Below, piece by piece: positions 1-38,955 of a DNA stretch of 38,955 nucleotides (positions within the stretch are counted from its first letter, which is position 1; the number at the start of each line of letters is the position of its first letter). The position numbers and the translations under genes were made by a program. The notes under the pieces are model-generated. The model ran no database searches. It was not told the origin of the DNA and saw only the letters and a program-made list of their open reading frames with translations. Where the stretch lies: IMG/VR virus record IMGVR_UViG_2939127364_000004, one strand, 5' to 3'. The stretch comes from a virus. Taxonomy: Duplodnaviria; Heunggongvirae; Uroviricota; Caudoviricetes.

Positions 1-234
1 ATGAAATCAAAAGACACCCTAAAGTGGTTCCCTGCGCAGCTTCCTGAAGTAAGAATTATCCTAGGGGATGCTGTAGTGGAAGTAGCAAAACAGGGAAGAC
101 CTATCAATACCAGAACATTGCTTGATTACATTGAAGGAAACATAAAGAAAAAATCATGGCTGGATAACAAAGAATTATTACAAACAGCGATATCAGTTCT
201 TAAAGACAACCAAAATTTAAATGGTAAAATGTAA
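1..234 (+). CDS. ynaE: YnaE/YdfK-family small protein (77 aa) that flanks pin in Rac/Qin prophages
   Basis: Complete ORF, ATG at 1 and TAA at 232-234; 77 aa; sequence and position directly upstream of pin match recollection of the ynaE/ydfK paralog family. Confidence 0.5.
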   Translation: MKSKDTLKWFPAQLPEVRIILGDAVVEVAKQGRPINTRTLLDYIEGNIKKKSWLDNKELLQTAISVLKDNQNLNGKM

Positions 235-550
235 TATAATAAACTTACTTTTTTATCATTTTTCCACTTTAACAACATTTTGCTCCACTTTTCCACGACC
301 AAACAACTTGAAATCTGGTTAAAATAACACGCAACACTATTCTTCTTCCTTGAGTCCGCCCGGAACTCGAAAAACAAACCGAGTTAAAGCCATTTTTCAC
401 AAAATCGATTTTGGGTCTCACCAAAATTACGGGGTTGCATACGCATTCGTTTATTTTCGAACGTGTACATACAAATATGCACAAAAATAATCATAATTAT
501 TTTCTGAGATGCATTATGATATGAACACCAATTTCGTATAGAGTCTCACT

Positions 551-1081
551 ATGTCTCAAATTTTTGCTTACTGTCGGATATCAACGCTGGATCAGACCAC
601 CGAAAATCAACGCCGGGAAATCGAAAGTGCAGGTTTTAAAATCAAACCTCAGCAAATAATCGAAGAACACATTAGTGGCTCAGCAGCAACCAGTGAGCGT
701 CCTGGTTTTAACCGGTTGCTTGCTCGCCTGAAATGTGGTGATCAATTGATTGTGACAAAACTGGATCGCCTTGGTTGTAATGCAATGGATATCAGGAAAA
801 CAGTGGAACAACTGACCGAAACAGGTATCAGAGTGCATTGCTTAGCATTGGGGGGCATTGACCTGACCAGTCCAACAGGAAAAATGATGATGCAAGTAAT
901 TTCAGCAGTCGCTGAATTTGAACGAGACCTTTTACTTGAACGCACTCATTCCGGGATAGTAAGAGCCCGCGGCGCAGGGAAACGTTTTGGTCGACCACCT
1001 GTGTTAAATGAAGAACAGAAACAGGTGGTATTCGAACGAATTAAGGAAGGTGCGAATAAGTACCCTCCGCAACGAAAATGA
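551..1081 (+). CDS. pinR: Serine DNA invertase (Pin/Gin/Hin family), C-terminally truncated: HTH DNA-binding domain replaced by IS5-IR-derived codons
   Basis: N-terminal resolvase catalytic domain ([11 protein letters not shown] ... KLDRLGCN ... [21 protein letters not shown]); reading frame runs into GGAAGGTGCGAATAAG at 1045 and stops at 1079-1081, about 20 aa short of full-length PinR/PinQ as recalled. Confidence 0.75.
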
Positions 1082-1153
1082 AACTTTTAGTCAATTAAAT
1101 TCAATCACTTACATAGGCGTTTTTTTGCGTTTGGTGACTTATTCGCACCTTCC
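1045..1153. mobile_element. IS5 terminal-inverted-repeat remnant: two 16-bp IS5 IRs in inverted orientation around a 77-bp non-IS5 spacer, no target-site duplication
   Basis: GGAAGGTGCGAATAAG at 1045-1060 and its exact reverse complement CTTATTCGCACCTTCC at 1138-1153; identical to the IR at the right end of the intact IS5 at 17503-17518; flanks TTAA and CAAG differ. Confidence 0.6.
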
Positions 1154-1457
1154 CAAGAGTCTCTGCATAAGGAAGGTTATTCTGGATATAAATAACTCCG
1201 TAATTTGCAGCTTTCGAAATAACCCCGATCCCACGCTGAACCGCAATCGTACCGTTCGGATCCACGTTATCAGATATACCAAAATCGGGATGCTGTAACG
1301 ACACCAGGTTGTTATTTCTGAAACGTCCGGTATCAACCGGAGCAGCAATATCAATAGCAGTAAGAATCTGCATAGCGATGTAGCGAATTTTCAGCCCCAC
1401 ATCTTCCTCAATCATCCCGGCAAATATTGACGGTTCTATATCCCATGCCTTTGCCAT
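1101..1457 (-). pseudogene. Phage head-completion / head-tail joining protein whose last ~18 codons are encoded by the IS5-IR remnant (fusion/truncation)
   Basis: ATG at 1457 directly after stop of upstream gene; C-terminal GKVRISHQTQKNAYVSD is translated from the IR and 77-bp spacer; last gene of head operon before the deletion junction. Confidence 0.4.
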
Positions 1458-1841
1458 TTACGCTCTCCTTAACTGGATAGAGTAAACTGATGCGGAAGGA
1501 TCTACACTCGCTGTAATTACCTCGTATCGTTGTAACTGCCTTAATACAGGATCATAAATCTCAATAATATGGTCGACAGCGGATTTATCCGTAACCTCGC
1601 ATACCAGAGCGGTTAATTTAAGGTCACCATGCAAAATATTAATCCCATCAATTCTGCCCAGCTTATAACGTGTCAACACGCCTCGCCCGGTATAGATTGC
1701 GGTGGATTCGCCGCCAGTTTCCGTCACAGGATCCCAGTGCCGGTGCGTAACGTAAGAACCAGAAAAATCACTCACGGCGTCCGCTAAATCCTCATCAAAA
1801 GCAGCGGCAACCTCTGACTGAATCTCTTCACGAAGCCCCAT
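1458..1841 (-). CDS. Hypothetical phage head-tail protein (127 aa)
   Basis: ORF in head operon; start ATG 1841 overlaps stop of upstream gene by 1 nt (TAATG). Confidence 0.45.
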   Translation of the reverse strand: MGLREEIQSEVAAAFDEDLADAVSDFSGSYVTHRHWDPVTETGGESTAIYTGRGVLTRYKLGRIDGINILHGDLKLTALVCEVTDKSAVDHIIEIYDPVLRQLQRYEVITASVDPSASVYSIQLRRA

Positions 1842-2236
1842 TATCCCCCCCTCACAACCCTGACTTGTGAGCGACTAAGTCCGTACGGTTTCAGCAGTGC
1901 TATCGCAAGCTGTAAATCGGGTTCAAGCAATACAGTGCTGTTTGCTGGCAACTCAGCAAATGATTTCGATACACTGACCCCGTCAGCCGACACGGCTTTA
2001 CTGATAACAACGCCAGAATCATTTTTCTGCTGAAACAACTTACCGAATGAGGCAATTCTGGCTGCATATGCTCCCGCAAGTTTTACCTCTTCCGGAATAC
2101 GGGATGGGTTAATTTTCAGGTTGAAGCCATTAAGCCAGGCATTAGCCATTAAAACAGCTTTATTTTTAGCGTTCTCACTCGTCCAGGCGTTCCCAAACGC
2201 ATTATCAACGTCATCACAGGTCACGTAAGTGATCAT
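1841..2236 (-). CDS. Putative head-tail connector / DNA-packaging protein (gp6-like, 131 aa)
   Basis: ORF with AGGAG SD 7 nt upstream of ATG 2236; position after coat gene; weak resemblance to gp6-like connector N-termini. Confidence 0.4.
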   Translation of the reverse strand: MITYVTCDDVDNAFGNAWTSENAKNKAVLMANAWLNGFNLKINPSRIPEEVKLAGAYAARIASFGKLFQQKNDSGVVISKAVSADGVSVSKSFAELPANSTVLLEPDLQLAIALLKPYGLSRSQVRVVRGG

Positions 2237-2239
2237 GTG

Positions 2240-2416
2240 TTACTCCTGAGTTTTCCAGCCCATAGCCTTCCAGTTGTCAACTTCATCAGGATGAACATTA
2301 GCGATAGTTGGTGCGCCGGGAAACATCTGATAATCGGTCACCATAACCACTAACTCAATTTGCGTTTTTTGTGCGGCTTCACGCTGTGCTCTTTGCTCTT
2401 TAGTTAATCCGGCCAT
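2240..2416 (-). CDS. Small phage protein (58 aa) between coat and connector genes, not in the supplied ORF track
   Basis: ATG at 2416 preceded by GGAGGG SD; translates MAGLTKEQRAQREAAQKTQIELVVMVTDYQMFPGAPTIANVHPDEVDNWKAMGWKTQE without internal stop; 3' end overlaps the SD of the next gene. Confidence 0.3.
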   Translation of the reverse strand: MAGLTKEQRAQREAAQKTQIELVVMVTDYQMFPGAPTIANVHPDEVDNWKAMGWKTQE

Positions 2417-2426
2417 ATGCCCTCCA

Positions 2427-2450
2427 TTAAAAATGGGGCCGAAGCCCCGT
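2427..2450 (-). terminator. Intrinsic terminator after major capsid gene (GGGGC-UUCG-GCCCC hairpin plus U-run)
   Basis: On minus strand ACGGGGCTTCGGCCCCATTTTTAA immediately 3' of coat stop at 2459. Confidence 0.55.
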
Positions 2451-2458
2451 TTGAATGT

Positions 2459-3598
2459 TTAACCAAGAATCAGACAACCATGTGCCGGCTTCACTGATGA
2501 AACACCCCATGCCAGTCCAACTTCATAGCGCACCTGGCGATACTGACGATACAGTGCAATCTGGAACGTAATCCCTGAAATCGGGTCCGTAACATTCATT
2601 ACATCATCAGCATTATCGCCACCTTCCGGCATTGCCGGAGTACGGGATGCCAGCAGAAACGCGTTGCGATCAAACGCCATATTTGCCGTAAAGGCCCCAA
2701 CAACTGTGATGGCAGTATCATCGGCCAGATCCTGACGCAGTCCGGGCGCTGCAAGAGTAATCAGATTGCTGGTCGCTGCTGCCACAACATACTGATTCGG
2801 ATCACCAGCGAACGTAACAATCTGCCCTGCAGAAATACTCCCCGAACCAGTATCAATGGAAATAAGAACATCGCCTTCTTTTTTCTCTCCATTCACGAGA
2901 TAACCAGTTGCAGCAACCTTTGGCGCTCGTTTCACACCTGCCGAACTGTGAATATTGAATCCCTCCAGACGCCCCAACACGCCCTCACGCAGTAGCTGTT
3001 CAGTGCCGGATTCATTCACTTTAAACAATACAGACTGTTTTCCGCGCAAATTAGCAATGGCAGTGGAGCCAAGCACCATCTGCAGATCGGTTGTCGGTGC
3101 GCCGTTATCCTCCAGAACCTGACGAGCCAGAGCAGCATCAGAAAGATCATCTTTAACACCAAACGGCGTTGTCCCTGCGGTTCCCACGGCGCGGGAAGCA
3201 CCGAAATACAACGCACCAAGATCAGCCTCAACCTCGTTTGCAAGGGCGCGAAAAGCCTGCTTGAACTGATCAGCCAGAATGGTGTTGTAAGTCCCTGAAG
3301 GGCCAAGAGCCAGTTGTTCTTCACCATTCCATTTAACCGGTGCCATTTTGGATTTAGTAATTTTTACATCAACAGTGCCAATATTTTGATCACCGGTATT
3401 CGGAGCTGACGGCCCCGGTACGATATCTTCGGTTTTCGCCTCAGGCGCAACTGGCGCGGTTACCGTCTGATCTTTTGCTGCGGCGTCAGCTTTTGCGTTT
3501 TTTGCTACCGCAGGGATAAAACCTACCTGCTCACGGGATACAACATCCAGGGCGGTATAAATAGTCGGGATCAACCCGGTCAGGGTATTTCCAGCCAT
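2459..3598 (-). CDS. Major capsid (coat) protein
   Basis: 379-aa ORF from ATG 3598 (SD AAGGAATAT) rather than the extended ORF start at 3691; follows scaffold gene and is followed by a strong terminator; Ala/Gly-rich capsid-like composition. Confidence 0.65.
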   Translation of the reverse strand: MAGNTLTGLIPTIYTALDVVSREQVGFIPAVAKNAKADAAAKDQTVTAPVAPEAKTEDIVPGPSAPNTGDQNIGTVDVKITKSKMAPVKWNGEEQLALGPSGTYNTILADQFKQAFRALANEVEADLGALYFGASRAVGTAGTTPFGVKDDLSDAALARQVLEDNGAPTTDLQMVLGSTAIANLRGKQSVLFKVNESGTEQLLREGVLGRLEGFNIHSSAGVKRAPKVAATGYLVNGEKKEGDVLISIDTGSGSISAGQIVTFAGDPNQYVVAAATSNLITLAAPGLRQDLADDTAITVVGAFTANMAFDRNAFLLASRTPAMPEGGDNADDVMNVTDPISGITFQIALYRQYRQVRYEVGLAWGVSSVKPAHGCLILG

Positions 3599-3696
3599 AA
3601 TTAAATATTCCTTAAAAATTTGCGTAATTGTGAATAGATGGAGTAATGAGCTATCCAGCCCTGACACCAGCTCCCATCCGGAAGCTGACAAATGTG

Positions 3697-4461
3697 TTAA
3701 TCAACGATTGTGATACCGTCTTTCAATGCGTTTTGCTTACCTGCAACATCCAGTGCATCAAAAGCAGAGCGTTTCATCGTTTTCTGACCAATATCATGCT
3801 GTGTCGGACGGGAGCCGCCGCCATTGTTGCCACTGGCTTTCAGGATGTAGTCTTTCTGAGGGTAATTTTCGACAAGGAACTCCAGCGCCTCATCAAACTG
3901 CGCCAGTTCGCCAGGCTTCGCGCGGGAATAAATTTTGTTGCCGGAAGCGTCATAAGCAACGATCCTCCCTTCTTCCACTTTGAATGCCTGCCCGAAGCGG
4001 GCTTGTAATAAATCTGCCGGGATCGCAATTTTATCGGCAATATATTTTGAACCCGCAAAACTACCGCCAATCATAGAATCGTAAAGCTGCTTCTCCAGCA
4101 TCTGAGAGCGTTGCTTTTCTTCATCTAATTGCTGCTGAAAATTTTTCGTAATTTCTGCCTTAACCTGGTCAACCTGTCCCGCATCGAGCAGCTTTTTCTG
4201 GTCGATTTTTGACAGCATTTCCAGTGCCTCGATCGCCTTCTTCGGGTCTTCGATAGCGGCAAACTTAGCCAGTTTTTCCTCTGCAGCTTCTTTAGCCAGG
4301 CGATGATTTTTTGCCTCGCCATTAAGCTCTGTAATTTTTTTTGTCGCCAGCGGTGCATCGAAGCCAATTTCTTTACCATCGTCGTGCACATAAACTGGCA
4401 GGCCAGCAGTATCAATTTCTGCGTATTGTTTTCCGTTAATCTCGACCGTTTTCAGTTTCAT
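3697..4461 (-). CDS. Scaffolding protein
   Basis: 254-aa ORF from internal ATG 4461 (MKLKTVEING), charged coiled-coil-like sequence (EKQRSQMLEKQLYD), located between head-morphogenesis and coat genes. Confidence 0.6.
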   Translation of the reverse strand: MKLKTVEINGKQYAEIDTAGLPVYVHDDGKEIGFDAPLATKKITELNGEAKNHRLAKEAAEEKLAKFAAIEDPKKAIEALEMLSKIDQKKLLDAGQVDQVKAEITKNFQQQLDEEKQRSQMLEKQLYDSMIGGSFAGSKYIADKIAIPADLLQARFGQAFKVEEGRIVAYDASGNKIYSRAKPGELAQFDEALEFLVENYPQKDYILKASGNNGGGSRPTQHDIGQKTMKRSAFDALDVAGKQNALKDGITIVD

Positions 4462-4518
4462 ATTAGTACCTGGTTTAAGTCTTCCGACAGTTACGCTGCT
4501 CACCATCCGGATCGCAGC

Positions 4519-4546
4519 AATAAAAAAGGCCACCCGAAGGTAGCCT
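4519..4546 (-). terminator. Intrinsic terminator/attenuator between head-morphogenesis and scaffold genes (UUCG tetraloop hairpin plus U-run)
   Basis: Minus strand AGGCTACC-TTCG-GGTGGCCT followed by TTTTTTATTG. Confidence 0.45.
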
Positions 4547-4565
4547 GTTGTAATAAATGATTTAT

Positions 4566-5681
4566 TTAAATCCCTGCTTTTCTGAATACCTGTGCATCAC
4601 GCTCACGGAGCTGCTTCAGCGTCAGCCATTCGCCTTTATCGGTGTAAAATTCATCTGGCGACATACCACCATCCCGAATCAGCTTTGCTCGGGTTTCCCC
4701 CACAATCTGTTTTTGTCTGGTGTAAGGCTGACGCAAAAACCATTCCCTGTAGGTTGTATCTCCGGCCACCACGCCATCCATGCTGGCCCGCTCAGCCGGG
4801 GAAATATCGCGAACATCAATACCCAGTTCCTTCGCTGATTTCAGAATGAACGTTTCCGTTGAGCGGCAGCAGAAATGAATTTTTCCCGGCCCCTGCAAAT
4901 AAGGCACGCTGTGACCTACAGGTTTATTATTCAGCGTATATTTGAGGCGATCCCTGATTCGACATTGTGGCGTAGTACGATTATCAAGCGTTGATAACCA
5001 TTGCTTACCCTTAATCAAATCATTATTCGCGCTGGCAAAACTCTCACGGGCAGTAGCAGCAAGATGTCCAACCGCTGTTTTTGCAATGCTGGCCGCATTA
5101 GCCCGGCTCATCTGCAATGCACCATCCTGAAATCCCTTACTGACATGTCCCCGAATTTTTCTTGCGATCTGCTCATTGGTATCCCCCAGCAAAAAACCCT
5201 GACGCACTGTATTTGTTATGCGTCTGAGCCGATCCGCCTCAAGATCTGAGGCCCACTCACTGAGCAGTCGTCCCTGGAATGGTCGCGCCATTGCAGCGGC
5301 ATAAAGTGCATCAGGAGAGATACCAACCAGAGGGTGAACATCAGCAACAAAATCAGGTAGCATAGAATCAAACAGACTTAACTGATAACCAGCCTCATAA
5401 ATTGCCAGCTCGTTCAGCTCTCCGGAGAGACTGGTAAACATGCTGTTAATAGCAGTGCGGTTAACCTTTCTGACGCTCGCCAGAAGTGACTCCAGGCGCT
5501 TAACGGTAAAATTACCTGGATCGAGGCTGTCCAGTGCTATCAGCAGGCGAGCAGTAAGTTCCGCATCGCTGTCATTCAGTATTTTCACCATTCTGGCAGC
5601 CACGCCAGTGCTATAGCGGGATATCCAGACTGCATGAGCAATTGATTCATCACGCAGCCGTTCATTCACGGTTTGCATCAT
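4566..5681 (-). CDS. Phage head morphogenesis protein (Mu gpF / SPP1 gp7 family)
   Basis: 371 aa; C-terminal GKIHFCCRSTE resembles the H-x-NCRC motif of the Mu F-like domain; follows portal with overlap. Confidence 0.65.
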   Translation of the reverse strand: MMQTVNERLRDESIAHAVWISRYSTGVAARMVKILNDSDAELTARLLIALDSLDPGNFTVKRLESLLASVRKVNRTAINSMFTSLSGELNELAIYEAGYQLSLFDSMLPDFVADVHPLVGISPDALYAAAMARPFQGRLLSEWASDLEADRLRRITNTVRQGFLLGDTNEQIARKIRGHVSKGFQDGALQMSRANAASIAKTAVGHLAATARESFASANNDLIKGKQWLSTLDNRTTPQCRIRDRLKYTLNNKPVGHSVPYLQGPGKIHFCCRSTETFILKSAKELGIDVRDISPAERASMDGVVAGDTTYREWFLRQPYTRQKQIVGETRAKLIRDGGMSPDEFYTDKGEWLTLKQLRERDAQVFRKAGI

Positions 5682-7068
5682 TGATTTCCATCAGCATTAC
5701 ACTCTGATTTTTTAATTCATCGATCACTTCCTCTGGACGGGAATCCTGATCGATAAATTTCAACGCCTGCAACACCCGAACCGCATCAATCTGACGTATA
5801 TTACCGCCCTGACGCAATGACTGAACAGCCAGCGCGGAGGATGAGTCAAACACCTGGGCAGATACATCCAGTTCAGTGCGCACATCCACATTGCCACCGC
5901 AACTCTCTCCGATCCATTCCGCCATTATCTGGAGAATATTATCGAGGGCATCTTCGAGGGAGTTCGCCATTGTATAAAGCGGCGAGTTTTCCTGCATTCG
6001 CTCTTCATTAGTCTGATCAACAGATTTGGTGGATGTATTTTCAGCACGCAGAAGTTTAGCGCCGGCATGACGCATCTGATTTTCCAGCTTCTCAAGTGAT
6101 GTTTCGCCAGATTCTATCGCTGCGCCACTATGTTCAACATATTCGAGGCCATTTTTTGTTCTGTCCTCAAAAATCGTAGCGGTGGATGCACCAACCGTCA
6201 GTTCTTCATTCCTGTCCAGCCCGTAGGCCACCAGCAATGGAACGCGGGCAACATGAAGAATATTGTCCTGCTCGCTCTGGCTTTGCCAGTGCTTGATATT
6301 CAGCAAGCCAAGATTAAGCAATGGCGGTGTACCACGCATAAATCCTGTTTTCTTCGTGTACAGTGTTACCAGAGGAATATCATCACGGCTGGTATTCCAT
6401 GACTCATGAAGCGTCCAGACAGATTCGCCATTAGTGCCTTCGCTACGTCGATAAATTTCAACTCGACGGGGCATAATATGGCGGATCTGCTCCACCTTCT
6501 TCTGCCCGAAATCATCACCATCAATAATGATGACCTCTTTTATACGCAAATCAGTGAGAACAACTTTCCCTTTTTCAACTTTCGATTTCCATCCAATAAC
6601 CTGGCGTGGATTCAGCATCGTAACGTACGGACGACCACCGGTCGCGTTTTCATCGGCTTTTGTACGAATCTCTTTCATATCCGTTCGTGGATAGTCCACC
6701 AGCGCATGTGCCACACCATACTGAAATGCGAGGCTGAAAAATTGCTGCGCCCACACATCCAGTCGGCTCCCCTCCATGTCGATATTTTCTGCATATTCCC
6801 TGATTTTTGCCGGCGTTTCCTCACTCAATACTGTCGGCTCTGCAAATATGCGCCCAATATTTTGCTTGATGCTTTCTTCATACACAGGAAGTAGCGTAGC
6901 CACAGACAGGCGTTTTTTATAAGCGTCTTCATCTTCGTTAGGCCATTTTGGGAGATAATTTTCCCCCTGCCTGCGCATTTCAAGCGTACCGCCCATCAGT
7001 GCGTCGTTAATATCCCACGCCTCCAGCATATCGTTATAGTCGAGGTTGGGTGTTGATATATCAGCCAT
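5662..7068 (-). CDS. Portal protein
   Basis: 468-aa ORF immediately downstream of terminase large subunit, ATG 7068; acidic C-terminus; canonical position. Confidence 0.7.
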   Translation of the reverse strand: MADISTPNLDYNDMLEAWDINDALMGGTLEMRRQGENYLPKWPNEDEDAYKKRLSVATLLPVYEESIKQNIGRIFAEPTVLSEETPAKIREYAENIDMEGSRLDVWAQQFFSLAFQYGVAHALVDYPRTDMKEIRTKADENATGGRPYVTMLNPRQVIGWKSKVEKGKVVLTDLRIKEVIIIDGDDFGQKKVEQIRHIMPRRVEIYRRSEGTNGESVWTLHESWNTSRDDIPLVTLYTKKTGFMRGTPPLLNLGLLNIKHWQSQSEQDNILHVARVPLLVAYGLDRNEELTVGASTATIFEDRTKNGLEYVEHSGAAIESGETSLEKLENQMRHAGAKLLRAENTSTKSVDQTNEERMQENSPLYTMANSLEDALDNILQIMAEWIGESCGGNVDVRTELDVSAQVFDSSSALAVQSLRQGGNIRQIDAVRVLQALKFIDQDSRPEEVIDELKNQSVMLMEINDANRE

Positions 7069-7070
7069 AA

Positions 7071-8372
7071 TTAAATCCGAAGTGATGTGACTCTTCCGGT
7101 CGGTTTGACAATAGGGAATTGCTTAACGATGAAATAACCTCCGGCATCATTCGGGTGATCATTGCCAGATTTTTTATCAGGCTCCCCCTTCTCATCCCAG
7201 ACCTGTTGCTCCAGAGATTCGGCATATAACGGGCAACGCTTCACATTAACTTTATAGCGACGCTCACCATTGGCATTGCAGAACATTGCATTCATTGAGT
7301 TAACGCGATCTTTTACTGGCGGGTTCGAGCTGTTCACCACAACGTTAAAACCAGCCTGCTTAAGCTGGGCTATATCCGTCGTACTTGCGTTACTTGATTT
7401 TCTGGAATCCCCGGAAGCATCTGGATAAATATAAATTTCCCTCACTTTCCGGTAATCATTCCCATCATACAGCCAGAAGCGTTCTTTAATGATGCGGATC
7501 ATATCCGGCGTATCGTAGGCATTGATGATTTCAGTTACCGCACATGGAAGCCCCAAACGCAGCACATGGACGATTCCCGCCATCTTTCCAACGTTAAAAT
7601 CCATCCCAATATAAATCGGCTCCCCTGGCTGCTCCACTTCTTCGCAATTATTCAGTTTCCGGTCAAACTGATGGTAAACAGTACCACTTGTCAGGTTAGT
7701 AAACTGTCCTCGAAGATAGGCTTTAATCAGCTCTGGAGGGTATGATTCAAGAAGCGAAGGAATGTAATCTGCTGGCAGGTTCTTTTCATTATCGAAAGTA
7801 GATGCCTGCACCAGACCATACAGTGAGGCCAGCTCTGTTTTTTCACGCACGGCTTTAACAAACTGCTCGTAGACAAATTTGAATCCTTCCGGCGTGGTTG
7901 TAACGTCAATACCGTTGCGAAGTCCATCAATCTTATAACGCATACGTGCAATTATCTTGCGCCACGCCGTTCTGGCTTTTTCCTTCGGCAAAATGTCCAG
8001 TTCATCCACCAACGCATTACCAATTTTGAAACCGACGATCGTTTGTGGCTTCTCCATCGATCTGCAGATAGTGGTTCCCCGATACTGGCGTCCGTAATAA
8101 AAGTGAACCTCTTTATTTCCCTCATTAATTTTTACGTTCAATCCCCAGTCAGCAGCAACTTCTTCCACTGTAGGGTAAAAAATATCGCGAATTTGGGGAT
8201 ACGTTGGCGCAAAATATCCCTGATTTATACCTGGATGCTCCCAAATCCCCTTGCATATGCCGCCACACCCAACCCATGTTTTGCCCGAGCCAAAACCAGC
8301 AATATAGGCTTTAAATTTATGGGGCATTGAAAGAAATCGCGCCTGAGGCACATTAAGCGTCGGAGAGATCAT
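7071..8372 (-). CDS. Terminase large subunit
   Basis: Walker A motif GFGSGKT near N-terminus, nuclease-like C-terminal half; AAGGAG SD gives best spacing (8 nt) to ATG at 8372; ORF track extends to 8381. Confidence 0.85.
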   Translation of the reverse strand: MISPTLNVPQARFLSMPHKFKAYIAGFGSGKTWVGCGGICKGIWEHPGINQGYFAPTYPQIRDIFYPTVEEVAADWGLNVKINEGNKEVHFYYGRQYRGTTICRSMEKPQTIVGFKIGNALVDELDILPKEKARTAWRKIIARMRYKIDGLRNGIDVTTTPEGFKFVYEQFVKAVREKTELASLYGLVQASTFDNEKNLPADYIPSLLESYPPELIKAYLRGQFTNLTSGTVYHQFDRKLNNCEEVEQPGEPIYIGMDFNVGKMAGIVHVLRLGLPCAVTEIINAYDTPDMIRIIKERFWLYDGNDYRKVREIYIYPDASGDSRKSSNASTTDIAQLKQAGFNVVVNSSNPPVKDRVNSMNAMFCNANGERRYKVNVKRCPLYAESLEQQVWDEKGEPDKKSGNDHPNDAGGYFIVKQFPIVKPTGRVTSLRI

Positions 8373-9447
8373 CTTCATCACTCCTTACTCTGGCATCAAC
8401 CACATTAATATTGATCGCCACAGGCTGGGGATGTTCATTATCTTCCACCGTTTCGATCTCTTTGCGCAGCTTCTGGTTTTCCATTCTGCGCCGTTCAATT
8501 TCCAGTTCCTGTAGCCGTTTATCTGCACATAAAGCCCCGCCAGCAGAAAACAAACGCAACAATTCACGCCGGGCGGCAGCCTTATCCTCCAGCAGGATCT
8601 CAACGCCGAATTTTCCGAATTTTGCCCCTGCATATAATTGCCGCGCATCCCCATCAAGCAGAGTGGTATCAGCCATATAAAGCTGTCCCGTTCCCTCACC
8701 GCAGCACTTCGGGCAGTCCGGATTGGGTATGGCGTTATCAACAAAGCCGAGGCCTCCATATTCCGGTTCGGGTTTGCCATCTCTGGAAGCCTGCGCCGCT
8801 GCCTTGTCGAATTCTGCTATATCGCGCCACTGGTAGAGATGATTCTCGCCCCAGCAATAACGGCAGTTAACACGGCGAAATTGTGCAAGCTGATTGGGGT
8901 CGGCCAGGACAATAGCCATCAACTGACTCACTAGTAAATCCAGGTCTGCGGTATAGCGTTTCTGGTACTGATTGCGGAAGTAGCTGATAGCGCGAAAAAC
9001 CCTGGCATTTCTAAGCATACGACTGGCGTTGCTGTTAGCTGTCGCACCTTGCCCCTCATAACCGGCTAGTCGGTACGCCTCTGTCGGCTTTTTACCCTGA
9101 GCAACAAGCATCGCAAACTTAGCCTGCTGGTCAGAAATGCCGAATTCATCGGGACAGAACGAAAATTCCTCCGCGTCGCCCTCATTCAGGCCCGCATCGA
9201 ATACTGGCTTTTTTTCCTGAGATTTTTCGTTCCGCTTTTGTGCAGTCTGCGCAGATTTTTTCTGCGCACTTTTTTGCGCAGTTTTGCACATTTCTGTCTG
9301 CGCATTTTTCGGAGTTTTTTTGATGTAACGACGGGCTGTTGCGTAATTCAGTCCCCTTGCTTCACACCATGCCACCGGAGATATACCGGAGCGGGTGTAT
9401 TCAGCAATATACTCCTGCTGCAACGCCCCCCAGTCCGGTCTGCTCAT
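8353..9447 (-). CDS. Terminase small subunit with long C-terminal extension carrying a Cys cluster
   Basis: N-terminus LQQEYIAEYTRSGISPVAWCEARGLNYATARRY matches TerS HTH pattern; 364 aa is about twice typical TerS length; C-terminal CRYCW ... CPKCCGEG. Confidence 0.6.
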   Translation of the reverse strand: MSRPDWGALQQEYIAEYTRSGISPVAWCEARGLNYATARRYIKKTPKNAQTEMCKTAQKSAQKKSAQTAQKRNEKSQEKKPVFDAGLNEGDAEEFSFCPDEFGISDQQAKFAMLVAQGKKPTEAYRLAGYEGQGATANSNASRMLRNARVFRAISYFRNQYQKRYTADLDLLVSQLMAIVLADPNQLAQFRRVNCRYCWGENHLYQWRDIAEFDKAAAQASRDGKPEPEYGGLGFVDNAIPNPDCPKCCGEGTGQLYMADTTLLDGDARQLYAGAKFGKFGVEILLEDKAAARRELLRLFSAGGALCADKRLQELEIERRRMENQKLRKEIETVEDNEHPQPVAININVVDARVRSDEDDLSDA

Positions 9448-9450
9448 CAG

Positions 9451-9702
9451 TTAGTCCTGATTTTTATCCACCCTGAGTAGTTCGCGCAGAGCAAAGGCAT
9501 CCCCTTTTCTGGCAAGCTTAAACAATGCCGCTCGTAACTCGGCTTCACCTTTCGCTCTGCCCTTACGGATGGCCGCATAAAAATCTGTCATTGCTTCCCG
9601 ATTTTCTTTCAGTCGGTTCAGATCAACATCCAGAACGTCAGCGATTTGTTGTGCAGTCATCCGGCACGCTGCCAGAGACTCGACTTTCGAATACGGAATC
9701 AT
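9451..9702 (-). CDS. Small HTH-like protein (83 aa) directly upstream of terminase small subunit
   Basis: ATG 9702 with GGGGGTGA SD; MTAQQIADVLDVDLNRL helix-turn-helix-like segment; first 21 codons overlap the 3' end of the upstream gene. Confidence 0.4.
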   Translation of the reverse strand: MIPYSKVESLAACRMTAQQIADVLDVDLNRLKENREAMTDFYAAIRKGRAKGEAELRAALFKLARKGDAFALRELLRVDKNQD

Positions 9703-10570
9703 TTGTCACCCCCATTGATATGCAGGGTGTCTTCTTCCTGTATTTTTCGTGAAGGATTTTTACTGCAGCGTTGTTCCAGGTGACCTGATGGTGAATGCGT
9801 TTATGGCTGGCACCCATCAGTGAGATTTTTACGCACGACGGCGCATACATGACGGAGTAAAAACTTTTAACGTAGGTTCCGGAATCCAGATACAGCTCGG
9901 TCATTCCGCCGCTGTTTTTCTGCGTCTGTTTCTGCCCTAACTGGACAGCACCGATCGTCATAAACAATTCACCACAGCGACCGAGATTCGTGTACGTATT
10001 CACATCCTCGTTAATGCGCCCCATGAATGAGAACGGTCGATCAACCGAACAGATAAAGCTGTTCATTGCCTTGCGTTTCACCCACGAAGCATGGCCGCCA
10101 TTGTCACCAAGAAAATCCCCGCCCTGCGACATAGCGATGGAAAGAGCAGGTATTGATTCGTAGTACGCCAGCATTTCAGAAAGGATCGCATCCAGTTTCC
10201 TTATCGGAAAATAGGCCTGGTCATAGTTGCGATCCACCCGAAACTGGAACTCGTGATAATCATCATCGAGCTGAATGAAGTATTTACACCCGACCAGTTT
10301 TGCCAGGTCGAAACAGGCATTACGGGCGTAAAAAATTGAGCGGCGGTCACAGAAATTATCGGCTTCGTCAAAACGACTGGCGATATCGGCTTTGGAAAAC
10401 ACCAGCACCTGTTCACCAAATTCAGCCATGTACTGATTCCGTGTCTTATCTTCATCATCAACAACGATAAAAATTTTCCCGGTATAGCCAGCACGACGCA
10501 ACGTCCGGTAAGTCAGAACTTTGTCCGGTCGCCCGTGAGTCAGAATAAAGGCGCAAAAATCATCACGCAT
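9638..10570 (-). CDS. GT-A-fold-like nucleotide-sugar transferase candidate (310 aa, soluble)
   Basis: ATG at 10570 with perfect AGGAGG SD; motif order FILTHGRP, IVVDDED, IQLDDDY (DXD) at GT-A-like spacing; no predicted TM segments; start overlaps ParB-like stop by 8 nt. Confidence 0.4.
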   Translation of the reverse strand: MRDDFCAFILTHGRPDKVLTYRTLRRAGYTGKIFIVVDDEDKTRNQYMAEFGEQVLVFSKADIASRFDEADNFCDRRSIFYARNACFDLAKLVGCKYFIQLDDDYHEFQFRVDRNYDQAYFPIRKLDAILSEMLAYYESIPALSIAMSQGGDFLGDNGGHASWVKRKAMNSFICSVDRPFSFMGRINEDVNTYTNLGRCGELFMTIGAVQLGQKQTQKNSGGMTELYLDSGTYVKSFYSVMYAPSCVKISLMGASHKRIHHQVTWNNAAVKILHEKYRKKTPCISMGVTNDSVFESRVSGSVPDDCTTNR

Positions 10571-11354
10571 ATTCCTCCTCCTCACCACCATGCATGATCT
10601 CCACCATGCGCTGCGTCATCCGGACAAATCCATTTTCAATAGCCTGCTGATAATCAATGATCACCAGCGCCGACTCCTCGAAAAAACACTGAATTTCAGA
10701 GGGGGCGTGAGCGTAATAGTCCGCAATTCTGCTGAAATTAAACACCGTGTGACGTTCTGCCGCACACAGGAGGAATTTCTCAATATCAGGCTCAAGGGAC
10801 GCCGAACGTATCCGGCTGATCAGCTCCTGAGTTTTCGTATCGTCGTACAGTTCACTGATATCCGGTTTACCGCCCGACGGCTCATAAACAGGCGTATCAA
10901 TTTTCGTCGTATACGGCTCCTCCTCATTTCCTGTACCGGGCAAAACATCCGTCAACAGTTCATCAATTTCTGTCGGGATGAAGCCTGTCAGGGAGACATC
11001 AAAATCAGCATTGATTAGGTCCGACAGCTCCATCCGCAACAGATCTTCATCCCAGCCAGCATTCATCGGCAGGCGATTATCTGCCAGGCGGTACGCCTTT
11101 TTCTGCTCATCCGTCAGGCCAGACAGAACAATGACCGGAACAGAATCCATTTTGAGCATTTCAGCCGCCATAACACGACCGTGACCCGCAATAATTTCGC
11201 CCTTTTCGTCAATCAGCACCGGATTAGTCCAGCCGAATTGCTTAATACTTTCTACCAGTTGTGCCACCTGCTCAGGGCTGTGCGTCCTGGCGTTGTGCGC
11301 ATACGGTGACAATTCTTGTAATGGGCGATAGACTATCTTTAATTTCTCGCTCAT
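10563..11354 (-). CDS. ParB-like nuclease domain protein (ParB/Srx fold N-terminal domain plus uncharacterised acidic C-terminal domain)
   Basis: N-terminal VYRPLQELSPYAHNARTHSPEQVAQLVESIKQFGWTNPVLI ... GHGR is the ParB N-terminal signature; 263 aa. Confidence 0.7.
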   Translation of the reverse strand: MSEKLKIVYRPLQELSPYAHNARTHSPEQVAQLVESIKQFGWTNPVLIDEKGEIIAGHGRVMAAEMLKMDSVPVIVLSGLTDEQKKAYRLADNRLPMNAGWDEDLLRMELSDLINADFDVSLTGFIPTEIDELLTDVLPGTGNEEEPYTTKIDTPVYEPSGGKPDISELYDDTKTQELISRIRSASLEPDIEKFLLCAAERHTVFNFSRIADYYAHAPSEIQCFFEESALVIIDYQQAIENGFVRMTQRMVEIMHGGEEEEYA

Positions 11355-11370
11355 ACAGCCTTGCTTTATG

Positions 11371-11405
11371 AATAAAACGCACCCCAGCAGCCAGTGCTAC
11401 TGGGG
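11371..11405 (-). terminator. Intrinsic terminator downstream of trkG
   Basis: Minus strand CCCCAG-loop-CTGGGG hairpin followed by TGCGTTTTATTCAT. Confidence 0.5.
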
Positions 11406-11491
11406 ACGGAGGGGTTGCTGGTAAAGTTAGGTATTGGATCAATGAGTGAGTCAACATAATATTAAACTCACAATTATAAATCAGCCATATA

Positions 11492-12949
11492 TTAGGAGCG
11501 CCAAAAAAAACCTGAAAACAATATAATAACAGGATAAATTTCAAGGCGACCAAGAATCATAGCTATGCACATTAAACATTTTGCAATGTCATTAAGCACT
11601 CCGAATGACGATGCAGTAGCCCCAAAACCTAATCCCATATTATTAATACATGCAGCCACTGTTGCAAATGATGTAAGAAAATCATATCCCATACCATTTA
11701 ACACCAGTATAAAAAACACCGTGAAGAGAGTATAAAGAAAAAAGAAACTCCATACAGACCTCATTACACGATCTGTAACTATCTTCCCTCCTACATTTAC
11801 ACTCAACAACGCTCTGGGATGAGAAAGCTGATTTATCTCGTGTTTGCTTTGTTTGAAAAGTATAAGAAATCGAAGTGACTTAATTCCACCACAAGTTGAA
11901 CCTATACATCCCCCAAAGAAACTTGACAACAGCAAAAACACTATCGTGTGCGTGGGCCAACTTGCATAATCCTGCGTAGCTAAACCATTATCAGTGAGCA
12001 TGGAGCTGGCAAGAAAAAACGAATGAATAAAACTTCCATGCAAGTCATACATACCTATATGCCAGACCTGGAAAGAGGTAACAATGATCACCCCTAAGGC
12101 TATTAACAGAAAGAAACGAAGTTCAATATCTCTGATTAAAGGTTTTATCGTTTTCCTGCTAATAACAATATACCAAAGAGTGAAGTTGAAAGCCGATAGC
12201 AGGGAAAAAGAACCAGCCACCAGCTCAACCAAATAGTTATTAAAATATCCGATACTCTCGCTATGAGTTGAGAAACCACCAAGCGAAACTGTGGAAATCC
12301 CGTGACAAATAGCATCAAACAAAGGCATTCCTGCAAGTCTATAACAGACAATACAAGCAATACCTAATAAAGAATAAGTTATCCACAGTGTCCGTGACGT
12401 ATCGGCCAGGCGGGGAGTGAGTTTGTCATCCTTAAATGGCCCCGGCATTTCTGACTGATAAAGCTTTGCACCACCAATACCCAATAATGGCAATACAGCA
12501 ACCGCCAGAACAATAACTCCTAAACCACCTATAAAATTTAACTGTGACCGATAGTACAAATATGCCCGAGGTAATGAACTAACATCATCAATTACAGTTG
12601 CTCCTGTTGTTGTTATTCCAGAAACCCCTTCAAACAGAGCATCAATGAACGTTAAATTAAGTTCTGAGTCAATCCATAAAGGGAATGCACTAATAACAGA
12701 AAACAAAATCCAAAACATTACAATTATAATAAACCCATCACGGGTACGTAATTGAATGCCAGATTTCTTAGTTGTATACCACGCTCCGCCACCAATGCAA
12801 AAAAATATAACGAAAGTTATAAAGAAAACGAACAGGCTTTTTTCTTTATAAAACAATGCTACAACCATTGGTGGCAACATTGAAAGACTATAGAGCCAAA
12901 CCAGGAACCCACACATATGAGTAACAACTCTTACATGAGATGTATTCAT
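11492..12949 (-). CDS. trkG: Trk-system potassium uptake protein TrkG (prophage moron)
   Basis: 485-aa polytopic membrane protein from ATG 12949 (MNTSHVRVVTHMCGFLVW...), matches recalled Rac TrkG; visibly AT-rich versus flanking phage genes. Confidence 0.9.
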   Translation of the reverse strand: MNTSHVRVVTHMCGFLVWLYSLSMLPPMVVALFYKEKSLFVFFITFVIFFCIGGGAWYTTKKSGIQLRTRDGFIIIVMFWILFSVISAFPLWIDSELNLTFIDALFEGVSGITTTGATVIDDVSSLPRAYLYYRSQLNFIGGLGVIVLAVAVLPLLGIGGAKLYQSEMPGPFKDDKLTPRLADTSRTLWITYSLLGIACIVCYRLAGMPLFDAICHGISTVSLGGFSTHSESIGYFNNYLVELVAGSFSLLSAFNFTLWYIVISRKTIKPLIRDIELRFFLLIALGVIIVTSFQVWHIGMYDLHGSFIHSFFLASSMLTDNGLATQDYASWPTHTIVFLLLSSFFGGCIGSTCGGIKSLRFLILFKQSKHEINQLSHPRALLSVNVGGKIVTDRVMRSVWSFFFLYTLFTVFFILVLNGMGYDFLTSFATVAACINNMGLGFGATASSFGVLNDIAKCLMCIAMILGRLEIYPVIILFSGFFWRS

Positions 12950-13086
12950 ATCTAAATATTCTTTCAATTATAACCACCTTGCTGCAATATTATGATTATA
13001 CTGTATAAAATTTAACTCCTCTTAGATCTTACTTCACTGTTCCTTATGAAACAATCATCAAAATGAATCATATTGTAGTTAAGATT

Positions 13087-13551
13087 TTACTTTAAACACT
13101 GCTCGGTTATGTATTGCTGAGCACCTTCAAGTTGGGCCTGCATCATTACCAGTCGTTCCCGGAGGGTGAAATAATCCCGTTCAGCGGTGTCTGCCAGTCG
13201 GGGGGAGGCTGCATTATCCACGCCGGAGGCGGTGGTGGCTTCACGCACTGACTGACAGACTGCTTTGATGTGCAACCGACGACGACCAGCGGCAACATCA
13301 TCACGCAGAACATCATTTTCAGCTTTCGCATCAGCTAACTCCTTCGTGTATTTTGCATCGAGCGCAGCAACATCACGCTGACGCATCTGCATGTCAGTAA
13401 TTGCCGCGTTCGCCAGCTTCAGTTCTCTGGCATTTTTGTCGCGCTGTTCTTTGTAGGCGATGGCGTTATCACGGTAATGATTAACACCCCATGACAGGCA
13501 GACGACGATGCAGATAACCAGAGCGGAGATAATCGCGGTTACTCTGTTCAT
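13087..13551 (-). CDS. Spanin inner-membrane subunit Rz
   Basis: N-terminal TM helix then coiled-coil; ATG 13551 overlaps endolysin stop (ATGA). Confidence 0.8.
13146..13331 (-). CDS. Spanin outer-membrane lipoprotein Rz1, embedded in Rz in +1 frame
   Basis: 61-aa ORF inside Rz; lipoprotein signal with lipobox VVGC; proline-rich mature part ([15 protein letters not shown]). Confidence 0.75.
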
Positions 13552-14045
13552 TGCTGACCCCACAAACAGATTTCACGCTCAATCTCACGACGAGTCATGA
13601 GACCTTTCCATTGCTTACCGCCAGCATATGTCCAGCGACGTAGCTGATCACATGCGCCTTTGATATCGCCCTGGTTTATTTTGCGAAGAAGCGTCGATGT
13701 TCTGAAATTGCCAGCACCCACGTTGTAAACGAATGAGTAAAGAGCGCCGCGCGTTGTTTCCGGTATATCGACTTTGATGTACGGGTTAATTTGTCTGGCG
13801 ACCGTGGCAAGGTCTTTATTCAGGAGGGCTTTGCATTCTGCTTTGGTATACGTTTTACCGAGCATGATGTCTTTTCCTGTATGCCCGTGACATACAGTCC
13901 ATACACCAACAATATCTTTGTATGGTATGTAGCTGACACCTTCCAGACCATCGTTACCACTTGGGCCAGTGATTAACACTGATGCTATAGCAATTGCTCC
14001 GCCACCAATAGCAGCAGCAACGACTTTTCGTAATGATGGAGGCAT
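13548..14045 (-). CDS. SAR endolysin (phage 21 R-type lysozyme with signal-arrest-release N-terminal domain)
   Basis: [39 protein letters not shown]... near-identical to recalled phage 21 R; start overlaps holin stop (TAATG). Confidence 0.9.
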
Positions 14046-14260
14046 TATTCACCTCTCGCAGCCTTGCGCTTATCTTCTTTAATCTTGAAATAAAGGTTTG
14101 TCAGGTACGTCAGCAGGCCAAATACCAGACTACCCAGCACACCGATTGCAGCCCACTGTGACGGAGTTACTCTATCGAGCAACTGTAAAAACCAGTAGCC
14201 AGCACTGCCTGCGGAGGTGCCGTAGGCAATGCCTGTTGAAATTTTGTCCATGGATTTCAT
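14045..14260 (-). CDS. Class II pinholin S21 with dual-start motif (MKSMDK)
   Basis: [26 protein letters not shown]... two TM domains; GGAGGT SD; near-identical to recalled phage 21 S. Confidence 0.9.
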
Positions 14261-14311
14261 AGCCTCACCTCCGCACGGAACGGATGGCATAGTTATTATG
14301 TGGATTCGCCC

Positions 14312-15217
14312 CTATATTTCCAGACACCTGTTATCACTTAACCCATTACTGGCCCGCTGCCGCAGATATTCCCGTGGCGAGCGATAACCCAGCGCACTAT
14401 GCGGATGCCATTCGTTATAATGCTCGAACGCCTCTGCAAGGTTCTTTGCTGCCGTTAACCCGTCTGGTTTGGGCATGATACTTATGTAGTCACGCTTTAT
14501 CGTTTTCACGAAGCTCTCTGCTATTCCGTTACTCTCCGGACTCCGCACCGCCGTGTTCTTCGGTTCAAGTCCCAACATCCTGGCGAACTGACGTGTTTCA
14601 TTCGCCCGGTAGCATGAACCATTATCCGTCAGCCACTCCACTGGAGACGCCGGAAGCTCGCTGCCAAAGCGGCGTTCCACTGCTCCCAGCATGACGTCCT
14701 GTACTGTTTCACTGTCGAAACCCCCCGTTGTGACCGCCCAGTGCAGTGCCTCACGGTCACAGCAGTCCAGCGCGAACGTGACCCGCAGTTTTTCTCCGTT
14801 ATCACAGCGGAACTCAAACCCGTCAGAGCACCATCGCTGATTACTTTCTTTCACAGCCACTCTGCCGGTATGTGCCCGTTTCGATGGCGGTACAGCGGGT
14901 TTTCGCTCAAGCAACAGCGCATTCTGGCGCATGATCCGGTAAACACGTTTGGCATTGATCGCAGGCATACCATCAAGTTCCGTCTGTCTGCGAAGCAGCG
15001 CCCATACCCGACGATAACCATATGTGGGCAGCTCTCCGATAACATGGTGTATACGGAGAAGCACATCCGTATCATCAGTGTGACGACTGCGGCGGCCATC
15101 CATCCAGTCATCGGTTCGTCTGAGAATGACGTGCAACTGCGCACGCGACACCCGGAGACAACGGCTGACTAAGCTTACTCCCCATCCCCGGGCAATAAGG
15201 GCGCGTGCGCTATCCAC
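14312..15217 (-). CDS. insD: IS2 transposase OrfB (InsD)
   Basis: 301-aa [33 protein letters not shown]..., DDE integrase-type catalytic region. Confidence 0.9.
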
Positions 15218-15540
15218 TTTTTTGCCCGTCCATATTCAACGGCTTCTTTGAGGAGTTCATTTTCCATCGTTTTCTTGCCGAGCAGGCGCTGGAGTTCTTT
15301 AATCTGCTTCATGGCGGCAGCAAGTTCAGAGGCAGGAACAACCTGTTCTCCGGCGGCGACAGCAGTAAGACTTCCTTCCTGATATTGCTTACGCCAGAGA
15401 AATAACTGGCTGGCTGCTACACCATGTTGCCGGGCAACGAGGGAGACCGTCATCCCCGGTTCAAAGCTCTGCTGAACAATTGCGATCTTTTCCTGTGTGG
15501 TACGCCGTCTGCGTTTCTCCGGCCCTAAGACATCAATCAT
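15175..15540 (-). CDS. insC: IS2 OrfA (InsC) HTH protein
   Basis: 121 aa from ATG 15540, [41 protein letters not shown]... Confidence 0.9.
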
Positions 15541-15694
15541 CTGTTCTCCAATGACTAGTCTAAAAACTAGTATTAAGACTATCACTTATTTAAGTGATAC
15601 TGGTTGTCTGGAGATTCAGGGGGCCAGTCTATTATGTGTAGGCTTTCAGACACATCAATCAGAGCCTTAATTGATATATATGCTGGAGACGATG

Positions 15695-15721
15695 CAATAT
15701 AAAAAGCTCGCCGTAGCGAGC
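15695..15721 (-). terminator. Intrinsic terminator downstream of lipoprotein gene 1
   Basis: Minus strand AGCTCGC-tacg-GCGAGCT hairpin followed by TTTTTATATTG. Confidence 0.5.
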
Positions 15722-15847
15722 TAATAAAATGTATTTCTCTGATATTATGTTTATTTGTATTAGCTCAGACTTGACATCACAGGTTTCGTATATAGAACAT
15801 CATCAAATCTGTCAGTTTGCTATGAATGAGATATAGTAATTGAAGAG

Positions 15848-16243
15848 CTAACCTCGCATGTCAAAGCCAGATTTCTGAAAATCTCTGTAGACTTCCGGAT
15901 TGTTGAAGGCCGGAAATTTGGCTTTATGAGCTGCGGACTTTATCGCTTCGCAATAGGCTTTATCACCGTTACTGGTAGATATTTTTAACGCCGTGCCATC
16001 CTGAGAGAATTCCATATGCAACCTGCATTTTTTCCCTTTCCAGTTATGCGGCTCATCAAGTTTGGCATTAATTGCAGCTCTGATTCCCCGCGCTTGCGCC
16101 CCCCATTCATCCTGATCATCCCAGCGTCCTGAACTGCAACTACCTGTAGCAGTAGTTTTGTGGCAATCTGAAGGGTGTAAAGGTGTGCATCCCGCAACAA
16201 AACCGACCCAAAAAGTCAACATAACGATTTTCTTTAATCCCAC
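15848..16243 (-). CDS. Lipoprotein with TolA C-terminal domain III-like domain (paralog 1)
   Basis: GTG start 16243 with GAGGAG SD; signal peptide MGLKKIVMLTFWVGFVAGC (lipobox VAGC); C-terminal KGKKCRLHMEFSQDGTALKISTSNGDKAYCEAI...PEVYRDF aligns with TolA-III and with paralog 2. Confidence 0.7.
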   Translation of the reverse strand: MGLKKIVMLTFWVGFVAGCTPLHPSDCHKTTATGSCSSGRWDDQDEWGAQARGIRAAINAKLDEPHNWKGKKCRLHMEFSQDGTALKISTSNGDKAYCEAIKSAAHKAKFPAFNNPEVYRDFQKSGFDMRG

Positions 16244-16323
16244 TTCTTGCTCCTCAATCCATTAAAATCTCAGCAATAGTAGTTGTTACGTCCGCCACTG
16301 GCTCAGAGCTGACTATCCGCTAA

Positions 16324-17518
<1,195 letters not shown>

Positions 17519-17592
17519 CTAAATTTAGCTCAGTGCCGTAGCTGTGTCAGAACAAACCTAAGCCGAAACCGTTTATTACAAAACAATAAATA

Positions 17593-18021
17593 TCAGGGTT
17601 TAAAATCCAGCACCCCATTTTGAAATACTTTATATACTTCCGGCGAAGGGGGGGCAGGTATATCAGCATTCTTTATCGCATTCATCGCTTCACGACATAA
17701 ATCGAGGTCTCCACTTTCTCTTTTAACCTCCAGTAGAAGGCCATTCGGGGCCATATGCATTCTCAGTGTACACTCTTTTCCTGAATACTTACTCGCATCC
17801 CCGAACTGTTTTTCGATGGCGCTCTTGATTTGATGGGCATACAGACGGATATCCTCACTAACATCAGAAGTACGTTCAGATGAACTCACATACTGTGTCT
17901 CTATTGCTTTATCGGAGTAATATGATGTACGGTCATGATAATTTGTCGATACAGCATCAGTGCACCCGATAATAATCCCACTAATAATCAACGTAAGAAT
18001 TGATGCGCTACGAAAACCCAT
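17593..18021 (-). CDS. Lipoprotein with TolA C-terminal domain III-like domain (paralog 2)
   Basis: ATG 18021 with GAGGA SD; signal peptide MGFRSASILTLIISGIIIGC; C-terminal YAHQIKSAIEKQFGDASKYSGKECTLRMHMAPNGLLLEVKRESGDLDLCREAMNAIKNADIPAPPSPEVYKVFQNGVLDFKP is roughly half identical to recalled E. coli TolA residues ~335-421. Confidence 0.75.
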   Translation of the reverse strand: MGFRSASILTLIISGIIIGCTDAVSTNYHDRTSYYSDKAIETQYVSSSERTSDVSEDIRLYAHQIKSAIEKQFGDASKYSGKECTLRMHMAPNGLLLEVKRESGDLDLCREAMNAIKNADIPAPPSPEVYKVFQNGVLDFKP

Positions 18022-18610
18022 TTTTCCTCACATATGTCATATAGTAAAGGATTATATATACCGTTGTTTTGGACGCTCAAACAGCGAATCAGATCAAATA
18101 AAACGCACATTTGTTAACATTTACACAAAGTCTGCGTGGGATATTCTGAAAGAATATCCATAATGTGGAGAGAATCTATTGAAGTGCATGGTGCCGGGTG
18201 CCTCCCGGTGAACAAAATGTTCGTGATACCTGTCGGCGACAGAAAAGGTTAATGGTATCACCCCACCGCACAGGGGGATTCACCATGCAGGAGTTTTCTT
18301 AGCAAACTCACTGCGCGCCCGGCAACTCCCAACCACATAAAATGCGGAGTTTGTGGTATTTATGCATATAACTCGCAGGAATTATCTTAAAAAACTGATG
18401 TCGATCCGGATTAAAAAGAAGCAGGTCATCATCAGATGACTGGAAAAAAGGAAAACAAAAAATACTCATCATACAGTTTTGATTGCAGGGATGAGCCTGC
18501 TATGCACAATATGCAGAATATAAGCAAGATAAAAATATGCAGGCATATTATTTCGGATTTTGTTATTAACACAACCTTTTTAATAATCATTTGGCATACA
18601 ATAAACCAGC

Positions 18611-18640
18611 CCAAAAAGAACCGCCTAAACAGGCGGTTGG
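18611..18640 (-). terminator. Intrinsic terminator in late leader (second, downstream of Q-proximal terminator)
   Basis: Minus strand CCGCC-tgttta-GGCGG hairpin followed by TTCTTTTTGG. Confidence 0.45.
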
Positions 18641-18957
18641 TCAATACAAAGGATGCTTCGTCTTTATTATAGTAATCTGAGGCGTCGGGTGTCTTGTATC
18701 AGACAACATATTGTCCCGCTAAACAGCGAATTACAAACCACCCTGCAATGATCTCTCATCTCATTTTATATGAGTTGACGACATCAGGATAACGCATCAT
18801 CAGCCCCTGCCAAGAAATATCAAAACTCCCGCCAGCAATGTGTTATCACAATATTGTAAAAAAAACACAGCACCGAAACTATAACTGGTCTCTGTTATAA
18901 TTTGGAGCAGAAAGACCAGTTGCCCAACTAGCAGCATTCTCCCCTGCTTTCCTGACG

Positions 18958-18986
18958 TAAAAAAACCGCATTAAGCGGTTTTTTTA
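18958..18986. terminator. Bidirectional intrinsic terminator ~80 bp downstream of Q stop (candidate tR' of the late promoter)
   Basis: AAAAAAACCGC-attaa-GCGGTTTTTTT: hairpin flanked by A7 and T7. Confidence 0.6.
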
Positions 18987-19065
18987 CGATGTCCATGTCT
19001 GCAATCCGCCTCGCGATACAGCTTTGCGAAGCATAGCAAAATTGAAGCAGTTTATACGTAAGAAA

Positions 19066-19608
19066 TCAAGCCATTTTCTCAGCAAATGATTCACGCATGG
19101 GAATATATAGGGCATACTCAGCAACAGCTAACCAATTAGCAATCCGTTTTTCGCATGTGCTAAAACACCACTCTGGGTGTGCATCATTTAGCAATTCAGC
19201 CATTTTGCGCTTAGTCATCCCCCGCCCTTCATAGCGTTGCCGGAGAATGCAAATCAATCCTGGATGCTCTGCCAGCACCTCACTTATGACTCGATCAATA
19301 CATAACGCCTCTGCATCAGTACAATGCGCCAGCCAGCTCTTTTGCTTGCCGTTGATCATCTCTCGCAAAAACGCTTCCAGCTCAGCTTTCTCTATTCCCG
19401 CTTTTTTCATTCTGCGCAGGGCTTCATTAATGGCTGTTTTCGTCAGTTTTTTGGATGCCAACAACTGATTGAACATATTCCCTGACCTGTCACCGCCAAT
19501 ATACGACCAGCGCCCCCACATACGTAGTTTTCCCTGAATCCAGACACTTTCCAGCGTGGTGAGGCGAAGGTGTTCTCCGCTTTTTCCTGTATTCGTTGGG
19601 TAAATCAT
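19066..19608 (-). CDS. Putative late-gene antiterminator Q-like protein (180 aa)
   Basis: Position between Nin-type genes and late terminator/lysis cassette; ATGA overlap with upstream gene; assignment by synteny, weak sequence recollection. Confidence 0.5.
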   Translation of the reverse strand: MIYPTNTGKSGEHLRLTTLESVWIQGKLRMWGRWSYIGGDRSGNMFNQLLASKKLTKTAINEALRRMKKAGIEKAELEAFLREMINGKQKSWLAHCTDAEALCIDRVISEVLAEHPGLICILRQRYEGRGMTKRKMAELLNDAHPEWCFSTCEKRIANWLAVAEYALYIPMRESFAEKMA

Positions 19609-19895
19609 AAATGACCTTTCTTTCTCCAGATTTCTTGTGTGCGAAAAACCCCTTCAGCATGCATCAGGCGCAATTCTTCTTTGGTGTAATCGCTGGTTTT
19701 TACCCGCCCGTCGATTAGATCGTGGCATGAGCTACAGGCTATCGCCGCCTGCATATCGTGTGGTTTTGTCGCTGTTCCGCACGTCCCCGCCAGCCTGTAA
19801 TGCGCCAGCACAGAGGTTTCGGGATTGTGATTGCAGTAGCCAGGGATTCTGATCTGGCACATCTGGCCTTTAGCCGCTTTACGTAAATTCACCAT
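19605..19895 (-). CDS. YbcO-like Nin-region protein (DUF1364, Cys-rich putative nuclease, 96 aa)
   Basis: Five conserved Cys (CQIRIPGYC ... CSSCHD); position upstream of Q as in DLP12 ybcO. Confidence 0.55.
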   Translation of the reverse strand: MVNLRKAAKGQMCQIRIPGYCNHNPETSVLAHYRLAGTCGTATKPHDMQAAIACSSCHDLIDGRVKTSDYTKEELRLMHAEGVFRTQEIWRKKGHL

Positions 19896-20494
19896 TACGC
19901 AAACTCCAGTAGTTGTGCGGCCACATTTTCAACTTCCTCCTGAGAGGAGAATTTACGGAACAGAATCCAGTTCCACAGCACATTCAGTACAGATTTATAA
20001 ACCTGCTGAAACTCGACTTCGTCCATATTCGCAAAAGCGATGGATTTTGCCCGACGCCCACGGCTACCGTCCGGATAAATATGCTCGGTGTAAAATCCGG
20101 CCTGAATGGTTACCCACTCGCGGAAAGCCTCAAACGACTTTAGCAACGCCGTATCCCGGGTTCTACGAGTCGCAACGGTGTTAAGGTATTGCTCTGCGGC
20201 ATCACTCAGGGCTGGCGTGTGTTCCCGACCAACTGATTCGCACAGGTAATCAACGAAACCAGACAGCAGTTCTCGTTCGCGAGGCGTGATCGCCCCACCG
20301 ACCGGAGTCCAGTAATCGAATCCCAGTTGCAGGAGTTTGAAAAAACGCTTGTGGAATGCGTAGTTACGCACACGCTTAAAGTCTGCGTGTATCCACTCAC
20401 CTATTTTGATTTGATGCAGAAAATCGCAACTCTCCGGCGTCGCCGGGAGAAGTAAACCAGAAGAAGTTTGTTTGACCAGTTGTATATGCGCCAT
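19895..20494 (-). CDS. DUF1367 / YbcN-like Nin-region protein (199 aa)
   Basis: ORF with ATG 20494, translationally coupled (TAATG) to downstream gene; family assignment from recollection. Confidence 0.45.
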   Translation of the reverse strand: MAHIQLVKQTSSGLLLPATPESCDFLHQIKIGEWIHADFKRVRNYAFHKRFFKLLQLGFDYWTPVGGAITPRERELLSGFVDYLCESVGREHTPALSDAAEQYLNTVATRRTRDTALLKSFEAFREWVTIQAGFYTEHIYPDGSRGRRAKSIAFANMDEVEFQQVYKSVLNVLWNWILFRKFSSQEEVENVAAQLLEFA

Positions 20495-20767
20495 TTCTCA
20501 ATCTCTCGATGGCGCAGTGCAGCAGATGCCAGTTGTTCAGGCTGACGTATAAAGTATAAATAAACTGGTTCCAGTGTAAAGCCCCCACCTTAATGGAATA
20601 AAAACCAAACAACAGATTGCTGGGATACAAACAACGCTTATTATTAAAAGCGGTTAAACAAATTAAATTTTAATGTTATGCAAATTTGTCAGATCACCAT
20701 AATATCTCATTTGAAAACCGCTGAAATAACAATCCTATCAGGATTAATCATATTAAGGTGAGTAAAT

Positions 20768-20854
20768 ATGGAAAACAACAAATCTGCACATTACGCTCCT
20801 TTTTTATCTGTAATACTTTTTGTTTTTTGCTGTGTATGGGCATTATTTTTATAA
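20768..20854 (+). CDS. Candidate 28-aa hydrophobic small protein (MENNKSAHYAPFLSVILFVFCCVWALFL), not in ORF track
   Basis: ATG 20768 preceded by AAGGTGAG SD at 7-nt spacing; possible sigma70 promoter TTATGC-17-ATAATA about 50 bp upstream; single predicted TM helix; convergent with hokD. Confidence 0.3.
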   Translation: MENNKSAHYAPFLSVILFVFCCVWALFL

Positions 20855-20962
20855 AAATATTCACAGATAAAATAAACTCGCCGAATCAGGTTAAGTGTGG
20901 GTGCGTTGAGGATGCCTGACACATCAGAGGCGGCGAGGGATTTCTCCCTCGCCTAGTCACTC

Positions 20963-21118
20963 TTACTCCTCAGGTTCGTAAGCTGTGAAGACAGCGACCT
21001 CCGTCTGACCGGTTCGGATTCGCACCTCGCAGAGGTCTTTCCTCGTTACCAGTGCCGTCACTATGACGGTTAAACAGATGACAATCAGTGCGACTAACAT
21101 CGCCTTTTGCTGCTTCAT
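20963..21118 (-). CDS. hokD: Hok/Gef-family type I toxin HokD (51 aa)
   Basis: MKQQKAMLVALIVICLTVIVTALVTRKDLCEVRIRTGQTEVAVFTAYEPEE; stable GGCGAGGGA-tttc-TCCCTCGCC hairpin 10 nt past the stop at 20932-20953. Confidence 0.85.
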   Translation of the reverse strand: MKQQKAMLVALIVICLTVIVTALVTRKDLCEVRIRTGQTEVAVFTAYEPEE

Positions 21119-21838
21119 AGCCTGCTTCTCCTTGCCTTCCGGCGCGTAAGAGGCTAACCTACATGTGCAAAGCATGAAATTGGCCTCAGATTAATGTTAA
21201 GCGTCTTGCCGGACGCGTAATGTTATCTGGGGCTTTTCTCTATCTGCCTTTGGTGTTCATGCCTGAGGCAGATAGCCTCAAGCACCCGCAGCAATTCTAC
21301 TTAACTCCCGTCACCTCGCCAATATAAAATCAATCAGAAAGGCGATCCATAAGAACAACAGCAAGACAATAAATTGCCATTACAGCCGCAATAGCTAGCG
21401 CACATTTGAGAACCAGCACGACAACCTCCTGTATTGGACGTACACCAGTTCTGATAAATATGAGGCTGTCTCATCATTGATTCAATATAACTATTGGGTA
21501 TAGTTTCTGTGATTTTGTTCTGTAGAAATGGAACACAACAACCAGTCACCACCAGCACTTCTTTAAATACGCCAAGTCCGACGCAAGCTAACCTTCTAGT
21601 CCGCTTTGAGCGAGGAGCGGACCAAACCCGGCCAACTGACTCTTAAAGGGGCCGCAGGAATTTTTCGTCTGAACTTTCGAAGCTCCTCTCCCTGAAGACA
21701 GAAAACTTCTGTGTGCTGTGGGAATATTGAATCTTTGCCTTAGATATAAATAATTTTATCCCGCCTGAAGTTTACATTATTTTATTTATCTGTTTTTCTA
21801 AATCAGACTGCACTCCTTACTTAAATCAGGAGCCAGTC

Positions 21839-23038
21839 ATGCCATTTGTTATTTATGTGTTTACTATCAGTGCCTTTGCGCTCGGACTCGCGGAATTTGT
21901 CCCCATTGGGCTGACAGACGTTATGGCTCAGGGGTTGTGTGTGGGTGTGGAGCAGACCGGGGCAGCGGTTACAACCTATGCACTGGGGGCAACGTTCGCG
22001 GCACCCGTACTGTCTGCGCTGACAGCAAGCTGGAGCCGGAAAAATGTAATGCTTACAACTGCCGTTGTGTTTACTGCCGGTAGTCTGGCGGCCGCGTTTG
22101 CAGCCACATTACCTCAGCTCCTGTTAGCGCGGTTCATTGCTGGTCTGGGACACGGCCTGTTTCTGGCTGCGGCATCCAGTACCGCAGCTCGTCTTGCTGG
22201 ACCGGGTAAAGCAGGCAGAGCGGTGGCTGTGGTATTTGGTGGCTTTACTCTGGCGATGGCAATCGGCGTACCGCTGAGTACATGGTTGGGGGGGGTGGTC
22301 TCATGGCGTCCAGTTCTCGGCGCTATTGCCGCTTTTGGCGCGTTCGGATTCCTTGGACTGTTGTTCGGTATGAAAGATCCCGTACGCAGCGTGCCCGGTG
22401 AACATAGTGACTCAGCAATGCAGAATATCGGCATGCTGTTTAACCGTAAGTTGCTGGCCGGCGCGCTGGTTACGGTGCTGGCGTATGCAGGCTCGTTTAC
22501 GGATTACACCTTTATCGCACCTATTCTGACGCAGGTGACAGGGGTTACCGGAGCAACGGTGAGTCTGTTTATGCTGGTTTACGGTATTACAGCTGCGGTA
22601 GGTAATATTCTTGGTGGGAAACTTACCGACAGCATGGGGGTTAATCGTGCCAATATACTCATCATTAGCGGCATTGTTGTTGTCGTGCTTGGTATGTGGC
22701 TGCTGTCATCCTCACCGGTGAGCATGGGCATTCTGGTTGCGCTGCTGGGTATGGTGACATTTGCCGCAGTGCCGGCACTGCAGGCCCGTCTGATTGGTGT
22801 CGCTGAGCAACATGCTCCTCATGCGCATGGTGTTGCTGCCGGCCTGAATATTGCGGGCTTCAACTCAGGTATAGCGCTGGGATCAGTACTGGGCAGCATT
22901 ACTATAAGCCACGCCGGTATCGTGTATACCGGTATCAGCGGTGCGATTGTTTCTCTGCTCGGCCTGCTGTTGCTGCTTGCACAAATCCGTCGCAGCCACA
23001 GTCGTAAATTTCAACAGGTTAAAATCGTAGGCCAGTAA
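21839..23038 (+). CDS. MFS transporter (12-TM, 399 aa)
   Basis: AGGAG SD; hydrophobic 12-helix pattern, Gly/Ala-rich, central cytoplasmic loop. Confidence 0.8.
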   Translation: MPFVIYVFTISAFALGLAEFVPIGLTDVMAQGLCVGVEQTGAAVTTYALGATFAAPVLSALTASWSRKNVMLTTAVVFTAGSLAAAFAATLPQLLLARFIAGLGHGLFLAAASSTAARLAGPGKAGRAVAVVFGGFTLAMAIGVPLSTWLGGVVSWRPVLGAIAAFGAFGFLGLLFGMKDPVRSVPGEHSDSAMQNIGMLFNRKLLAGALVTVLAYAGSFTDYTFIAPILTQVTGVTGATVSLFMLVYGITAAVGNILGGKLTDSMGVNRANILIISGIVVVVLGMWLLSSSPVSMGILVALLGMVTFAAVPALQARLIGVAEQHAPHAHGVAAGLNIAGFNSGIALGSVLGSITISHAGIVYTGISGAIVSLLGLLLLLAQIRRSHSRKFQQVKIVGQ

Positions 23039-23049
23039 AGGGAGGTTAT

Positions 23050-23742
23050 ATGCTTACCCGTGAAAATATGCTTAATGGCACATTTGTCAGGGTGCATGAA
23101 GCGCTGCTCCCGGCGAATATGCTCTGGGACGCTGAAAAAATACGCGCATCAATGAACTCTACTCTGGAGGAGCGCCCGACGGGTGCTCCTGTCTGGATAT
23201 TTGCCTACGGGTCATTGATGTGGAATCCCGTGCTGGCGATTGAAGAAATGCAACGGGCCCGTCTGAAAGGATGGCAGCGCAGTTTCTGCATTCGTTTGAT
23301 ATCCGGACGAGCGACTCCTGATGTCCCCGGCAGGATGTTATCGCTCGACGAAGGTGGAATTACCGAAGGTATTGCGTTCAGACTGCCGGAATCGACTCTT
23401 ATTAATGAGCTGGAAATTGTCTGGACGCGCGAGATGATAACCGGTCTTTACCGTCCGGTCTGGGCAGACGTTTCGCTAGGAAACGGTGAGGAAATTCAGG
23501 CGCTGGCTTTCGTATCAGACAGACTGCATCCGCATTATGAACAGGACAATCTTACAGCGACCGTAGCGTTGAGCATCGCATCTGCCCGTGGAGACATTGG
23601 CACGAATGCAGATTATGTATGGAAACTGCAGGCCACTCTGGGTGCGTTGGGAATACGGGATGATTACGTGAGTGAACTGGCCCTTGCTCTGCATGAGGCT
23701 CCCTGTAACGATAAACTTCATCAGCGAGGCGCTTCACTATGA
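23050..23742 (+). CDS. ChaC-family gamma-glutamylcyclotransferase-like protein
   Basis: GGAGG SD; WIFAYGSLMWNP (YGSL motif) and overall similarity to ChaC; 230 aa. Confidence 0.7.
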   Translation: MLTRENMLNGTFVRVHEALLPANMLWDAEKIRASMNSTLEERPTGAPVWIFAYGSLMWNPVLAIEEMQRARLKGWQRSFCIRLISGRATPDVPGRMLSLDEGGITEGIAFRLPESTLINELEIVWTREMITGLYRPVWADVSLGNGEEIQALAFVSDRLHPHYEQDNLTATVALSIASARGDIGTNADYVWKLQATLGALGIRDDYVSELALALHEAPCNDKLHQRGASL

Positions 23743-24620
23743 GCCATCTGAGCCATCTGCGAACGTTTCTTGAGGCCTATCGCTCTGGCTCCTTTTCAAA
23801 GGCGGCAGAACTACTGGGCATCACTCAGCCCGCGGCGTCACAGCATATCCAGTCTCTTGAGACTCTGGTTGGTAAGCGTCTGTTTATCAGGCAGGCCAGA
23901 GGCGTGACGGCAACCGAAGCTGCGGATGAGCTTGCCCGCTCAGTTTCACCCTTCATTGATGGTCTGGAAGAAAAGCTGTCCTCTTTCCGGTCAGGCTCTG
24001 TACGCGGGGGAACAATTAATCTGGCAGGACCGCCAGATTTTATTCATTCCCGGCTTGGGACAGTAATGGCTCCACTAATGAAGGAGGGGTATCGCCTACG
24101 CTTTCATACCGGCAATAAGCAACGTATTTATTCCCTTTTGCATGACGGGAGCGCCGATCTCGCTGTTACCGCATCTATGCCTGATGACCGTCTGTACGGC
24201 TATGCACATCTACTGACTGAACGCATGCTCCTTGTTCATGCTCCCGCCATGTCAGAGATCATCGGATCAGAACCTGGTGCTGAAACGCTTGCCTCATTAC
24301 CGCTGATTGCTTATGACGAAGAGTTGCCACTGATTAGAGCGCTCTGGGCCTCCATGTTTCAGAGAGCCCCTGAGATGCAGGCTACATTCACCATTCCGGA
24401 TTTACGTATTATCCGCGACTTGGTCTGTGACGGCCACGGGTGGACAGTGCTGCCGGATTATCACTGTGACAATGACCTGAAAAGTGGTCGCCTGATTTCA
24501 GTGACACCTGCAGACCTCGCTCCGACTAATCATCTTTATCTGGTCTGGAACAAAAGGACGGCTAATAACAGCCGAACCGCCTATGTTCGGGATTACATTC
24601 TTAAAACGTTTCCGCGTTGA
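23739..24620 (+). CDS. LysR-type transcriptional regulator
   Basis: N-terminal HTH LRTFLEAYRSGSFSKAAELLGITQPAASQHIQSLE; start overlaps ChaC stop (ATGA). Confidence 0.85.
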   Translation: MSHLSHLRTFLEAYRSGSFSKAAELLGITQPAASQHIQSLETLVGKRLFIRQARGVTATEAADELARSVSPFIDGLEEKLSSFRSGSVRGGTINLAGPPDFIHSRLGTVMAPLMKEGYRLRFHTGNKQRIYSLLHDGSADLAVTASMPDDRLYGYAHLLTERMLLVHAPAMSEIIGSEPGAETLASLPLIAYDEELPLIRALWASMFQRAPEMQATFTIPDLRIIRDLVCDGHGWTVLPDYHCDNDLKSGRLISVTPADLAPTNHLYLVWNKRTANNSRTAYVRDYILKTFPR

Positions 24621-24750
24621 TGTTTGAAACGGATGATTGGCGATGCGTATCATAAGTTACGTATGTCCGCTTCTGGCACAAAGCAGACGCCCACTCTCAC
24701 GCGAATGCTTTGCCCTTGACTTGCCAACAACCGTATCGCTTGCTCCGCAA

Positions 24751-26043
24751 CTATGGTTTTTTATTAGAATCTTCGCCACTAAATAAATTATAATAAATTG
24801 ATTTTATTAGATATCTGTCAGAATCTATATGGTCAGCACGAGTAGCATGCTCTAATGTTTCAAATGCTAGGGTTTGTGCGGCTTCAGCAAAAATTCCAGG
24901 CCAACCCTTACTCAGCATCGACAGTCCTTTAAGTACCCTTATCTGAATTTCCCTCATACTGGCACCATCGCGCGCAACAGGTGAGAAAAAGTCTTCAAGT
25001 AGATCGTTATTCTGAAGTGGTGCAACATGTACAGAAGGATATTTCACTTCTATTTCATCAGATTTATTCTGCGCGTAAGCGGAAAGTATACGTACACCTC
25101 TGCCAATGACATCAATGGCGGTTCCTGGATCGTTCACTGCGGGGGAAAGGGCTCGGCAGGCTATTTCGGCCATGACGCTAAGACAAAATCGGGGGTCCTG
25201 AGCAAATGAACGTACATCCGAGACAATAATCGTCTCAAGTAAATCGGTGCTGATTGATGACTCCTGGCCCTGACTCAGGTACAAAACTGGCGTGGACGGA
25301 TGTATGAAACTGCCCGGCTGCGCCACGAGGTATACATGACGGGGATCATTGGTCAGCAGCTTGCTGAGTTTCACCATATCAACATATTCAACATAGCCAA
25401 TCTTTTTCGGATAAACTGCAACCGTTCCTTTCGGCTGTTCATTGTTCTCAAGCCATGGATATCCGCCGAGACAGGGATTTCTTGCTCTCGCAATAAATGT
25501 TTCGATGGCCGCCTGTTCTACTTTTGCCGTTGTCTCACCAACCCTCCCCAGAGAGGTCAAATGCTGTATCCAGCGAAGCAATGTGATGAGGATTAAGGCA
25601 ATGACAACCAGTGTTACAATGAATAAAATGACTCTCCCCCTTTCTCCATAAGCTCCCATATTGAGGGCAATAATCCCTACCAGACTGAAGAGAAAAGAAC
25701 CGATGAAGGTGGCCAGTACATTTTGTGTGGTGACGTCTTCAACAACTAAACGAGTAGCTCTGGGAGTCACATTAGTAGTGGCTGAACCGTAGGCTGTGAC
25801 CATGATGCTCAGCGAAAATGTGGTCACTGCCAGCATACTCGATGCCAGTATGTTCAGAATGTTATCGACTGCTTCCGCACCAACCTTCACGGAAACCGAC
25901 TCAGGTATCATTGATTTAAAAAGAATTGATAAAAGGGCCGTTATTATTGCGACAATTGCGAATAACGTTGCCCTGAACCATAGTTTTTTAAATGTCTGCT
26001 TCAGCATCCATTTCCAGCGTGAAATCATTCTGCATTCCCTCAT
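24751..26043 (-). CDS. DUF2254-family membrane protein (N-terminal TM domain plus soluble C-terminal domain)
   Basis: 430-aa ORF with 4-5 N-terminal TM helices; family from recollection; alternative start at 26028 has better SD. Confidence 0.5.
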   Translation of the reverse strand: MRECRMISRWKWMLKQTFKKLWFRATLFAIVAIITALLSILFKSMIPESVSVKVGAEAVDNILNILASSMLAVTTFSLSIMVTAYGSATTNVTPRATRLVVEDVTTQNVLATFIGSFLFSLVGIIALNMGAYGERGRVILFIVTLVVIALILITLLRWIQHLTSLGRVGETTAKVEQAAIETFIARARNPCLGGYPWLENNEQPKGTVAVYPKKIGYVEYVDMVKLSKLLTNDPRHVYLVAQPGSFIHPSTPVLYLSQGQESSISTDLLETIIVSDVRSFAQDPRFCLSVMAEIACRALSPAVNDPGTAIDVIGRGVRILSAYAQNKSDEIEVKYPSVHVAPLQNNDLLEDFFSPVARDGASMREIQIRVLKGLSMLSKGWPGIFAEAAQTLAFETLEHATRADHIDSDRYLIKSIYYNLFSGEDSNKKP

Positions 26044-26063
26044 ATTGCAGCCGGGATAAATAA

Positions 26064-26084
26064 ATGCCGCCTCTGTGGCGGCAT
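26064..26084 (-). terminator. Intrinsic terminator downstream of BCCT transporter gene
   Basis: Minus strand ATGCCGCC-acaga-GGCGGCAT followed by TTATTTAT. Confidence 0.5.
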
Positions 26085-26091
26085 GTTGCTG

Positions 26092-28095
26092 TTAACGAAC
26101 CAGATGCAGGAAGTGCAGGTGTTTTTCGTACTGGTCCAGTATGTCATTAATCAGCTGTTCCTGATTCCAGCCCATTACATCATAATTTTGGCCGCCCTCT
26201 TTGAGATAGACTTCAGCGCGATAATATCGATGTTGTTCACTCTGCTGCTCATCATTATCCAGCGCAGCGAGCGCGAAGGTCGGTGAGTTATACCCGCGAA
26301 GCCTCACTTCATATATATAATTCAGCTCGTTGCCCAAATCGACTTCAAGGCGAATACGATCCTCGGCGGCGTCACTGATGTGGCTTATCGTTCCCTGCTT
26401 GTTAAGTTCCTCCTGAACCAGCGTCATGGCGGGTTGGATAATGTCGTCCATAAAACGTTTCACAAGAGAGCGCTTCGGCAAATACGCGATATTGCGTAAC
26501 CTTCTCTGCCAGGGAATTGGGTTACGTGCAGCCGTAGGAGCAATAGTCGCCATGCTAAGGCTTTCACGCTTGGTCAAATCCCGACGCAGGGCTTTTAACA
26601 GTCCGTATATGGATATTAATAAGATAACTGAGAAGGGCAATGCACTCGCTATCGTTACGGTTTGCAACGCACTCAGCCCCCCTGCGATCAGCAGGGCAAT
26701 AGCAACAACGCCCATGAGCGATGCCCAGAAAATTCGCTGCCAGACGGGCGTGTTTGCCACCCCACCTGATGCCAGAGTATCCACAACCATTGCCCCCGAA
26801 TCAGCAGACGTTACAAAGAAGACGATGACCATCGCCATTGCAATGAATGACAGCACGGAAGAGAACGGGAAATGCTCCAGGAAATTAAACAGGGCAAGCG
26901 CAACATCCTGCTGAACGGTATTGGCGAGGTCAGTGGCGCCCTGGTTCATGATGAGATAGATGGCGCTGTTTCCAAACACCGTCATCCACATGAGCGTAAA
27001 GCCGGCGGGAACAAACAACACGCCAGTCACGAACTCACGAATTGTCCTGCCGCGGGAAACGCGTGCAATGAACATACCTACAAACGGCGACCATGAAAGC
27101 CACCATCCCCAGTATAATAATGTCCAGCCCCCCAGCCAGTTGCTCGACTTGGGTTCATACGCGTAAAGGTTGAACGTTTTACTCACCAGTTCCGACAGAT
27201 AACCACCCGTATTTTCCACAAATGACTTCAGCAGAAGCACAGTGGGACCCAGGCACAAGACCAGCGCCAGGAGCAACACCGCCAGGCCCAGATTAAGCTC
27301 AGACAGGATGCGTATTCCCTTGTCCAGGCCGGACACCACCGAAATCGTCGCTAACCCCGTGATGACCACGATCAAAATGACCTGTACCGTTTCATTGATG
27401 GGCACGCCGAAAAGATGGTTCAAACCGGCATTCACCTGCAATACACCGTAACCCAGCGATGTTGCAACGCCAAAGACAGTGCCTATCACGGCGAAGATAT
27501 CAACCGCGTGGCCTATAGGCCCGTAAATGCGATCGCCGATAATGGGATAGAGCGCAGAACGCAGCGTTAAAGGCAGACCGTGACGGTAACTGAAAAAGGC
27601 CAGAATCAGCGCCACGATGGCATAAATTGCCCATGCGTGCAGACCCCAGTGGAAGAACGTCAGGCGCATGGCTTCCTTCGCTGCCGCAACGGTCTCTGGA
27701 GTGCCGACAGGTGGCGAAAGATAATGCATCACAGGTTCGGCAACGCCAAAGAACATCAGGCCGATCCCCATCCCTGCCGAAAAAAGCATCGCGAACCAGG
27801 AGTGGTAGCTGAAATCAGGCTGCGCATGGTCTGGGCCCAGCTTTATATCACCGTAACGTGAGAGTCCAAGGAACGTGACGCTCAGTAAAATCAGGGCCAC
27901 AGCAAGTATGTAGAACCAGCTGGCATTCGTGAAGATTTGTTGCTGAAGTAGTTTAAAATTTTTGTCGGCGACATCCGGGAATACGGCGGCAAAGGCGACA
28001 AGAAGGAAAATTAGCAAAGCAGATGTAAAGAATACCGCTTTGTTAATCTGGCTTGTAGACTTCTTTGGGGTTGTATCATTTTCACTCATAATCAT
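26092..28095 (-). CDS. BCCT-family transporter, BetT-like (667 aa with long cytoplasmic C-terminal tail)
   Basis: Conserved BCCT blocks (WTLLYWGWWLSWSPFVGMFIARVSRGRTIREF); length and C-terminal extension as in choline transporter BetT but sequence clearly distinct from E. coli BetT. Confidence 0.85.
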   Translation of the reverse strand: MIMSENDTTPKKSTSQINKAVFFTSALLIFLLVAFAAVFPDVADKNFKLLQQQIFTNASWFYILAVALILLSVTFLGLSRYGDIKLGPDHAQPDFSYHSWFAMLFSAGMGIGLMFFGVAEPVMHYLSPPVGTPETVAAAKEAMRLTFFHWGLHAWAIYAIVALILAFFSYRHGLPLTLRSALYPIIGDRIYGPIGHAVDIFAVIGTVFGVATSLGYGVLQVNAGLNHLFGVPINETVQVILIVVITGLATISVVSGLDKGIRILSELNLGLAVLLLALVLCLGPTVLLLKSFVENTGGYLSELVSKTFNLYAYEPKSSNWLGGWTLLYWGWWLSWSPFVGMFIARVSRGRTIREFVTGVLFVPAGFTLMWMTVFGNSAIYLIMNQGATDLANTVQQDVALALFNFLEHFPFSSVLSFIAMAMVIVFFVTSADSGAMVVDTLASGGVANTPVWQRIFWASLMGVVAIALLIAGGLSALQTVTIASALPFSVILLISIYGLLKALRRDLTKRESLSMATIAPTAARNPIPWQRRLRNIAYLPKRSLVKRFMDDIIQPAMTLVQEELNKQGTISHISDAAEDRIRLEVDLGNELNYIYEVRLRGYNSPTFALAALDNDEQQSEQHRYYRAEVYLKEGGQNYDVMGWNQEQLINDILDQYEKHLHFLHLVR

Positions 28096-28429
28096 TTATT
28101 CCATTAATTAAATCCGCACTGGATAGAAGGTACTACCTCTCACAGAGTAGCAAAGTTCAACTGGCTATGCGGGGTTAATCGGAATGCATGGTGGAATGAG
28201 TGCCGATACAAATCATCCTATATTCTAAGGAGTTTTAAGTTACTCAGCCTGCCAATTACTGGGGCATTTAATTTGTATGATCTGTATCAAAGCTGGGATA
28301 TAAGTTAAGTGAAGTATATTAGGCACGAATTACCAGCGTCTGCTCTTGGCACAAAGCGGACAACCACGCTAGCTCTACCCTGTGCCACAAAATGTCAATT
28401 TGCATCTGAACTAATGCACTTTAATCTCG

Positions 28430-28852
28430 TCACTTCAATAAATACCGAACATCCCCCTGATAAAACGACAATATGCGCTGCATAACTTCGCTCTTCCGGC
28501 ACTCGCGACAGATTATGTTTAGGCGACTGTCGTAGCGACGTATTTCTCCGTCAGGTAATGACCAGATAAGGTCCGGATCAACCACAACCGGTTTCTTCAG
28601 CTTTGCCCTCGATAATTTTTTGCGGGCATTTTGCCAGTCTTTACGAGCCTGTTCAGACGGGAATAACCCGTAGCCAGAATTGTATACATCGCCACTGGCA
28701 ACCAGCTCTCTGGCCAGAACGCTCATCAGATATCTTGTTGCCCCAGTTTTAGCTTCCAGTTGTCGTAACGTCTCGCGCCCACTCTGGCGTACGAGTTCAA
28801 GAACCTGCCCTTTAATTTTTTCCCGCTCTTCTTGTGTAAAAACTTTTGCCAC
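28430..28852 (-). CDS. Hypothetical protein (140 aa) downstream of replication initiator; possibly replication-associated
   Basis: GTG start 28852 with AGGAGG SD; basic, possible winged-helix N-terminus; occupies the position where a helicase loader is normally found. Confidence 0.4.
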   Translation of the reverse strand: MAKVFTQEEREKIKGQVLELVRQSGRETLRQLEAKTGATRYLMSVLARELVASGDVYNSGYGLFPSEQARKDWQNARKKLSRAKLKKPVVVDPDLIWSLPDGEIRRYDSRLNIICRECRKSEVMQRILSFYQGDVRYLLK

Positions 28853-28892
28853 AAGCCCTCCTGAAAATTACCTCATGACCAGAAATTAACAC

Positions 28893-29963
28893 TTACCCCC
28901 TGAAGCCCGGCGGAATTTCGTTATCCGGTTCAGAAATATGATTCACACAACGCTGGTTGTTCGTGCCGCTTACCGGGAGCAACCAGGGGTTCTCAAAATT
29001 CCGGTCCGGTCCAAAAAACGTCGTCGCTCGCTGAACAAATTCCGTTCCCGTTTTCCCGGTAGCCGCCAAGTATCTTGCGTAACGCCTCACGCCATCCAGC
29101 ATGGCCTCTGGTGGCACCCCCTCGCGTAATCTGGCCTTCCAGGCACTGAAAGCGGATTTCTTCGGGTTTGCCCCAGCACGCAACGGGTACTCCCGCCAGA
29201 CCTGTTCGAACACATCCGGATAATCCACTCGTCCCACAGACTGCCCGGTGTTTTCCGGGACTACCCGATCGGCTTCCCGCTGAATGGCGGAATCGGCTTC
29301 AGGCTGCTGCAGTTGGTGTGATTGCTCCGCCCTTGCGGTCATCACCTGCTGCACAGCGCCCGAATCGGCTTTCAGCGCATACGCTGAATCGGCTTCCGGT
29401 GTCGTGCCTGCTGGCTGACCAAGATTGACGGTCTGAACATCCCCTGCCTGGTTCGTGGCGTTTTTTACGCCATGGACCATAGTGTTTTGATCTTCTTGAT
29501 CTGTATCTTTATCTGTATCTTTATCTGTCGTGACTCGTCGTGACATGTGCGTGACATTTCGTGACGCGCCGTGACAATCGCCATTTTGTTCCCGCTTTCT
29601 TTCCCTCTCTCGCTGCGCCCTCTTGCGCTCTGCAGGAGATTTTGCGGTTTGCGAAATATTGCCGTTGTCCTCTTTAAGCACCTGGCGTTTTTCCCATCCA
29701 GTGATTAAATCACCATCAAGTACCCGCCCCTGCATCGTCTGCAAAATTGAATCAATTACCTCTTCTGTCACGTCGAGCGCACTTGCCAAATCTTCTGTCG
29801 TGACATCAATGTGACCTCGCGTGACATTTCGTGACGCGCTCACCAGGAGGTGGATATACACTGCCATCACTGTTGCAATTGGCTGTCCTGACACCCTGGC
29901 AATTGTTCGCCACTTAGGGTCATTTGGCATGTCATGCCATAATCTGAGCCAGGCGTTAGCCAT
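28893..29963 (-). CDS. Lambda O-like replication initiator with internal origin iterons
   Basis: ATG 29963 (AGAGGTGA SD); two GTGAC iteron clusters inside the coding sequence; synteny after cro/cII-like genes. Confidence 0.6.
   Translation of the reverse strand: MANAWLRLWHDMPNDPKWRTIARVSGQPIATVMAVYIHLLVSASRNVTRGHIDVTTEDLASALDVTEEVIDSILQTMQGRVLDGDLITGWEKRQVLKEDNGNISQTAKSPAERKRAQRERERKREQNGDCHGASRNVTHMSRRVTTDKDTDKDTDQEDQNTMVHGVKNATNQAGDVQTVNLGQPAGTTPEADSAYALKADSGAVQQVMTARAEQSHQLQQPEADSAIQREADRVVPENTGQSVGRVDYPDVFEQVWREYPLRAGANPKKSAFSAWKARLREGVPPEAMLDGVRRYARYLAATGKTGTEFVQRATTFFGPDRNFENPWLLPVSGTNNQRCVNHISEPDNEIPPGFRG
29500..29575. repeat. Origin-like iteron cluster 1: 12-bp direct repeat TCTGTATCTTTA x2.5 followed by five GTGAC repeats at 10-11 bp spacing
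   Basis: GTGAC at 29530, 29540, 29551, 29561, 29571. Confidence 0.6.
29800..29839. repeat. Origin-like iteron cluster 2: four GTGAC repeats at 10-11 bp spacing; contains a 20-bp exact copy of part of cluster 1
   Basis: GTGAC at 29800, 29811, 29821, 29831; CGTGACATTTCGTGACGCGC present at 29550-29569 and 29820-29839. Confidence 0.6.
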
Positions 29964-30034
29964 ACTCACCTCTTTTGATACCGAATCTTTTTACTCACAA
30001 ATTGCCGGAAGTGATCCGGTATGAATATTGCGAG

Positions 30035-30460
30035 TCAATGCACAGCCACAATATTTCCTGCAGGGCCACCACGATTCATCTGGTTGAAACCAGCGATCGC
30101 CACTGCGACAAAATCATCAGCGTCTCTCACCAGTCGTTCCCGCGTCTCCACTAGTTCCCGAAAATAGGCTGAGCTATGGCTGCGCATTCGGGCCACCAGC
30201 AGAGGTGGCATTGCTTTTTCGATAGCTGGTAACAACGCCTGAATTTTTTCAACTGCATCAGGGGTGTCTTTCTCTACCCAGCGGAAAATTTTCTGGGTAT
30301 TGCGAGCCAGGGCTTCCGGATGGCTGTCGTCATACAGTTCTGGGAACGTCATACCCAGTTCAAAATAAGCCCTGGTTATTTCAGCTGCCGGAACTTTTTC
30401 ACCGTCCGGATGCGCCCAGGCATTCATCGCCATGCGGATGTGTTCATGCTTGATTTTCAT
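30035..30460 (-). CDS. ydaT: YdaT-like protein (cII position, 141 aa)
   Basis: MKIKHEHI... N-terminus and position after Cro-like gene as in Rac ydaS-ydaT; 17-nt overlap with upstream gene. Confidence 0.5.
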   Translation of the reverse strand: MKIKHEHIRMAMNAWAHPDGEKVPAAEITRAYFELGMTFPELYDDSHPEALARNTQKIFRWVEKDTPDAVEKIQALLPAIEKAMPPLLVARMRSHSSAYFRELVETRERLVRDADDFVAVAIAGFNQMNRGGPAGNIVAVH

Positions 30461-30725
30461 GAATCAAGCTCCTAGAAAGTGGTTGTGTTAACATTTTGGT
30501 ATCTTCCAGCTCGGGCCAAATATTCATCCAATCAAAAGGCCTTAGTTGCTGACGTGTAACTTCACCATTACTGGCTCGCTCAATAAGGACACATAACGAT
30601 GCCCCTAACACTTGACCTTTACTCAATGCCTTTCTTAGATAACCGATGCTGGTACCACACTCGCATGCAAACATACGCTGTTCATCTGACGAAAGAGAAT
30701 TGAGAAATATTCTTAATTCTTCCAT
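30444..30725 (-). CDS. ydaS: Cro-like HTH regulator (YdaS family)
   Basis: AAGGAG SD; 93 aa; divergent from repressor across operator-containing intergenic region. Confidence 0.5.
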   Translation of the reverse strand: MEELRIFLNSLSSDEQRMFACECGTSIGYLRKALSKGQVLGASLCVLIERASNGEVTRQQLRPFDWMNIWPELEDTKMLTQPLSRSLIHENQA

Positions 30726-30754
30726 AGCTACTCCTTAGTAAACACAGCAAAGAA

Positions 30755-30830
30755 TACCCATAGGTAAACAAAAGTCAATACCCACAGGTTGTTTACCTTG
30801 CAGTAATCGCATCTATTATTTACCTATGGA
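30755..30830. promoter_or_regulatory. OR-like operator cluster: three copies of 12-bp near-palindrome TACCCATAGGTA in the divergent repressor/cro intergenic region
   Basis: TACCCATAGGTA 30755-30766, TACCCACAGGTT 30779-30790, TTACCTATGGAC ~30819-30830; TATTAT -10 hexamer directly before repressor ATG. Confidence 0.5.
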
Positions 30831-31245
30831 CAAATATGAATTTAGACGACAGCAACTCATCAAAATTCGTGATGAGAAATGCGATGGTAAAGCGGTTAAC
30901 GTGGCCAGAAAGATCGGGCGCGAGCCTTCTTATGTATCAAGAATGTTGTACCCAGAGGGGAAAAAGGGAAAAAAACGGATCGCTGATGATATGGTGGAGA
31001 TTATCGAAGAGTCCTTTGGGTTACCCCGGGGATGGATGGATGGTATCGTTTCATCATCAACGAACACAGCCTCCAGTTATGAAACAAGGGTTCTAACGCC
31101 ACGACAACGTATTTTTTTAGATCTCTTAGACGAACTGCCAGAAAGTGAAGCGGATAACTTATTAAAAACTCTTGAAGAGAAAAAACAGTATTACAATATG
31201 ATCTACGAAGAAATCCGTAAAAAGAAAGCACAAAACGCATCATAG
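30826..31245 (+). CDS. racR: cI-like prophage repressor, probably translated from a leaderless mRNA
   Basis: 139-aa ORF with HTH-like GKAVNVARKIGREPSYVSRML; no SD, ATG immediately follows a -10-like TATTAT; divergent from cro-like gene. Confidence 0.5.
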   Translation: MDKYEFRRQQLIKIRDEKCDGKAVNVARKIGREPSYVSRMLYPEGKKGKKRIADDMVEIIEESFGLPRGWMDGIVSSSTNTASSYETRVLTPRQRIFLDLLDELPESEADNLLKTLEEKKQYYNMIYEEIRKKKAQNAS

Positions 31246-31287
31246 CTCACCAAACAACTAGTCACCAGTTAAGACACCGCAAAAAGT

Positions 31288-31324
31288 TACCCATGGGTAT
31301 TTACTTTTTAAATACCTATGGGTA
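31288..31324. promoter_or_regulatory. OL-like operator pair downstream of repressor gene
   Basis: Perfect palindrome TACCCATGGGTA at 31288-31299 and TACCTATGGGTA at 31313-31324, 25 bp centre to centre. Confidence 0.5.
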
Positions 31325-31499
31325 TCCTTCTTTTCATACCAACCCACCCCGCCCCACAGAATGCAGGGCAATACTTCGAGTTACCAGGCAGTGGTCAGGG
31401 GTTAAGTAGCCAGCCCGAGGCGTAAGAACATGACGGCGGGATTCAAATTTTGCAGTGCAGCAGTTAGTTCCGCCACCCGGCGTTAAGGGGAGAGATAAG

Positions 31500-31634
31500 A
31501 TGGTGCATTACGAAGTAGTTCAGTATTTGATGGATTGTTGCGGTATCACTTACAACCAGGCTGTGCAGGCTTTACGCAGCAACGACTGGGATCTCTGGCA
31601 GGCAGAAGTCGCTATACGTAGCAACAAGATGTGA
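31500..31634 (+). CDS. ydaG: Small early-left protein YdaG-like (44 aa)
   Basis: ATG 31500 with GGGGAGAG SD; size and order match Rac ydaG as recalled. Confidence 0.45.
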   Translation: MVHYEVVQYLMDCCGITYNQAVQALRSNDWDLWQAEVAIRSNKM

Positions 31635-31644
31635 GATTCGCAAA

Positions 31645-31800
31645 ATGCAAAAAATCGACCTCGGCAACAACGAATCCCTGGTGTGCGGCGTGTTCCCCAA
31701 CCAGGATGGAACGTTCACTGCCATGACGTATACCAAAAGCAAAACATTTAAAACCGAAACTGGTGCGCGCCGATGGTTGGAGAAGCACACAGTAAGCTAA
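31645..31800 (+). CDS. ydaF: Small early-left protein YdaF-like (51 aa)
   Basis: MQKIDLGNNESLVCGVFPNQDGTFTAMTYTKSKTFKTETGARRWLEKHTVS; size and order match Rac ydaF as recalled. Confidence 0.45.
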   Translation: MQKIDLGNNESLVCGVFPNQDGTFTAMTYTKSKTFKTETGARRWLEKHTVS

Positions 31801-32285
31801 CGATTAAAACGTCTACTCCTGCTGTTCCAGAATAACTTCATAAAATGGGAGTATTTTTCGGTGACGAGATAATAAGAACAGTTTGCGCTATCACTCTGAT
31901 GTTGAATGATGCCCTTCCGTTCTAATTTTTTCATAACCGGGTTACGGCAAGGAGAAGTGATAATAAGATTTCCTGTTTTAAGGAAATCTTTAAATACAGC
32001 GATTTCTTTCTCAGATAAACGAAGCAATACTCGTTGCTCTGGTAGTAATGAATAATGCTTTTGAATATGTGCTCGCAATCTTGAGAAGGAAATGGCGACC
32101 ACGAAAGAAAAGGCAAAAACGATAATCTGAAAGAGCCAAGGTATTTCAGTATAAGCATTGAATGCGACAGTAAACTCTTTCGGTATCAGCCAGAGAGTGA
32201 GACCAAAAATGATAATCGTATACATAAGTCTTTCGAGTGGCTCGTTAGCAAAAAGTTTCAACAATGGAGTAAATACATCCAACAT
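31797..32285 (-). CDS. sieB: Superinfection exclusion protein SieB (membrane protein, 162 aa)
   Basis: Internal ATG at 32285 (MLDVFTPLLKLFANEPLERLMYTIIIFGLTLWLIPKEF...), two TM helices; matches recalled Rac SieB; ORF track over-extends to 32597. Confidence 0.7.
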   Translation of the reverse strand: MLDVFTPLLKLFANEPLERLMYTIIIFGLTLWLIPKEFTVAFNAYTEIPWLFQIIVFAFSFVVAISFSRLRAHIQKHYSLLPEQRVLLRLSEKEIAVFKDFLKTGNLIITSPCRNPVMKKLERKGIIQHQSDSANCSYYLVTEKYSHFMKLFWNSRSRRFNR

Positions 32286-32725
32286 ATCAATAACTCTCAA
32301 CTGTAAGGGTATTGAAATGTTAACACAAGCTCTCGCTGTAGGGGTATAGCCGAGACCACCGAAGCCCGGAGGTGGTGAAATAAAACCGGGCACAACACGA
32401 AGGCGCATTTCCGATATCCATAAAGAGTCGGTCTTGTCTGTTAAATTTAAATGGTGGAGTGCGCCTCCGGTTGTAAATAACGACATTGCTGTGTGTAGTC
32501 CTGGCGGCATCAGTTTTTTTCTTGAAGTTCGGCTGATGTCCGCCCTTTTTAAAGTGAATTTTGTGATGCGGTGAATGCGGCTAAGCGCACGTGGCACAGT
32601 TAAAAGTCATGTTAGTCCTTATTGGTTTGGGTGGGAAAGCCGACTGTAATTGTTAACTGGTTGCAGTCACCTGGAGGCACCAGGCACCGCATCAACAAAG
32701 TTCATTTGTAAAAATGGAGATAATT

Positions 32726-32947
32726 ATGATTGCACATCACTTCGGAACTGATGAAATACCACGTCAGTGTGTGACTCCTGGCGATTATGTTCTTCATGAA
32801 GGCCGGACATATATTGCCTCGGCAAACAATATTAAAAAGCGAAAACTATATATTCGTAACCTGACCACAAAAACATGCATTACTGACCGCATGATTAAAG
32901 TCTTCCTCGGTCGTGATGGTTTACCTGTAAAGGCGGAGTCATGGTGA
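32726..32947 (+). CDS. kilR: FtsZ inhibitor KilR (73 aa)
   Basis: [73 protein letters not shown]; GGAGA SD. Confidence 0.7.
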
Positions 32948-33117
32948 TGACTAAGAAAATAAAATGTGCTTACCACCTTTGCAAAAAAGACGTTGAAGAA
33001 AGCAAAGCTATTGAAAGAATGCTTCACTTCATGCACGGGATTTTATCAAAAGACGAACCGAGAAAATATTGCAGTGAAGCTTGTGCCGAAAAAGACCAGA
33101 TGGCACATGAACTTTAA
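32947..33117 (+). CDS. ydaE: YdaE-like Cys-rich small protein (56 aa)
   Basis: [56 protein letters not shown]; start overlaps kilR stop (TGATG); not in ORF track. Confidence 0.5.
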   Translation: MTKKIKCAYHLCKKDVEESKAIERMLHFMHGILSKDEPRKYCSEACAEKDQMAHEL

Positions 33118-33191
33118 TTAATTGACTATTCGAAACTGAATTTATGCCAGAAATGGCAGGTATTCGCTCAACCTTAATTAAGGAGAAAAAC

Positions 33192-33467
33192 ATGATTACC
33201 AATTATGAAGCCACTGTTGTAACTACCGATGACATTGTTCACGAGGTGAATCTGGAAGGAAAGCGCATTGGCTACGTAATTAAAACAGAAAATAAAGAAA
33301 CCCCATTCACTGTGGTTGATATCGATGGTCCATCAGGCAACGTAAAAACACTTGATGAAGGTGTCAAAAAAATGTGCCTGGTGCATATCGGAAAGAATCT
33401 GCCCGCAGAAAAAAAAGCCGAATTTCTGGCAACTCTAATTGCAATGAAATTAAAAGGTGAAATCTGA
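33192..33467 (+). CDS. racC: RacC (91 aa)
   Basis: MITNYEATVVTTDDIVHEVNLEGKRIGYVIK...; AGGAG SD; internal start within longer track ORF. Confidence 0.6.
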   Translation: MITNYEATVVTTDDIVHEVNLEGKRIGYVIKTENKETPFTVVDIDGPSGNVKTLDEGVKKMCLVHIGKNLPAEKKAEFLATLIAMKLKGEI

Positions 33468-33568
33468 AAGAAATAGCCTGCGTATGGCGCAGGCTATGAA
33501 CAGTGTGTATCCGGCAAGATCATTCACTGAACAAAACGAATTTTAATCTGAGTTGAGGTTAAAAAACA

Positions 33569-36169
33569 ATGAGCACAAAACCACTCTTCCTGTTACGGAA
33601 AGCGAAAAAATCATCCGGTGAACCTGACGTCGTCCTGTGGGCAAGCAACGATTTTGAATCGACCTGTGCCACTCTGGACTACCTGATCGTTAAGTCAGGT
33701 AAAAAACTGAGCAGCTATTTTAAAGCTGTTGCCACGAATTTTCCTGTCGTTAATGACCTGCCCGCTGAAGGTGAGATCGATTTTACCTGGAGTGAACGCT
33801 ATCAACTCAGCAAAGACTCCATGACATGGGAACTAAAACCGGGAGCAGCACCAGACAACGCTCACTATCAAGGCAATACCAACGTCAACGGCGAAGACAT
33901 GACTGAGATTGAGGAGAATATGCTACTCCCAATTTCTGGCCAGGAACTGCCCATTCGTTGGCTTGCTCAACACGGCAGCGAAAAACCGGTAACGCACGTT
34001 TCACGCGACGGACTCCAGGCATTACACATTGCTCGGGCTGAAGAACTACCGGCTGTTACTGCCCTGGCTGTTTCCCACAAAACCAGCCTGCTCGACCCGC
34101 TGGAAATTCGCGAACTCCACAAACTGGTTCGTGACACTGACAAAGTTTTCCCTAATCCTGGTAATTCAAACCTGGGACTGATAACTGCTTTTTTCGAAGC
34201 ATACCTGAACGCTGACTACACCGATCGAGGACTGCTGACAAAAGAGTGGATGAAGGGTAATCGTGTTTCACACATCACTCGCACGGCTTCCGGTGCTAAT
34301 GCTGGCGGCGGAAACCTCACCGATCGCGGCGAAGGTTTCGTACACGATCTGACGTCACTGGCGCGCGACGTAGCCACTGGCGTACTGGCCCGTTCAATGG
34401 ATCTGGACATCTATAACCTTCATCCGGCACACGCTAAACGCATTGAGGAAATTATCGCTGAAAATAAACCGCCCTTTTCTGTTTTCCGCGACAAATTCAT
34501 CACCATGCCTGGCGGGCTGGATTATTCCCGCGCCATCGTGGTTGCGTCCGTAAAAGAAGCACCAATTGGGATCGAGGTCATCCCCGCGCACGTCACTGAA
34601 TATCTGAACAAAGTACTGACTGAAACCGATCATGCCAACCCTGATCCGGAAATCGTGGATATTGCCTGCGGTCGCTCCTCTGCCCCGATGCCGCAGCGAG
34701 TAACAGAAGAAGGAAAACAGGATGATGAAGAAAAACCGCAACCATCTGGAACAACGGCAGTTGAACAGGGAGAGGCTGAAACAATGGAACCGGACGCAAC
34801 TGAACATCATCAGGACACGCAGCCGCTGGATGCTCAGTCACAGGTAAATTCTGTTGATGCGAAATATCAGGAACTGCGGGCAGAACTCCATGAAGCCCGG
34901 AAAAACATTCCATCAAAAAATCCTGTCGATGCCGATAAATTGCTTGCTGCATCACGTGGTGAATTTGTTGACGGAATTAGCGACCCGAACGATCCGAAAT
35001 GGGTAAAGGGGATCCAGACTCGCGATTGTGTGTACCAGAACCAGCCAGAAACGGAAAAAACCAGCCCAGATATGAATCAACCTGAGCCAGTAGTGCAACA
35101 GGAACCGGAAATAGCCTGCAATGCCTGCGGCCAGACTGGCGGGGATAACTGCCCTGACTGTGGTGCGGTGATGGGCGACGCAACATACCAGGAAACATTC
35201 GCTGAAGAGAGTCAGGTTGAAGCTAAGGAAAATGATCCGGAGGAAATGGAAGGCGCTGAACATCCGCACAATGAGAATGCTGGCAGCGATCCGCATCGCG
35301 ATTGCAGTGATGAAACTGGCGAAGTCGCAGATCCCGTAATCGTAGAAGACATAGAGCCAGGTATTTATTACGGAATTTCGAATGAGAATTACCACGCGGG
35401 TCCCGGTATCAGTAAGTCTCAGCTCGATGACATTGCTGATACTCCGGCACTATATTTGTGGCGTAAAAATGCCCCCGTGGACACCACAAAGACAAAAACG
35501 CTCGATTTAGGAACTGCTTTCCACTGCCGGGTACTTGAACCGGAAGAATTCAGTAACCGCTTTATCGTAGCACCTGAATTTAACCGCCGTACAAACGCCG
35601 GAAAAGAAGAAGAGAAAGCGTTTCTGATGGAATGCGCAAGCACAGGAAAAACGGTTATCACTGCGGAAGAAGGCCGGAAAATTGAACTCATGTATCAAAG
35701 CGTTATGGCTTTGCCGCTGGGGCAATGGCTTGTTGAAAGCGCCGGACACGCTGAATCATCAATTTACTGGGAAGATCCTGAAACAGGAATTTTGTGTCGG
35801 TGCCGTCCGGACAAAATTATCCCTGAATTTCACTGGATCATGGACGTGAAAACTACGGCGGATATTCAACGATTCAAAACCGCTTATTACGACTACCGCT
35901 ATCACGTTCAGGATGCATTCTACAGTGACGGTTATGAAGCACAGTTTGGAGTGCAGCCAACTTTCGTTTTTCTGGTTGCCAGCACAACTATTGAATGCGG
36001 ACGTTATCCGGTTGAAATTTTCATGATGGGCGAAGAAGCAAAACTGGCAGGTCAACAGGAATATCACCGCAATCTGCGAACCCTGTCTGACTGCCTGAAT
36101 ACCGATGAATGGCCAGCTATTAAGACATTATCACTGCCCCGCTGGGCTAAGGAATATGCAAATGACTAA
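33569..36169 (+). CDS. recE: Exodeoxyribonuclease VIII RecE (866 aa)
   Basis: Full-length 866 aa; C-terminal nuclease domain; immediately followed by overlapping recT. Confidence 0.9.
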
Positions 36170-36971
36170 GCAACCACCAATCGCAAAAGCCGATCTGCAA
36201 AAAACTCAGGGAAACCGTGCACCAGCAGCAGTTAAAAATAGCGACGTGATTAGTTTTATTAACCAGCCATCAATGAAAGAGCAACTGGCAGCAGCTCTTC
36301 CACGCCATATGACGGCTGAACGTATGATCCGTATCGCCACCACAGAAATTCGTAAAGTTCCGGCGTTAGGAAACTGTGACACTATGAGTTTTGTCAGTGC
36401 GATCGTACAGTGTTCACAGCTCGGACTTGAGCCAGGTAGCGCCCTCGGTCATGCATATTTACTGCCTTTTGGTAATAAAAACGAAAAGAGCGGTAAAAAG
36501 AACGTTCAGCTAATCATTGGCTATCGCGGCATGATTGATCTGGCTCGCCGTTCTGGTCAAATCACCAGCCTGTCAGCCCGTGTTGTCCGTGAAGGTGACG
36601 AGTTTAGCTTCGAATTTGGCCTTGATGAAAAGTTAATACACCGCCCGGGAGAAAACGAAGATGCCCCGGTTACCCACGTCTATGCTGTCGCAAGACTGAA
36701 AGACGGAGGTACTCAGTTTGAAGTTATGACGCGCAAACAGATTGAGCTGGTGCGCAGCCTGAGTAAAGCTGGTAATAACGGGCCGTGGGTAACTCACTGG
36801 GAAGAAATGGCAAAGAAAACGGCTATTCGTCGCCTGTTCAAATATTTGCCCGTATCAATTGAGATCCAGCGTGCAGTATCAATGGATGAAAAGGAACCAC
36901 TGACAATCGATCCTGCAGATTCCTCTGTATTAACCGGGGAATACAGTGTAATCGATAATTCAGAGGAATAA
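36162..36971 (+). CDS. recT: Single-strand annealing protein RecT (269 aa)
   Basis: [41 protein letters not shown]...; start overlaps recE stop. Confidence 0.9.
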
Positions 36972-37027
36972 TTCAGCCTGGCGGTGTAATGCACCGCCAA
37001 CTTGAAATATTTTTTATGAGAAAAATT

Positions 37028-37222
37028 ATGAGATATGACAATGTTAAACCATGTCCATTTTGTGGTTGTCCATCAGTAACGGTGAAAGCCATTTCAGGAT
37101 ATTACCGAGCGAAGTGTAACGGATGCGAATCCCGAACCGGTTATGGTGGAAGTGAAAAAGAAGCACTCGAAAGATGGAATAAACGAACCACTGGAAATAA
37201 TAATGGAGGTGTTCATGTATAA
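37028..37222 (+). CDS. ralR: Restriction alleviation protein RalR/Lar (64 aa)
   Basis: MRYDNVKPCPFCGCPSVTVKAISGYYRAKCNGCESRTGYGGSEKEALERWNKRTTGNNNGGVHV. Confidence 0.8.
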   Translation: MRYDNVKPCPFCGCPSVTVKAISGYYRAKCNGCESRTGYGGSEKEALERWNKRTTGNNNGGVHV

Positions 37223-37424
37223 AATTACCGCCACTATTGAAAAGGAAGGTGGCACTCCTACTAACTGGACAAGATATTCAAAATCTAAACTAACGAAATC
37301 AGAATGCGAAAAAATGCTCTCAGGTAAAAAAGAAGCAGGCGTTTCCAGAGAGCAGAAAGTAAAACTGATAAATTTTAATTGCGAGAAACTTCAGTCCTCG
37401 AGAATTGCATTGTATTCAAATTAA
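37215..37424 (+). CDS. ydaC: YdaC/RcbA-like small protein (69 aa)
   Basis: ATG 37215 with GGAGGTG SD overlapping ralR 3' end; position before xis. Confidence 0.5.
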   Translation: MYKITATIEKEGGTPTNWTRYSKSKLTKSECEKMLSGKKEAGVSREQKVKLINFNCEKLQSSRIALYSN

Positions 37425-37502
37425 AACTTCATAGCTGATTATTAATAATCAACATCGGGCGTCAATTTCAGTCTAACATTGGCGCCTGCCAGAGGTGATG
37501 CG

Positions 37503-37718
37503 ATGGCACAAGTAATCTTTAATGAAGAGTGGATGGTTGAATACGGCCTGATGCTTCGCACTGGTCTGGGGGCCAGACAAATTGAAGCATACCGCCAGAA
37601 CTGTTGGGTGGAGGGCTTCCACTTCAAACGAGTATCTCCTTTAGGTAAGCCAGACAGCAAACGAGGGATTATCTGGTACAACTATCCAAAGATAAATCAG
37701 TTTATCAAAGACTCATGA
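37503..37718 (+). CDS. xisR: Excisionase (71 aa)
   Basis: AGAGGTGA SD; small basic protein immediately upstream of integrase with 1-nt spacing. Confidence 0.6.
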
Positions 37719-37719
37719 T

Positions 37720-38955
37720 ATGTCTAAATTACCAACAGGTGTCGAGATTAGAGGTAGATACATTCGCATCTGGTTCATGTTTCGAGGAAAACGATGTCGG
37801 GAAACATTAAAAGGCTGGGAGATTACAAACAGTAATATTAAAAAGGCCGGAAATTTAAGAGCGCTGATAGTTCATGAAATAAACTCCGGTGAATTTGAGT
37901 ATTTAAGACGTTTTCCCCAGTCCAGCACTGGGGCAAAAATGGTGACAACGAGAGTCATAAAAACGTTCGGAGAGCTTTGTGATATCTGGACAAAAATTAA
38001 AGAGACAGAGTTAACAACAAACACAATGAAGAAAACGAAATCACAATTAAAAACACTCAGAATAATAATTTGTGAAAGTACCCCGATATCACATATTCGT
38101 TATAGCGATATCTTAAACTACCGGAATGAACTGCTGCATGGAGAAACGCTTTACCTGGATAATCCAAGATCCAACAAAAAAGGAAGAACCGTGCGCACAG
38201 TTGATAACTATATCGCCCTGCTCTGTTCGCTGTTGCGTTTTGCGTATCAGTCGGGATTTATATCAACCAAACCATTTGAAGGAGTAAAAAAATTACAGCG
38301 AAACAGAATAAAGCCTGATCCGTTATCTAAAACAGAATTCAATGCATTAATGGAAAGTGAAAAAGGACAGAGCCAGAACTTGTGGAAATTTGCCGTTTAC
38401 TCAGGACTTCGTCACGGGGAACTGGCAGCTCTGGCGTGGGAGGATGTGGATCTCGAAAAGGGAATAGTGAATGTCAGAAGAAACCTGACGATACTTGATA
38501 TGTTCGGTCCCCCAAAAACAAATGCCGGGATCCGAACAGTAACACTACTGCAGCCTGCTCTTGAAGCACTGAAGGAGCAATACAAACTGACCGGGCATCA
38601 TCGCAAAAGCGAAATCACCTTTTATCATCGGGAGTACGGCAGAACCGAAAAGCAAAAACTGCATTTTGTTTTCATGCCCAGGGTGTGTAACGGAAAACAA
38701 AAACCTTATTACTCGGTAAGCAGTTTGGGGGCAAGGTGGAATGCAGCAGTAAAACGTGCTGGTATTCGCCGCCGTAATCCGTACCATACGCGGCATACTT
38801 TTGCCTGCTGGCTGTTGACGGCAGGAGCGAACCCGGCATTTATAGCCAGCCAAATGGGGCATGAAACTGCGCAGATGGTGTATGAAATTTACGGTATGTG
38901 GATTGATGACATGAACGACGAACAGATAGCCATGTTGAATGCGCGGTTATCGTAG
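37720..38955 (+). CDS. intR: Tyrosine site-specific integrase (411 aa)
   Basis: C-terminal catalytic motifs (R...HTRHTFA...Y region: NPYHTRHTFACWLLTAGANPAFIASQMGHETAQMVYEIYGMW); terminal gene of the prophage. Confidence 0.9.
   Translation: MSKLPTGVEIRGRYIRIWFMFRGKRCRETLKGWEITNSNIKKAGNLRALIVHEINSGEFEYLRRFPQSSTGAKMVTTRVIKTFGELCDIWTKIKETELTTNTMKKTKSQLKTLRIIICESTPISHIRYSDILNYRNELLHGETLYLDNPRSNKKGRTVRTVDNYIALLCSLLRFAYQSGFISTKPFEGVKKLQRNRIKPDPLSKTEFNALMESEKGQSQNLWKFAVYSGLRHGELAALAWEDVDLEKGIVNVRRNLTILDMFGPPKTNAGIRTVTLLQPALEALKEQYKLTGHHRKSEITFYHREYGRTEKQKLHFVFMPRVCNGKQKPYYSVSSLGARWNAAVKRAGIRRRNPYHTRHTFACWLLTAGANPAFIASQMGHETAQMVYEIYGMWIDDMNDEQIAMLNARLS

Follow-up and report, generated by a model that had tools for sequence, protein, structure and literature searches.

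A dispersed 109-bp element with IS5-type ends at the apparent deletion junction of a tail-less Rac-type prophage

How does a prophage that retains its head genes come to lack its entire tail module, and what is the short inverted-repeat sequence that lies where the two meet? The window analysed here (the whole stretch of 38,955 nucleotides, IMG/VR record IMGVR_UViG_2939127364_000004) is a whole Rac-type prophage, with ynaE/ydfK (1-234), a pinR-like gene, trkG, lysis genes, sieB, recE, recT and integrase, and with connector, capsid, portal and terminase genes on the minus strand. It shares ynaE/ydfK, pinR, trkG, sieB, recE, recT and integrase, in the same order, with the Rac cryptic prophage of E. 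coli K-12, but differs from it in carrying full sets of terminase, portal, capsid and connector genes and in having no tail module. In K-12 Rac the head genes are absent and the tail-fibre genes are kept. No open reading frame of tape-measure or tail-tip size is left anywhere in the window. A block of non-phage genes at 21839-28095 encodes an MFS transporter, a ChaC-like protein, a LysR regulator, a DUF2254 membrane protein and a 667-aa BCCT betaine/choline-type transporter.

The extent of the loss can be read from the closest relative, the prophage of E. coli W444 (from a pig in Guangdong), which is 100% identical over window positions 1154-11342 and 99.8-99.97% identical elsewhere. Between the two flanks W444 holds 17,646 bp that are missing in the window. 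On the pinR side this interval contains the last 31 codons of pinR, tfaR, stfR and lom, followed by the tail-tip, tail-assembly, minor-tail and tape-measure genes, ydaY, a tail-tube gene split by IS3 and the tail terminator, and at its far end lie the last 25 codons of a 126-aa tail completion/Neck1 gene. A preliminary description of the locus, made from the window alone, had proposed that the tail module and the 3′ end of pinR were missing, and alignment with intact Rac-type prophages bears this out, setting the deleted interval at 17,646 bp relative to W444. The same description pointed to the lack of an invertible segment between the head genes and pin; the segment is indeed absent, but intact relatives have none beside pinR either.

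At the junction, GGAAGGTGCGAATAAG occurs exactly at 1045-1060 on the plus strand and at 1138-1153 on the minus strand. A scan of the window allowing up to two mismatches returned four matches to this sequence, against 0.03 expected and with none of 100 window shuffles reaching four; the remaining two matches belong to a full IS5 (16324-17518), one at each end. The perfect 16-bp inverted repeats, described earlier as lying 77 bp apart, are real, but the arms are in fact 17 nt each (1045-1061 on the plus strand and 1137-1153 on the minus strand), are 100% complementary and have 75 nt between them. The first 16 nt of the left arm equal the IS5 IRL and all 17 equal the IRL of ISEc68. The right arm is also of IRL type, so that both ends read AATAAG, whereas IS5 combines an IRL with an IRR reading AACAAG. 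In uninterrupted pinR, CGAATTAA is followed directly by GTCAGG, and in uninterrupted Neck1, CCGTTTT is followed directly by CAAGAG; neither gene contains the repeats, which are therefore foreign to both. Their earlier identification as IS5-type ends, as opposed to native conserved sequence, is accordingly upheld. The unit spanning 1045-1153 on the plus strand is flanked on the left by TTAA (1041-1044), a canonical YTAR site native to pinR, and on the right by CAAG (1154-1157), a non-YTAR sequence native to the Neck1 gene, at whose first position similarity to other Rac-type prophages restarts exactly. The flanks are thus unlike, as had been noticed, and the unit is without a target duplication.

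The 109-bp unit contains no transposase gene, its sole reading frames being the read-through tails of the flanking genes, and it folds as one long imperfect hairpin (-41.6 kcal/mol, z = -7.65). The absence of IS5 interior sequence, already remarked upon, is confirmed by BLAST (word size 7) against the window's own IS5, in which only the terminal 16-22 bp match, and BLAST against ISEc68 likewise matches only 17-18 bp of the ends. A search of 5,426 complete E. coli genomes recovered the unit, at full length and 100% identity, from 130 places distributed over 31 of them, a single genome carrying as many as 31 copies. Dispersal through many genomes and plasmids, with target duplications of its own, indicates that the unit is a complete copy of a self-contained non-autonomous element (MITE), comprising 17-bp IS5-group repeats and a 75-bp non-coding core.

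The preliminary description had instead taken the 109 bp for a scar, that is, what remained of an IS5 copy once an IS5-mediated deletion had stripped out its interior in place. This would fit the identity of the terminal 16 bp with the IS5 IRL, the IS5 copy in the window and a further copy in the tail region of the relative NT1F31. It is contradicted by an interior that shares nothing with IS5 or ISEc68, the supposed spacer being the core of the dispersed unit, by the two IRL-type ends where an IS5 remnant would have AACAAG at one of them, and by the identical unit at 130 other places with duplications of its own, which implies that the unit predates this locus. We therefore give the scar explanation almost no credence.

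Compared with IS5 itself (IS5 group, 1195 bp, InsH), the MITE has the same terminal 16 bp and 4-bp YTAR duplications, but is only 109 bp long and lacks a transposase gene, internal IS5 sequence and an IRR-type end. IS5 was rejected as the parent of the MITE for want of internal similarity. ISEc68 (IS5 group, 1197 bp), whose IRL is printed as GGAAGGTGCGAATAAGT (PMC6763765), comes closer at the ends, since GGAAGGTGCGAATAAGT(C) matches 17-18 bp of them, one to two more than IS5 does, but it too differs throughout the interior. It was rejected as parent or partner on that ground and because its carriers barely overlap those of the MITE: of roughly 28 E. coli genomes with ISEc68 at ≥99% identity, ET76 alone also appears among the 31 MITE carriers. 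With only this one E. coli genome carrying both, ISEc68 is unlikely to be the usual helper.

The element resembles bacterial MITEs mobilised in trans, such as the Correia elements, RUP, MITEAba12 and Tn3-derived TIMEs including MITESen1, in being small and non-coding, in having terminal repeats that match an autonomous element, and in its target duplications, many dispersed copies, insertion within genes and hairpin-forming transcript, but differs from them in that its ends belong to the IS5 group. Named elements that were considered proved to be different, MITESen1 being a 256-bp Tn3-derived element, MITEAeca1 being 206 bp long and MITEAeme1/2 being related to ISAs1. Full-text literature searches by inverted repeat, core, length and names uncovered no account of a comparable MITE with IS5-type ends, and as ISfinder lay outside the search, the 109-bp MITE is provisionally regarded as undescribed. 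The sole Rfam match was sub-threshold (RF03532, SQ2397; window 1029-1175, minus strand; 23 bits versus a gathering score of 100) and most likely reflects only the long hairpin. A promoter and terminator scan returned nothing in the element, and site counts across the region equalled those of shuffles.

In E. coli, copies reside on both chromosomes and plasmids, within or beside unrelated genes, yiaA, traF, yibH, ptsP, gspC and chbC, among others. In PLSDB the unit, including variants of 75-88% identity, is present on 88 plasmids from nine genera (Enterobacter, Escherichia, Aeromonas, Salmonella, Klebsiella, Vibrio, Citrobacter, Providencia and Raoultella), with those variants found mostly in Aeromonas, and it also occurs at 27 metagenome loci and on 8 viral contigs. 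Among species-representative genomes, the degenerate end pattern was recovered from three Aeromonas species, Enterobacter sichuanensis and one MAG. IS5 is abundant in Aeromonas according to a genome study (PMC5756416). The presence of 100% identical copies, as many as 31 in one genome and common to chromosomes and conjugative plasmids of several genera, points to an active element. One family member, 85% identical, lies on the IncC plasmid pGD31-NDM (NZ_CP031297.1, 129813-129921) with a CTAA duplication, between aph(3')-VIa and sul1 and near blaNDM-1. Another has a TCAG duplication and comes from a contig of 5.3 kb (JARKOR010000150.1) that had been assigned to Candidatus Nanosynbacter, where the binning is probably an error and not a guide to the true host.

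Target duplications were found at 10 of 12 sampled copies from complete E. coli genomes, nine of them perfect and 4 bp long (CTAA, CTAG, TTAG or TTAA) and one of 5 bp. The 5-bp duplication (CTAAG) accompanies a copy that splits gspC in E. coli EA7. Across 51 distinct contexts, identical 4-bp flanks were present in 28, 27 of them YTAR; this is an excess even on the assumption that all flanks are YTAR (binomial p = 5e-6), although many of the unlike flanks come from metagenome contigs, where chimeric joins may have occurred. When ten sequence variants are compared, variation in the terminal 16 nt is 5-10 times lower than in the core. Taken on these sequence comparisons, the MITE family is shown to move as IS5 does, duplicating 4 bp at YTAR. 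Among the collected copies, two near-identical subtypes occur at similar frequency; their left ends read GGAAGG (the window's type, 26 copies) and GGAGGG (21 copies). As most divergent variants carry GGAGGG, the perfect IS5-like left end GGAAGG may be derived.

Against this background, the window copy stands out. It has no target duplication and the sequence held by its relatives is missing exactly between the two ends of the MITE, which together indicate that this copy is a deletion junction. Its effect on the two flanking genes is direct. On the left, pinR' (551-1081, plus strand) encodes a truncated serine recombinase of 176 aa, made up of 165 native and 11 element-encoded residues and ending at a TGA stop at 1079-1081. 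The Resolvase domain is kept (PF00239, residues 4-144, E 2.2e-36), while the HTH_7 match at residues 147-190 of the intact protein has been lost from PinR', native sequence ending at residue 165. The earlier claim that the left repeat ends the pin frame before its HTH is thus right as to the loss of HTH_7, but the stop is supplied by the spacer and not by the repeat. On the right, the truncated Neck1 gene (1101-1457, minus strand) encodes 118 aa in place of 126, with 101 native residues and 17 element-encoded residues that replace the last 25. About 18 codons had been ascribed to the element at the end of the final head-operon gene; this is close in number, but the gene is a connector gene (tail completion/Neck1; PHROGs phrog_169, E 6e-55) and not a head gene. 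The convergent pinR' and Neck1' frames stop 19 bp apart within the element. Gene content suggests that the prophage keeps its head and connector genes together with a PinR deprived of its DNA-binding HTH and a Neck1 protein whose C-terminus is foreign, and with no tail genes left it would be unable to make infectious particles.

Two routes could have led from an ordinary insertion to this junction. For the first, adjacent deletion, the MITE would have entered a complete Rac-type prophage at the TTAA of pinR codons 164-165; an IS5-type transposase acting in trans would then have joined the right end of the MITE to a site elsewhere on that molecule, and the intervening DNA (17.6 kb relative to W444, from the 3′ end of pinR through the whole tail module to the 3′ end of Neck1) would have been lost, leaving the MITE at the junction between the unlike flanks TTAA and CAAG. 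The left TTAA would presumably be a copy of the original target duplication, and the right flank the distal endpoint of the deletion. We consider this history probable, if only by a little. Adjacent deletions are known for IS903 (IS5 family), IS1 and IS10. The window resembles these in its fixed element end, variable distal endpoint, retention of the element at the junction and loss of the target duplication, but differs in that the MITE is non-autonomous and would be acted on in trans.

The second route is homologous recombination across the 109 bp between two directly oriented MITEs, one at TTAA in pinR and the other at CAAG in Neck1, with loss of the tail module and retention of one hybrid copy. 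The substrates for such an exchange exist, given 100% identical copies at up to 31 per genome, and W444 itself carries seven MITE copies. This route would require an ordinary insertion at CAAG, whereas of 27 insertions that bear duplications 26 are at YTAR, one is at TCAG and none is at CAAG. More generally, 12 of 24 duplication-less copies have a non-YTAR flank, compared with one of 27 ordinary insertions (Fisher p = 2e-4), and because recombination between two ordinary insertions would not yield non-YTAR flanks, adjacent deletion is favoured. On the other hand, 11 of 23 duplication-less contexts have two different canonical YTAR flanks, as expected of recombinants.

Further evidence on both routes comes from L054, a 2.9-kb short-read metagenome scaffold (ENA ERZ28622343) that shares the TTAA left flank and an identical pinR-MITE junction with the window and is the one other sequence on record with the exact 176-aa PinR'-MITE fusion. 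Its right flank is a TTAA located 4 bp upstream of the tape-measure gene, corresponding to a 13,950-bp deletion. One fixed end with two distal endpoints favours deletions that grew from a MITE first inserted in pinR, and the count of events points the same way, since recombination would need three insertions and two recombinations in one prophage, as opposed to one insertion and two deletions. However, both L054 flanks are canonical TTAA, which is equally compatible with recombination, and a mis-join across two MITE copies is possible in a scaffold of this type.

A second case was found in E. coli ECONIH5, which has 19 MITE copies. One of them (NZ_CP026202.1, 128767-128875), between ydeP and ydeN, has no target duplication and replaces ~1.09 kb containing the acid-resistance regulators safA-ydeO, a segment still present in more than 5,300 genomes; this locus is a second MITE-marked deletion. 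The replacement of host DNA at a second duplication-less copy supports adjacent deletion, as does the intact transposase reading frame of the window's IS5, while its flanks (CTAG on one side, TTAG on the other) would suit recombination.

No precursor turned up for either route. Neither the 5,426 complete E. coli genomes nor IMG/VR contained a prophage with the MITE only in pinR beside an intact tail, only at Neck1 or only at the tape-measure site. For recombination this means that none of these genomes has a MITE at any of the three sites it would draw on. With no precursor of either kind, a possibly chimeric L054 and two canonical flanks at about half of the contexts that lack a duplication, the recombination route stays a serious rival, although we judge it rather unlikely.

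It could also be asked whether the junction exists at all. An assembler might have joined two MITE copies across the repeat when an intact tail module lay between them: short-read assemblers can be misled by a repeat of 109 bp, mismatched MITE flanks are seen in many contigs from metagenomes, the exact pinR-MITE-Neck1 junction is absent from the 5,426 complete E. coli genomes and the exact Neck1' fusion protein is not on record. However, the window runs unbroken through a 1331-bp IS2 and a 1195-bp IS5, where short-read assemblies normally break, so an artefact is very improbable. The window was probably taken from a long-read or finished assembly, where spanning 109 bp would be trivial.

If adjacent deletion is the correct reading, a transposase is needed, and the window offers a candidate source in trans 15 kb from the MITE. 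The full-length IS5 at 16324-17518 (plus strand, 1195 bp) has a CTAA target duplication and an intact 338-aa transposase reading frame at 16356-17372 (NF033581, 365.8 bits). The identity of the ends suggests that the MITE is mobilised by the IS5 transposase, and it is plausible that this enzyme made the deletion. The IS5 copy sits between two reading frames that each encode a TolA C-terminal domain (15848-16243 and 17593-18021) and is absent from W444.

The decay of prophages by deletion is ordinary, and the interest of the locus lies in the MITE. One event accounts for a Rac-type prophage with a full head module losing both its entire tail and the DNA-binding domain of PinR. The element may also be a tractable natural system for the trans action of an IS5 transposase on a minimal substrate. 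RefSeq annotation at MITE copies consists of either nothing or split and frameshifted genes; pipelines leave the element unlabelled, and the knock-outs and deletions that it causes consequently go unexplained or are taken for IS5 fragments. More broadly, and as a tentative proposal that falls somewhat short of an even chance, these observations could describe an undescribed and expanding family of IS5-ended MITEs, of probable Aeromonas origin, carried into the Enterobacterales on plasmids and mobilised in trans by the IS5 transposase, that in addition to inactivating genes seeds nested adjacent deletions from a fixed end, disarming prophages such as Rac and removing regulators such as safA-ydeO in ECONIH5.

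Other insertion sequences have also entered these prophages. The tail region of this Rac-type family has been struck repeatedly, by IS3, IS5, IS66 and IS903B. For example, in the otherwise intact relative from E. coli NT1F31 a full IS5 separates the tail-terminator gene from the tail-tube gene, at a distance of ~0.5 kb from the right breakpoint of the window. In W444, ynaK carries an IS66 element, which is missing from the window. The window in turn carries the complete IS2 at 14301-15631, with TnpA and TnpB reading frames at 15175-15585 and 14312-15217, respectively; this copy is flanked by a TTATG duplication (14296-14300 and 15632-15636), lies just upstream of an essD-type holin gene and is absent from W444.

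Follow-up and report, generated by a model that had tools for sequence, protein, structure and literature searches.

The question raised by this locus is what a ParB-like protein and a glycosyltransferase-like protein, encoded by overlapping genes, do for a tailed phage next to its terminase. The window, i.e. the whole 38,955-nt stretch of viral DNA analyzed, belongs to a Rac-type E. coli prophage and carries three co-oriented genes on the minus strand between a trkG moron (11492-12967) and terS, as reported in a preliminary description of the sequence. They encode a 263-aa protein, hereafter the partner (10563..11354), a 310-aa transferase (9638..10570), and an 83-aa protein (9451..9702); terS (8353-9447; Terminase_2, phrog_51) and terL (7071-8381; Terminase_6N/6C) follow. 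The pair formed by partner and transferase sits within the late lysis-packaging operon, downstream of a Q-like antiterminator region. A terminator-like hairpin on the minus strand between trkG and the partner gene (11382..11405; 10-bp stem with 7 G-C pairs, then a T-rich tail) is a consensus match only, and is given as context. The observations of the preliminary description are confirmed; its interpretation, in which the pair would serve DNA or virion glycosylation or an anti-defence function, is partly supported by the data below.

The stop of the partner gene overlaps the start of the transferase gene, as described earlier. The transferase ATG (10570-10568) lies 8 nt within the end of the partner gene (TGA at 10565-10563), the junction sequence being GAGGAGGAGGAAT-ATGCGTGA. 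In this region (10563..10583, minus strand) a Shine-Dalgarno-like run in the last codons of the partner, GAGGAGGAGG (GAGGAGG, 10574-10583), lies ahead of the transferase ATG and is followed by ATGCGTGA. The transferase open reading frame spans 317 aa (9638-10591), 310 aa if counted from the ATG at 10570. The latter start is the real one, because transferase homologues begin with MRDDF as well. The overlap is mostly 1-7 nt in homologous gene pairs.

The transferase matches the TAGT family over nearly the whole profile in Pfam searches (PF20691, profile positions 4-205 of 205; 121 bits vs. a cut-off of 27.5, E 8.4e-35). The catalytic motifs of the family are R...DDD...ED(Y/F). Alignments of 68 and 16 sequences show no or hardly any variation at R14, D102-D103-D104 and E188-D189; a V follows E-D in this clade, the third motif being E-D-V rather than E-D-Y/F. 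The FILTHGRP, IVVDDED and IQLDDDY stretches, from which a GT-A layout had been suspected, are all present and fall on the conserved columns R14, D38/D41 and D102-D104. Conservation is confined to a core, residues 1-279 (nt 9734-10570); the tail that follows (residues 280-310) is not conserved, becomes disordered at about residue 288, and extends into the next gene. The protein adopts the GT-A (nucleotide-diphospho-sugar transferase) fold, and resembles glycogenin structurally, a likeness generic to this fold. Judged by fold, family and catalytic motifs, the 310-aa protein is a soluble GT-A glycosyltransferase of the TAGT family, which may transfer sugar to DNA. TAGTs such as the T2/T6 enzyme and the metagenomic phage GT-A 5hmC glycosyltransferases share with it profile, GT-A fold, R...DDD...ED motifs, phage origin, solubility and a size of about 285 aa. 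Searches of the PDB by sequence with the profile of the clade gave chance-level matches only. A tblastn search of 50,697 phage records (E 1e-5) returned Escherichia/Salmonella, Lactobacillus, Vibrio, Haloarcula, Porphyromonas and Nocardia phages plus one uncultured phage only; since matches are confined to these six host groups and the uncultured phage, the transferase appears to represent a distinct TAGT clade.

The partner matches ParB_N (PF02195, residues 23-90; 28.9 bits vs. a cut-off of 26.3), in line with the ParB/Srx-type N-terminal domain recognized earlier, and phrog_620 (E 8.5e-91). It is conserved over its full length between E. coli, Lactobacillus phages and a halovirus. The acidic character already noted holds for the whole 263-aa protein (pI 4.49, net charge -25), and pI values range from 4.05 to 4.8 across partners. 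Residues 1-140 (10935..11354, minus strand) form a ParB/Srx NTP-binding-type module with a short helical extension, and align to the Spo0J/ParB structures 1vz0, 4umk and 6sdk. The NTP-pocket diverges from the canonical residues of CTP binding and hydrolysis, GHGRVMAA replacing the GERRxRAA of Box II: the Glu is changed to H58 and the first Arg to G59, R60 being kept. The Q of Box I is changed to N21, N93 of Box III is kept. NTP binding by the module is possible. No helix-turn-helix family was matched in Pfam searches of the partner, its score against TIGR00180 (38.5 bits) is below the cut-off (58.45), and neither the scanned ORFs of the window nor the annotation of the corresponding region in strain CD09 includes a parA-type gene. 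The partner therefore has in common with the partition ParB of ParABS systems the N-terminal domain, but lacks a detectable HTH, a full-length TIGR00180 score and a ParA. Being acidic and devoid of an HTH match, it does not suggest direct DNA binding. "Nuclease", the name under which the protein had been introduced, is a historical label, given the GHGR for GERR pocket and the missing HTH.

The same N-terminal module is fused to phage DNA methyltransferases. The module matches phrog_498 "DNA methyltransferase" (E 1.2e-50) and the N-terminus of PADLOC MTase_II (E 2.2e-38), matches to methyltransferase families ending at about residue 144, and no methyltransferase Pfam domain was matched in the partner. 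A tblastn search with the module hit 407 phage records, many annotated as methylases, at identities up to about 50%. The ParB_N-DNA methyltransferase fusions found in phages carry a homologous N-terminal module of about 140 aa and are located directly upstream of terminase, where they head the packaging operon as the pair does here. The association of ParB-type modules with methyltransferases beside terminase, anticipated in the preliminary description, is thus borne out. In the partner, the methyltransferase domain of the fusions is replaced by a different C-terminal domain, and catalysis would come from a separate, overlapping glycosyltransferase gene. A putative allelic ParB-methyltransferase cassette at the E. 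coli locus (match H20) proved to be a deletion remnant of Rac.

Module and C-terminal domain are joined by the peptide Y148-T-T-K-I-D-T-P155-V-Y157-E-P (10878..10913, minus strand). Its Y, P and Y residues are invariant in 110 sequences, partners lacking the ParB module included; in the partner modelled alone the peptide is predicted to be disordered (pLDDT 50-65). The core of the C-terminal domain (residues 166-263; 10566..10859, minus strand) is small and helical, and is the better conserved half of the protein: K174, R201-H202 and D234 are invariant, Q222 and E226 nearly so. The domain is not of the ParB dimerisation type, and had no Pfam, PDB or fold match, PDB profile searches giving chance-level matches only. 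A ferritin-like or metal-site reading, based on the conserved R-H, E and D, was discarded, as the Glu ahead of R-H varies and no match in structure supports it. At least 1189 clusters at 50% identity contain the domain.

This domain had been set aside earlier as one of unknown function. Profile searches agree that it has no described relative in Pfam, PDB or fold collections, but it is the key element of the locus. The C-terminal-domain gene lies upstream in 80 of 80 IMG/VR loci seeded with the TAGT, and conversely a TAGT is found within 2.5 kb in all 79 loci seeded with the domain, adjacent or overlapping in 66. Among cultured phages, all 28 records containing the domain fall among the 36 containing this TAGT clade. 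The domain is the obligate partner of the clade, with or without a ParB module, and its identification as such is the main new result of this analysis. The ParB module is optional: it is present where the pair heads the packaging operon, and absent where the pair resides among replication genes, the stand-alone partners adjoining DNA polymerase A, primase, RecA and beta-clamp-like genes.

The pair is found in viruses of E. coli, Lactobacillus, Nocardia, Vibrio, Porphyromonas and Haloarcula, virulent-type and very large phages included (e.g. 191-kb Vibrio phages and c5). Of 5426 complete E. coli genomes, 866 carry the intact region, as do 10 phage records, at identities of at least 99.8%. Not all Rac-type prophages have the cassette; in K-12 MG1655 an 87-aa ynaK (264 nt) followed by ydaY is what is left, in agreement with the fragments expected there. 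The pair is flanked solely by packaging or replication genes, and the terminases next to it are of at least five types (Terminase_6N, Terminase_3, TerL_ATPase, GpA, Sf6-type). No third gene recurs beside the pair in 135 related loci, among 25 listed of 91 Pfam families. The Pfam scan covered 121 neighbour-cluster representatives, with the same 25 of 91 families listed, and a dioxygenase or hydroxymethylase may in rare cases co-occur in metagenomic loci. Elsewhere, genes are inserted or fused within the pair, encoding a nucleotidyltransferase and a phosphatase, CofD and an NTP-transferase, a radical SAM enzyme, a SAM methyltransferase, or a P-loop domain, in what looks like pathway-like elaboration. 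The region can be described as a mobile cassette of two phage genes.

Partner-assisted, post-replicative glycosylation of phage DNA is the most likely function of the pair, with a probability of about one half. Transfer of sugar onto phage DNA is the activity of characterized TAGT members, and the pair is linked to DNA by a ParB module held in common with phage DNA methyltransferases, as by the location of stand-alone partners in replication modules. The C-terminal domain and the Y..P.YEP peptide would dock onto the transferase, and activate or target it; through the ParB/Srx module, the enzyme would gain access late in infection to phage DNA that is double-stranded and already replicated. Sugar added to phage DNA before or during packaging may protect it against host nucleases. 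Physical interaction of the two proteins, DNA as target, sugar donor and acceptor atom are what we infer. Changes in the NTP-pocket (Glu to His, one Arg to Gly) count against this mechanism, as do the strong acidity of the partner and its lack of an HTH.

The role assigned to the ParB module is likened to the activation of the phage thymine dioxygenase 5mYOX176, which requires a ParB-like protein to act on double-stranded DNA (PMC13229309). ParB176 is made up, as the partner, by a nucleotide-binding domain, a linker and a C-terminal domain, with no DNA-binding domain, and GT, ParB and terminase genes frequently co-occur at 5mYOX176/ParB176 loci (PMC13229309). In contrast, ParB176 serves a 5-methylpyrimidine dioxygenase, whereas the partner adjoins a TAGT and no dioxygenase was detected in the ORFs scanned. 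For stand-alone partners, which adjoin beta-clamp-like and polymerase genes, an analogy is offered by the T4 alpha-GT, which, according to PMC13216743, acts with the replisome and so depends on a DNA-tracking machine for its access to DNA; unlike the transferase, this enzyme has a GT-B fold and acts on 5hmC. A dedicated partner domain, always present in this clade, is not mentioned for characterized TAGTs in the literature consulted. Iyer and colleagues, said to have defined the TAGT family in 2013, may already mention ParB neighbours. Literature searches on ynaK, on GREB1 with ParB and on HHTV-2 DNA modification gave nothing relevant.

All characterized relatives depend on a hydroxyl group, be it that of 5hmC, of 5hmU or of an attached sugar. 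Among the window ORFs that were scanned, Pfam revealed no TET/5mYOX, hydroxymethylase or methyltransferase, nor is any annotated in the neighbouring tail region or in c5 and phi jlb1, complete phages that carry the pair as well. Similarly, no alpha-GT or beta-GT was found in the ORFs scanned or is annotated in the neighbouring tail region. That no hydroxymethyl-base pathway was detected counts against glycosylation of DNA, and the authors of the metagenomic survey regard GT contigs lacking 5mYOX or ThyS as less likely DNA modifiers. Such a setting is common: about 65% of GT contigs have no neighbouring 5mYOX or ThyS (bioRxiv 10.1101/2023.12.21.572611), and solitary TAGTs are reported in 288 of 753 TAGT-encoding phage genomes (PMC13216743). 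The T2/T6 beta-glucosyl-HMC-alpha-glucosyltransferase acts on alpha-glucosyl-5hmC and needs both a 5hmC pathway and an alpha-GT, neither of which was detected here; the PHROG-derived name "beta-glucosyl-HMC-alpha-glucosyltransferase" is unjustified for this transferase. As a tentative proposal, the pair might put sugar directly on canonical, non-hydroxymethylated DNA, or on some other universal feature of DNA. In this case the partner domain would make the GT-A enzyme competent for duplex DNA, brought there by the replisome or, at packaging, by the NTP-dependent module of ParB type.

Target of the transferase could be a protein, either the partner itself, at the invariant Tyr/Ser/Thr residues of Y-[ST]-x5-P-x-Y-E-P in a glycogenin-like reaction, or some other protein of phage or host, in which case the ParB module would serve e.g. 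nucleotide sensing. The kinetoplastid base-J glucosyltransferase (JGT) and GREB1 share with the transferase a GT-A/TAGT-type catalytic domain, and the PGAP name of the E. coli transferase is "GREB1-related protein". The metagenomic survey reports JGT as the eukaryotic enzyme closest in structure to phage GT-A DNA GTs. JGT depends on 5hmU made by JBP dioxygenases. The animal protein GREB1, in work by Shin and colleagues dating to 2021, reportedly glycosylates a protein, which counts against DNA as target; to our knowledge, neither JGT nor GREB1 has a ParB-like partner. Protein glycosylation is nevertheless rather unlikely: the glycogenin likeness is that of any GT-A fold, the N-terminal module of the partner is that of DNA methyltransferases, stand-alone partners sit among replication genes, and no role for a glycosylated ParB-like protein fits both bacterial and archaeal viruses.

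It is improbable that the pair, instead of modifying the phage genome, is an anti-defence enzyme acting on another nucleic acid or a small molecule (tRNA, a nucleotide, an immune signalling nucleotide). The missing hydroxymethyl-base pathway would be accounted for, small-molecule kinases are found among ParB/Srx folds, which bind CTP, ATP or GTP (PMC12704722), and nucleotidyltransferase and phosphatase genes are inserted at some loci. Yet no TAGT is known to have such a target, donor-sugar synthesis is the simpler explanation of the inserted genes, and a pair so strictly tied to packaging or replication modules would be expected to act on the phage genome.

The position of the pair directly upstream of terS, a cos site located 80 nt upstream of the ParB-like gene in phage c5, and the "ParB-like nuclease" label of databases fit a packaging or partition nuclease assisting terminase at cos/pac, the transferase being an unrelated cell-surface enzyme of lysogenic conversion. 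E. coli ETEC4071 makes this highly improbable: the same 83-aa, terS and terL genes work there with the pair missing. By this comparison of gene content the pair is shown to be dispensable for this terminase and packaging, in line with the earlier view of it as more than a packaging nuclease. Moreover, terL has a nuclease domain of its own, stand-alone partners lacking the ParB module lie far from terminase, and 100% pairing with overlapping reading frames does not suit unrelated proteins. The transferase is soluble and encoded in a late operon, and the Gram-positive, Gram-negative and archaeal viruses involved have no common surface acceptor. The 83-aa gene, which ETEC4071 has together with the terminase genes but without the pair, is thus part of the terminase module rather than the third member of the unit it had been taken for. 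It matches phrog_309 (terminase small subunit, profile positions 145-218, E 8.3e-23), has no Pfam match, co-occurs with terS and terL, and was not seen beside the pair in the other phages examined. Just as remote is a defence of the prophage by glycosylation or marking of superinfecting phage DNA, e.g. of 5hmC phages, an idea raised in bioRxiv 10.1101/2023.12.21.572611 and compatible with T2/T6 TAGT enzymes acting on glucosyl-5hmC DNA and with the optional presence of the cassette in Rac-type prophages, but at odds with a PADLOC scan that gave no match and no defence-system assignment for the transferase, with a late-operon position making expression in lysogens unlikely, and with the occurrence of the pair in virulent-type and very large phages.

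The names "partition protein", "ParB-like nuclease", "beta-glucosyl-HMC-alpha-glucosyltransferase" and "GREB1-related protein", carried by thousands of database entries, fit the pair poorly. TAGTs lacking a hydroxymethyl-base pathway have been flagged as unexplained in recent papers; those of one large clade do not really stand alone, a dedicated, unannotated partner domain being always present. The pair is intact in ordinary E. coli prophages and induced phages, such as the Rac-type phage vB_EcoS-606R9 (ON470581) or that of strain L73, and a fragment only in K-12, which provides a ready genetic background. If sugar is placed on protein, the pair would be a new kind of phage glycoprotein system. 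If it is placed on DNA, the pair would represent a new modification chemistry, and a second case of ParB-type proteins repurposed as cofactors of DNA-modifying enzymes. Should sugar be attached directly to canonical DNA, DNA modification would gain a new chemical class, one encoded by about one in six complete E. coli genomes and shared by tailed viruses of haloarchaea and of both Gram-negative and Gram-positive bacteria.

All genes from the holin-lysozyme-Rz group (13087-14290) to terL (7071-8381) are on the minus strand. Between them lie, in order of transcription, the trkG moron (11492-12967), with a GC content of 0.34-0.40 vs. about 0.49 on either side, a hairpin resembling a terminator (10-bp stem; 11382-11405, same strand) 3' of the moron and just upstream of the ParB-like gene, the 263-aa (10563-11354), 310-aa (9638-10570) and 83-aa (9451-9702) ORFs, and terS (8353-9447). 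The ATG of the 310-aa gene comes 8 nt before the 263-aa gene ends (junction GAGGAGGAGGAAT-ATGCGTGA), is preceded by a strong Shine-Dalgarno-like run, and opens with the MRDDF start common to the protein and its homologues. Gene order, junction overlap and MRDDF start therefore bear out the co-oriented ORFs with overlapping stop and start of the preliminary description. Only two of the three genes grouped there belong together. In E. coli ETEC4071 the pair is missing, and the lysis genes are followed at once by the same 83-aa gene, terS and terL; the 83-aa gene, which has a PHROG terS-segment match and no Pfam match, thus belongs to the terminase module, and the pair is dispensable for packaging. 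The gene downstream of terL in this strain (183-1619 of its locus) occupies the place of the portal-like DUF4055 protein found in the prophage type of the window, and its PGAP annotation as "anti-CBASS protein Acb1 family protein" may be worth checking.

The tail of the 310-aa protein (9641-9772, minus strand) reads into the overlapping 83-aa gene. Residues 280-310, a 31-aa stretch, are not conserved, and residues 288-310 or so are predicted to be disordered. From about nt 9772 the sequence is homologous to that of a prophage without the cassette, which identifies a recombination junction at the cassette's 3' boundary. Of 5426 complete E. coli genomes, 866 have the intact 2-kb region; 10 phage records, nine from induced E. 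coli phages and one from a Salmonella phage, have it at ≥99.8% identity. K-12, as the preliminary description said, retains fragments only, an 87-aa remnant of ynaK and, after it, ydaY.

Upstream of the holin gene the region is broken up by two insertion sequences, an ORF pair (301 and 136 aa; 14312-15585, minus strand) judged by eye to be IS3-type, and an IS5-type DDE transposase (16356-17372, plus strand; Pfam DDE_Tnp_1 and DUF772). Two proteins with a TolA C-terminal domain (15848-16243 and 17593-18021, both minus strand; Pfam TolA, E 1.3e-14 and 2.4e-23) may be Tol-system mimics or superinfection factors. A cargo island within the prophage (21839-28095) encodes two transporters (MFS and BCCT, the latter of betaine/choline type), a LysR regulator, a ChaC-like protein and a DUF2254 membrane protein; the corresponding position in strain CD09 is taken by genes for an ATP-dependent nuclease and a DNA cytosine methyltransferase (29327-32220 of its locus, L001).

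The 310-aa protein, named "GREB1-related protein" in newer PGAP annotation, matches Pfam TAGT (TET-associated glycosyltransferase, PF20691; E 8.4e-35) and PHROG 842 (E 1.2e-103). Columns invariant or nearly so in the homologue alignment (R14, D38/D41, D102-D103-D104, N187-E188-D189, R258/H260/H261) correspond to the R...DDD...ED motifs of phage GT-A DNA glycosyltransferases (bioRxiv 10.1101/2023.12.21.572611). Profile, fold and motifs all place the enzyme in the TAGT family, in agreement with the GT-A transferase proposed earlier, but the contextual feature of the family, association with an enzyme making hydroxymethyl bases, was not found, and the inherited name "beta-glucosyl-HMC-alpha-glucosyltransferase" is unjustified. 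No sequence relatives of the protein or its clade were found among solved structures by PDB profile search. In 50,697 cultured-phage records, tblastn matches at E 1e-5 were confined to phages of six host groups (Escherichia/Salmonella, Lactobacillus, Vibrio, Haloarcula, Porphyromonas, Nocardia) and one uncultured phage. These relatives appear to form a distinct clade within TAGT. Three natural fusions of the clade were observed (L088 6001-7719, L132 7360-8757, L175 7336-8781), one to a C-terminal class-I SAM methyltransferase (Pfam Methyltransf_12/23/25), two to an N-terminal domain of about 185 aa featuring a Walker-A motif and no Pfam match.

Residues 1-140 of the 263-aa protein make up a ParB/Srx-type module (PF02195; phrog_498, E 1.2e-50; PADLOC MTase_II model, E 2.2e-38). 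Relative to Spo0J/ParB structures, Box II GERR is changed to GHGR and the Box I Gln to Asn, the Box III Asn being kept. A partition ParB is ruled out, because no HTH was found in the protein, no ParA among the ORFs scanned in the window or in the annotation of the equivalent CD09 region, and the score against the full-length ParB model TIGR00180 is below cut-off. The same module forms the N-terminus of phage DNA methyltransferases; these fusions sit directly upstream of terminase, and the module detects 407 phage records by tblastn, with identity up to about 50%. According to a survey of the ParB-CTPase fold, fusions to DNA methyltransferases are frequent in phages, and the fold binds CTP, ATP or GTP (PMC12704722).

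In an alignment spanning E. coli, Lactobacillus phages and halovirus HHTV-2, conservation is higher in the C-terminal part of the partner than in the ParB module. The C-terminal part has an invariant peptide, Y-[ST]-x-K-x3-P-x-Y-E-P, and then a helical core in which K174, R201-H202 and D234 are invariant, Q222 and E226 nearly so. At least 1189 clusters carry the domain (phmmer, 1.84 billion representative proteins, E≤1e-3). Most members are 250-300 aa long and carry it C-terminally; a minority of 115-200 aa are stand-alone forms lacking the ParB module, encoded immediately upstream of, and often overlapping, a TAGT gene. All fetched loci were scanned with HMMs built for the three modules. A domain-bearing gene is upstream of TAGT in 80 of 80 TAGT-seeded IMG/VR loci and adjacent in 79; in the remaining one it is 3 kb off, and TAGT is fused to a SAM methyltransferase. 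Conversely, TAGT lies within 2.5 kb in 79 of 79 loci seeded on the stand-alone domain, directly downstream in 66, separated by accessory genes in 11, in reversed order in 2. All 28 cultured phages with the domain (50,697 records) fall among the 36 with the TAGT clade, the other eight having TAGT genes in fragments or, in Porphyromonas, a diverged domain that the HMM still detects. The domain is an obligate partner of the TAGT clade. No third gene recurs with the pair in 135 related loci (best 25 of 91 Pfam neighbour families).

The two forms differ in setting. After dereplication of the TAGT ORFs (80% identity), 56 clusters had the ParB-fused form beside packaging genes and none had it beside replication genes; the stand-alone form was beside replication genes (DNA polymerase A, primase, DnaB, RecA, a beta-clamp-like gene) in 34, beside packaging genes in 8. 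The beta-sliding-clamp-like gene, of a family present in 21 of 135 loci, adjoins the stand-alone partner gene in replication-module loci (L011 5881-6990, L104 6476-7585); its product, of about 370 aa, matches Pfam DNA_pol3_beta at E 7e-5, which is under the gathering score. Packaging modules beside the pair span at least five terminase and several portal families, hence the pair moves as a cassette. In Lactobacillus phage c5 (L009/L010 1-863) only about 80 nt separate the annotated cos site (nt 1-11) from the ParB-like gene downstream, so that no other transcription unit comes between the genome end and the pair.

A partner-assisted, post-replicative DNA glycosylation system is the favoured reading, at roughly even odds. 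Characterised TAGT relatives glycosylate DNA (bioRxiv 10.1101/2023.12.21.572611, PMC13216743); the ParB module of the partner is that of phage DNA methyltransferases at the same position; a ParB-like phage protein, reported in 2026, is required by a DNA thymine dioxygenase for action on double-stranded DNA (PMC13229309); and stand-alone variants sit in replication modules. The dioxygenase-assisting protein has a nucleotide-binding and a C-terminal domain and lacks a DNA-binding domain (PMC13229309), an architecture like that of the 263-aa partner, which differs in its undescribed C-terminal domain and its client enzyme. The C-terminal domain and invariant peptide would engage the transferase, and access to duplex DNA would come from the ParB module or, in the replication setting, from the replisome. 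The pair would be expressed from the late operon, since it is downstream of a Q-like region and the lysis genes, behind the moron hairpin.

The main difficulty for DNA glycosylation lies in the acceptor. No recognisable dioxygenase, hydroxymethylase or methyltransferase was found in the prophage of the window from integrase to tail (Pfam on its larger ORFs, and annotation of the equivalent CD09 region), or by annotation in the complete phages c5 (31.8 kb) and phi jlb1 (38 kb). The strong acidity of the partner proteins (pI 4.05-4.8) is a further difficulty. New chemistry on canonical DNA is one option, less likely than not; a protein acceptor, possibly the partner's own invariant Tyr/Ser/Thr peptide, is another, somewhat less likely still. 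A small-molecule or RNA target and a prophage defence role are less likely, as is a packaging-nuclease role for the ParB-like protein, whose gene lies beside terminase yet is dispensable for packaging; "nuclease" is a label only.

No description of the obligate partner domain, its stand-alone form or the packaging/replication split was found in the literature, Iyer et al. 2013 aside, a work which may mention ParB-TAGT neighbourhoods. As to published work, bioRxiv 10.1101/2023.12.21.572611 and PMC13229309 report that GT, ParB and terminase genes co-occur statistically around 5mYOX (5-methylpyrimidine dioxygenase) genes, and PMC13216743 flags solitary TAGTs as unexplained. Between partner and transferase, inserts were observed of histidine phosphatase (His_Phos_1) plus cytidylyltransferase-like genes (L156, L157, L160, L169, L170; about 945 nt), CofD(+HAD) plus an NTP-transferase (NTP_transf_3; L011, L107, L113, L115) and radical SAM (L114). 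Other accessory genes or domains inserted or fused in some pairs are a SAM methyltransferase, a P-loop domain and a second TAGT. Together they suggest dedicated donor synthesis and further tailoring.

Follow-up and report, generated by a model that had tools for sequence, protein, structure and literature searches.

The window, which is the whole 38,955-nt stretch of DNA that we analysed, contains a lysis cassette on the minus strand and, upstream of its holin gene, a complete IS2-type insertion sequence flanked by two copies of TTATG. The features of the cassette and of the inserted element are as follows.

13087-13563, minus strand: Rz i-spanin (Pfam Phage_lysis, E 4e-53).
13146-13331, minus strand: Rz1 o-spanin, an open reading frame inside Rz (rzpD and rzoD are annotated in two of the loci compared, L001 and L002).
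13548-14045, minus strand: SAR endolysin of the R21/RrrD type, 165 aa, intact (Pfam Phage_lysozyme).
14045-14260, minus strand: class II holin, P21 S-type pinholin, 71 aa (Pfam Phage_holin_2_1, PF04971, E 2.1e-35, residues 5-67).
14267-14288, minus strand: small hairpin pairing with the holin Shine-Dalgarno sequence (predicted fold, inside the retained 40 bp).
14296-14300: holin-proximal TTATG target duplication (a single TTATG in the empty site).
14301-15631, minus strand: complete IS2-type insertion sequence, IS3 family, exactly 1331 bp, a rare isoform.
14301-14341, minus strand: IRR, 41 bp (end alignment with the sampled copies).
14312-15217, minus strand: orfB, InsD-like, 301 aa, with the DDE integrase core (Pfam rve, E 4.4e-20, 72.3 bits; rve_3; HTH_21).
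15175-15540, minus strand: orfA, InsC-like, 121 aa, helix-turn-helix (Pfam HTH_Tnp_1, E 1.8e-19, 70.2 bits).
15217-15223, minus strand: A AAA AAG heptamer for −1 programmed frameshifting (IS nt 409-415, phase 2 relative to orfA).
15590-15631, minus strand: IRL, 42 bp, which holds the weak promoter of IS2 itself (end alignment; PMC3299598).
15632-15636: holin-distal TTATG target duplication (a single TTATG in the empty site).

The IS2 copy runs from IRL at 15631 to IRR at 14301, and its boundaries read TGGATTCGCCCC... and ...GGGGCCAGTCTA. The frames orfA and orfB are both open, consecutive and overlapping, and the slippery heptamer sits in the X XXY YYZ phase within the overlap; in homologous IS2 copies, this arrangement carries the NCBI annotation "programmed frameshift". 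The product of orfB is usually made as an OrfAB fusion. The initial annotation described a complete 1331-bp IS2 with two intact reading frames, and the open frames, their Pfam matches, the frameshift site and the two terminal repeats all agree with that description. The terminal repeats of IS2 are imperfect and measure 41 and 42 bp (PMC3299598). The ends of the window copy match those of 18 other copies base-for-base in the alignment, and the tip of IRR reads TGGATTCGCCCC in the window copy versus TGGATTTGCCCC in all other sampled copies, that is, C at the right-end tip as opposed to T in 18 of 18.

We compared the window copy with an NCBI-labelled IS2 (the element annotated as "IS3-like element IS2 family" in DSM 103246) and found 33 differences over 1331 positions, corresponding to 97.5% identity. 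Of these differences, 27 fall in IS nt 609-1051, and the window element is apparently a mosaic isoform. Full-length alignment with 19 other 1331-bp copies gave identities of 95.0-97.7%. Copies with at least 99% identity were present in 220 records, and copies with 100% identity were confined to a small number of strains from pigs and poultry and to plasmids (about 113 kb) of such strains. Since identical copies lie at different, unrelated chromosomal and plasmid loci, the isoform is probably active in transposition. The element thus shares with IS2 of E. coli K-12 its length of 1331 bp, the 41/42-bp repeats, the A6G −1 frameshift, the 5-bp duplication and the 97.5% identity to the NCBI-labelled copy, and differs from the common IS2 in the 33 substituted positions, 27 of them clustered, in the right-end C and in its rarity.

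The insertion site was reconstructed by joining the flanks without IS2 and without one copy of TTATG. The joined sequence was 100% identical over 300 bp to several finished E. coli genomes, the empty site having a single TTATG, and this IS-free allele was found at a coverage of at least 80% in 768 genomes. Over 1988 bp, the joined flanks were 100% identical to strain B19374 (L002), which is IS-free at this position. Because joining the flanks reproduced the IS-free allele, the element represents a true insertion with a real target duplication and not a chance repeat. Exactly 40 bp (14261-14300) separate the end of IS2 from the start of the holin (MKSMDK, 14260), and the IS2 reading frames lie on the minus strand, as do the lysis genes. 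The initial annotation had placed IS2 after the late leader and ahead of the P21-type holin, in the orientation of the lysis genes, 40 bp from the pinholin start and within an intact 5-bp TTATG duplication. These points stand: the coordinates agree exactly, the minus-strand frames and the gene order are as described, the repeat is perfect on both sides, and the IS-free alleles with which it suggested a comparison have an empty site of 100% identity in other E. coli.

Among 5,426 complete genomes, DSM 103246 and MB56 were the only ones with IS2 at the same TTATG and in the same orientation. Their element is the common IS2, which differs from the window copy at 33 positions, and the isoform of the window was absent from this site in all 5,426 genomes. 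None of these genomes carried both the IS2 and the IS5 insertions of the window, the IS5 junction itself was found in 0 of 5,426, and the IS2-holin junction had no match among the GTDB species representatives. The 100% identity of the flanks to IS-free alleles, together with the absence from complete genomes of this isoform at this site and of the IS5 junction, indicates that the window insertion is recent and private to the strain. The alleles of the window and of DSM 103246 and MB56 could have arisen by common descent followed by IS-IS gene conversion, instead of by two separate hits.

The prophage retains head, portal, terminase, replication and immunity genes, and no tail genes were found in the 38,955-nt window. 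A 109-bp mini-IS5 lies at 1045-1153, at a deletion joint, and the Neck1 and Pin invertase genes both run into it. The prophage is therefore already defective, with its tail genes deleted, and it carries three IS-related lesions. The gene next after the lysis genes is trkG, and its place beside the lysis cassette points to a Rac-like prophage. In the direction of transcription, the late region consists of a Q-like gene, a hairpin, a match to the STnc100 sRNA, a TolA-C lipoprotein gene, IS5, a second TolA-C gene, a strong hairpin terminator, IS2 and the holin gene. The features upstream of IS2 are as follows.

15705-15722, minus strand: intrinsic-terminator-like hairpin and T-run after the TolA-C gene (7-bp stem with 5 GC pairs, then TTTTATATTG).
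15848-16243, minus strand: TolA C-terminal-domain lipoprotein, a moron between Q and the holin (Pfam TolA, E 1.3e-14; annotated in L001 and L002).
16324-17518, plus strand: IS5, 1195 bp, with a CTAA/CTAA duplication, opposite to late transcription.
18958-18985, minus strand: tR'-like hairpin flanked by runs of A and T (read by eye from the sequence).
19066-19608, minus strand: Q-like late antiterminator, intact (Pfam DUF1133, E 2.4e-106).

The Q-like protein scored 26.7 bits against Phage_antitermQ, a threshold-level match (cutoff 26), and had no sequence match among solved structures. The tR'-like hairpin, about 80-100 nt past the Q stop codon, was not reported by the pattern scan for terminators and presumably marks the end of a short late leader RNA. 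The hairpin at 15722-15705 lies 73 bp upstream of IS2 and is present in the native allele, and IS5 sits 0.7 kb further upstream than IS2.

The holin gene is intact and 100% identical to that of the IS-free allele, and its N-terminus (MKSMDK) offers the dual starts Met1 and Met4 (MKSM). From its family membership, the holin would form small heptameric pinholes that depolarise the membrane. The endolysin gave full-length matches to the PDB entries 4zpu (RrrD, E 2.5e-111) and 3hde (E 9.6e-111), and its N-terminus is hydrophobic and rich in Gly and Ala, consistent with a SAR-type enzyme having the GH24 lysozyme fold. The four lysis genes and the 40-bp leader are unaltered by IS2, and the holin ribosome-binding site and dual starts are kept. 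The centroid structure of the hairpin at the 5' side of the holin gene was the same with or without IS2; its z-scores were not significant, and the fold was not statistically distinguishable from those of shuffled sequence.

The initial annotation predicted that IS2, unless Q-modified polymerase reads through it, should be polar on the expression of holin and endolysin. The sequence of the element does not support strong polarity. A late transcript through IS2 follows the sense strand of the transposase, and the pattern scan found no terminator-like hairpin on the minus strand within 14301-15631 or at the 3' end of IS2. As a crude proxy for Rho loading sites, we counted sliding windows with a C/G ratio of at least 1.3 and obtained 1 of 97 on the sense strand versus 45 of 97 on the antisense strand. 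The strong hairpin terminator 73 bp upstream of IS2 belongs to the native allele, and late transcripts that reach the holin must already pass it, presumably by Q antitermination. Lambdoid Q-modified polymerase is expected to ignore terminators. The lack of a terminator-like hairpin, the scarcity of C-rich windows and the native terminator that is already passed make strong polarity of IS2 unlikely, especially on Q-modified polymerase.

IS2 has Rho-dependent terminators, which are known from the polar galEP3 insertion (PMC3737525). In galEP3 (gal3), a reporter of Rho-dependent polarity, IS2 lies between a promoter and the downstream genes, as it does in the window; the window allele differs in that IS2 is co-oriented with these genes, its transcribed strand is G-rich (1/97 versus 45/97 C-rich windows) and the incoming polymerase would be Q-modified. 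The IS2 of galEP3 reportedly has the opposite orientation to the window copy.

The scan for promoters detected one candidate that spans the junction of IS2 and the target.

14295-14322, minus strand: hybrid promoter-like site TGGAAA-16-CATAAT, with 9 of 12 consensus matches.

The −35 hexamer TGGAAA lies inside IRR and matches the consensus at 4 of 6 positions, and the −10 hexamer CATAAT consists of the duplicated target plus one base of the flank. The site precedes the ribosome-binding site of the holin gene by about 30 nt. The number of promoter-like sites in the region (12) was not significantly different from that in shuffled sequence (8.7 ± 3.1). Since the native allele contains an equally good TTGATG-16-CATAAT with the same −10, IS2 may change nothing in promoter strength. 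The orientation of the window IS2 is the one that "turns on" downstream genes. Fusion promoters with a −35 from the right end of IS2 are documented for ampC, acrEF and neoR (PMC9330008), and the junction promoter of IS2 is reported to need a spacer of exactly 17 bp (PMC3299598). The position of the −35 in the hybrid site fits this rule, and the actual spacer is 16 bp. For ampC, insertion of IS2 lengthened a 16-bp spacer to 17 bp, with a 20-fold rise in activity (Jaurin and Normark 1983, as cited in PMC9330008). The window resembles the ampC case in that the right end of IS2 adjoins the gene and gives the −35 while the flank gives the −10; it differs in that IS2 leaves both the 16-bp spacer and the quality of the −35 as they were, and no gain is predicted. 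Weak read-out from IS2, the alternative raised by the initial annotation, is possible on the basis of this site.

To place the window copy among other E. coli, we searched the 5,426 complete genomes with the endolysin-holin-IS2-TolA-C segment, which contains 1.39 kb of non-IS sequence. An IS2-like element in or beside this segment was co-oriented with it in 29 genomes, and the same flanks with IS2 reversed were found in 38 genomes. IS2-family elements thus occupy the segment or its borders in 67 of about 750-800 carrier genomes (counted by genome and not by independent lineage), the denominator resting on the 746 genomes that carry the terminase-to-holin segment. The 21 loci that we examined (20 distinct genomes) were the best-scoring ones and not a random sample. 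Every examined insertion, namely the window copy and 20 others, had a 5-bp duplication, and the 21 loci resolved into 19 distinct 5-bp targets. Of these, 10 fall in the endolysin, one of them used in both orientations; 7 fall in the spacer of 251 bp that precedes the holin, where both orientations likewise occur; and the holin and the TolA-C gene contain a single target each. The inserted copies belong to at least six IS2 isoform groups. IS2 was also found in or beside the same cassette of other lambdoid prophages with different upstream genes.

Three control segments of 1390 bp each, with IS2 placed in the middle, were searched by the same method in one orientation only. No IS2 was found inside trkG in this one orientation, a gene that may be under purifying selection; none inside the Q/HNH/NinB segment in one orientation, where adjacent copies lie upstream of ninB; and none inside the terminase/portal segment or within about 1.8 kb of it, again in one orientation. 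The cassette and the control segments are present together in about 746 genomes. Genome-wide, IS2-like copies occupied 23,412 places in the 5,426 genomes; from this density, about 1 occupied site would be expected in the segment across the carriers, versus about 50-67 observed. These results indicate that the location of IS2 is not random and that IS2-family elements have repeatedly landed in the segment formed by the endolysin, the holin and the sequence upstream, which we call a landing zone. Other IS families also occur in the late region of other strains, where ISKpn26 splits Q and an IS1A copy precedes essD. Among 50,697 phage records, searched for viable phages with IS2 in this cassette, there was none, and the searchable literature yielded no description of clustered IS2 insertions in the lysis genes of prophages.

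Several candidate properties of the landing zone were rejected. The first 13 related loci were all co-oriented, and this apparent orientation bias was an ascertainment artefact of a search that joins pieces on one strand; the reverse search gave the 38 genomes of opposite orientation. AT-richness does not explain the attraction, since trkG (34-41% GC) had no hits and the endolysin (46-49% GC) had many. The 19 pentamers share no motif, in agreement with PMC5009759. The 14-bp flank match of phage PhiR11_1 was a chance extension, and its IS2 is located elsewhere with a GTTTC duplication. A neutral reading, in which prophage DNA simply tolerates IS elements, fails because the structural genes, searched in one orientation, are clean.

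Our best explanation, held with moderate confidence, is that a probably active isoform of IS2 was recently inserted, with at most weak polarity, into a recurrent landing zone of the IS2 family in a defective prophage. Transposition into the short untranslated leader upstream of the pinholin followed the usual route of the IS3 family and generated the 5-bp duplication. Polymerase from the putative Q-dependent late promoter would then transcribe the sense strand of IS2, which is G-rich, translatable and devoid of a hairpin terminator. As judged from the sequence, IS2 would be at most weakly polar, Q-modified polymerase would still reach the lysis genes, and the chief effect would be a late leader longer by 1.3 kb. 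A trickle of Q-independent transcription, beginning downstream of the native terminator, might be added either by the −35 of IRR together with the CATAA(T) of the duplication or by transcripts that the transposase promoter sends out of IS2. The window copy would accordingly be one more, comparatively harmless hit in the landing zone.

Either selection or a preference of IS2 for this region as a target would account for its concentration in the cassette. Under selection, the view of the initial annotation, IS2 and the upstream IS5 would block late transcription before it enters the holin and endolysin genes, or strongly reduce it, and non-lysing cells would survive prophage induction or leaky expression of the SAR endolysin. 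Selected silencing is consistent with the concentration of IS2-family elements in the cassette and their absence from equal-sized neighbouring segments, and with the distribution of sites (10 in the endolysin, 7 in the spacer, 1 in the holin), which matches the disarming of a SAR-endolysin system. Loss of the pinholin alone merely delays lysis. The insertions of other families in the late region (ISKpn26 in Q, IS1A upstream of essD and IS5 here) point the same way, as do the Rho-dependent terminators known in IS2 (PMC3737525). In the window, however, all lysis genes are intact, and the orientation of IS2 puts hardly any C-rich window, and not one hairpin terminator, in the path of a polymerase that, when Q-modified, is expected to ignore terminators in any case. 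The orientations are about equal (29 versus 38), including those in the upstream spacer. Virion production has already been lost with the tail genes; selection against death by lysis could nevertheless act. No IS2 was found inside Q in the one orientation searched, where it would silence lysis equally, and this absence favours the other explanation, that IS2 is drawn mechanistically to the cassette region. A regional "hot target" for IS2 in phage P1, reportedly shown by Sengstag and Arber in 1983 to be target-driven by experiment, provides a parallel. It resembles the present case in its many IS2 positions, both orientations, a region of 1-2 kb and the lack of a consensus, and differs in phage and region and in that its target-driven nature comes from experiment, whereas here either target preference or selection may be the cause. 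IS2 is also said to favour curved DNA (PMC3299598). Mutation-accumulation lines, on the other hand, showed no favoured genomic region or target motif for IS2 (PMC5009759), which speaks for selection and against a purely mechanistic hot spot. Target preference and selection are both candidate explanations of the clustering. For the window copy, we judge selected silencing unlikely; this copy has visibly inactivated nothing and so speaks only weakly for selection in its own strain.

A broader proposal, which we advance tentatively as possible rather than probable, is that the lysis cassette is a previously undescribed convergence point of IS2, with about 20 apparently independent hits in 1.4 kb and in about 6-8% of carrier genomes, that reflects repeated selection to disarm the SAR endolysin, an enzyme able to lyse cells whenever the membrane depolarises, with IS2 as the main domestication tool of the host and the window copy as a weak or intermediate allele. 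An alternative of a different kind is activation, in which IS2 would bring an outward-reading promoter to a point past the native terminator, and holin, endolysin and spanins would be expressed constitutively at a low level and independently of Q. The promoter would come from the −35 of IRR with a target-derived −10 or from read-out of the transposase promoter, and envelope remodelling or release of cell contents might be the benefit. The site TGGAAA-16-CATAAT at 14322-14295, the "turn-on" orientation and the 3' end of IS2, which is free of terminator-like sites, are compatible with activation, and the junction-promoter architecture (PMC3299598) and the fusion promoters of ampC, acrEF and neoR (PMC9330008) are precedents for it. 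We nevertheless consider activation improbable: the spacer is 16 and not 17 bp, the −35 matches at 4 of 6 positions and the native −35 is as good, so that no gain is predicted; the genomes show no orientation bias (29 versus 38); the majority of the recurrent insertions break the endolysin instead of lying upstream; and constitutive expression of a SAR endolysin would be risky to the cell. Least probable by far is an assembly artefact in which IS2 was misplaced by the collapse or mis-joining of repeated IS copies. Misassembly is common at IS elements, and no complete genome reproduces the IS2-plus-IS5 arrangement; against this stand the perfect duplication of 5 bp that occur only once in the empty allele, two base-exact IS2 junctions and the presence of IS2 at the same site in two independent finished genomes.

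The window copy alone is an ordinary IS polymorphism in a cryptic prophage, and the added value lies in the population-level clustering of the IS2 family in the P21-type lysis cassette that the genome survey indicates. The window carries a natural allele in which a complete IS2, in an orientation predicted to be non-polar, separates a putative Q-dependent late promoter from an undamaged lysis cassette. Such an allele would show cleanly how far phage antitermination and the orientation of an IS determine whether the element silences a downstream operon, leaves it alone or feeds it. If selection is the cause of the clustering, the endolysin would be the gene that bacteria most need to break when they tame prophages of this kind; if the cause is targeting, the cassette would be a second mapped regional hot target of IS2.

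The cryptic prophage DLP12 of K-12 offers a comparison for the arrangement of the late region. It likewise has a transposable element in the moron region, between the late antiterminator and the P21-type lysis cassette. The element there is IS5 in nmpC, which disrupts a porin moron far upstream of the lysis cassette, whereas in the window 40 bp separate IS2 from the start of the holin gene, and IS5 forms a second insertion 0.7 kb upstream of IS2. In K-12-derived strains, IS5, the porin and rrrD occur together (five genome matches, H1-H5).

We compared the IS2 of the window (14301-15631) with the common IS2, the copy as found in DSM 103246 (L001 7302-8632). The two elements differ at 2 positions in the first 600 nt and at 27 positions within nt 609-1051. 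Moreover, position 7 of the right-end tip of the window element is C instead of T, a change absent from the other 18 copies in the sample (0/18). Judged from its sequence, the IS2 of the window looks like a mosaic.

IS2 insertions were also found in the lysis cassettes of other strains. The endolysin target AATTG holds IS2 in opposite orientations in PK8566 and 400660 (L010 472-1801 and L015 472-1802, respectively), and in PK-F-10132 (L020 604-1934) an extra 8-bp repeat of the element's own tip (CAAATCCA) lies between the right end of IS2 and the CTGCT duplication. In strain CE20 (L003 188-2610), the holin gene is directly abutted by a tail-fibre gene; the endolysin, Rz, and trkG genes and the head genes are deleted, and an IS2-like element is still present upstream of the holin gene. 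IS2-like copies were additionally observed upstream of the NinB-like gene (DUF1367) in two loci from different strains (L027 3051-4279 and L028 3749-4977), at two different distances from this gene. The region upstream of the NinB-like gene is possibly a second IS2 landing zone, at the boundary with cargo genes.

21839-24620, + strand, non-phage cargo genes carried by the prophage, with the nin region on one side and the replication genes on the other

In DSM 103246, the homologues of these genes carry the annotations MFS transporter and gamma-glutamylcyclotransferase.

Two IS5-related features are present in the window.

1045-1153, miniature IS5-like element of 109 bp with both 16-bp IS5 terminal repeats
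16324-17518, IS5 of 1195 bp with the transposase on the + strand and a CTAA/CTAA duplication

The miniature element lacks a transposase, and both the Pin invertase ORF (551-1081, +) and the Neck1/tail-completion ORF (1101-1457, -) terminate at it. There are no tail genes in the window. The miniature element has the appearance of a deletion joint associated with IS5, one that rendered the prophage defective. The full-length IS5 is inserted between two TolA-C-terminal lipoprotein genes in the direction opposite to late transcription, and an IS5 at this site was found in no complete E. coli genome of the collection (5,426 genomes).

A match to an Rfam sRNA family was found in the late leader, which separates the Q-like gene from the first TolA-like gene, and a hairpin lies closer to the Q-like gene.

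18132-18318, - strand, match to the STnc100 sRNA family, with 86.6 bits against a gathering score of 47
18958-18985, - strand, hairpin aaaaaaaccgcttaatgcggttttttt, about 80-100 nt past the Q stop codon

By its sequence, the hairpin resembles a tR' terminator at which a short late leader RNA would end. It was not reported by the pattern scan, probably because the A/T runs were counted as part of the stem.

The same prophage has been struck in other strains by IS families besides IS2, namely ISKpn26, IS1A, IS50R, and IS903B. In three genomes (H293-H295), the Q (DUF1133) gene is interrupted by ISKpn26, and in B19374 (L002 6466-7446) this element occupies the interval from Q to tolA. In strain 165 (L024 3632-4329), IS1A is located immediately upstream of essD. 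IS50R is carried by the trkG of another strain (H219), and IS903B by the terminase gene of NT1F31 (H331).

What the first reader, a model, noticed from the sequence alone, without database searches (positions are those of the whole stretch)
20495..28429. About 8 kb of non-phage cargo sits between the replication module and the Nin/Q module
All phage genes keep lambda order and a single orientation across the window, yet between the O-like initiator region and the Nin genes lies a block of chromosomal-type genes in mixed orientation: BetT-like BCCT transporter, DUF2254 membrane protein, MFS-ChaC-LysR operon and hokD. No P/DnaC-like helicase loader is present. Either the prophage acquired a large metabolic/osmoprotection cargo in its nin region, or the window spans two complementary prophage remnants around a chromosomal segment. 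Both alternatives are unusual.
Basis: inference. Interest (0 to 1): 0.6.

Follow-up and report, generated by a model that had tools for sequence, protein, structure and literature searches.

The report
Swappable cargo cassettes in Rac prophage
The block is genuine cargo inside one Rac-type prophage of E. coli: two transporter/regulator cassettes in a swap slot whose edges are marked by a 24-bp palindrome that also brackets cassettes in P2-like phages and on plasmids, so it is an ordinary kind of prophage cargo with an instructive boundary signal.

Summary
Between the replication module (DUF977 gene, ends 28430) and the nin/Q genes (DUF1367, starts 20494) lie hok/sok, an MFS–ChaC–LysR unit and a DUF2254–BetT-like BCCT pair.

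It is one prophage, not two remnants. The same order, flanked by intR/ttcA, recurs in about 5% of complete E. coli genomes.

hok/sok is ordinary lambdoid backbone. The true cargo is 6.7 kb (21623–28337) and consists of two cassettes, A (21623–24664) and B (24689–28337).

All three cassette edges carry a 24-bp dyad, GTCYGCT-N10-AGCRGAC. There are three copies in 39 kb, against 0.07 expected by chance.

In other prophages the same two sites bracket at least 19 other cassettes, including TIR, RelA/SpoT-like and HAD+NUDIX genes. They also bracket phage P2's Z/fun moron.

Cassettes A and B occur motif-to-motif on Klebsiella, E. coli and Shigella plasmids. One 984-bp cassette is 99.8–99.9% identical in a lambdoid slot, a P2-like slot and an IncF plasmid, with unrelated flanks.

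The missing DnaC/P gene reflects the replication-module type, which deposited phage genomes share.

Verdict: a new member of a known kind (a phage moron hotspot), of moderate interest. The recombination mechanism at the sites is unresolved.

The parts
19066..20494 (-). nin/Q module bordering the slot: DUF1133 Q-like antiterminator (19066-19608), YbcO nuclease (19605-19895), DUF1367 (19895-20494).
   Evidence: Pfam. RefSeq annotation of the identical sequence.
20874..21598 (-). hok/sok type I toxin-antitoxin (hok ORF 20963-21175; sok/hok leader 21113-21287) plus a conserved phage spacer. This is backbone, not cargo.
   Evidence: Rfam sok 116 bits. NCBIfam Hok. Homology to hok loci of thousands of prophages and of Stx phages ends at 21612-21622.
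21599..21622 (.). T1 boundary site GTCCGCTTTGAGCGAGGAGCGGAC (7-bp inverted arms, GAGCGA centre). Left edge of the cargo.
   Evidence: Backbone homology ends at 21612-21622; plasmid copies of cassette A start at 21598/21599.
21623..24664 (+). Cassette A: MFS transporter (21839-23038), ChaC-like gamma-glutamylcyclotransferase (23050-23742), LysR regulator (23739-24620).
   Evidence: Found in 310 of 5426 E. coli genomes at >=99%. A 92.5% copy lies motif-to-motif on K. pneumoniae plasmid INF231 p2.
24665..24688 (.). T2 boundary site GTCCGCTTCTGGCACAAAGCAGAC (TGGCAC centre). Junction between cassettes A and B.
   Evidence: Copies of cassette B elsewhere begin at 24663-24669 and the plasmid copy of cassette A ends at 24689.
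24689..28337 (-). Cassette B: DUF2254 membrane protein (24751-26043), terminator-like hairpin (26064-26084), BetT-like BCCT transporter (26092-28095) with its own upstream region (28096-28337).
   Evidence: 99.8% copies on 68 plasmids, 90-95% copies on about 1,325 plasmids, and a 94% copy in the leuX island of about 1,550 E. coli genomes.
28338..28361 (.). T2 boundary site GTCTGCTCTTGGCACAAAGCGGAC. Right edge of the cargo, 68 nt downstream of the DUF977 stop codon.
   Evidence: Phage backbone homology resumes at 28337-28342; plasmid copies of B end at 28362.
28430..29969 (-). End of the replication module: DUF977 (28430-28852) and a 358-aa O-like replisome organiser (28893-29969). No DnaC/P-type loader.
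   Evidence: The same module occurs in phage Evi.

Best explanation
SHOWN. The window is one Rac-family lambdoid prophage at ttcA, read from the tail genes to intR. Between its last replication-module gene (DUF977) and hok/sok lies a hypervariable accessory-gene slot. The borders of the slot, and of each cassette in it, are a 24-bp dyad GTCYGCT-N10-AGCRGAC. The T1 version (centre GAGCGA) sits on the hok side. A T2 version (centre TGGCAC) follows each cassette. Here the slot holds two cassettes: A (MFS-ChaC-LysR) and B (DUF2254 plus a BetT-like BCCT transporter). Other prophages hold other cassettes between the same sites. The same T1/T2 pair brackets the Z/fun moron of P2-like phages. Cassettes A and B, and a third cassette, occur motif-to-motif on plasmids.

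INFERRED (mechanism). Cassettes are exchanged as units by recombination confined to the T sites. The outer half-site stays with the backbone and the inner half-site travels with the cassette. Unrelated backbones share nothing but the 24 bp, and T1 and T2 have the same arms but different centres. I therefore think a site-specific recombinase acting on two heterospecific sites (cassette replacement by T1xT1 plus T2xT2 exchange) is somewhat more likely (about 0.45) than short-homology recombination (about 0.35). The recombinase is unknown.

INFERRED (function). Cassette B gives the lysogen an extra choline/betaine-type osmoprotectant uptake system with its own upstream region. Cassette A is a LysR-controlled MFS efflux/uptake system plus a glutathione-type gamma-glutamyl-degrading enzyme. 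Neither is needed by the phage. Both are kept in Rac remnants that have lost their late genes, which suggests benefit to the host.
For: One prophage:
- Identical order with intR-ttcA on one side and late genes on to pinR/uspF on the other (ten further places).
- 276-296 genomes carry the block and 262 hold it contiguous through intR.

Slot and sites:
- The motif occurs 3 times in 38,955 bp, against 0.065 in shuffles, exactly at the three junctions.
- blastn breakpoints against Evi, E. coli W, strain 4114 and plasmids all fall inside these 24 bp.
- At least 120 IMG/VR contigs carry T2.
- The layout hok-T1-cassette-T2-DUF977 recurs in 14 of the fetched loci.
- 23% of 3,661 internal HSP ends lie within 15 bp of a site, against 0.6% at random.
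- Change-points map to the site.
- 41 motif-bounded intervals fall into 21 cassette types. They include TIR/PDC-S35, RelA_SpoT, HAD+NUDIX and a HEPN-like protein.

Cross-backbone transfer:
- A 984-bp cassette is 99.8-99.9% identical in a lambdoid slot, a P2-like G|FI slot and a Shigella IncF plasmid. Flank identity is at the random level (0.23-0.27) and the T sites are chimeric.
- Cassette A (L101) and cassette B (L224) sit before the same 694-bp Klebsiella plasmid flank.
- P2 itself has T2 at 15335-15358 and a degenerate T1 at 17431-17455 around fun(Z).

Retention:
- The cargo is kept in Rac remnants lacking late genes (L093, L098; L100).

Function:
- Family scans.
Against: - No recombinase is linked to the sites. 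The only recombinases of the Rac prophage are IntR (in the window) and PinR (seen at the far end of the prophage in a related genome), and neither is known to act on sites like these.
- No T1xT2 hybrid centres (GAGCAC or TGGCGA) and no empty slot were seen, so excision or integration of single cassettes is not documented.
- The phage encodes RecET, which can use very short homologies (own knowledge). General recombination therefore remains viable.
- The IMG/VR loci were retrieved with the T2 pattern itself and are partly redundant. The counts describe contexts, not frequencies.
- Transport substrates and expression are untested.
- The widespread Klebsiella plasmid and leuX-island copies of B are IS-flanked and keep only degenerate T2 remnants. 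IS-mediated capture therefore also moves this cassette.
Confidence: 0.85

Rival explanations
1. The window spans two complementary prophage remnants that happen to flank a native chromosomal segment carrying the transporter genes.
For: Mixed gene orientation and housekeeping-type functions. No helicase loader next to the O-like gene.
Against: - The same contiguous order from intR/ttcA to the late genes appears in every genome inspected.
- 262 of 296 cargo-bearing genomes are contiguous through intR.
- DUF977 and hok are joined through other short cassettes in phage Evi and many prophages.
- Cassette A occurs in E. coli only in this context or on a plasmid.
- No species-representative genome has a close syntenic relative: the best ChaC-like hit is 62% identical, with no MFS or LysR hit at E<1e-20 in the 30 loci listed.
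Confidence: 0.02
2. The cargo was dropped into the prophage by an IS-bounded composite transposon or another transposition event, and the palindromes are incidental.
For: IS elements flank copies of cassette B in the leuX island and on plasmids: IS3, IS1, IS5, IS26. Many Rac copies carry secondary IS insertions.
Against: - In the window there is no IS, terminal inverted repeat or target duplication at 21.6, 24.7 or 28.3 kb.
- The edges coincide to the base with sites that bound at least 19 unrelated cassettes without IS.
- The 984-bp cassette has the same edges in three backbones.
Confidence: 0.04
3. The T sites are only short conserved linker or insulator sequences. Cassettes are swapped by homologous or short-homology recombination within them, for example by Rac RecET, lambda Red-type or RecA functions. 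No dedicated recombinase is involved.
For: - The prophage encodes RecE and RecT.
- No recombinase gene is consistently adjacent to the sites.
- No hybrid T1/T2 centres were found, as expected if only like sites pair.
- An analogous model exists for promoter/stem-loop cassettes in T4-type phages (PMC2839356).
Against: - Homology is only 24 bp with polymorphic positions.
- To my knowledge (not checked here), P2-like phages and the plasmids involved lack Red/RecET-type functions, yet they share cassettes at 99.8-99.9% identity.
- Breakpoints are confined to the dyad even where the adjoining backbone is conserved.
- The dyad architecture with an exactly central GC, and weak hairpin energy, looks like a protein site.
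Confidence: 0.35
4. The palindromes are transcription terminators or RNA-stabilising hairpins that insulate morons from phage transcription. Their position at breakpoints is a by-product.
For: They are extragenic and lie at gene ends, and classical morons are flanked by a terminator. T2 lies 68 nt after the DUF977 stop codon, where a tR2-like signal would be expected (own knowledge of lambda).
Against: - Folding is weak (z -0.0 to -1.7) and there is no T-run.
- The arm polymorphism gives mismatches rather than compensatory pairs: pair 4/21 shows C:G 67, T:G 19, C:A 15, T:A 0.
- The same orientation and centre type are kept regardless of the orientation of cassette genes.
- No Rfam family matches.
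Confidence: 0.1

Closest known systems
[quoted passage not shown]
   Same: The same T2 and T1-like dyads bracket fun(Z) in phage P2. Of the T2-bearing viral contigs examined, 23 have a gpG-type tail-fibre assembly gene next to T2 and 7 have a tail-sheath gene on the other side. One cassette is shared at 99.9% identity between a P2-like slot and lambdoid slots.
   Different: The phage family differs (lambdoid Rac) and so does the position (end of the replication module, before hok/nin). The cargo here is two multi-gene transporter/regulator cassettes in tandem. I could not read the 2004 paper. Its title and later citations suggest it described flanking repeats and proposed site-specific recombination, but that rests on memory.
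Lambdoid morons (Juhala et al. 2000 concept), e.g. trkG in Rac
   Same: Non-essential host-benefit genes inserted between conserved phage genes and absent from relatives. Rac already carries the K+ transporter trkG (window 11492-12967).
   Different: This slot has defined sequence borders shared with other replicon types. trkG has no T site.
[quoted passage not shown] 2022, PMC9122126)
   Same: A fixed locus with a high turnover of cassettes, many of them defence-like. Here these are TIR/PDC-S35 and RelA_SpoT-like.
   Different: Those hotspots are cos-adjacent and the authors propose cos-end-driven recombination. Here the borders are dyad sites, and the occupants in this window are transporters.
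Integron gene cassettes
   Same: Works alike in outline: arrays of cassettes, each followed by an imperfect palindrome, with a distinct first site.
   Different: There is no IntI gene, no attC R''/R' core (GTTRRRY), the cassettes have their own regulators and mixed orientation, and the sites are 24 bp. Not a member.
Promoter-early stem-loop (PeSL) mobile regulatory cassettes of T4-type phages (PMC2839356)
   Same: Short conserved intergenic elements at the borders of swapped genes, proposed to drive modular shuffling.
   Different: The sequence is unrelated and the phages are virulent. The PeSL model is homologous recombination, and no plasmid link is known.

Membership tests
Rac-family prophage (ttcA-integrated lambdoid) | IntR-type tyrosine integrase and xis next to ttcA, followed by recET, kilR, sieB and racR/ydaS/ydaT-type immunity genes | tested here: met
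   Integrase, RecE and RecT by Pfam. 100% identical DNA is annotated intR-xisR-...-ttcA in RefSeq genomes.
Rac-family prophage (ttcA-integrated lambdoid) | Single element bounded by one attL/attR pair | tested here: inconclusive
   The window ends inside intR and starts in the tail genes, so the att sites are outside it. In related genomes the element runs from ttcA to pinR/ydfK/uspF.
Phage moron / accessory-gene hotspot | Genes absent from close relatives at the same position, between conserved phage genes | tested here: met
   The same flanks hold other cassettes in Evi, E. coli W, strain 4114 and many IMG/VR prophages.
Phage moron / accessory-gene hotspot | Own promoter and terminator, expressed from the prophage | tested here: inconclusive
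   Consensus promoter-like sites are no more frequent than chance (13 vs 10.8). One good terminator-like hairpin lies at 26064-26084. There are no expression data.
T1/T2-bounded cassettes (P2 Z/fun-type locus) | Cassette bracketed by the GTCYGCT-N10-AGCRGAC dyads, GAGCGA centre on one side and TGGCAC centre on the other | tested here: met
   Window sites at 21599-21622, 24665-24688 and 28338-28361. P2 sites.
T1/T2-bounded cassettes (P2 Z/fun-type locus) | Recombination at the sites by a site-specific recombinase | not testable with these tools
   Only static junctions are available. Chimeric half-sites are seen, but no enzyme is known.
Integron | intI integrase with attI next to the array | tested here: not met
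   No IntI-type gene lies near the slot. The only integrase in the window is IntR, about 9 kb away.
Integron | attC sites with RYYYAAC / GTTRRRY cores | tested here: not met
   The site sequences lack these cores.
Composite transposon | IS copies or terminal inverted repeats with target duplication at both ends | tested here: not met
   No IS ORF or such repeat lies at the junctions. The IS5 in the window is elsewhere (16356-17372).
BCCT transporters, BetT subfamily | Full-length BCCT domain; NCBIfam BetT-subfamily score above the curated cut-off | tested here: met
   PF02028 over 1-485/485, E 7e-199. NF007399 scores 752 bits vs a cut-off of 695.
BCCT transporters, BetT subfamily | Choline (or betaine) transport activity | not testable with these tools
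   The sequence gives family membership only.
hok/sok type I toxin-antitoxin | Hok toxin ORF with an overlapping sok antisense / mok leader | tested here: met
   Rfam sok scores 116 bits vs 59. Hok NCBIfam hits fall below the curated cut-off (48 vs 73 bits). The precomputed Pfam family is HOK_GEF.
Lambda O/P-type replication module | Helicase loader (P or DnaC/IstB-like ATPase) next to the initiator | tested here: not met
   No such domain lies in 28430-31245. Alternative Rac variants with the same cargo do have a 248-aa IstB_IS21/Bac_DnaA protein (L093/L098).
REP/BIME-type extragenic palindromes | Hundreds of chromosomal copies; 35-40-bp palindromes matching the REP consensus | tested here: inconclusive
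   No T site lies in about 25 kb of flanking chromosome, and the sequence does not resemble the REP consensus as I recall it.

The most novel reading that the evidence does not exclude
T1 and T2 are two heterospecific crossover sites (same arms, different centres) of a still unidentified site-specific recombinase. This would be a natural 'recombinase-mediated cassette exchange' system that moves ready-made gene cassettes (defence, transport, metabolism) between lambdoid phages, P2-like phages and conjugative plasmids of Enterobacteriaceae. The idea may have been proposed for the P2 Z region in 2004, but to my knowledge it has never been generalised or given an enzyme.
Probability: 0.3. Interest if true: 0.7.

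Novelty: new member of a known kind. Interest (0 to 1): 0.4.

Why it matters
For the finding as given, it settles an apparent anomaly. The transporter block is ordinary prophage cargo in a defined slot of a widespread Rac variant, not a chimeric locus.

Beyond that:
- The 24-bp border gives a simple sequence handle for harvesting accessory and candidate defence cassettes from lambdoid and P2-like prophages and from plasmids.
- Near-identical, motif-bounded copies tie the prophage copy of the BetT-like/DUF2254 pair to 68 plasmids of E. coli, Shigella, Klebsiella and Enterobacter. More diverged (90-95%), IS-flanked copies sit on about 1,325 further plasmids, mostly Klebsiella.
- It makes the old question of how unrelated phages and plasmids exchange exact cassettes experimentally testable.

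Tried and rejected
1. BL21 looked at first like an 'empty slot' (DUF977 next to hokD). Alignment shows a deletion from 21442 to 28556 that truncates DUF977. No true empty slot was found.
2. A 'T-site remnant' beside DUF2254 on plasmid pVA684-388 is really the outer end of a Tn3-family inverted repeat with IS4321 inserted in it.
3. A search for a donor of cassette A among species-representative genomes found nothing close. The best ChaC-like hit is 62% identical (Serratia), with no MFS or LysR hit at E<1e-20 in the 30 loci listed. The nearest relatives are plasmid-borne in Klebsiella, at 92.5% and 65-75%.
4. GC and GC3 profiling is uninformative.
5. Rfam found only sok. The terminator reading of the dyads is weak.
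6. Comparison from memory with integron attC, dif/cer Xer sites, hix/gix, sigma-54 promoters, LysR T-N11-A boxes, REP and ERIC gave no convincing match. The outer hexamer TGTCYG equals that of Tn3/gamma-delta res site I half-sites as I recall them. This is a lead, not a test.
7. Hybrid T1/T2 centres were sought and not found.
8. Literature: no paper links Rac with BCCT and none prints 14-15-mers of the motif. Nilsson et al. 2004 and two related papers are not held in the library.
9. Two pattern calls failed on syntax. One script failed on a wrong regular expression. One fuzzy-regex scan returned nothing and was replaced by direct inspection.

Full report
**1. What is in the window**

- BetT-like BCCT at 26092-28095(-): Pfam E 7e-199; NCBIfam BetT subfamily 752 bits against a cut-off of 695.
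- DUF2254 at 24751-26043(-).
- LysR at 23739-24620(+).
- ChaC-like gamma-glutamylcyclotransferase at 23050-23742(+).
- MFS at 21839-23038(+).
- Hok at 20963-21175(-).
- Rfam adds a full-length sok match at 21113-21287.

The block is bordered by DUF977 (28430-28852) and a 358-aa replisome organiser on one side. On the other side are DUF1367, YbcO and a DUF1133 Q-like protein. Elsewhere the window holds IntR, RecE, RecT, TrkG, a large terminase, a portal-like protein, a P22-type coat protein and an IS5-type transposase.

**2. One prophage, not two**

The 11.5 kb around the block is 100% identical to many E. coli chromosomes, and 276 of 5,426 complete genomes hold at least 80% of it.

In annotated genomes it lies in the Rac prophage at ttcA. 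The order is intR-xisR-rcbA-ralR-recT-recE-racC-ydaE-kilR-sieB-ydaF-immunity-ydaT-organiser-DUF977 | BCCT-DUF2254-LysR-GGCT-MFS | hokD-DUF1367-DUF1364-DUF1133-tolA-like-lysis-trkG-ynaK-terminase-head-tail. Ten further places returned by exact-protein look-up give the same picture.

Cassette A occurs in 310 genomes, 296 of them with the full unit. Of these, 262 hold the 17.3 kb from the cargo through intR contiguously.

Some strains have lost the whole late region, so that uspF-ompN-ydbK abut the cargo. Others have lost the structural genes. The cargo is retained in both cases (L093/L098).

The 'two complementary remnants' reading is therefore rejected.

**3. The missing helicase loader**

No DnaC/IstB/DnaB-type domain lies between 28430 and 31245. 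This is a property of the replication-module allele.
- The deposited phage genome Evi has the same 356-aa protein (annotated 'Primosomal protein I') followed by a DUF977-like gene and no loader.
- Rac variants L093 and L098 carry the same cargo next to ydaU (262 aa) + a 248-aa IstB_IS21/Bac_DnaA protein + DUF1627 + DUF977.
- The last 24 residues of the 358-aa protein weakly resemble the C-terminus of DnaT (E 7e-4). This is a hint, not a result.

**4. The true limits of the cargo**

- Homology of hok loci in other prophages and in phages runs up to window 21612-21622.
- Homology downstream of DUF977 resumes at 28337-28342.
- hok/sok sits next to DUF1367 in thousands of prophages and occurs in Stx phages, so it is backbone.
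- The foreign DNA is 21623-28337 and falls into two units.
- Strain 4114 has unit B (from 24663) but other genes instead of A.
- A K. pneumoniae IncF plasmid has unit A alone at 92.5% identity, covering 21598-24689.
- Sixty-eight plasmids of E. coli, Shigella sonnei/flexneri, Klebsiella and Enterobacter have unit B at 99.8%, covering 24663-28362.
- Plasmid pPEC1012 has A+B, covering 21599-28362, next to IS26.
- A 94% copy of B lies in the leuX island of about 1,550 E. coli genomes.
- 90-95% copies lie on about 1,325 plasmids, mostly Klebsiella, beside the sil genes.
- No record among 50,697 phage genomes carries A or B.

**5. The boundary motif**

The three junctions each contain a 24-bp dyad:
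- 21599-21622, GTCCGCTTTGAGCGAGGAGCGGAC (T1)
- 24665-24688, GTCCGCTTCTGGCACAAAGCAGAC (T2)
- 28338-28361, GTCTGCTCTTGGCACAAAGCGGAC (T2)

The pattern GTCYGC-N8-16-GCRGAC occurs only at these three places in 38,955 bp. Shuffles give 0.065.

In the fetched loci the layout hok-T1-cassette(s)-T2-DUF977-organiser recurs.

Only the 24-bp core is conserved. The cassette-side flanks are not.

Among these loci, 23% of 3,661 internal megablast HSP ends fall within 15 bp of a site centre, against 0.6% of random positions. Change-point mapping puts switches of similarity at or inside the site.

Forty-one motif-bounded intervals form 21 cassette types. They encode:
- HAD + NUDIX hydrolases
- a HEPN_RES-like protein + a GNAT
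- a TIR protein matching PADLOC PDC-S35 (E 1e-69)
- a RelA_SpoT-like protein
- many proteins without any family

**6. Not restricted to lambdoid phages**

Next to the last T2, the neighbouring gene is DUF977 in 36 loci and a Caudo_TAP tail-fibre assembly protein in 23. On the other side, 7 loci have a tail sheath gene. This is the G|FI 'moron position 2' of P2-like phages (PMC3573123).

Phage P2 itself has GTCCACTCTGTGCCAAAAGCGGAC (T2 on the other strand) at 15335-15358, about 60 nt after gene G. It has a degenerate T1 at 17431-17455, before the FI promoter. The two sites bracket fun(Z).

A 984-bp cassette encoding a 269-aa protein is 99.8-99.9% identical in a lambdoid slot (L143), a P2-like slot (L164) and a Shigella IncF plasmid (L008). 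Identity of the 300-nt flanks is at the random level (0.23-0.27). In each T site the outer part varies with the backbone and the inner part stays with the cassette.

The same segregation is seen at T1 of pPEC1012 against the Shigella plasmid. In addition, cassettes A and B precede the same 694-bp flank on two Klebsiella plasmids.

Pairs of T2 followed about 19 bp later by T1, and related hairpins in GC-rich viral contigs, also occur.

**7. What the sites are**

- As single strands they fold weakly (z -0.0 to -1.7), and no T-run follows.
- The polymorphic arm position gives C:G 67, T:G 19, C:A 15 and T:A 0.
- Both centre types have GC exactly in the middle.
- This looks more like a dimeric protein site or a recombinase crossover site than a terminator.
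- No hybrid centres and no empty slot were found. This fits exchange of like with like (T1xT1 and T2xT2), that is, cassette replacement rather than excision.
- The prophage's own RecET keeps short-homology recombination in play.
- I rate a site-specific mechanism at about 0.45, short-homology recombination at about 0.35, and other explanations for the rest.

**8. Literature**

- No open-access paper links Rac with these genes.
- Ramisetty & Sudhakari (PMC6379469) list chaC and a LysR regulator among non-phage genes of a 'Qin' prophage of strain CRE1540.
- No paper prints the motif.
[quoted passage not shown] Rousset et al. and others cite it. I could not read it. What I say about its content rests on its title and on memory.
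- A functional analogue is the PeSL cassettes of T4-type phages (PMC2839356).

**9. Verdict**

The block is a tandem pair of exchangeable cassettes in a recognised kind of phage hotspot, present and annotated in hundreds of genomes.

The instructive part is that the same 24-bp sites delimit cassettes in Rac-like phages, P2-like phages and plasmids. The mechanism and the physiological value of the two cassettes remain inferred.

Noticed in passing
window 11492-12967 (-): A second transporter cargo, TrkG (TrkH family), lies between the lysis genes and ynaK/terminase. Its GC is very low (0.378; GC3 0.32) against 0.47 for the window. No T site flanks it.
   Followed up: partly
window 16356-17372 (+): An IS5-type transposase (338 aa; DDE_Tnp_1 + DUF772) is inserted between two TolA-like ORFs (15848-16243 and 17593-18021). 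Related genomes lack it or carry other IS insertions elsewhere in the prophage.
   Followed up: partly
window 20855-21315; L003, L097, L100, L225: The hok/sok gene itself is an alternative allele. In several Rac copies this 460-bp stretch is replaced by a DUF1971/TehB-family gene, while both flanks stay 97-99% identical.
   Followed up: partly
window about 21117-21132; L092, L096: Some Rac copies carry a 3.3-kb insertion with relE-relB-ydfV-flxA (as in Qin) inside the hok/sok region, with about 16 bp of the window present on both sides. On plasmids (L008, L102) and in a plasmid-like resistance region integrated in a chromosome (L007), a truncated ydfV'-relB-relE' abuts the right-hand T2 in inverted orientation.
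   Followed up: no
window 28893-29969 (-), last 24 residues: The C-terminus of the 358-aa replisome organiser weakly matches the C-terminus of primosomal protein DnaT (NCBIfam E 7e-4). The Evi homologue is annotated 'Primosomal protein I'. This may explain replication without a phage-encoded loader.
   Followed up: no
window 26064-26084: A perfect 8-bp GC-rich hairpin followed by a T-rich tract on the - strand lies between the BCCT and DUF2254 genes. The two genes may be separated by a terminator or attenuator.
   Followed up: no
L005 (E. coli W) 7950-11153: The same slot in E. coli W holds DUF262 + an AAA ATPase + a hypothetical protein, a likely defence-type trio. It is bounded by diverged T sites (GTTGGCTTTGAGCG... 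and TACCGCTTTTGGCACAAAACAGAC).
   Followed up: partly
L175, L194, L199, L205, L219; L153, L214, L215, L222: A T2 followed 15-21 bp later by a T1 (tandem units). In GC-rich (54-61%) viral contigs, T2-like sites are paired with hairpins having the same arms but CGGGGGT or TGACCC loops. The arm sequence is therefore used well beyond E. coli phages.
   Followed up: partly
L224 (K. pneumoniae pVA684-388) 3395-6000: IS5075 and IS4321 sit in tandem in a Tn3-family terminal repeat that abuts the DUF2254 end of cassette B, replacing its T2.
   Followed up: partly
L001 21840-23038 vs window 21839-23038: The MFS gene is intact in the window and in MS6193/CH4804 (399 aa), but RefSeq flags it as frameshifted in strain NT1F31, and it is split in L094. 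Decay of cassette A has begun in some lineages.
   Followed up: no

Follow-up and report, generated by a model that had tools for sequence, protein, structure and literature searches.

We analysed a 38,955-nt stretch of viral DNA (IMG/VR record IMGVR_UViG_2939127364_000004; Caudoviricetes), here called the window, in which hokD on the minus strand and a 28-codon open reading frame (ORF) on the plus strand are convergent, their stop codons 108 nt apart. The hokD coding sequence (20963-21118, 51 aa, translation MKQQKAMLVALIVICLTVIVTALVTRKDLCEVRIRTGQTEVAVFTAYEPEE) was placed using the ORF list, Pfam, RefSeq and alignment to K-12 hokD and hokC. The protein matches the Hok/Gef family (Pfam HOK_GEF PF01848, 83.6 bits against a cut-off of 22) and also the NCBIfam Hok subfamily (E = 4e-13, at a score under that family's curated cut-off). 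It differs from K-12 HokD by the single substitution I9V, and RefSeq labels it hokD in identical E. coli genomes. Overexpression of the K-12 protein, as distinct from the window allele or the native locus, has been reported to be toxic (bioRxiv 10.1101/2025.08.07.668861).

Regulatory elements of the hok locus

A sequence-only reading of this DNA had described hokD as an orphan, present without the relBE genes. The absence of relBE is borne out, with hok leader making up the upstream DNA and RefSeq showing no relBE in identical genomes, but the label of orphan is not, as the locus has a mok frame, a Sok RNA, a promoter and tac/fbi elements of its own. The mok frame (20963-21175, minus strand, 70 codons) is in frame with hok and shares its stop codon; its ATG, taken from the ORF list, aligns to the annotated K-12 mokC start and is preceded at 9 nt by a GAGG Shine-Dalgarno (SD) sequence. 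The role of the mok SD and the hok/sok mechanism are as described in PMC9841398. Upstream of hokD, where that reading had proposed to look for a sok-like antisense promoter, there is a predicted Sok antitoxin RNA on the plus strand at 21167-21243 together with a promoter-like site, read by eye (TTGCCT at 21132-21137, a 17-nt spacer, TAACCT at 21155-21160). The coordinates of Sok were carried over from annotated K-12 sokC by a base-by-base alignment to hokC/mokC/sokC, which puts the mok start at 21175; at the level of sequence the predicted Sok gene overlaps it. Its predicted fold has a 9-nt single-stranded 5' tail, a long hairpin and a U-rich tail (-30.6 kcal/mol), and the Rfam model RF01794 (sok/hok-leader) scores 116 bits over 21113-21287, with a gathering score of 59.

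The hok promoter and mRNA 5' end (21276-21322, minus strand) were located by promoter scan, by Rfam position 1 (21287) and by alignment with the hokC promoter and leader. The promoter hexamers are TTGGCG (21322-21317) and TAGAAT (21299-21294) with a 17-nt spacer, and the tac element GGGTGCTTGAGG occupies 21287-21276 in the mRNA 5' end. Complementary to this end is the fbi element CCTCAACGCACCC (20899-20911, minus strand). In the minimum-free-energy structure of 21287-20866 (-164 kcal/mol, z = -5.4) the first 12 nt are paired with fbi, as a long-range helix of GGGUGCUUGAGG with CCUCAACGCACCC. Downstream of the hokD stop codon we found the characteristic 3' stem-loop that the sequence-only reading had noted, a GC-rich structure (GGCGAGGGA-GAAA-TCCCTCGCC, 20932-20953, minus strand) seen in the sequence and in folds and conserved with K-12 Qin. 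It is followed by a transcription terminator region (20856-20892, minus strand; from alignment and folds) consisting of a hairpin at 20875-20892 and then a T-run, with the hairpin degraded in the window allele (-5.4 kcal/mol compared with -13.9 kcal/mol for the common allele).

By its sequence, then, this E. coli prophage has a type I toxin-antitoxin locus of the ordinary hok/mok/sok kind, and a complete one. The hok mRNA would be stable but closed to translation as long as tac, at its 5' end, is paired with fbi, at its 3' end; trimming of the 3' end would make translation of mok, and with it of hok, possible; and the short antisense Sok RNA would pair with the leader, blocking hok translation and leading to decay of the hok mRNA. 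The locus resembles hok/mok/sok of plasmid R1 and hokC/mokC/sokC of K-12 in its Hok/Gef toxin, its in-frame mok, the antisense Sok across the mok start, and its leader, promoter and tac/fbi fold-back. It differs from them in lying in a prophage nin region, in an 18-nt insertion in the Sok hairpin (relative to both the Rfam model and hokC) and in the degraded terminator hairpin of the window allele. A further likeness, drawn by description and not by sequence, is to hokW-sokW of Sakai prophage Sp5, a hok/sok-type locus on a lambdoid E. coli prophage for which a role in phage release has been reported (PMC8621323). Enrichment in prophages is a general trait of hok genes (bioRxiv 10.1101/2025.08.07.668861), and passages of the same source cite literature in which chromosomal hok loci did not mediate post-segregational killing.

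We also ran the comparison with the Qin hokD locus that had been suggested, and it is the K-12 arrangement that is truncated. K-12 Qin relBE-hokD (relF) has the near-identical HokD and a 3' UTR that matches until about 95 nt past the stop codon, but relE ends 71 nt upstream of hokD, and mok, Sok, the hok promoter and tac are missing; an Rfam search of K-12 Qin gave no sok match. The window does not have a K-12-type relBE-hokD operon, and the hok leader, mok and sok stand in the position of relBE. Downstream of hokD, K-12 has rem where the window has the cassette described below, and the 28-codon gene was not found in the K-12 Qin hokD region. The Qin homology starts no more than about 12 nt before the hokD ATG and reaches to about 20871, breaking off within the terminator region. 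Because it begins so close to the hokD start, the alignment identifies K-12 relBE-hokD as a truncated derivative that retains only the hokD coding sequence and 3' part.

The 28-codon gene and its upstream region

The small gene, MENNKSAHYAPFLSVILFVFCCVWALFL (20768-20854, plus strand), was taken from the ORF list and characterised by its conservation, coding signature and hydropathy. Its predicted product has nine polar N-terminal residues followed by 19 residues, all hydrophobic or small, that run up to the C-terminus (GRAVY 1.17; best 19-residue Kyte-Doolittle mean 2.57). An SD sequence, AGGTGA at 20756-20761, lies 6 nt before the ATG. In alignments of the different clades the ribosome-binding region (20754-20767, plus strand) retains TTAAGGTG in most, and is weakened to AAAGYGAG in one. 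The earlier description of an unannotated convergent ORF about 110 bp from hokD, with a strong SD and a single hydrophobic helix, thus holds at the coordinates given here. The plausible promoter that had been attributed to it fared less well: a consensus scan gave no plus-strand sigma-70 site upstream, with weak candidates visible by eye. A candidate -10 element, CATAATAT (20698-20705), was dropped because the segment forms the 3' side of a hairpin that is conserved.

The gene is unannotated in all RefSeq rows that we examined, and gene callers usually set their length cut-off above 28 codons. A second membrane ORF in the neighbourhood (29 aa, 21330-21419, minus strand), which would start with the GTG at 21419, is rarely annotated and also shows coding selection. 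Searches of Pfam, NCBIfam and PHROGs with the 28-aa peptide gave no significant match to any family, toxin families included, the best being to unrelated families (E = 0.0089 in PHROGs for a variant allele, E = 0.046 in NCBIfam). Small hydrophobic proteins of K-12 prophages known from ribosome profiling (YnfS, 29 aa, of Qin; YnaM/YnfT) are of similar size, come from lambdoid intergenic DNA and share the polar N-terminus and Cys-containing hydrophobic C-terminal helix, whereas the 28-aa peptide is without an NCBIfam family. YnfS was rejected as a homologue, having no sequence similarity to the peptide.

The gene forms the right-hand end of an AT-rich cassette of 27% GC (about 20637-20854, ending at the stop codon), compared with 51% for hok and 47% for the window. 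In alignments the most conserved part of the cassette is its left end, the block CTTATTATTAAAAGCGGTTAAACAAATTAAATTTTAATGTTATGCAAA (20637-20686, plus strand), which is more conserved than the ORF itself and is likely to be a promoter or regulatory region; at one locus, L113, homology starts exactly here. A small hairpin, CGCTT-8-AAGCG, lies at 20635-20652. RNAalifold gives a conserved stem at 20675-20705 (plus strand), AUGUUAUG with CAUAAUAU, in which a standard pair is kept in 17 of 17 diverse sequences (G-U in 11, G-C in 6) solely if it is read as plus-strand RNA. Immediately downstream, folds suggest a weak candidate anti-SD, CUCAUUU (20706-20712, plus strand), that could pair with AAGGUGAG. 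To the left of the cassette, alignments and promoter scans define 20547-20636 as the left part of an AT-rich replacement segment, common to the DUF1367 and ydfU-like contexts and absent from L113; it carries a minus-strand promoter-like sequence (TTTACA, a 16-nt spacer, TATACT; 20580-20553) that points toward the DUF1367 gene.

These features could be read as parts of an undescribed type I toxin-antitoxin cassette. The 28-aa peptide would be the toxin, translated from an mRNA whose 5' UTR can hide the SD, and the antitoxin would be a cis-antisense RNA running on the minus strand from about 20740 to the hairpin at 20652-20635, which pairs with the 5' UTR and represses it. The size and hydrophobicity of the peptide are typical of such toxins. 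Like Ibs, ShoB, TisB, ZorO, DinQ and Ldr, the short type I toxins known from E. coli, it is a hydrophobic peptide of at most 35 aa, and its gene too has a predicted 5' UTR structure and a candidate antisense promoter. The candidate promoter, TTTCCA, a 16-nt spacer and TATGAT (20747-20774, minus strand; promoter scan), is antisense to the 5' UTR at the gene's 5' end, and its -10-like xAxxAT is kept across clades as judged by eye, but at 27% GC such hexamers are expected by chance. The hairpin at 20652-20635 is followed by TTGTTTGT, and in one clade its pairs survive only if the RNA is read from the minus strand, where the AC and CA of the plus strand become G-U and U-G; however, it has just 5 bp with an 8-nt loop, and the U-run is missing in L113. 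The plus-strand hairpin and the anti-SD:SD pairing would suit a regulated 5' UTR, the latter with pairing in 85.5% of cells and a single AU-to-GC double change; the covariation, however, is no better than in shuffles, and neither the SD-sequestering helix nor a small hairpin at 20734-20748 has statistical support against them. The strong SD, moreover, is only weakly sequestered in the predicted folds.

Greater conservation of the upstream block than of the ORF is what sense/antisense overlap would lead one to expect. On the other hand, the peptide differs from the short E. coli toxins in being without a family match or a convincing antitoxin RNA gene, and it does not have the charged termini that are common in type I toxins (TisB, Ldr, Zor, Hok). 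No inactivated copies of the ORF were seen among some 160 loci, which also speaks against a toxin. Taken together, the evidence for a cognate antisense RNA is suggestive, and a type I toxin is neither supported nor excluded; we regard it as an unlikely but credible reading. Rather unlikely, in our estimate, is the fully specified proposal that the 220-bp cassette constitutes a new, Escherichia-restricted type I toxin-antitoxin-like module of a 28-aa membrane toxin and a 5'-UTR-targeting cis-antisense RNA. If true, the cassette, beside hok/sok and the 29-aa gene at 21330-21419, would be part of a cluster of small membrane-active peptides missed by gene callers.

Coding selection and distribution

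An ORF of this length means little in itself. By our own rough estimate about one ORF of at least 28 codons is expected by chance in a stretch of 27% GC, and the ORF list contains several of similar size. Length alone is therefore within chance, and the excess over chance lies in the pattern of conservation. We selected loci by an anchor that excludes the ORF itself, and found it intact in 110 of the resulting 112, the other two having an insertion sequence interruption upstream. Comparing clade with clade, the upstream DNA has 69-70% identity with 11-14 gap columns, and the ORF 83-86% identity with none. Reconstruction on a minimum spanning network of the 21 alleles, which are closely related and possibly recombining, gave 40 substitution events, half synonymous and half non-synonymous, distributed 7/11/22 over the three codon positions; random placement of the same changes predicts 9.6 synonymous events (P = 0.00025). 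A polar or charged residue arises in codons 10-28 in none of the 40 events (chance 0.015), and the chance of the ORF staying intact under random placement is 0.021. Length, start and stop are kept in all alleles, and with hydrophobicity the joint probability is 0.0003. Of all the frames, the annotated one shows the most synonymous changes, and it alone is open to the same length throughout the alleles; the antisense frame with which it has wobble positions in common has 17 of 40 synonymous, but contains stops in some alleles and starts outside the cassette. The sequence-only reading had named conservation in related loci as one of the points on which its proposal would stand or fall, and the ORF is conserved.

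These results bear directly on the idea that the ORF is untranslated and its open frame incidental, the segment being kept for a function at the DNA or RNA level, such as that of an sRNA, a promoter/operator or a module boundary. Chance does produce such lengths in AT-rich DNA, the non-coding block at 20637-20686 exceeds even the ORF in conservation, and a full-text literature search for the peptide strings found no paper that mentions it. Against this stand the synonymous and third-position excess, the constancy of length, start, stop and hydrophobicity, the freedom from indels next to a gapped upstream region, the conserved SD, and a limit of homology that in several contexts coincides exactly with the stop codon. 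We consider an untranslated ORF very unlikely, and a real gene very likely.

The segment is present at 80% coverage or more in about 1164 of 5426 complete E. coli genomes, about a fifth, and in four deposited Escherichia phage genomes, with blastn and tblastn of phage records giving the same four. No homologues were found outside Escherichia and Shigella by synteny and pattern searches that took in viral and metagenome contigs, so deep conservation is not available as an argument. Patterns for distant homologues barred the known alleles by specifying a Pro codon other than CCT, or AAT for Asn4; in viral contigs they returned L113 or nothing, and in metagenome contigs nine matches, all attributable to chance. 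When synteny around DUF1367 was followed into other genera, the corresponding position was occupied by rem and not by the small ORF, and exact look-up of four alleles in a collection of some 15 billion proteins gave no match.

Cassette contexts and the two-module interpretation

The surroundings of the cassette vary. On its right, homology stops just past the stop codon in at least three contexts, where the 3' end of hok, a DUF1971 gene or an S8 peptidase gene takes over, with a fourth, beside tail-fibre genes, at L113, and each right-hand context supplies its own hairpin after the stop codon. On its left the neighbours are DUF1367, a ydfU-like gene and others, making at least three contexts. 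Hok is directly adjacent at 56 of the 102 informative loci (~55%), and at 34 there is no hok within 3 kb. The proposal that the small ORF and hokD form a functional unit is not upheld by these data, which place the ORF in a separate AT-rich cassette that can have other neighbours. In Salmonella, Citrobacter, Pantoea, Erwinia and other E. coli prophages, hok lies beside rem and DUF1367, and from this order we infer that the cassette took the place of rem. The ORF was also considered as a degenerate rem, and rejected, since it has no DNA similarity to K-12 rem and is on the opposite strand. At the level of sequence evolution, the small gene behaves as a unit under protein-coding selection that is modular and independent of hok.

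Coupling to hok would have the small-gene transcript read through a weak shared terminator, becoming antisense to the hok 3' UTR including fbi and altering the processing or stability of the hok mRNA 3' end as a second control of the toxin; the convergence over 108 nt, the degraded hairpin with no plus-strand U-tract after it and the frequent adjacency are consistent with this, but with a third of informative loci lacking hok, the cassette also lying beside unrelated genes, no conserved 3' UTR in common with hok (as homology stops at the stop codon), and an adjacency explained by descent, from replacement of rem within an old hok-rem-DUF1367 order, it is most improbable.

The explanation that we favour, and hold to be probable, is that a Rac-type lambdoid prophage here contains two modules, independent of each other and arranged tail to tail: a hok/mok/sok locus and a moron-like cassette carrying the small gene. 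An AT-rich cassette of moron type would have replaced rem between hok and the DUF1367/DUF1364/Q genes. Morons are autonomous cassettes, of which bor and lom of phage lambda are examples. The cassette resembles them: it is of low GC, is inserted between phage genes that are conserved, runs counter to the flanking operon and is found at varied sites in different phages, some of them beside tail-fibre genes; it is discrete, of atypical composition (27% GC) and present in at least four right-hand and at least three left-hand contexts. It differs from classical morons in a far smaller product and in a promoter and terminator of its own that are here putative. The cassette would encode a translated peptide of 28 residues, with a short polar N-terminus predicted to be cytoplasmic and a helix of 19 residues extending to the C-terminal end. 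If expressed in the lysogen, the peptide would most likely insert in the inner membrane and act there as a small membrane protein; one possibility is that it binds a membrane protein of the host or the phage. A function shared with hokD is improbable.

Two consequences follow from these results. The textbook K-12 hokD (relF) is a truncated remnant, which corrects a common picture, and the intact hokD/mok/sok with its full regulatory elements is the widespread prophage form and the one suited to functional work. Of the two results, the small gene is the more useful. It is absent from the RefSeq rows examined and from the collection of some 15 billion proteins, yet its coding selection is clear. 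Together with the flanking 29-aa gene it offers two concrete small-protein targets in the prophages of commensal, avian and clinical E. coli, both of them directly testable for membrane toxicity, phage exclusion and modulation of host membrane proteins.

The hok locus and its prophage setting

Consistent with the sequence-only reading, hokD (51 aa; 20963-21118, minus strand; Pfam HOK_GEF, 83.6 bits) lies in the window without relBE, but its description there as an orphan does not hold, because the locus carries mok, a predicted Sok RNA, a promoter and a tac/fbi fold-back. The Rfam sok/hok-leader model scores 116 bits over 21113-21287 on the hok strand (gathering score 59), and the region aligns along its full length with K-12 hokC/mokC/sokC. 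Transferring the K-12 annotation through this alignment places the hok start at 21118 and the mok start at 21175 (both minus strand; mok is a 70-codon ORF in frame with hok), and the sok-like antisense element sought upstream of hokD at 21167-21243 on the plus strand. The predicted Sok RNA folds with a free 9-nt 5' tail, a hairpin of -30.6 kcal/mol and a U-rich tail; ahead of it lie TTGCCT and, after a 17-nt spacer, TAACCT (read by eye). A promoter scan puts the hok promoter (TTGGCG, 17 nt, TAGAAT) at 21322-21294 on the minus strand. In the predicted fold of the 422-nt hok mRNA (-164 kcal/mol, z = -5.4), 5' GGGUGCUUGAGG pairs with 3' CCUCAACGCACCC at 20899-20911, which is the tac/fbi fold-back known from hok mRNA (PMC9841398). 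All sequence-level defining features of the hok/sok family were found, and the module is a regular family member that most likely works according to the R1 paradigm.

The K-12 prophage Qin is homologous only between a point about 12 nt before the hokD ATG and one about 95 nt beyond its stop. In Qin, relE lies 71 nt upstream of hokD, where the window has the hok leader, mok and Sok, and an Rfam scan of Qin gave no sok match. K-12 relBE-hokD is therefore a truncated state of the locus that is intact in the window. Salmonella, Citrobacter, Pantoea and Erwinia, as well as further E. coli prophages, likewise have a hok locus beside rem and DUF1367, and the recurrence of this neighbourhood in several genera argues for an old gene order of hok/sok, rem, DUF1367, DUF1364, Q.

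The hok terminator hairpin (20856-20892) is mutated in the window allele (AACCTGATTCGGCGAGTT), folding at -5.4 kcal/mol versus -13.9 kcal/mol for the common allele of most relatives (AACCCGCTTCGGCGGGTT), which might allow read-through between the convergent hokD and small gene. Codon 47 of hokD (20978-20980, minus strand; Tyr TAC followed by G, GCTTACGAA) is presumably a site edited by TadA, with TACG as the recognition motif, and this motif is retained in the window. TadA A-to-I editing of hokC, hokD and hokE mRNAs, converting a Tyr codon to Cys ('cysteine 46'), has been described (bioRxiv 10.1101/2025.08.07.668861). Just upstream of the hok promoter lies a second small hydrophobic ORF (21330-21419, minus strand; GTG start, 29 aa, MLVLKCALAIAAVMAIYCLAVVLMDRLSD) with the SD AGGAGG 5 nt before its start. 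Its 25 substitution events fall 4/5/16 by codon position, 15 being synonymous versus 6.9 expected (P = 0.00045), a pattern of coding selection; one frameshifted allele was seen. Up to 2651 of the 5426 complete E. coli genomes contain the surrounding 320 bp, and the ORF, sometimes labelled 'putative membrane protein' in GenBank, had no RefSeq annotation in the rows examined.

The setting is a lambdoid prophage, 100% identical between the window and many E. coli chromosomes, whose RefSeq annotation shows hokD alone within 20500-21800. On the left, on the minus strand, lie DUF1367, DUF1364 and DUF1133 (Q-like) genes followed by lysis and terminase genes; on the right, inside the prophage, is a non-phage cargo block (21839-28095; 19691-24344 in locus L001) with an MFS transporter, gamma-glutamylcyclotransferase, LysR regulator, DUF2254 and BCCT transporter. 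Directly after this block, strain HS30-1 carries an ISApl1-mcr-1-PAP2-ISApl1 composite transposon. An Rfam scan of the whole window finds RalA (37221-37399, minus strand, 225 bits), the antitoxin RNA of the Rac type I system RalR/RalA, and, downstream of the Q-like gene, the STnc100 sRNA (18132-18318, minus strand, 86.6 bits); on this basis the element is a Rac-type prophage and, since RalA is present besides hok/sok, carries at least two RNA-antitoxin systems. The best sigma-70-like site of the region (TTTACA, 16 nt, TATACT; 20553-20580, minus strand; 10 of 12) faces the DUF1367-DUF1364-Q genes and is kept in all contexts in which DUF1367 or ydfU-like genes border the AT-rich segment. The site may drive the nin/Q-region genes independently of pR.

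A cassette in place of rem

Alignments to K-12 Qin and to prophages that carry rem leave out 20547-20870, and in the window an AT-rich segment carrying the small ORF stands in place of rem. Among 5426 complete E. coli genomes, 1194 matched a 321-bp probe for this segment (1164 with at least 80% coverage) at identities from 100% down to 72%, with no annotated feature under the match in any row examined. The probe also matched four deposited Escherichia phage genomes. We surveyed the neighbours of 162 loci (82 distinct sequences). On its right the cassette adjoins the 3' end of hok, a DUF1971 gene, a pair of S8 peptidase and FtsH-like genes or, in L113 (the locus with the most divergent small-ORF allele), the end of a tail-fibre operon; on its left it adjoins DUF1367, a ydfU-like gene or unrelated DNA. 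The core common to all loci extends from about 20637 to the small-ORF stop codon at 20854, at which homology with the 72% class stops exactly, and has a GC content of 27% versus 51% for the hok locus. Among the 102 loci whose downstream sequence extends for 2.5 kb or more, hok lies within 300 nt of the cassette in 56 and at 300-1500 nt in 12, and is absent within 3 kb in 34. Adjacency to hokD is thus explained by descent, the cassette having taken the place of rem, and a functional pairing need not be invoked.

The commonest clade is the 72% class (424 genomes), with the DUF1971 gene between cassette and hok; in this clade the adjoining Hok/Gef gene encodes a truncated product of 41 aa with the C-terminus ...RTGRRRL (L003-L005; L004 4227-4352). 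Several genomes (L126, L129, L100, L176, L177) carry IS2-like or IS1 insertions in the AT-rich stretch that separates the cassette from the DUF1367 gene. In phage vB_EcoS-683R6 (L006, 3349-6321) the cassette is followed on the opposite strand by the S8-family peptidase and FtsH-like genes, which could be a defence-type cargo pair.

Coding selection on the small ORF

The convergent 28-codon ORF noted from the sequence alone (20768-20854, plus strand; product MENNKSAHYAPFLSVILFVFCCVWALFL) is present and unannotated, with the SD AGGTGA 6 nt before its ATG and 108 nt between its stop codon and that of hokD. Since ORFs this long are not rare in AT-rich DNA, we examined the conservation of this one. 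When loci were selected by a 29-nt anchor outside the ORF, 110 of 112 had it intact, and in the remaining two an insertion sequence lies upstream of it. Between major clades the ORF is 83-86% identical with zero gaps (pairwise pN/pS 0.34-0.58); in the upstream intergenic DNA, identity is 69-70% and there are 11-14 gap columns.

When 21 alleles were joined in a minimum-spanning network, 40 distinct substitution events were counted (7/11/22 by codon position), of which 20 are synonymous; random placement of the same base changes gave a mean of 9.6 (P = 0.00025). In the simulations, start, stop and frame stayed intact with a probability of 0.021, codons 10-28 stayed free of polar or charged residues with a probability of 0.015, and both held with a probability of 0.0003. 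Among the six frames, synonymous changes are most numerous in the annotated one, which alone stays open to the same length in all alleles; second comes the antisense frame sharing its wobble positions (17 synonymous), which contains stops in some alleles and starts outside the cassette. The L113 product is MENNKSAHYAPFLSIILFVCCFIWALFL, with at least six synonymous differences. These conservation, substitution and frame tests argue that the ORF is under protein-coding selection, and its translation is predicted.

Regulation, mode of action and origin of the small gene

The most conserved part of the cassette is a 50-nt block (20637-20686) lying 82-131 nt before the ATG. RNAalifold finds a plus-strand stem, AUGUUAUG/CAUAAUAU (20675-82 with 20698-705), which keeps standard pairs in 17/17 diverse sequences only as plus-strand RNA (one pair being G-U in 11 and G-C in six), and a 5-bp hairpin (20635-20652), the variants of which keep their pairing on the minus-strand RNA alone. 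A candidate anti-SD, CUCAUUU, could pair with the small-ORF SD and shows one AU-to-GC double change; the structure was no better than shuffled controls. The plausible promoter earlier ascribed to the ORF was not recovered, a consensus scan finding no plus-strand promoter upstream of it; the scan gave a candidate promoter-like site on the minus strand (20774-20747). Together, these features are compatible with a regulated 5' UTR and would permit a cis-antisense RNA.

We consider it probable that the region comprises two modules, the hok/mok/sok locus and an autonomous moron cassette encoding a membrane peptide. The 28-aa peptide ends in a predicted 19-residue helix with a Cys-Cys-x-Trp core; it would insert in the inner membrane, its polar MENNKSAHY end facing the cytoplasm by the positive-inside rule (Lys5), and in lysogens would function as a small membrane protein. 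Alternatively, the gene could encode a new type I toxin, controlled by an antisense RNA directed at the gene's 5' UTR. The cassette features would permit such an RNA, and the hydrophobic single-helix character that first prompted the comparison stands as a prediction, but the peptide matches no known type I toxin family in Pfam, NCBIfam or PHROGs, and we think this reading unlikely. That the segment is an untranslated conserved element is more doubtful still, given the coding selection on the ORF. Least probable is modulation of hok by the small-gene transcript through the hok 3' end, as a third of the loci with enough downstream sequence have no hok nearby.

Returning to the membrane-peptide account, the small gene resembles the small hydrophobic K-12 prophage proteins known from ribosome profiling, such as YnfS, although it is not homologous to them. 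The peptide was not found in a collection of about 15 billion proteins, in Pfam, NCBIfam or PHROGs, or in the papers covered by a full-text search; common gene callers have a 90-nt minimum, and the ORF is 87 nt including its stop. Among species-representative genomes it occurs in Shigella flexneri and Escherichia ruysiae loci only, its position being occupied by rem in Salmonella, Citrobacter, Pantoea, Erwinia and Serratia, and pattern scans for alleles unlike the known ones gave nothing real in viral or metagenome contigs. On these searches the gene is young and restricted to Escherichia prophages, and it represents a new small-protein family of a known kind; it is not surprising in principle, yet it is common, unannotated and directly testable.

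Follow-up and report, generated by a model that had tools for sequence, protein, structure and literature searches.

A prophage operon encoding an MFS transporter, a ChaC-family enzyme, and a LysR-type regulator lies in a cassette bounded by 24-nt palindromes

In Francisella, the MFS importer NgtA and the cytoplasmic enzymes Cgc1 and ChaC serve the use of glutathione; NgtA is a Pht-family MFS protein, and its clade is confined to Francisella and related Thiotrichales (bioRxiv 10.1101/2023.02.02.526638; PMC7340319). For human ChaC2, the residues that have been named are Tyr6, Gly7, Ser8, Arg40, Glu83, Tyr87, and Tyr144 (PMC7022552), and a preprint reports that overexpression of chaC in Escherichia coli K-12 lowers cellular GSH (bioRxiv 10.64898/2026.05.15.725350). 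Among phages, a study of hotspots by Rousset et al. 2022 does not name flanking sites or settle how exchange takes place (PMC9122126). No study of the ChaC operon described below was found in the literature searched. Some efflux transporters of the DHA1 group are paired with LysR activators, as in PunR–PunC.

The window analyzed here is the whole stretch of 38,955 nucleotides in IMG/VR record IMGVR_UViG_2939127364_000004. It contains three open reading frames on the plus strand, at 21839–23038 (399 aa), 23050–23742 (230 aa), and 23739–24620 (293 aa). Reading the sequence, the stop codon TAA of the MFS gene (23036–23038) is followed by an 11-nt spacer, AGGGAGGTTAT (23039–23049, plus strand), which carries the Shine–Dalgarno sequence GGGAGG and leads directly into the ATG of the ChaC gene. 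At the second junction, the LysR ATG (23739–23741) overlaps the ChaC stop codon TGA (23740–23742), forming ATGA. The original prediction of co-oriented MFS, ChaC-like, and LysR genes with 11-nt and ATGA junctions agrees exactly with these positions, and the placement of the LysR gene last and in the same orientation is kept in every operon copy. The sequence supports the prediction of a functionally linked, translationally coupled MFS–ChaC–LysR operon.

The central gene (23050–23742, plus strand) encodes a bona fide ChaC-family protein, a predicted cytoplasmic gamma-glutamylcyclotransferase of 230 aa, as seen from Pfam, individual residues, an AF2 model, and Foldseek. The Pfam model ChaC (PF04752) covers residues 48–212 with 122.3 bits against a cut-off of 21. 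Tyr53, Gly54, Ser55, Leu56, Arg87, Glu128, Tyr134, and Tyr189 are invariant among 50 homologues and match the residues named for human ChaC2 (PMC7022552). Tyr53 to Leu56 make up the YGSL motif, the holder of the gamma-glutamyl carboxylate, and align with Tyr6 to Leu9 of ChaC2. Glu128 lies within an invariant R-E-M, as in "KREMITGCY" of K-12 ChaC, and corresponds to the catalytic acid/base Glu (Glu83 in ChaC2, Glu116 in yeast). Its equivalence to Glu83 depends on motif context because the HMMER pairwise alignment to ChaC2 is off by two residues at Glu128, a shift due to a two-residue insert before G-x-Y in bacterial ChaC. The AF2 model has a pLDDT of 92.7, and its best PDB matches in Foldseek were the glutathione-specific ChaC2 (6ky1, E = 5.5e-16, with a target TM of 0.85) and yeast Gcg1 (5hwi, E = 9e-14), with weaker matches to the generic relatives GGCT (3cry, E = 2e-8) and GGACT (3jub, E = 6e-4); the GGCT fold of the model is thus nearest to the ChaC subfamily. 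The original prediction had been made to hinge on the catalytic Glu and the YGSL site, and both are present, together with the fold. No family or equivalog of NCBIfam was matched by the protein, and no signal peptide is visible in its sequence.

The cassette enzyme is 45% identical over 216 residues to K-12 ChaC (b1218), which its RefSeq record labels a glutathione-specific gamma-glutamylcyclotransferase, and ~23% identical to a human ChaC protein. Because the enzyme is no closer than this to assayed ChaC proteins, glutathione is a predicted rather than an established specific substrate. With this degree of divergence and a position away from chaAB, the gene is indeed a second ChaC homolog distinct from the chaABC locus, as had been proposed; canonical chaC is present in 5419 of 5426 complete E. 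coli genomes. Across the wider ChaC clade, neighboring genes include those for GST, Grx2, FMN reductases, HlyD, and LysR.

The first gene (21839–23038, plus strand) encodes a DHA1/SotB-like MFS transporter of 399 aa, assigned from Pfam, NCBIfam, and its PDB relative. Pfam MFS_1 matches it with 145 bits in two stretches over both six-helix halves, residues 9–328 and beyond, which places it in the MFS. The best NCBIfam matches were Cmx/CmrA (207 against a cut-off of 400), SotB (158 against 401), AraJ (139 against 499), and NepI (110 against 584); membership in any of these four families was rejected, every score lying below the curated equivalog cut-off, and at most a similar mode of action is indicated. 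The sole PDB relative is the sugar efflux transporter SotB (6kki, E = 1e-26), aligned over the full length. The original prediction had named a dedicated MFS importer, a role that these relatives do not support, the nearest curated families and the sole solved relative all being efflux proteins. Because of this kinship, the direction of transport would lean to efflux, if anywhere.

The third gene (23739–24620, plus strand), whose start overlaps the ChaC stop codon, encodes a LysR-type regulator of 293 aa with an N-terminal HTH_1 domain (75 bits) and a LysR_substrate domain (92 bits) in Pfam. None of the named LysR subfamilies in NCBIfam reached its cut-off, and the ArgP/LysG subfamily was rejected with a score of 88.5 against 197. 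Upstream of the MFS start, ~115 nt are conserved in five aligned contexts, including the Citrobacter copy, and this alignment delimits a putative promoter/operator region (21726–21838, plus strand) that is kept in every operon copy. The region holds promoter-like hexamers at 21727–21754, the Shine–Dalgarno sequence AGGAG of the MFS gene at 21828–21832, and an inverted repeat, ATAAA-N4-TTTAT, at 21746–21759, which is conserved in all copies. A promoter scan returned 8 candidates against 4.3 expected in shuffles, with no sigma-70 promoter convincingly placed; as the scan did no better than shuffles, no promoter is claimed. The LysR protein may bind this inverted repeat, although its N4 spacing (T-N10-A) is unlike the textbook LysR site, T-N11-A. 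Further upstream, locus comparison delimits a cassette leader (21623–21725, plus strand) that occurs in palindrome-bounded copies only, being conserved in the window and in loci L086 and L092 and absent from the chromosomal copies L083 and L084. Rfam searches, over the whole window at the gathering score and over the two junction regions at E ≤ 1, placed nothing at the leader or the palindromes and matched sok, RalA, and STnc100 only.

Beyond this prophage, the trio occurs in five further genomic contexts. Four of these, the chromosome of Enterobacter sp. BIGb0383, a metagenome contig, a MAG island, and a Klebsiella pneumoniae IncF plasmid, preserve the identical gene order and the 4-nt ChaC/LysR overlap at 82–92% nucleotide identity in unrelated surroundings. 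The fifth is Citrobacter sp. wls619, where ChaC has 56% amino acid identity. In phmmer, the scores for ChaC and for its MFS and LysR partners fall in parallel. At 80 loci of other species with more distant ChaC genes, no orthologous MFS or LysR partner was found, which makes the trio specific to its clade. The chromosomal copies of Enterobacter sp. BIGb0383 and the metagenome contig lack the boundary palindromes, and the operon therefore also exists outside the cassette form. The cassette is present in 296 of the 5426 complete E. coli genomes (~1/20) and in none of the INPHARED phage genomes; within IMG/VR, it is confined to this one prophage type.

In the window, the operon is cargo of a Rac-like lambdoid prophage. 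It occupies a variable slot flanked by hokD on one side and by the replication genes on the other, where DUF977 and the replisome organizer lie. This position is characteristic of a moron or hotspot, and transcription of the operon runs against that of the phage early genes around it. In other prophages and phages, the same slot contains AbiH, a methyltransferase/SMEK set, an acetyltransferase, or hypothetical proteins. The ChaC cassette is ~3.1 kb long (21599–24688). It adjoins a second cassette (24751–28095, minus strand), identified by Pfam, that encodes a DUF2254 membrane protein (24751–26043) and a BCCT transporter (26092–28095) and runs on to a palindrome at 28338; a P2-like prophage carries a 99.5% identical copy of it in its Z/fun slot. 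NCBIfam holds no family for the DUF2254 protein. The status of the operon as prophage cargo, and its form as a discrete cassette with palindromic ends, had been absent from the earlier sequence-only reading.

The ends of the ChaC cassette are 24-nt palindromes of the form GTCCGCT-N10-AGCRGAC, with a class A site at 21599 and a class B site at 24665. The left end, GTCCGCT-TTGAGCGAGG-AGCGGAC (21599–21622), was located from breakpoints: the K. pneumoniae plasmid and MAG copies become similar to the window at 21598/21608, and in many further E. coli prophages the match to the hokD backbone breaks off at 21613–21622. As DNA, this class A site folds into a hairpin of −7.2 kcal/mol (z = −2.6). The right end, GTCCGCT-TCTGGCACAA-AGCAGAC (24665–24688), is also the left end of the second cassette; similarity to L086 and L092 stops at 24688/24689, and copies of the second cassette without the first match from 24663 onward. 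The cargo array closes on its right with the class B site GTCTGCT-CTTGGCACAA-AGCGGAC (28338–28361), followed by phage backbone (AACCACGC..., DUF977). Phages Evi and Tritos have this site with the same flank, as do many prophages whose cargo is different. A degenerate class B-like palindrome with two stem mismatches (16290–16313) adjoins a TolA-domain moron and has a counterpart beside TolA-like genes in L095, L162, and L086.

The palindrome motif occurs at four sites in the window against 0.27 expected. In viral contigs, the stem was matched exactly 130 times, and in 99 cases the loop was of A or B type, compared with ~2 expected by chance according to our own calculation. Class A and B sites are found in phages Evi, Tritos, and P2, flanking Z/fun in P2, and an identical cassette occurs in lambdoid and P2-like backbones, its identity beginning and stopping inside the palindromes. 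In lambdoid phages, A and B sites bound varied defense and metabolic cassettes: DRT reverse transcriptases and TIR, SLATT, PDC-S15, and PDC-S35 proteins are found in palindrome-bounded cassettes elsewhere, as are plainly metabolic proteins such as SDR, GNAT, HAD, glyoxalase, and NUDIX. The B-to-A spacing is ~18 nt, giving a B+A composite of ~66 nt. Empty sites, that is, a single palindrome with P2-type or lambdoid-type flanks, were found neither in the compared loci nor in IMG/VR. The palindromes and flanking sites were not found in the literature searched; a paper by Nilsson, Karlsson, and Haggard-Ljungquist (2004, Mol Biol Evol 21:1) may describe them for P2.

Several known elements were considered for these sites and rejected. 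Intrinsic terminators do not account for them, as none of the four sites has a T run after the hairpin and the terminator scan called none. By inspection, the sites bear no resemblance to dif (XerCD) or to the REP consensus (REP/RAYT); the loop contains TGGCAC, as in a sigma-54 promoter, but TTGC is absent at the correct spacing, and the number and places of the sites are wrong for nut/boxB. Inspection of the aligned sites also found no GTTRRRY, and no IntI is noted in the RefSeq annotation of a matching prophage, which argues against an integron cassette. Because stem changes are mostly one-sided, without clear covariation in a sample chosen by stem match, and folding energies are modest, the A and B palindromes may serve as short stretches of homology and not as structured sites of recombination. 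A bolder proposal, which we regard as doubtful, is that they are the sites of an undescribed dedicated cassette-exchange system, integron-like but without a known integrase. Such a system would move defense and metabolic cassettes of 0.5–6 kb, the ChaC operon being one passenger, among lambdoid phages, P2-like phages, plasmids, and chromosomal islands of Enterobacteriaceae.

At little better than even confidence, we favor the view that the ChaC operon is a self-contained mobile cassette with an efflux-leaning glutathione chemistry and that it moves by palindrome recombination; its substrate, transport direction, regulatory logic, and recombination mechanism we infer as follows. The substrate of ChaC would be glutathione, a derivative of glutathione, or a closely related gamma-glutamyl compound; cleavage of its gamma-glutamyl bond would yield 5-oxoproline and the remaining peptide (Cys-Gly for glutathione). 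The 12-helix DHA1/SotB-like transporter would perform the membrane step of this chemistry, and its relatives make it somewhat likelier that it exports a product, or a toxic compound that is gamma-glutamyl or glutathione-linked, than that it serves uptake. The LysR protein would most likely bind the inverted repeat upstream of the MFS gene, where a ligand would switch the operon on with positive feedback. The cassette would pass between replicons by recombination at its terminal palindromes, A on the left and B on the right.

The uptake-and-degradation interpretation of the operon as a whole, in which the MFS protein brings in external glutathione or another gamma-glutamyl peptide, ChaC breaks it down in the cytoplasm to supply the cell with sulfur or nitrogen, and LysR senses the substrate, is partly supported. 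A transporter, an enzyme, and a regulator in one operon are the usual layout of an accessory catabolic unit, an external substrate would need import to reach an enzyme without a signal peptide, and ChaC relatives of ~60% identity adjoin FMN reductase and luciferase-like monooxygenase genes, a typical sulfur-scavenging context. Nevertheless, the nearest characterized relatives of the transporter are all efflux proteins, and E. coli is already equipped with Ggt and the Gsi ABC importer. Moreover, its cytoplasm contains millimolar glutathione, so a glutathione-specific cytoplasmic ChaC would work on this pool regardless of import and would need no importer to reach its substrate. In Francisella novicida, NgtA imports intact glutathione and ChaC contributes to growth on it; since an MFS glutathione importer with cytoplasmic degradation is therefore known, uptake stays a live alternative, albeit one that we judge rather unlikely, NgtA belonging to another MFS family, Pht.

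Two further explanations have a much smaller claim. An anti-phage or abortive-infection role, with infection inducing the operon and ChaC draining glutathione or a gamma-glutamyl metabolite needed by the phage, would parallel defense systems that deplete NAD or nucleotides, and both the slot (AbiH, the methyltransferase/SMEK set, and other defense-like genes) and the palindromes (the DRT, TIR, SLATT, and PDC cassettes) keep such company. We nonetheless hold it to be very improbable: PADLOC at E 0.01 matched none of the five cargo proteins in the window, the trio resides in ordinary chromosomal neighborhoods of Enterobacter and Citrobacter, many palindrome-bounded cassettes are metabolic, and a transporter with a LysR regulator is not a known defense layout. 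That the genes are accidental neighbors brought together by horizontal transfer, with no common function, is less credible still and already disfavored. MFS and LysR genes are extremely common, and the 80 distant ChaC loci without orthologous partners would fit chance association; however, order, spacing, and the 4-nt overlap are constant over five independent surroundings with ChaC identity down to 56%, the three proteins diverge in step, and the cassette ends enclose precisely these three genes.

If the favored view of a mobile glutathione-related cassette is right, about one in twenty complete E. coli genomes has received by prophage a second, regulated ChaC, predicted to cleave glutathione, together with its own transporter. 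In isolates from the gut and from poultry, possible effects of the operon are a shift in thiol balance, a change in sulfur scavenging, or a different tolerance of toxins linked to glutathione. The palindromes place the junctions of cargo exchange in phage hotspots at single-base resolution, with one pair of short sites connecting P2 Z/fun, lambdoid prophage hotspots, and a Klebsiella plasmid, and hotspot cargo swapping thereby becomes a directly testable question. The A and B sites also offer a simple sequence handle to catalogue phage cargo, including candidate defense genes, and a dedicated exchange system, if true, would supply the missing mechanism for rapid turnover of hotspot cargo.

Comparing the locus with known systems, the cassette enzyme resembles E. 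coli ChaC in Pfam family, length, and N-terminal extension. It shares the motifs YGSLxWNP, GR, PGRML, REM...G.Y, and GxNxxY, as well as a similar predicted fold, with E. coli ChaC, human ChaC1 and ChaC2, and yeast Gcg1. However, it is only 45% identical to E. coli ChaC, is not beside chaAB, and shares a mobile cassette with a transporter and regulator of its own. The Francisella pathway, with an MFS protein and ChaC in one route of glutathione use, is a functional precedent for the uptake model, whereas the cassette transporter is DHA1/SotB-like and is set apart from NgtA by family description. The transporter aligns over the full length with SotB, AraJ, NepI, and Cmx/CmrA and, like some DHA1 efflux proteins, has a LysR gene at its locus; it differs in that it scores at about half of the family cut-offs, its LysR gene is cotranscribed last rather than divergently, and it is coupled to an enzyme. 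The cassettes recall those of integrons in being units of 0.5–6 kb, promoter-poor or self-contained, arrayed with imperfect palindromes between them, but, unlike attC, the sites fall into two classes with fixed loops and are located in phage genomes. Similarly, the slot resembles the P2 Z/fun, tin/old, and P4 hotspots in being a variable position between conserved phage genes with strain-specific cargo. It differs from the hotspots described previously (PMC9122126) in that the ChaC cassette cargo is metabolic rather than defensive and in having base-level junctions that are common to lambdoid phages, P2-like phages, and a plasmid.

Taken alone, the MFS–ChaC–LysR operon adds a new and unstudied member to known families and is routinely annotated in RefSeq. 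More surprising than the operon is its packaging as a palindrome-bounded cassette, a format that phage families share with a plasmid. The sequence of the window is that of a Rac-like lambdoid prophage at ttcA; the operon has hokD/sok on one side and the DUF977 and replisome-organizer genes on the other. The hokD backbone of other E. coli prophages matches no further than window positions 21613-21622, and their slot is then filled by AbiH, by a 340-aa protein, or by a hypothetical/methyltransferase/SMEK set; Evi and Tritos, both isolated phages, have an acetyltransferase and a 444-aa protein there. The hokD-to-replication slot is a cargo hotspot. Three minus-strand RNAs reached the Rfam gathering score in the window: the sok antitoxin RNA beside hokD (21113-21287), the RalA antitoxin RNA of the ralR system (37221-37399), and STnc100 (18132-18318).

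The plasmid and metagenome-assembled genome (MAG) copies resemble the window from 21598/21608 through 24688/24689, and each end of the cassette is a 24-nt palindrome built to a common pattern, GTCCGCT-N10-AGCRGAC. This motif is found at 21599, 24665, and 28338, and in a degenerate version at 16290, against 0.27 sites expected from shuffled sequences; 1.16 Mb of non-phage ChaC loci contained seven sites at the same threshold. The loop is of two types, (T/A)TGAGCGA(G/A)G in class A and YYTGGCACAR in class B. The window therefore reads A (21599), MFS-ChaC-LysR, B (24665), DUF2254-BCCT, B (28338), and phage backbone. The second of these cassettes encodes a DUF2254 membrane protein and a BCCT (BetT-like) transporter on the minus strand (24751-28095) and is flanked by the palindromes at 24665-24688 and 28338-28361. 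A scan of IMG/VR for exact stems returned 130 sites, 99 of which carry an A- or B-type loop (about two expected by a binomial estimate). Site pairs are mostly arranged as A-cargo-B on one strand (50 intervals, 43 distinct, 0.5-5.7 kb), and in arrays the next A site follows about 18 nt after a B site; this order is broken where two B or two A sites are neighbours, as in the B-B pair that encloses the DUF2254-BCCT cassette. The cargo includes defence-type proteins (DRT reverse transcriptase, TIR, SLATT, PDC-S15, PDC-S35, and HD-CE) as well as ordinary enzymes (SDR, GNAT, HAD, glyoxalase, and NUDIX).

Several further features accompany these sites. In the MAG island (L086, 7546-16431), the ChaC cassette gives way after 18 nt to a second A-to-B cassette, which measures 5.7 kb and carries small ORFs and the gene for a 937-aa HD-CE/HATPase_c_3 protein; a TolA-domain gene resembling that of the window adjoins its end. 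An IS5-family transposase gene (16356-17372) starts 43 nt past a degenerate class B palindrome, between TolA C-terminal-domain ORFs at 15848-16243 and 17593-18021, and this insertion is absent from the otherwise identical prophage of strain ECCHD184. About 28 nt past class B sites (window 28362-28400), the backbone carries CTGTGCCA, the inverted form of the B-loop segment TGGCACA, and an alternative pairing is possible. In P2-type flanks at many loci, the 9-nt stretches immediately beyond the A site and the B site (AATCTGACA and TGTCAGATT) are mutual inverted repeats. The palindromes were considered as terminators and rejected for want of a T run, and no Rfam family matched them; their folding energy is modest, and changes in their stems are mostly one-sided.

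The same palindromes are found in other phages. In phage P2 (NC_070905.1), a B site follows gene G (15423-15446; 2924-2947 in locus L216) and an A site precedes gene FI (17021-17044; L216 4522-4545), and together they enclose the Z/fun genes. In Evi (L215, positions 2895 and 4313) and Tritos (L217, positions 2208 and 4009), which are isolated lambdoid phages, the hotspot cargo is bounded by class A and class B palindromes too. A 1-kb cassette is 99.7% identical between a lambdoid (L141) and a P2-like (L201) backbone, with the identity starting inside the A palindrome and stopping in the B loop. Likewise, a P2-like prophage of strain Res13-Lact-ER01-35 (L230) carries a 99.5% identical counterpart of the DUF2254-BCCT cassette (24663-28385) in its Z/fun slot, and a 94% version resides next to a TetR gene on the chromosome (L218) in about 950 complete E. 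coli genomes. Identity across backbones with breakpoints at the palindromes, together with the copy in the Z/fun slot, indicates that the palindromes are junctions of cargo swapping. On the Klebsiella pneumoniae plasmid (L092, NZ_LR890357.1; 8870-11958 and 1197-3610), roughly 5 kb separate the ChaC cassette, which also adjoins the repA region, from the klebsidin lasso-peptide cluster.

The palindrome sequences were not found in the literature searched, though a 2004 P2 paper may report them; its title invokes site-specific recombination, so an earlier description of the P2 sites is possible. Exchange could proceed by short-homology recombination, which is conceivable because the prophage encodes RecET; alternatively, a dedicated exchange enzyme could act at the palindromes. 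A search of the retrieved loci and of IMG/VR for empty sites, in which a single palindrome lies between P2-type or lambdoid-type flanks, found none. The study of the P2/P4 hotspots names no flanking sites and leaves the exchange mechanism open (PMC9122126).

The closest relatives of the ChaC protein were traced back to their source contigs, and the gene neighbourhoods were compared. Relatives at 90%, 90%, and 83% identity are each flanked by MFS and LysR genes of unchanged length and retain the 4-nt overlap, in three unrelated settings: the chromosome of Enterobacter sp. BIGb0383, a 213-kb metagenome contig, and the MAG island, whose LysR gene is broken. The three genes also occur at 92% nucleotide identity on the K. 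pneumoniae plasmid, an IncF conjugative plasmid, and in Citrobacter sp. wls619 the gene order is kept around a ChaC protein of 56% identity, the LysR gene being preceded by a 160-nt gap. Divergence of the MFS and LysR partners tracks that of ChaC (phmmer scores for MFS/LysR of 763/600, 699/599, and 568/386 bits), and no orthologous partners were found beside the more distant ChaC homologues of other species (80 loci). Given the conserved order, the divergence in step, and the lack of partners at distant loci, the arrangement is not due to chance but is a clade-specific, co-inherited module.

The operon consists of three plus-strand genes encoding an MFS transporter (21839-23038, 399 aa; Pfam MFS_1, 145 bits), a ChaC-like protein (23050-23742, 230 aa, RefSeq WP_000957772.1; Pfam ChaC, 122 bits with a cut-off of 21), and a LysR regulator (23739-24620, 293 aa; Pfam HTH_1 plus LysR_substrate). 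Inspection of the sequence places the MFS stop codon at 23036-23038, followed by the 11-nt spacer AGGGAGGTTAT, which contains a Shine-Dalgarno sequence and leads into the ChaC start; the ChaC stop is overlapped by the LysR start in the ATGA at 23739-23742. These coordinates bear out the original prediction of three co-oriented ORFs with 11-nt and ATGA junctions. The start codons are sound, since the ChaC-like N terminus (MLTRENMLNG...) parallels that of E. coli ChaC (MITRDFLMNAD...) and the helix-turn-helix of the LysR protein starts at residue 4.

The ChaC-like protein is 45% identical to K-12 ChaC over 216 residues. In alignments of 12 and 50 homologues, Tyr53, Gly54, Ser55, Leu56, Trp58, Asn59, Pro60, Arg77, Gly86, Arg87, Pro93, Met96, Leu97, Arg127, Glu128, Met129, Gly132, Tyr134, Asn186, and Tyr189 are invariant. 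The conserved active-site residues of ChaC2 are Tyr6, Gly7, Ser8, Arg40, Glu83, Tyr87, and Tyr144, with Glu83 as the catalytic residue (PMC7022552), and their counterparts here are, in order, Tyr53, Gly54, Ser55, Arg87, Glu128, Tyr134, and Tyr189. His39 and Tyr109 of ChaC2 are replaced by Gly and Phe, as they are in E. coli ChaC. An AlphaFold2 model from the 50-sequence alignment (mean pLDDT 92.7) best matched human ChaC2 (E = 5.5e-16, TM 0.85 on target) and yeast Gcg1 in the PDB, with generic GGCT and GGACT ranking well behind. The YGSL motif and the catalytic Glu, whose absence was to count against the original prediction, are thus both present in a modelled ChaC-like fold, and the prediction survives this test. 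The cassette protein is also a genuine second ChaC, as had been proposed: of the 5426 complete E. coli genomes, 5419 have chromosomal chaC and 296 have the complete cassette. Cellular glutathione is reported to fall when E. coli chaC is overexpressed (bioRxiv 10.64898/2026.05.15.725350). Glutathione cleavage is a predicted activity of the cassette enzyme.

In the wider clade, LysR genes lie near ChaC in 6 of 16 loci, and other neighbours include FMN reductases, GST, Grx2, HlyD-type efflux adaptors, and a luciferase-like monooxygenase, which fit glutathione, redox, or detoxification chemistry without fixing a role. Serratia/Erwinia relatives (about 60% identity; L002 7414-8669, L003/L089 about 6000-9600) are not paired with an MFS gene and instead adjoin FMN reductase, SnoaL-like, luciferase-like monooxygenase, Grx2, and LysR genes, neighbours that may point to sulfur or redox chemistry as the setting of the clade.

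The LysR protein is of the standard type and reaches no subfamily cut-off. About 115 nt upstream of the MFS start are conserved across all five contexts and contain the inverted repeat ATAAA-N4-TTTAT (21746-21759; TATAAA-N4-TTTATA in most copies), a plausible candidate site for the regulator. The MFS protein aligns end to end with Cmx/CmrA (207 bits), SotB (158), AraJ (139), and NepI (110), at about half the curated cut-offs, and the efflux pump SotB is its only relative of solved structure. These matches make it a DHA1/SotB-like transporter of unassigned specificity. The original prediction, sound in its observation and in its reading of an operon with a second ChaC, had also proposed a dedicated importer for a gamma-glutamyl compound, and this part is unsupported by such sub-cut-off relatives and an efflux pump. 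Uptake is a possible alternative to efflux, as the MFS protein NgtA imports intact glutathione in Francisella novicida (bioRxiv 10.1101/2023.02.02.526638); however, NgtA belongs to the Pht family and is unrelated to the DHA1/SotB-like protein of the cassette.

Follow-up and report, generated by a model that had tools for sequence, protein, structure and literature searches.

Results

Gene content of the locus

The window analyzed here, meaning the whole 38,955-nt stretch of DNA (IMG/VR record IMGVR_UViG_2939127364_000004, Caudoviricetes), carries on its minus strand a gene for a BCCT-family transporter followed by a gene for a DUF2254 membrane protein (Table 1). A first-pass annotation had described the two genes as co-oriented, 48 nt apart and separated by a hairpin, and both the ORF coordinates and the sequence agree exactly with that description (gap at 26044-26091). 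RefSeq annotation of identical DNA places the likely starts at 28089 for betU and at 26028 for the DUF2254 gene (425 aa), and with these starts the gap is 63 nt. The family calls were likewise borne out, with the transporter matching Pfam BCCT (PF02028) at 661.7 bits (cutoff 27; residues 21-506, profile positions 1-485 of 485) and its neighbor matching DUF2254 (PF10011) at 310.6 bits (cutoff 28.8; residues 20-374, profile positions 3-366 of 368).

Table 1. Features of the betU-DUF2254 locus and its surroundings (positions in the window).
Feature	Position	Strand	Remarks
Third palindrome copy	21599..21622	.	Different loop, inverted; outer boundary of the cargo region, hokD side
Neighboring 3,066-nt cassette: MFS transporter, ChaC-like gamma-glutamylcyclotransferase, LysR regulator	21839..24620	+	Context only
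Palindrome GTCCGCTTCTGGCACAAAGCAGAC	24665..24688	.	24 nt; DUF2254-side boundary, also divides the betU cassette from the neighboring cassette
DUF2254 inner-membrane protein	24751..26043	-	430 aa (ORF list)
GC-rich hairpin with U-rich tail	26056..26084	-	8-bp stem, 5-nt loop; starts 7 nt past the betU stop
betU, BCCT-family glycine/proline-betaine transporter	26092..28095	-	667 aa (ORF list)
Region upstream of betU, within the cassette	28096..28337	-	242 nt; conserved in plasmid pPO125
Palindrome GTCTGCTCTTGGCACAAAGCGGAC	28338..28361	.	24 nt; betU-side boundary, abuts the prophage backbone (DUF977 gene side)

Identity of the transporter

The transporter is very probably BetU, which has been named and characterized before; the connection to the original HU734 gene runs through the Tn6062 copy, named betU by Holt et al. 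The product is identical to the IncHI1/Tn6062 copy at 651 of 665 residues (98%), and the DUF2254 protein to its Tn6062 counterpart, SPAP0105, at 418 of 425 (98%); gene order, spacing and hairpin are also as in Tn6062. The pair is thus already known as the betU module, published as Tn6062 cargo. The Tn6062 copy, however, is flanked by IS1 on an IncHI1 plasmid, whereas the pair in the window has no adjacent IS1 and is flanked by palindromes and by DNA of the prophage or of a cassette. At the DNA level, ~6% separates the window allele from the common chromosomal/Tn6062/Klebsiella one, and almost all of these differences are synonymous. Primer IS1056-03 of Holt et al. matches the window exactly at 24761-24780, while the second Tn6062 primer finds no match in the window within 3 mismatches, which fits this ~6% divergence. 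The cloned two-gene fragment of Tn6062, with both genes together on the osmotolerance construct, conferred growth of S. Typhi in 0.8 M NaCl (Holt et al., 2011; PMC3139670).

The BetU product consists of a 12-TM core at residues ~21-506 followed by a ~160-aa BetT-type cytoplasmic C-terminal domain. The choline:H+ symporter BetT of E. coli K-12, encoded by betTIBA, shares the BCCT core and the long C-terminal domain, and like BetT the BetU product passes the NCBIfam BetT model (NF007399; 752 bits against a cutoff of 695), a model of the type 'subfamily', not equivalog, which does not assert the same substrate. The two proteins align over their full length to the last residue, including the ~160-aa C-terminal tail, but at 42% identity, and betU is therefore considered a paralogue of betT. 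Canonical betT adjoins betIBA elsewhere on the K-12 chromosome, unlike betU in the window, from which betI, betB and betA are missing; neither the high identity nor the betIBA linkage of a betT orthologue was found. The earlier description of a protein of BetT-like length and C-terminal tail that is not the canonical betT and has no betIBA beside it was hence accurate. The substrates also differ, BetU being betaine specific and BetT choline specific (Wood, 2015; PMC4411257).

Among solved structures, the best match to the BetU product is the BetT-type structure 8ybq (E 3.9e-193, residues 7-667), and BetP of Corynebacterium glutamicum, a homologue without the long BetT-type tail, matches across the core (E about 1e-97). 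These homologues suggest the likely fold, trimeric state and C-terminal-tail regulation of BetU, and the molecule names in both entries include no partner subunit.

The spacer and transcription of the pair

The sequence of the hairpin is ATGCCGCC-acaga-GGCGGCAT followed by TTATTTAT (26064-26084, minus strand), and we read it as a putative intrinsic terminator or attenuator between betU and the DUF2254 gene. It is found at the same position, with compensatory changes in the stem, in the diverged pairs of Leclercia, Pluralibacter, Pseudocitrobacter and a MAG, and clean T-runs follow it in two of these. When the minus strand was scanned for the sigma-70 consensus, neither the region upstream of betU nor the gap between the genes gave a promoter-like site. 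An Rfam search (E <= 1) of 20000-31500 returned hok/sok only; the palindromes and the intergenic spacer were without matches. The distance from the hairpin to the start of the DUF2254 gene, just 20-40 nt, is too short for a separate promoter. Given this and the conserved terminator, DUF2254 would most likely be produced by partial terminator read-through, at a level below that of BetU.

The DUF2254 protein

The DUF2254 protein has an N-terminal tail rich in K/R and four hydrophobic helices. Its large cytoplasmic domain, alpha/beta plus helical, contains the invariant motifs QDPRF and SPxxNDPGTA. The polar-rich TM2-TM3 and the cytoplasmic motif pair are the most conserved parts of the protein. 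Intact copies are under purifying selection (dN/dS about 0.1; 0.02-0.03 for betU). A Foldseek comparison of its AlphaFold model (pLDDT 80.5) with the PDB gave a best E of 0.09, the matches being helical-repeat artefacts, and the DUF2254 profile matched no PDB sequence up to E 10. In PHROGs, both proteins of the pair fall only within 'unknown function' families that already contain them.

Distribution of the two gene families

BetU was described in uropathogenic E. coli by Ly and colleagues in 2004, who reportedly gave an incidence of roughly one-third. That figure fits the 1,931 of 5,426 complete E. coli genomes (35.6%) in which we found betU. The gene is also present on about 1,460 plasmids, of which more than a thousand are Klebsiella plasmids. 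Full-length DUF2254 was detected in 1,360 E. coli genomes, fewer than the 1,931 with betU, and never without betU; in ~30% of E. coli betU carriers DUF2254 is truncated or IS-split next to a full-length betU, with IS3 truncations and IS100 insertions explaining part of the shortfall. About 95% of plasmid copies have an intact pair.

The first-pass annotation had proposed conserved co-occurrence of the two families as a check on their partnership, and this check largely fails. In other genera of Enterobacterales, none of seven BetU orthologues (80-89% identity) has a DUF2254 neighbor within 4-5 kb; one of them adjoins a proVWX-like betaine ABC system, and in Pantoea sp. IMH the two genes lie on one contig about 118 kb apart. 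Conversely, at 67 of 80 DUF2254 loci no BCCT gene is adjacent. At each of the remaining 13, a co-oriented BetT-type BCCT gene is located within 145 nt; in Enterobacteriaceae and Agrobacterium it lies upstream of DUF2254, in Pantoea eucrina and Aurantimonadaceae downstream. At least four separate arrangements of this adjacency exist. The adjacent BCCTs are all of the long BetT/BetU type, and short BCCTs, where nearby, are non-adjacent.

Other DUF2254 genes adjoin genes for NhaA, CPA1, ClC or TrkH. When the five transporter families are pooled, 26 adjacent matches occur in ~160 neighbor slots versus 12 in the rest of the +/-10 kb, an enrichment to be read qualitatively only, as the families were chosen after data inspection and many of the loci are kin (several are Pseudomonas). 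At 54 of the 80 loci, none of the five families is nearby.

A palindrome-bounded cassette in a prophage hotspot

The most unusual element found is the palindrome-bounded hotspot in which the pair resides. The betU-DUF2254 cassette measures 3.7 kb and is flanked by 24-nt palindromes (consensus GTCYGCT-N10-AGCRGAC), for which the number of copies expected by chance is 0. Homology with pPO125 and with Kluyvera begins at the DUF2254-side palindrome. The DUF977 gene and hokD lie on either side of the site, a hotspot for cargo in a Rac-type lambdoid prophage. Among the cargo found there are betU-DUF2254, MFS-ChaC-LysR, NUDIX-HAD, a glyoxalase, a protein with an FRG domain, and a GNAT acetyltransferase together with a TIR-domain protein. 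Other locations of the betU-DUF2254 pair are Tn6062, where IS1 copies enclose it, conjugative plasmids of Klebsiella, an IncY plasmid, and Kluyvera. K-12 Rac contains no palindrome copy, ydaW being followed there directly by rzpR and trkG. In phage GenBank records only the flanks matched and the cargo was found in none. PADLOC assigned none of five cargo proteins to a defense family, and our searches of the literature for the palindrome sequence and for lambdoid, moron, palindrome and hotspot returned nothing relevant.

The MFS-ChaC-LysR cassette is missing from the plasmid and Tn6062 copies and is not part of the betU unit. Its LysR gene, adjacent to the pair, was considered as a regulator of betU and rejected, as it belongs to the neighboring cassette and is missing from the plasmid, Tn6062 and O104:H4 copies.

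Discussion

We favor, as the probable explanation of the locus as a whole, a BetU osmoprotection module carried as prophage cargo, in which DUF2254 is not a required subunit. According to the literature, which shows both its transport activity and the salt tolerance, BetU imports glycine betaine and proline betaine at high external osmolality. By homology to BetP and 8ybq, from which its oligomeric state and activation mechanism are deduced, it presumably forms a trimer that is coupled to ions, activated osmotically and regulated through a long cytoplasmic tail. DUF2254 is, by our best guess, a protein that would work on its own as a channel, transporter or sensor, and it may have been selected together with betU because both would help under salt stress. 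The pair travels as one 3.7-kb cassette bounded by the 24-nt palindromes. Of the first proposal for this locus, an osmoprotectant or quaternary-amine uptake system with an accessory subunit, the uptake function is upheld by the 98% identity to a characterized BetU, and the accessory subunit is not supported.

We tentatively propose that DUF2254, whether as channel, transporter or sensor, plays an independent part in osmotic or monovalent-ion homeostasis, because the polar-rich TM2-TM3 and the cytoplasmic motif pair are conserved and because BCCT, NhaA, CPA1, ClC and TrkH neighbors recur across Proteobacteria. The recurrence of ion-transporter neighbors suggests such a role. The link between BCCT and DUF2254 is not random, and a looser functional link between the two is plausible.

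It could be argued that the adjacency is pure hitch-hiking, with a DUF2254 unrelated to osmolyte or ion transport that was captured along with betU in one ancestral block and widely copied as a mobile cassette. Nine of the 13 paired loci are indeed the same mobile block (BetU 86-98% identity), which moves as a unit with palindromes or IS elements at its borders, and DUF2254 is frequently lost. The two genes moreover differ about four-fold in synonymous divergence (dS 0.33 vs 0.08-0.15), which indicates partly separate histories. We nevertheless consider this reading unlikely, given the independent adjacencies with different gene order and ~50% protein identity in Pantoea eucrina, Aurantimonadaceae and Agrobacterium, the common theme among the other DUF2254 neighbors (NhaA, CPA1, ClC, TrkH), and the purifying selection on intact DUF2254 copies.

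More doubtful still is a DUF2254 that serves BetU as a dedicated subunit with an accessory or regulatory role, perhaps binding its C-terminal tail and tuning activity, stability or osmotic set-point. Such a partnership would account for the co-orientation and tight spacing at 13 of 13 paired loci, the exclusive use of long BetT/BetU-type BCCTs, the existence of at least four arrangements of the pair, whether through separate origin or through rearrangement, the purifying selection on DUF2254, its absence from E. coli without betU, and the ~95% of plasmid copies in which the pair is intact. A modulatory partner would also fit the pair remaining intact in Leclercia, Pluralibacter and Pseudocitrobacter, with DUF2254 divergence down to 67%. 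Against it stand the orthologues of BetU in other genera, none of the seven having a DUF2254 neighbor, and the 67 of 80 DUF2254 genes that lack an adjacent BCCT, many of which are beside unrelated ion transporters. The conserved terminator between the two genes and the solved BCCT structures, deposited without an extra subunit (their molecule names list the transporter alone), argue in the same direction, as do the ~30% of E. coli betU carriers with a full-length betU and a disrupted DUF2254. Since stand-alone BetU orthologues are the norm and many E. coli strains retain betU beside a broken DUF2254, DUF2254 is probably not an obligate BetU subunit, and from the stand-alone orthologues we infer that betU alone would be enough for betaine uptake.

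That the transporter is a plain choline transporter BetT feeding the chromosomal BetBA pathway is highly improbable, for although it clears the NCBIfam BetT cutoff, has the full-length architecture common to BetT and is named 'choline BCCT transporter BetT' on plasmids by the NCBI pipeline, its identity to E. coli BetT is low, the model is of subfamily rank, the literature describes BetU as specific for betaine, not choline (PMC3139670, PMC4411257), one orthologue lies beside the proVWX-like betaine ABC system, and carriers would be expected to retain their own betT-betIBA (seen for K-12 only). The point is of practical relevance, as automated annotation labels many copies 'choline transporter BetT' when BetU is betaine specific according to the literature.

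As part of Tn6062, betU is a laterally spread osmotolerance determinant, and the success of the H58/PST6 typhoid clone has been connected with it. The DUF2254 gene always accompanies betU in mobile contexts, and the published osmotolerance construct held both genes.

It is tempting to speculate further, in a joint reading that we hold to be improbable as a whole, that DUF2254 is a new inner-membrane ion channel, transporter or ionic-strength sensor beside salt-stress transporters (BetT-type BCCT, NhaA, CPA1, ClC, TrkH), and that the palindrome marks an undescribed cassette-exchange system of Rac-type lambdoid prophages. Under the second part of this reading, units of one to several genes would be swapped at the fixed DUF977-hokD site and would escape to plasmids and chromosomes with palindromes attached. 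As an analogy for the boundaries only, integron attC cassettes and REP/PATE-type hairpin-bounded units also involve diverse gene sets exchanged at one site and short imperfect palindromes. However, attC sites are longer than the 24-nt palindrome described here, and the cassettes at this site, unlike those of integrons, range from one gene to several, can have either orientation, and in some cases include regulators of their own. Neither an integron integrase nor an HUH transposase was found next to the palindrome site, and we do not claim membership in integron, REP or PATE systems. If confirmed, the palindrome-bounded cassette would be a route by which cargo is shuffled among phages, plasmids and chromosomes.

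A second osmotic-stress transporter gene, trkG (11492-12967), is carried in the same window and is likewise laterally acquired prophage cargo. Its position is a different one, beside the lysis genes, and unlike the betU cassette it has no palindromes at its borders.

Identity of the gene pair

The transporter gene and its DUF2254 neighbour are already known, as BetU/Tn6062. The window's BCCT and DUF2254 proteins are each 98% identical (651/665 and 418/425, respectively) to the two products of an IS1-flanked unit on an S. Typhi IncHI1 plasmid. This unit is Tn6062, described as encoding "two putative transporters" (SPAP0105 and SPAP0106), with the BCCT gene named betU, and S. Typhi grows in 0.8 M NaCl with a cloned 3,405-bp fragment holding both genes (Holt et al., 2011; PMC3139670). 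In addition, the 3' part of primer IS1056-03 from that study matches window positions 24761-24780 exactly. The first-pass annotation had suggested an osmoprotectant uptake system, which was right, and the system is one already on record. PHROG families also exist for both proteins. What remains of interest is the DUF2254 protein, still uncharacterised, and the palindrome-bounded cassette hotspot in which the pair resides.

An alignment of the BCCT protein with K-12 BetT runs over their full lengths and takes in the C-terminal domain of ~160 amino acids. The identity is only 42% and the window has no betIBA, which adjoins betT in K-12; the protein is therefore a BetT-type paralogue, in agreement with the earlier view that it is not the canonical betT. 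Its nearest solved structures are BetT-type 8ybq, matched over the full length (E 3.9e-193), and BetP (E ~1e-97). BetT is specific for choline and BetU for betaine (Wood review, PMC4411257). The protein nevertheless passes the NCBI BetT "subfamily" model (752 bits against a cutoff of 695), and for this reason its copies on plasmids carry the name "choline BCCT transporter BetT", at odds with the substrate given in the literature. The same gene appears as "BCCT family transporter" on chromosomes, and some ENA records name its product "Glycine betaine transporter".

Positions of the gene pair, palindromes and other features in the window
Feature	Position	Strand	Remarks
TAGT gene (TET-associated glycosyltransferase, PF20691)	9638-10591	-	adjoins ParB-domain gene
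ParB N-terminal domain gene	10563-11354	-	adjoins TAGT gene
trkG	11492-12967	-	TrkH family, 484 bits
IS3-family (rve) transposase gene	14312-15217	-	lysis/late region
IS5-type (DDE_Tnp_1) transposase gene	16356-17372	+	lysis/late region
hok/sok type I toxin-antitoxin	21113-21287	-	Rfam sok 116 bits; directly outside cargo region
Palindrome GTCYGCT-N10-AGCRGAC, 24 nt	21599-21622, 24665-24688, 28338-28361		three copies; 0 expected by chance
Genes of neighbouring 3,066-nt cassette	21839-24620	+	MFS transporter, ChaC-like gamma-glutamylcyclotransferase, LysR regulator
DUF2254 ORF	24751-26043	-	430 aa; Pfam DUF2254/PF10011 310.6 bits
BCCT transporter ORF (betU)	26092-28095	-	667 aa; Pfam BCCT 661.7 bits, complete domain spanning residues 21-506

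ORF listing, Pfam and a terminator scan all bear out the arrangement originally noted, namely two genes on the same (minus) strand, 48 nt apart, with a hairpin between them; RefSeq places the start codons on identical DNA a little further in (28089 for BCCT and 26028 for DUF2254). The spacer sequence is TAA-cagcaac-ATGCCGCC-acaga-GGCGGCAT-TTATTTAT, and its hairpin has an 8-bp GC-rich stem and a U-rich tail. Diverged pairs retain a GC-rich hairpin just behind the betU stop codon, with compensatory stem changes such as C-G to T-A in both arms in Pseudocitrobacter; clean T-runs are present in Leclercia and in a metagenome-assembled genome (MAG). Because the hairpin is kept, and the DUF2254 start lies only 20-40 nt 3' of it with no promoter-like site found in a scan of the spacer, we infer that the betU transcript would partly read through the hairpin, so that DUF2254 would be made at a lower level than BetU.

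Relationship of DUF2254 to BetU

The proposal that DUF2254 is an accessory subunit of the transporter fails the co-occurrence test that the first-pass annotation itself had set. A DUF2254 alignment was run against a single genome of each species; we kept the best 80 loci (47-93% identity) and located BCCT genes in them by tblastn. A co-oriented BCCT gene lies within 145 nt at 13 of these loci, nine of which carry the same block with BetU 86-98% identical (Kluyvera, Serratia, Buttiauxella, Leclercia, Pluralibacter, Pseudocitrobacter and one MAG). The other four are independent of this block, with the order DUF2254 then BCCT in Pantoea eucrina, Aureimonas and an Aurantimonadaceae MAG, and BCCT then DUF2254 in Agrobacterium. 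Across the 80 loci, adjacent BCCTs are all of the long BetT type, short ones occurring only at a distance. An adjacent BCCT is absent at 67 loci, including Buttiauxella, Pantoea and Mangrovibacter copies 63-73% identical to the window's. Conversely, tblastn found DUF2254 within 4-5 kb of none of seven BetU orthologues with 80-89% identity (Mangrovibacter, Pantoea sp. IMH, Serratia liquefaciens, Xenorhabdus nematophila, Klebsiella aerogenes, Salmonella Saintpaul and Dryocola); in Pantoea sp. IMH the two genes are ~118 kb apart on one contig, and the Dryocola orthologue adjoins a proVWX-like betaine ABC system.

Among 5,426 complete E. coli genomes, betU is present, at 80% or more of its length, in 1,931 (35.6%). 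The original BetU paper of Ly et al. in 2004 reportedly put its incidence at about one third. Full-length DUF2254 occurs in 1,360 of the complete genomes and was never seen there without betU; copies broken by IS3 truncation or IS100 insertion next to an intact betU are common. The unpaired loci, the reverse search and this loss in E. coli together argue against an obligatory subunit. Intact DUF2254 copies are under purifying selection (dN/dS ~0.1, versus 0.02-0.03 for betU). A looser functional association with salt-stress transporters is plausible.

DUF2254 combines four hydrophobic helices with a K/R-rich N-terminal tail and a cytoplasmic domain of alpha/beta plus helical structure (AlphaFold pLDDT 80.5 overall, >90 in the C-terminal domain). 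Conservation is highest in the polar-rich TM2, the loop after it and TM3 (0.84-0.95), and reaches 0.84 in the QDPRF...SPxxNDPGTA helices, a pattern more in keeping with a functional site within the membrane than with a simple anchor. No relative was detected among solved structures, by fold or sequence, and in the literature the family figures only among AlphaFold-predicted knotted membrane families (PMC11184937).

When the neighbours at the 80 loci were clustered, BCCT was the commonest family, followed by NhaA, ClC, CPA1 Na+/H+ exchangers and TrkH. These five fill 26 of the ~160 slots directly beside DUF2254, compared with 12 matches elsewhere within +/-10 kb, an enrichment that is suggestive only, since the families were picked after seeing the data and several loci come from related Pseudomonas; at 54 of the 80 loci none of the five is nearby. 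In several Pseudomonas species (loci L054, L059, L074, L076, L036 and L053), DUF2254 is flanked by or adjoins TrkH, ClC and NhaA genes, in the orders TrkH-DUF2254-ClC or NhaA-DUF2254(-ClC), and these groups look like small ion-homeostasis gene clusters. Our preferred reading, of low-to-moderate confidence, makes DUF2254 a membrane component that acts independently in monovalent-ion or osmotic homeostasis; it would be co-selected with betU, and BetU would work without requiring it.

Palindrome-bounded cassettes

The betU-DUF2254 pair is a cassette. Three palindromes bracket two units in the window, the MFS-ChaC-LysR unit and a 3,673-nt DUF2254-betU unit, and homology starts and stops at palindromes in two unrelated contexts: the betU unit is 99.9% identical, palindrome to palindrome, on IncY plasmid pPO125, and 90% identical in two Kluyvera genomes. 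Palindrome decay is under way in both Kluyvera genomes, in the O104:H4 island and in one Klebsiella plasmid. The pair is found on 1,461 plasmids, most of them conjugative Klebsiella plasmids.

An IMG/VR scan placed the palindrome, usually preceded by a conserved CAAY, in >119 prophage contigs (including loci L095-L174). At 33 loci with both backbone flanks, the flanks directly abut palindromes and the intervening DNA differs. Palindrome-to-palindrome spacings recur (1,216, 1,466, 1,707, 1,801, 2,179, 2,489, 3,066 and 3,673 nt), and the cargo includes glyoxalase, NUDIX plus HAD, an FRG-domain protein, a CAP12/Pycsar-type TIR protein with a GNAT acetyltransferase, and proteins without a family match, as well as the two units described here. 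The cargo site of Rac-type prophages is a fixed one, with the DUF977 gene on one side and hokD on the other. The palindrome matched no Rfam family, has no copy in K-12 Rac and had no match found in the literature; we regard this palindrome-bounded hotspot as a lead. RecET-type short-homology exchange and a hairpin-recognising enzyme are both possible routes of cassette exchange. The MFS protein of the neighbouring cassette best matches the Cmx/CmrA chloramphenicol-efflux type, far under that model's cutoff, and its gene is frameshifted in strain NT1F31.

The two-gene block is itself a recombinational mosaic, as follows from the unequal dS between its two main alleles, the window's and the common one (L082, L084 and L085): 0.33 for betU and 0.08-0.15 for DUF2254, a roughly four-fold difference. 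In E. coli genomes, betU matches fall mostly at 90-95% identity and DUF2254 matches mostly at 95-99%.

Prophage setting

The window is a lambdoid prophage of the Rac type from E. coli. Integrase, RecE, RecT, SieB, immunity and replication genes and a DUF977 (ydaW-like) gene flank the pair on one side; hok/sok, DUF1367, DUF1133 (Q-like), lysis genes, trkG, terminase, portal and coat genes lie on the other. The pair is located in a 6.7-kb cargo region, bounded by the DUF977 gene and hokD, that also carries the MFS transporter, ChaC-like enzyme and LysR regulator. Despite its terminase, portal and coat genes, the prophage may be defective because of the two transposase genes in its lysis/late region. 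The TAGT and ParB-domain genes, between the terminase genes and trkG, may form a DNA-modification module.

Within this one prophage, trkG and betU are ~13 kb apart. The title of the 2004 paper by Ly et al. pairs these two laterally acquired osmoregulatory transporters. Most of trkG falls in the 1-kb bin 12001-13000, where GC content is down to 0.375. In one database protein, P0049, DUF2254 is fused to TrkH, presumably as the result of a deletion between the two genes.
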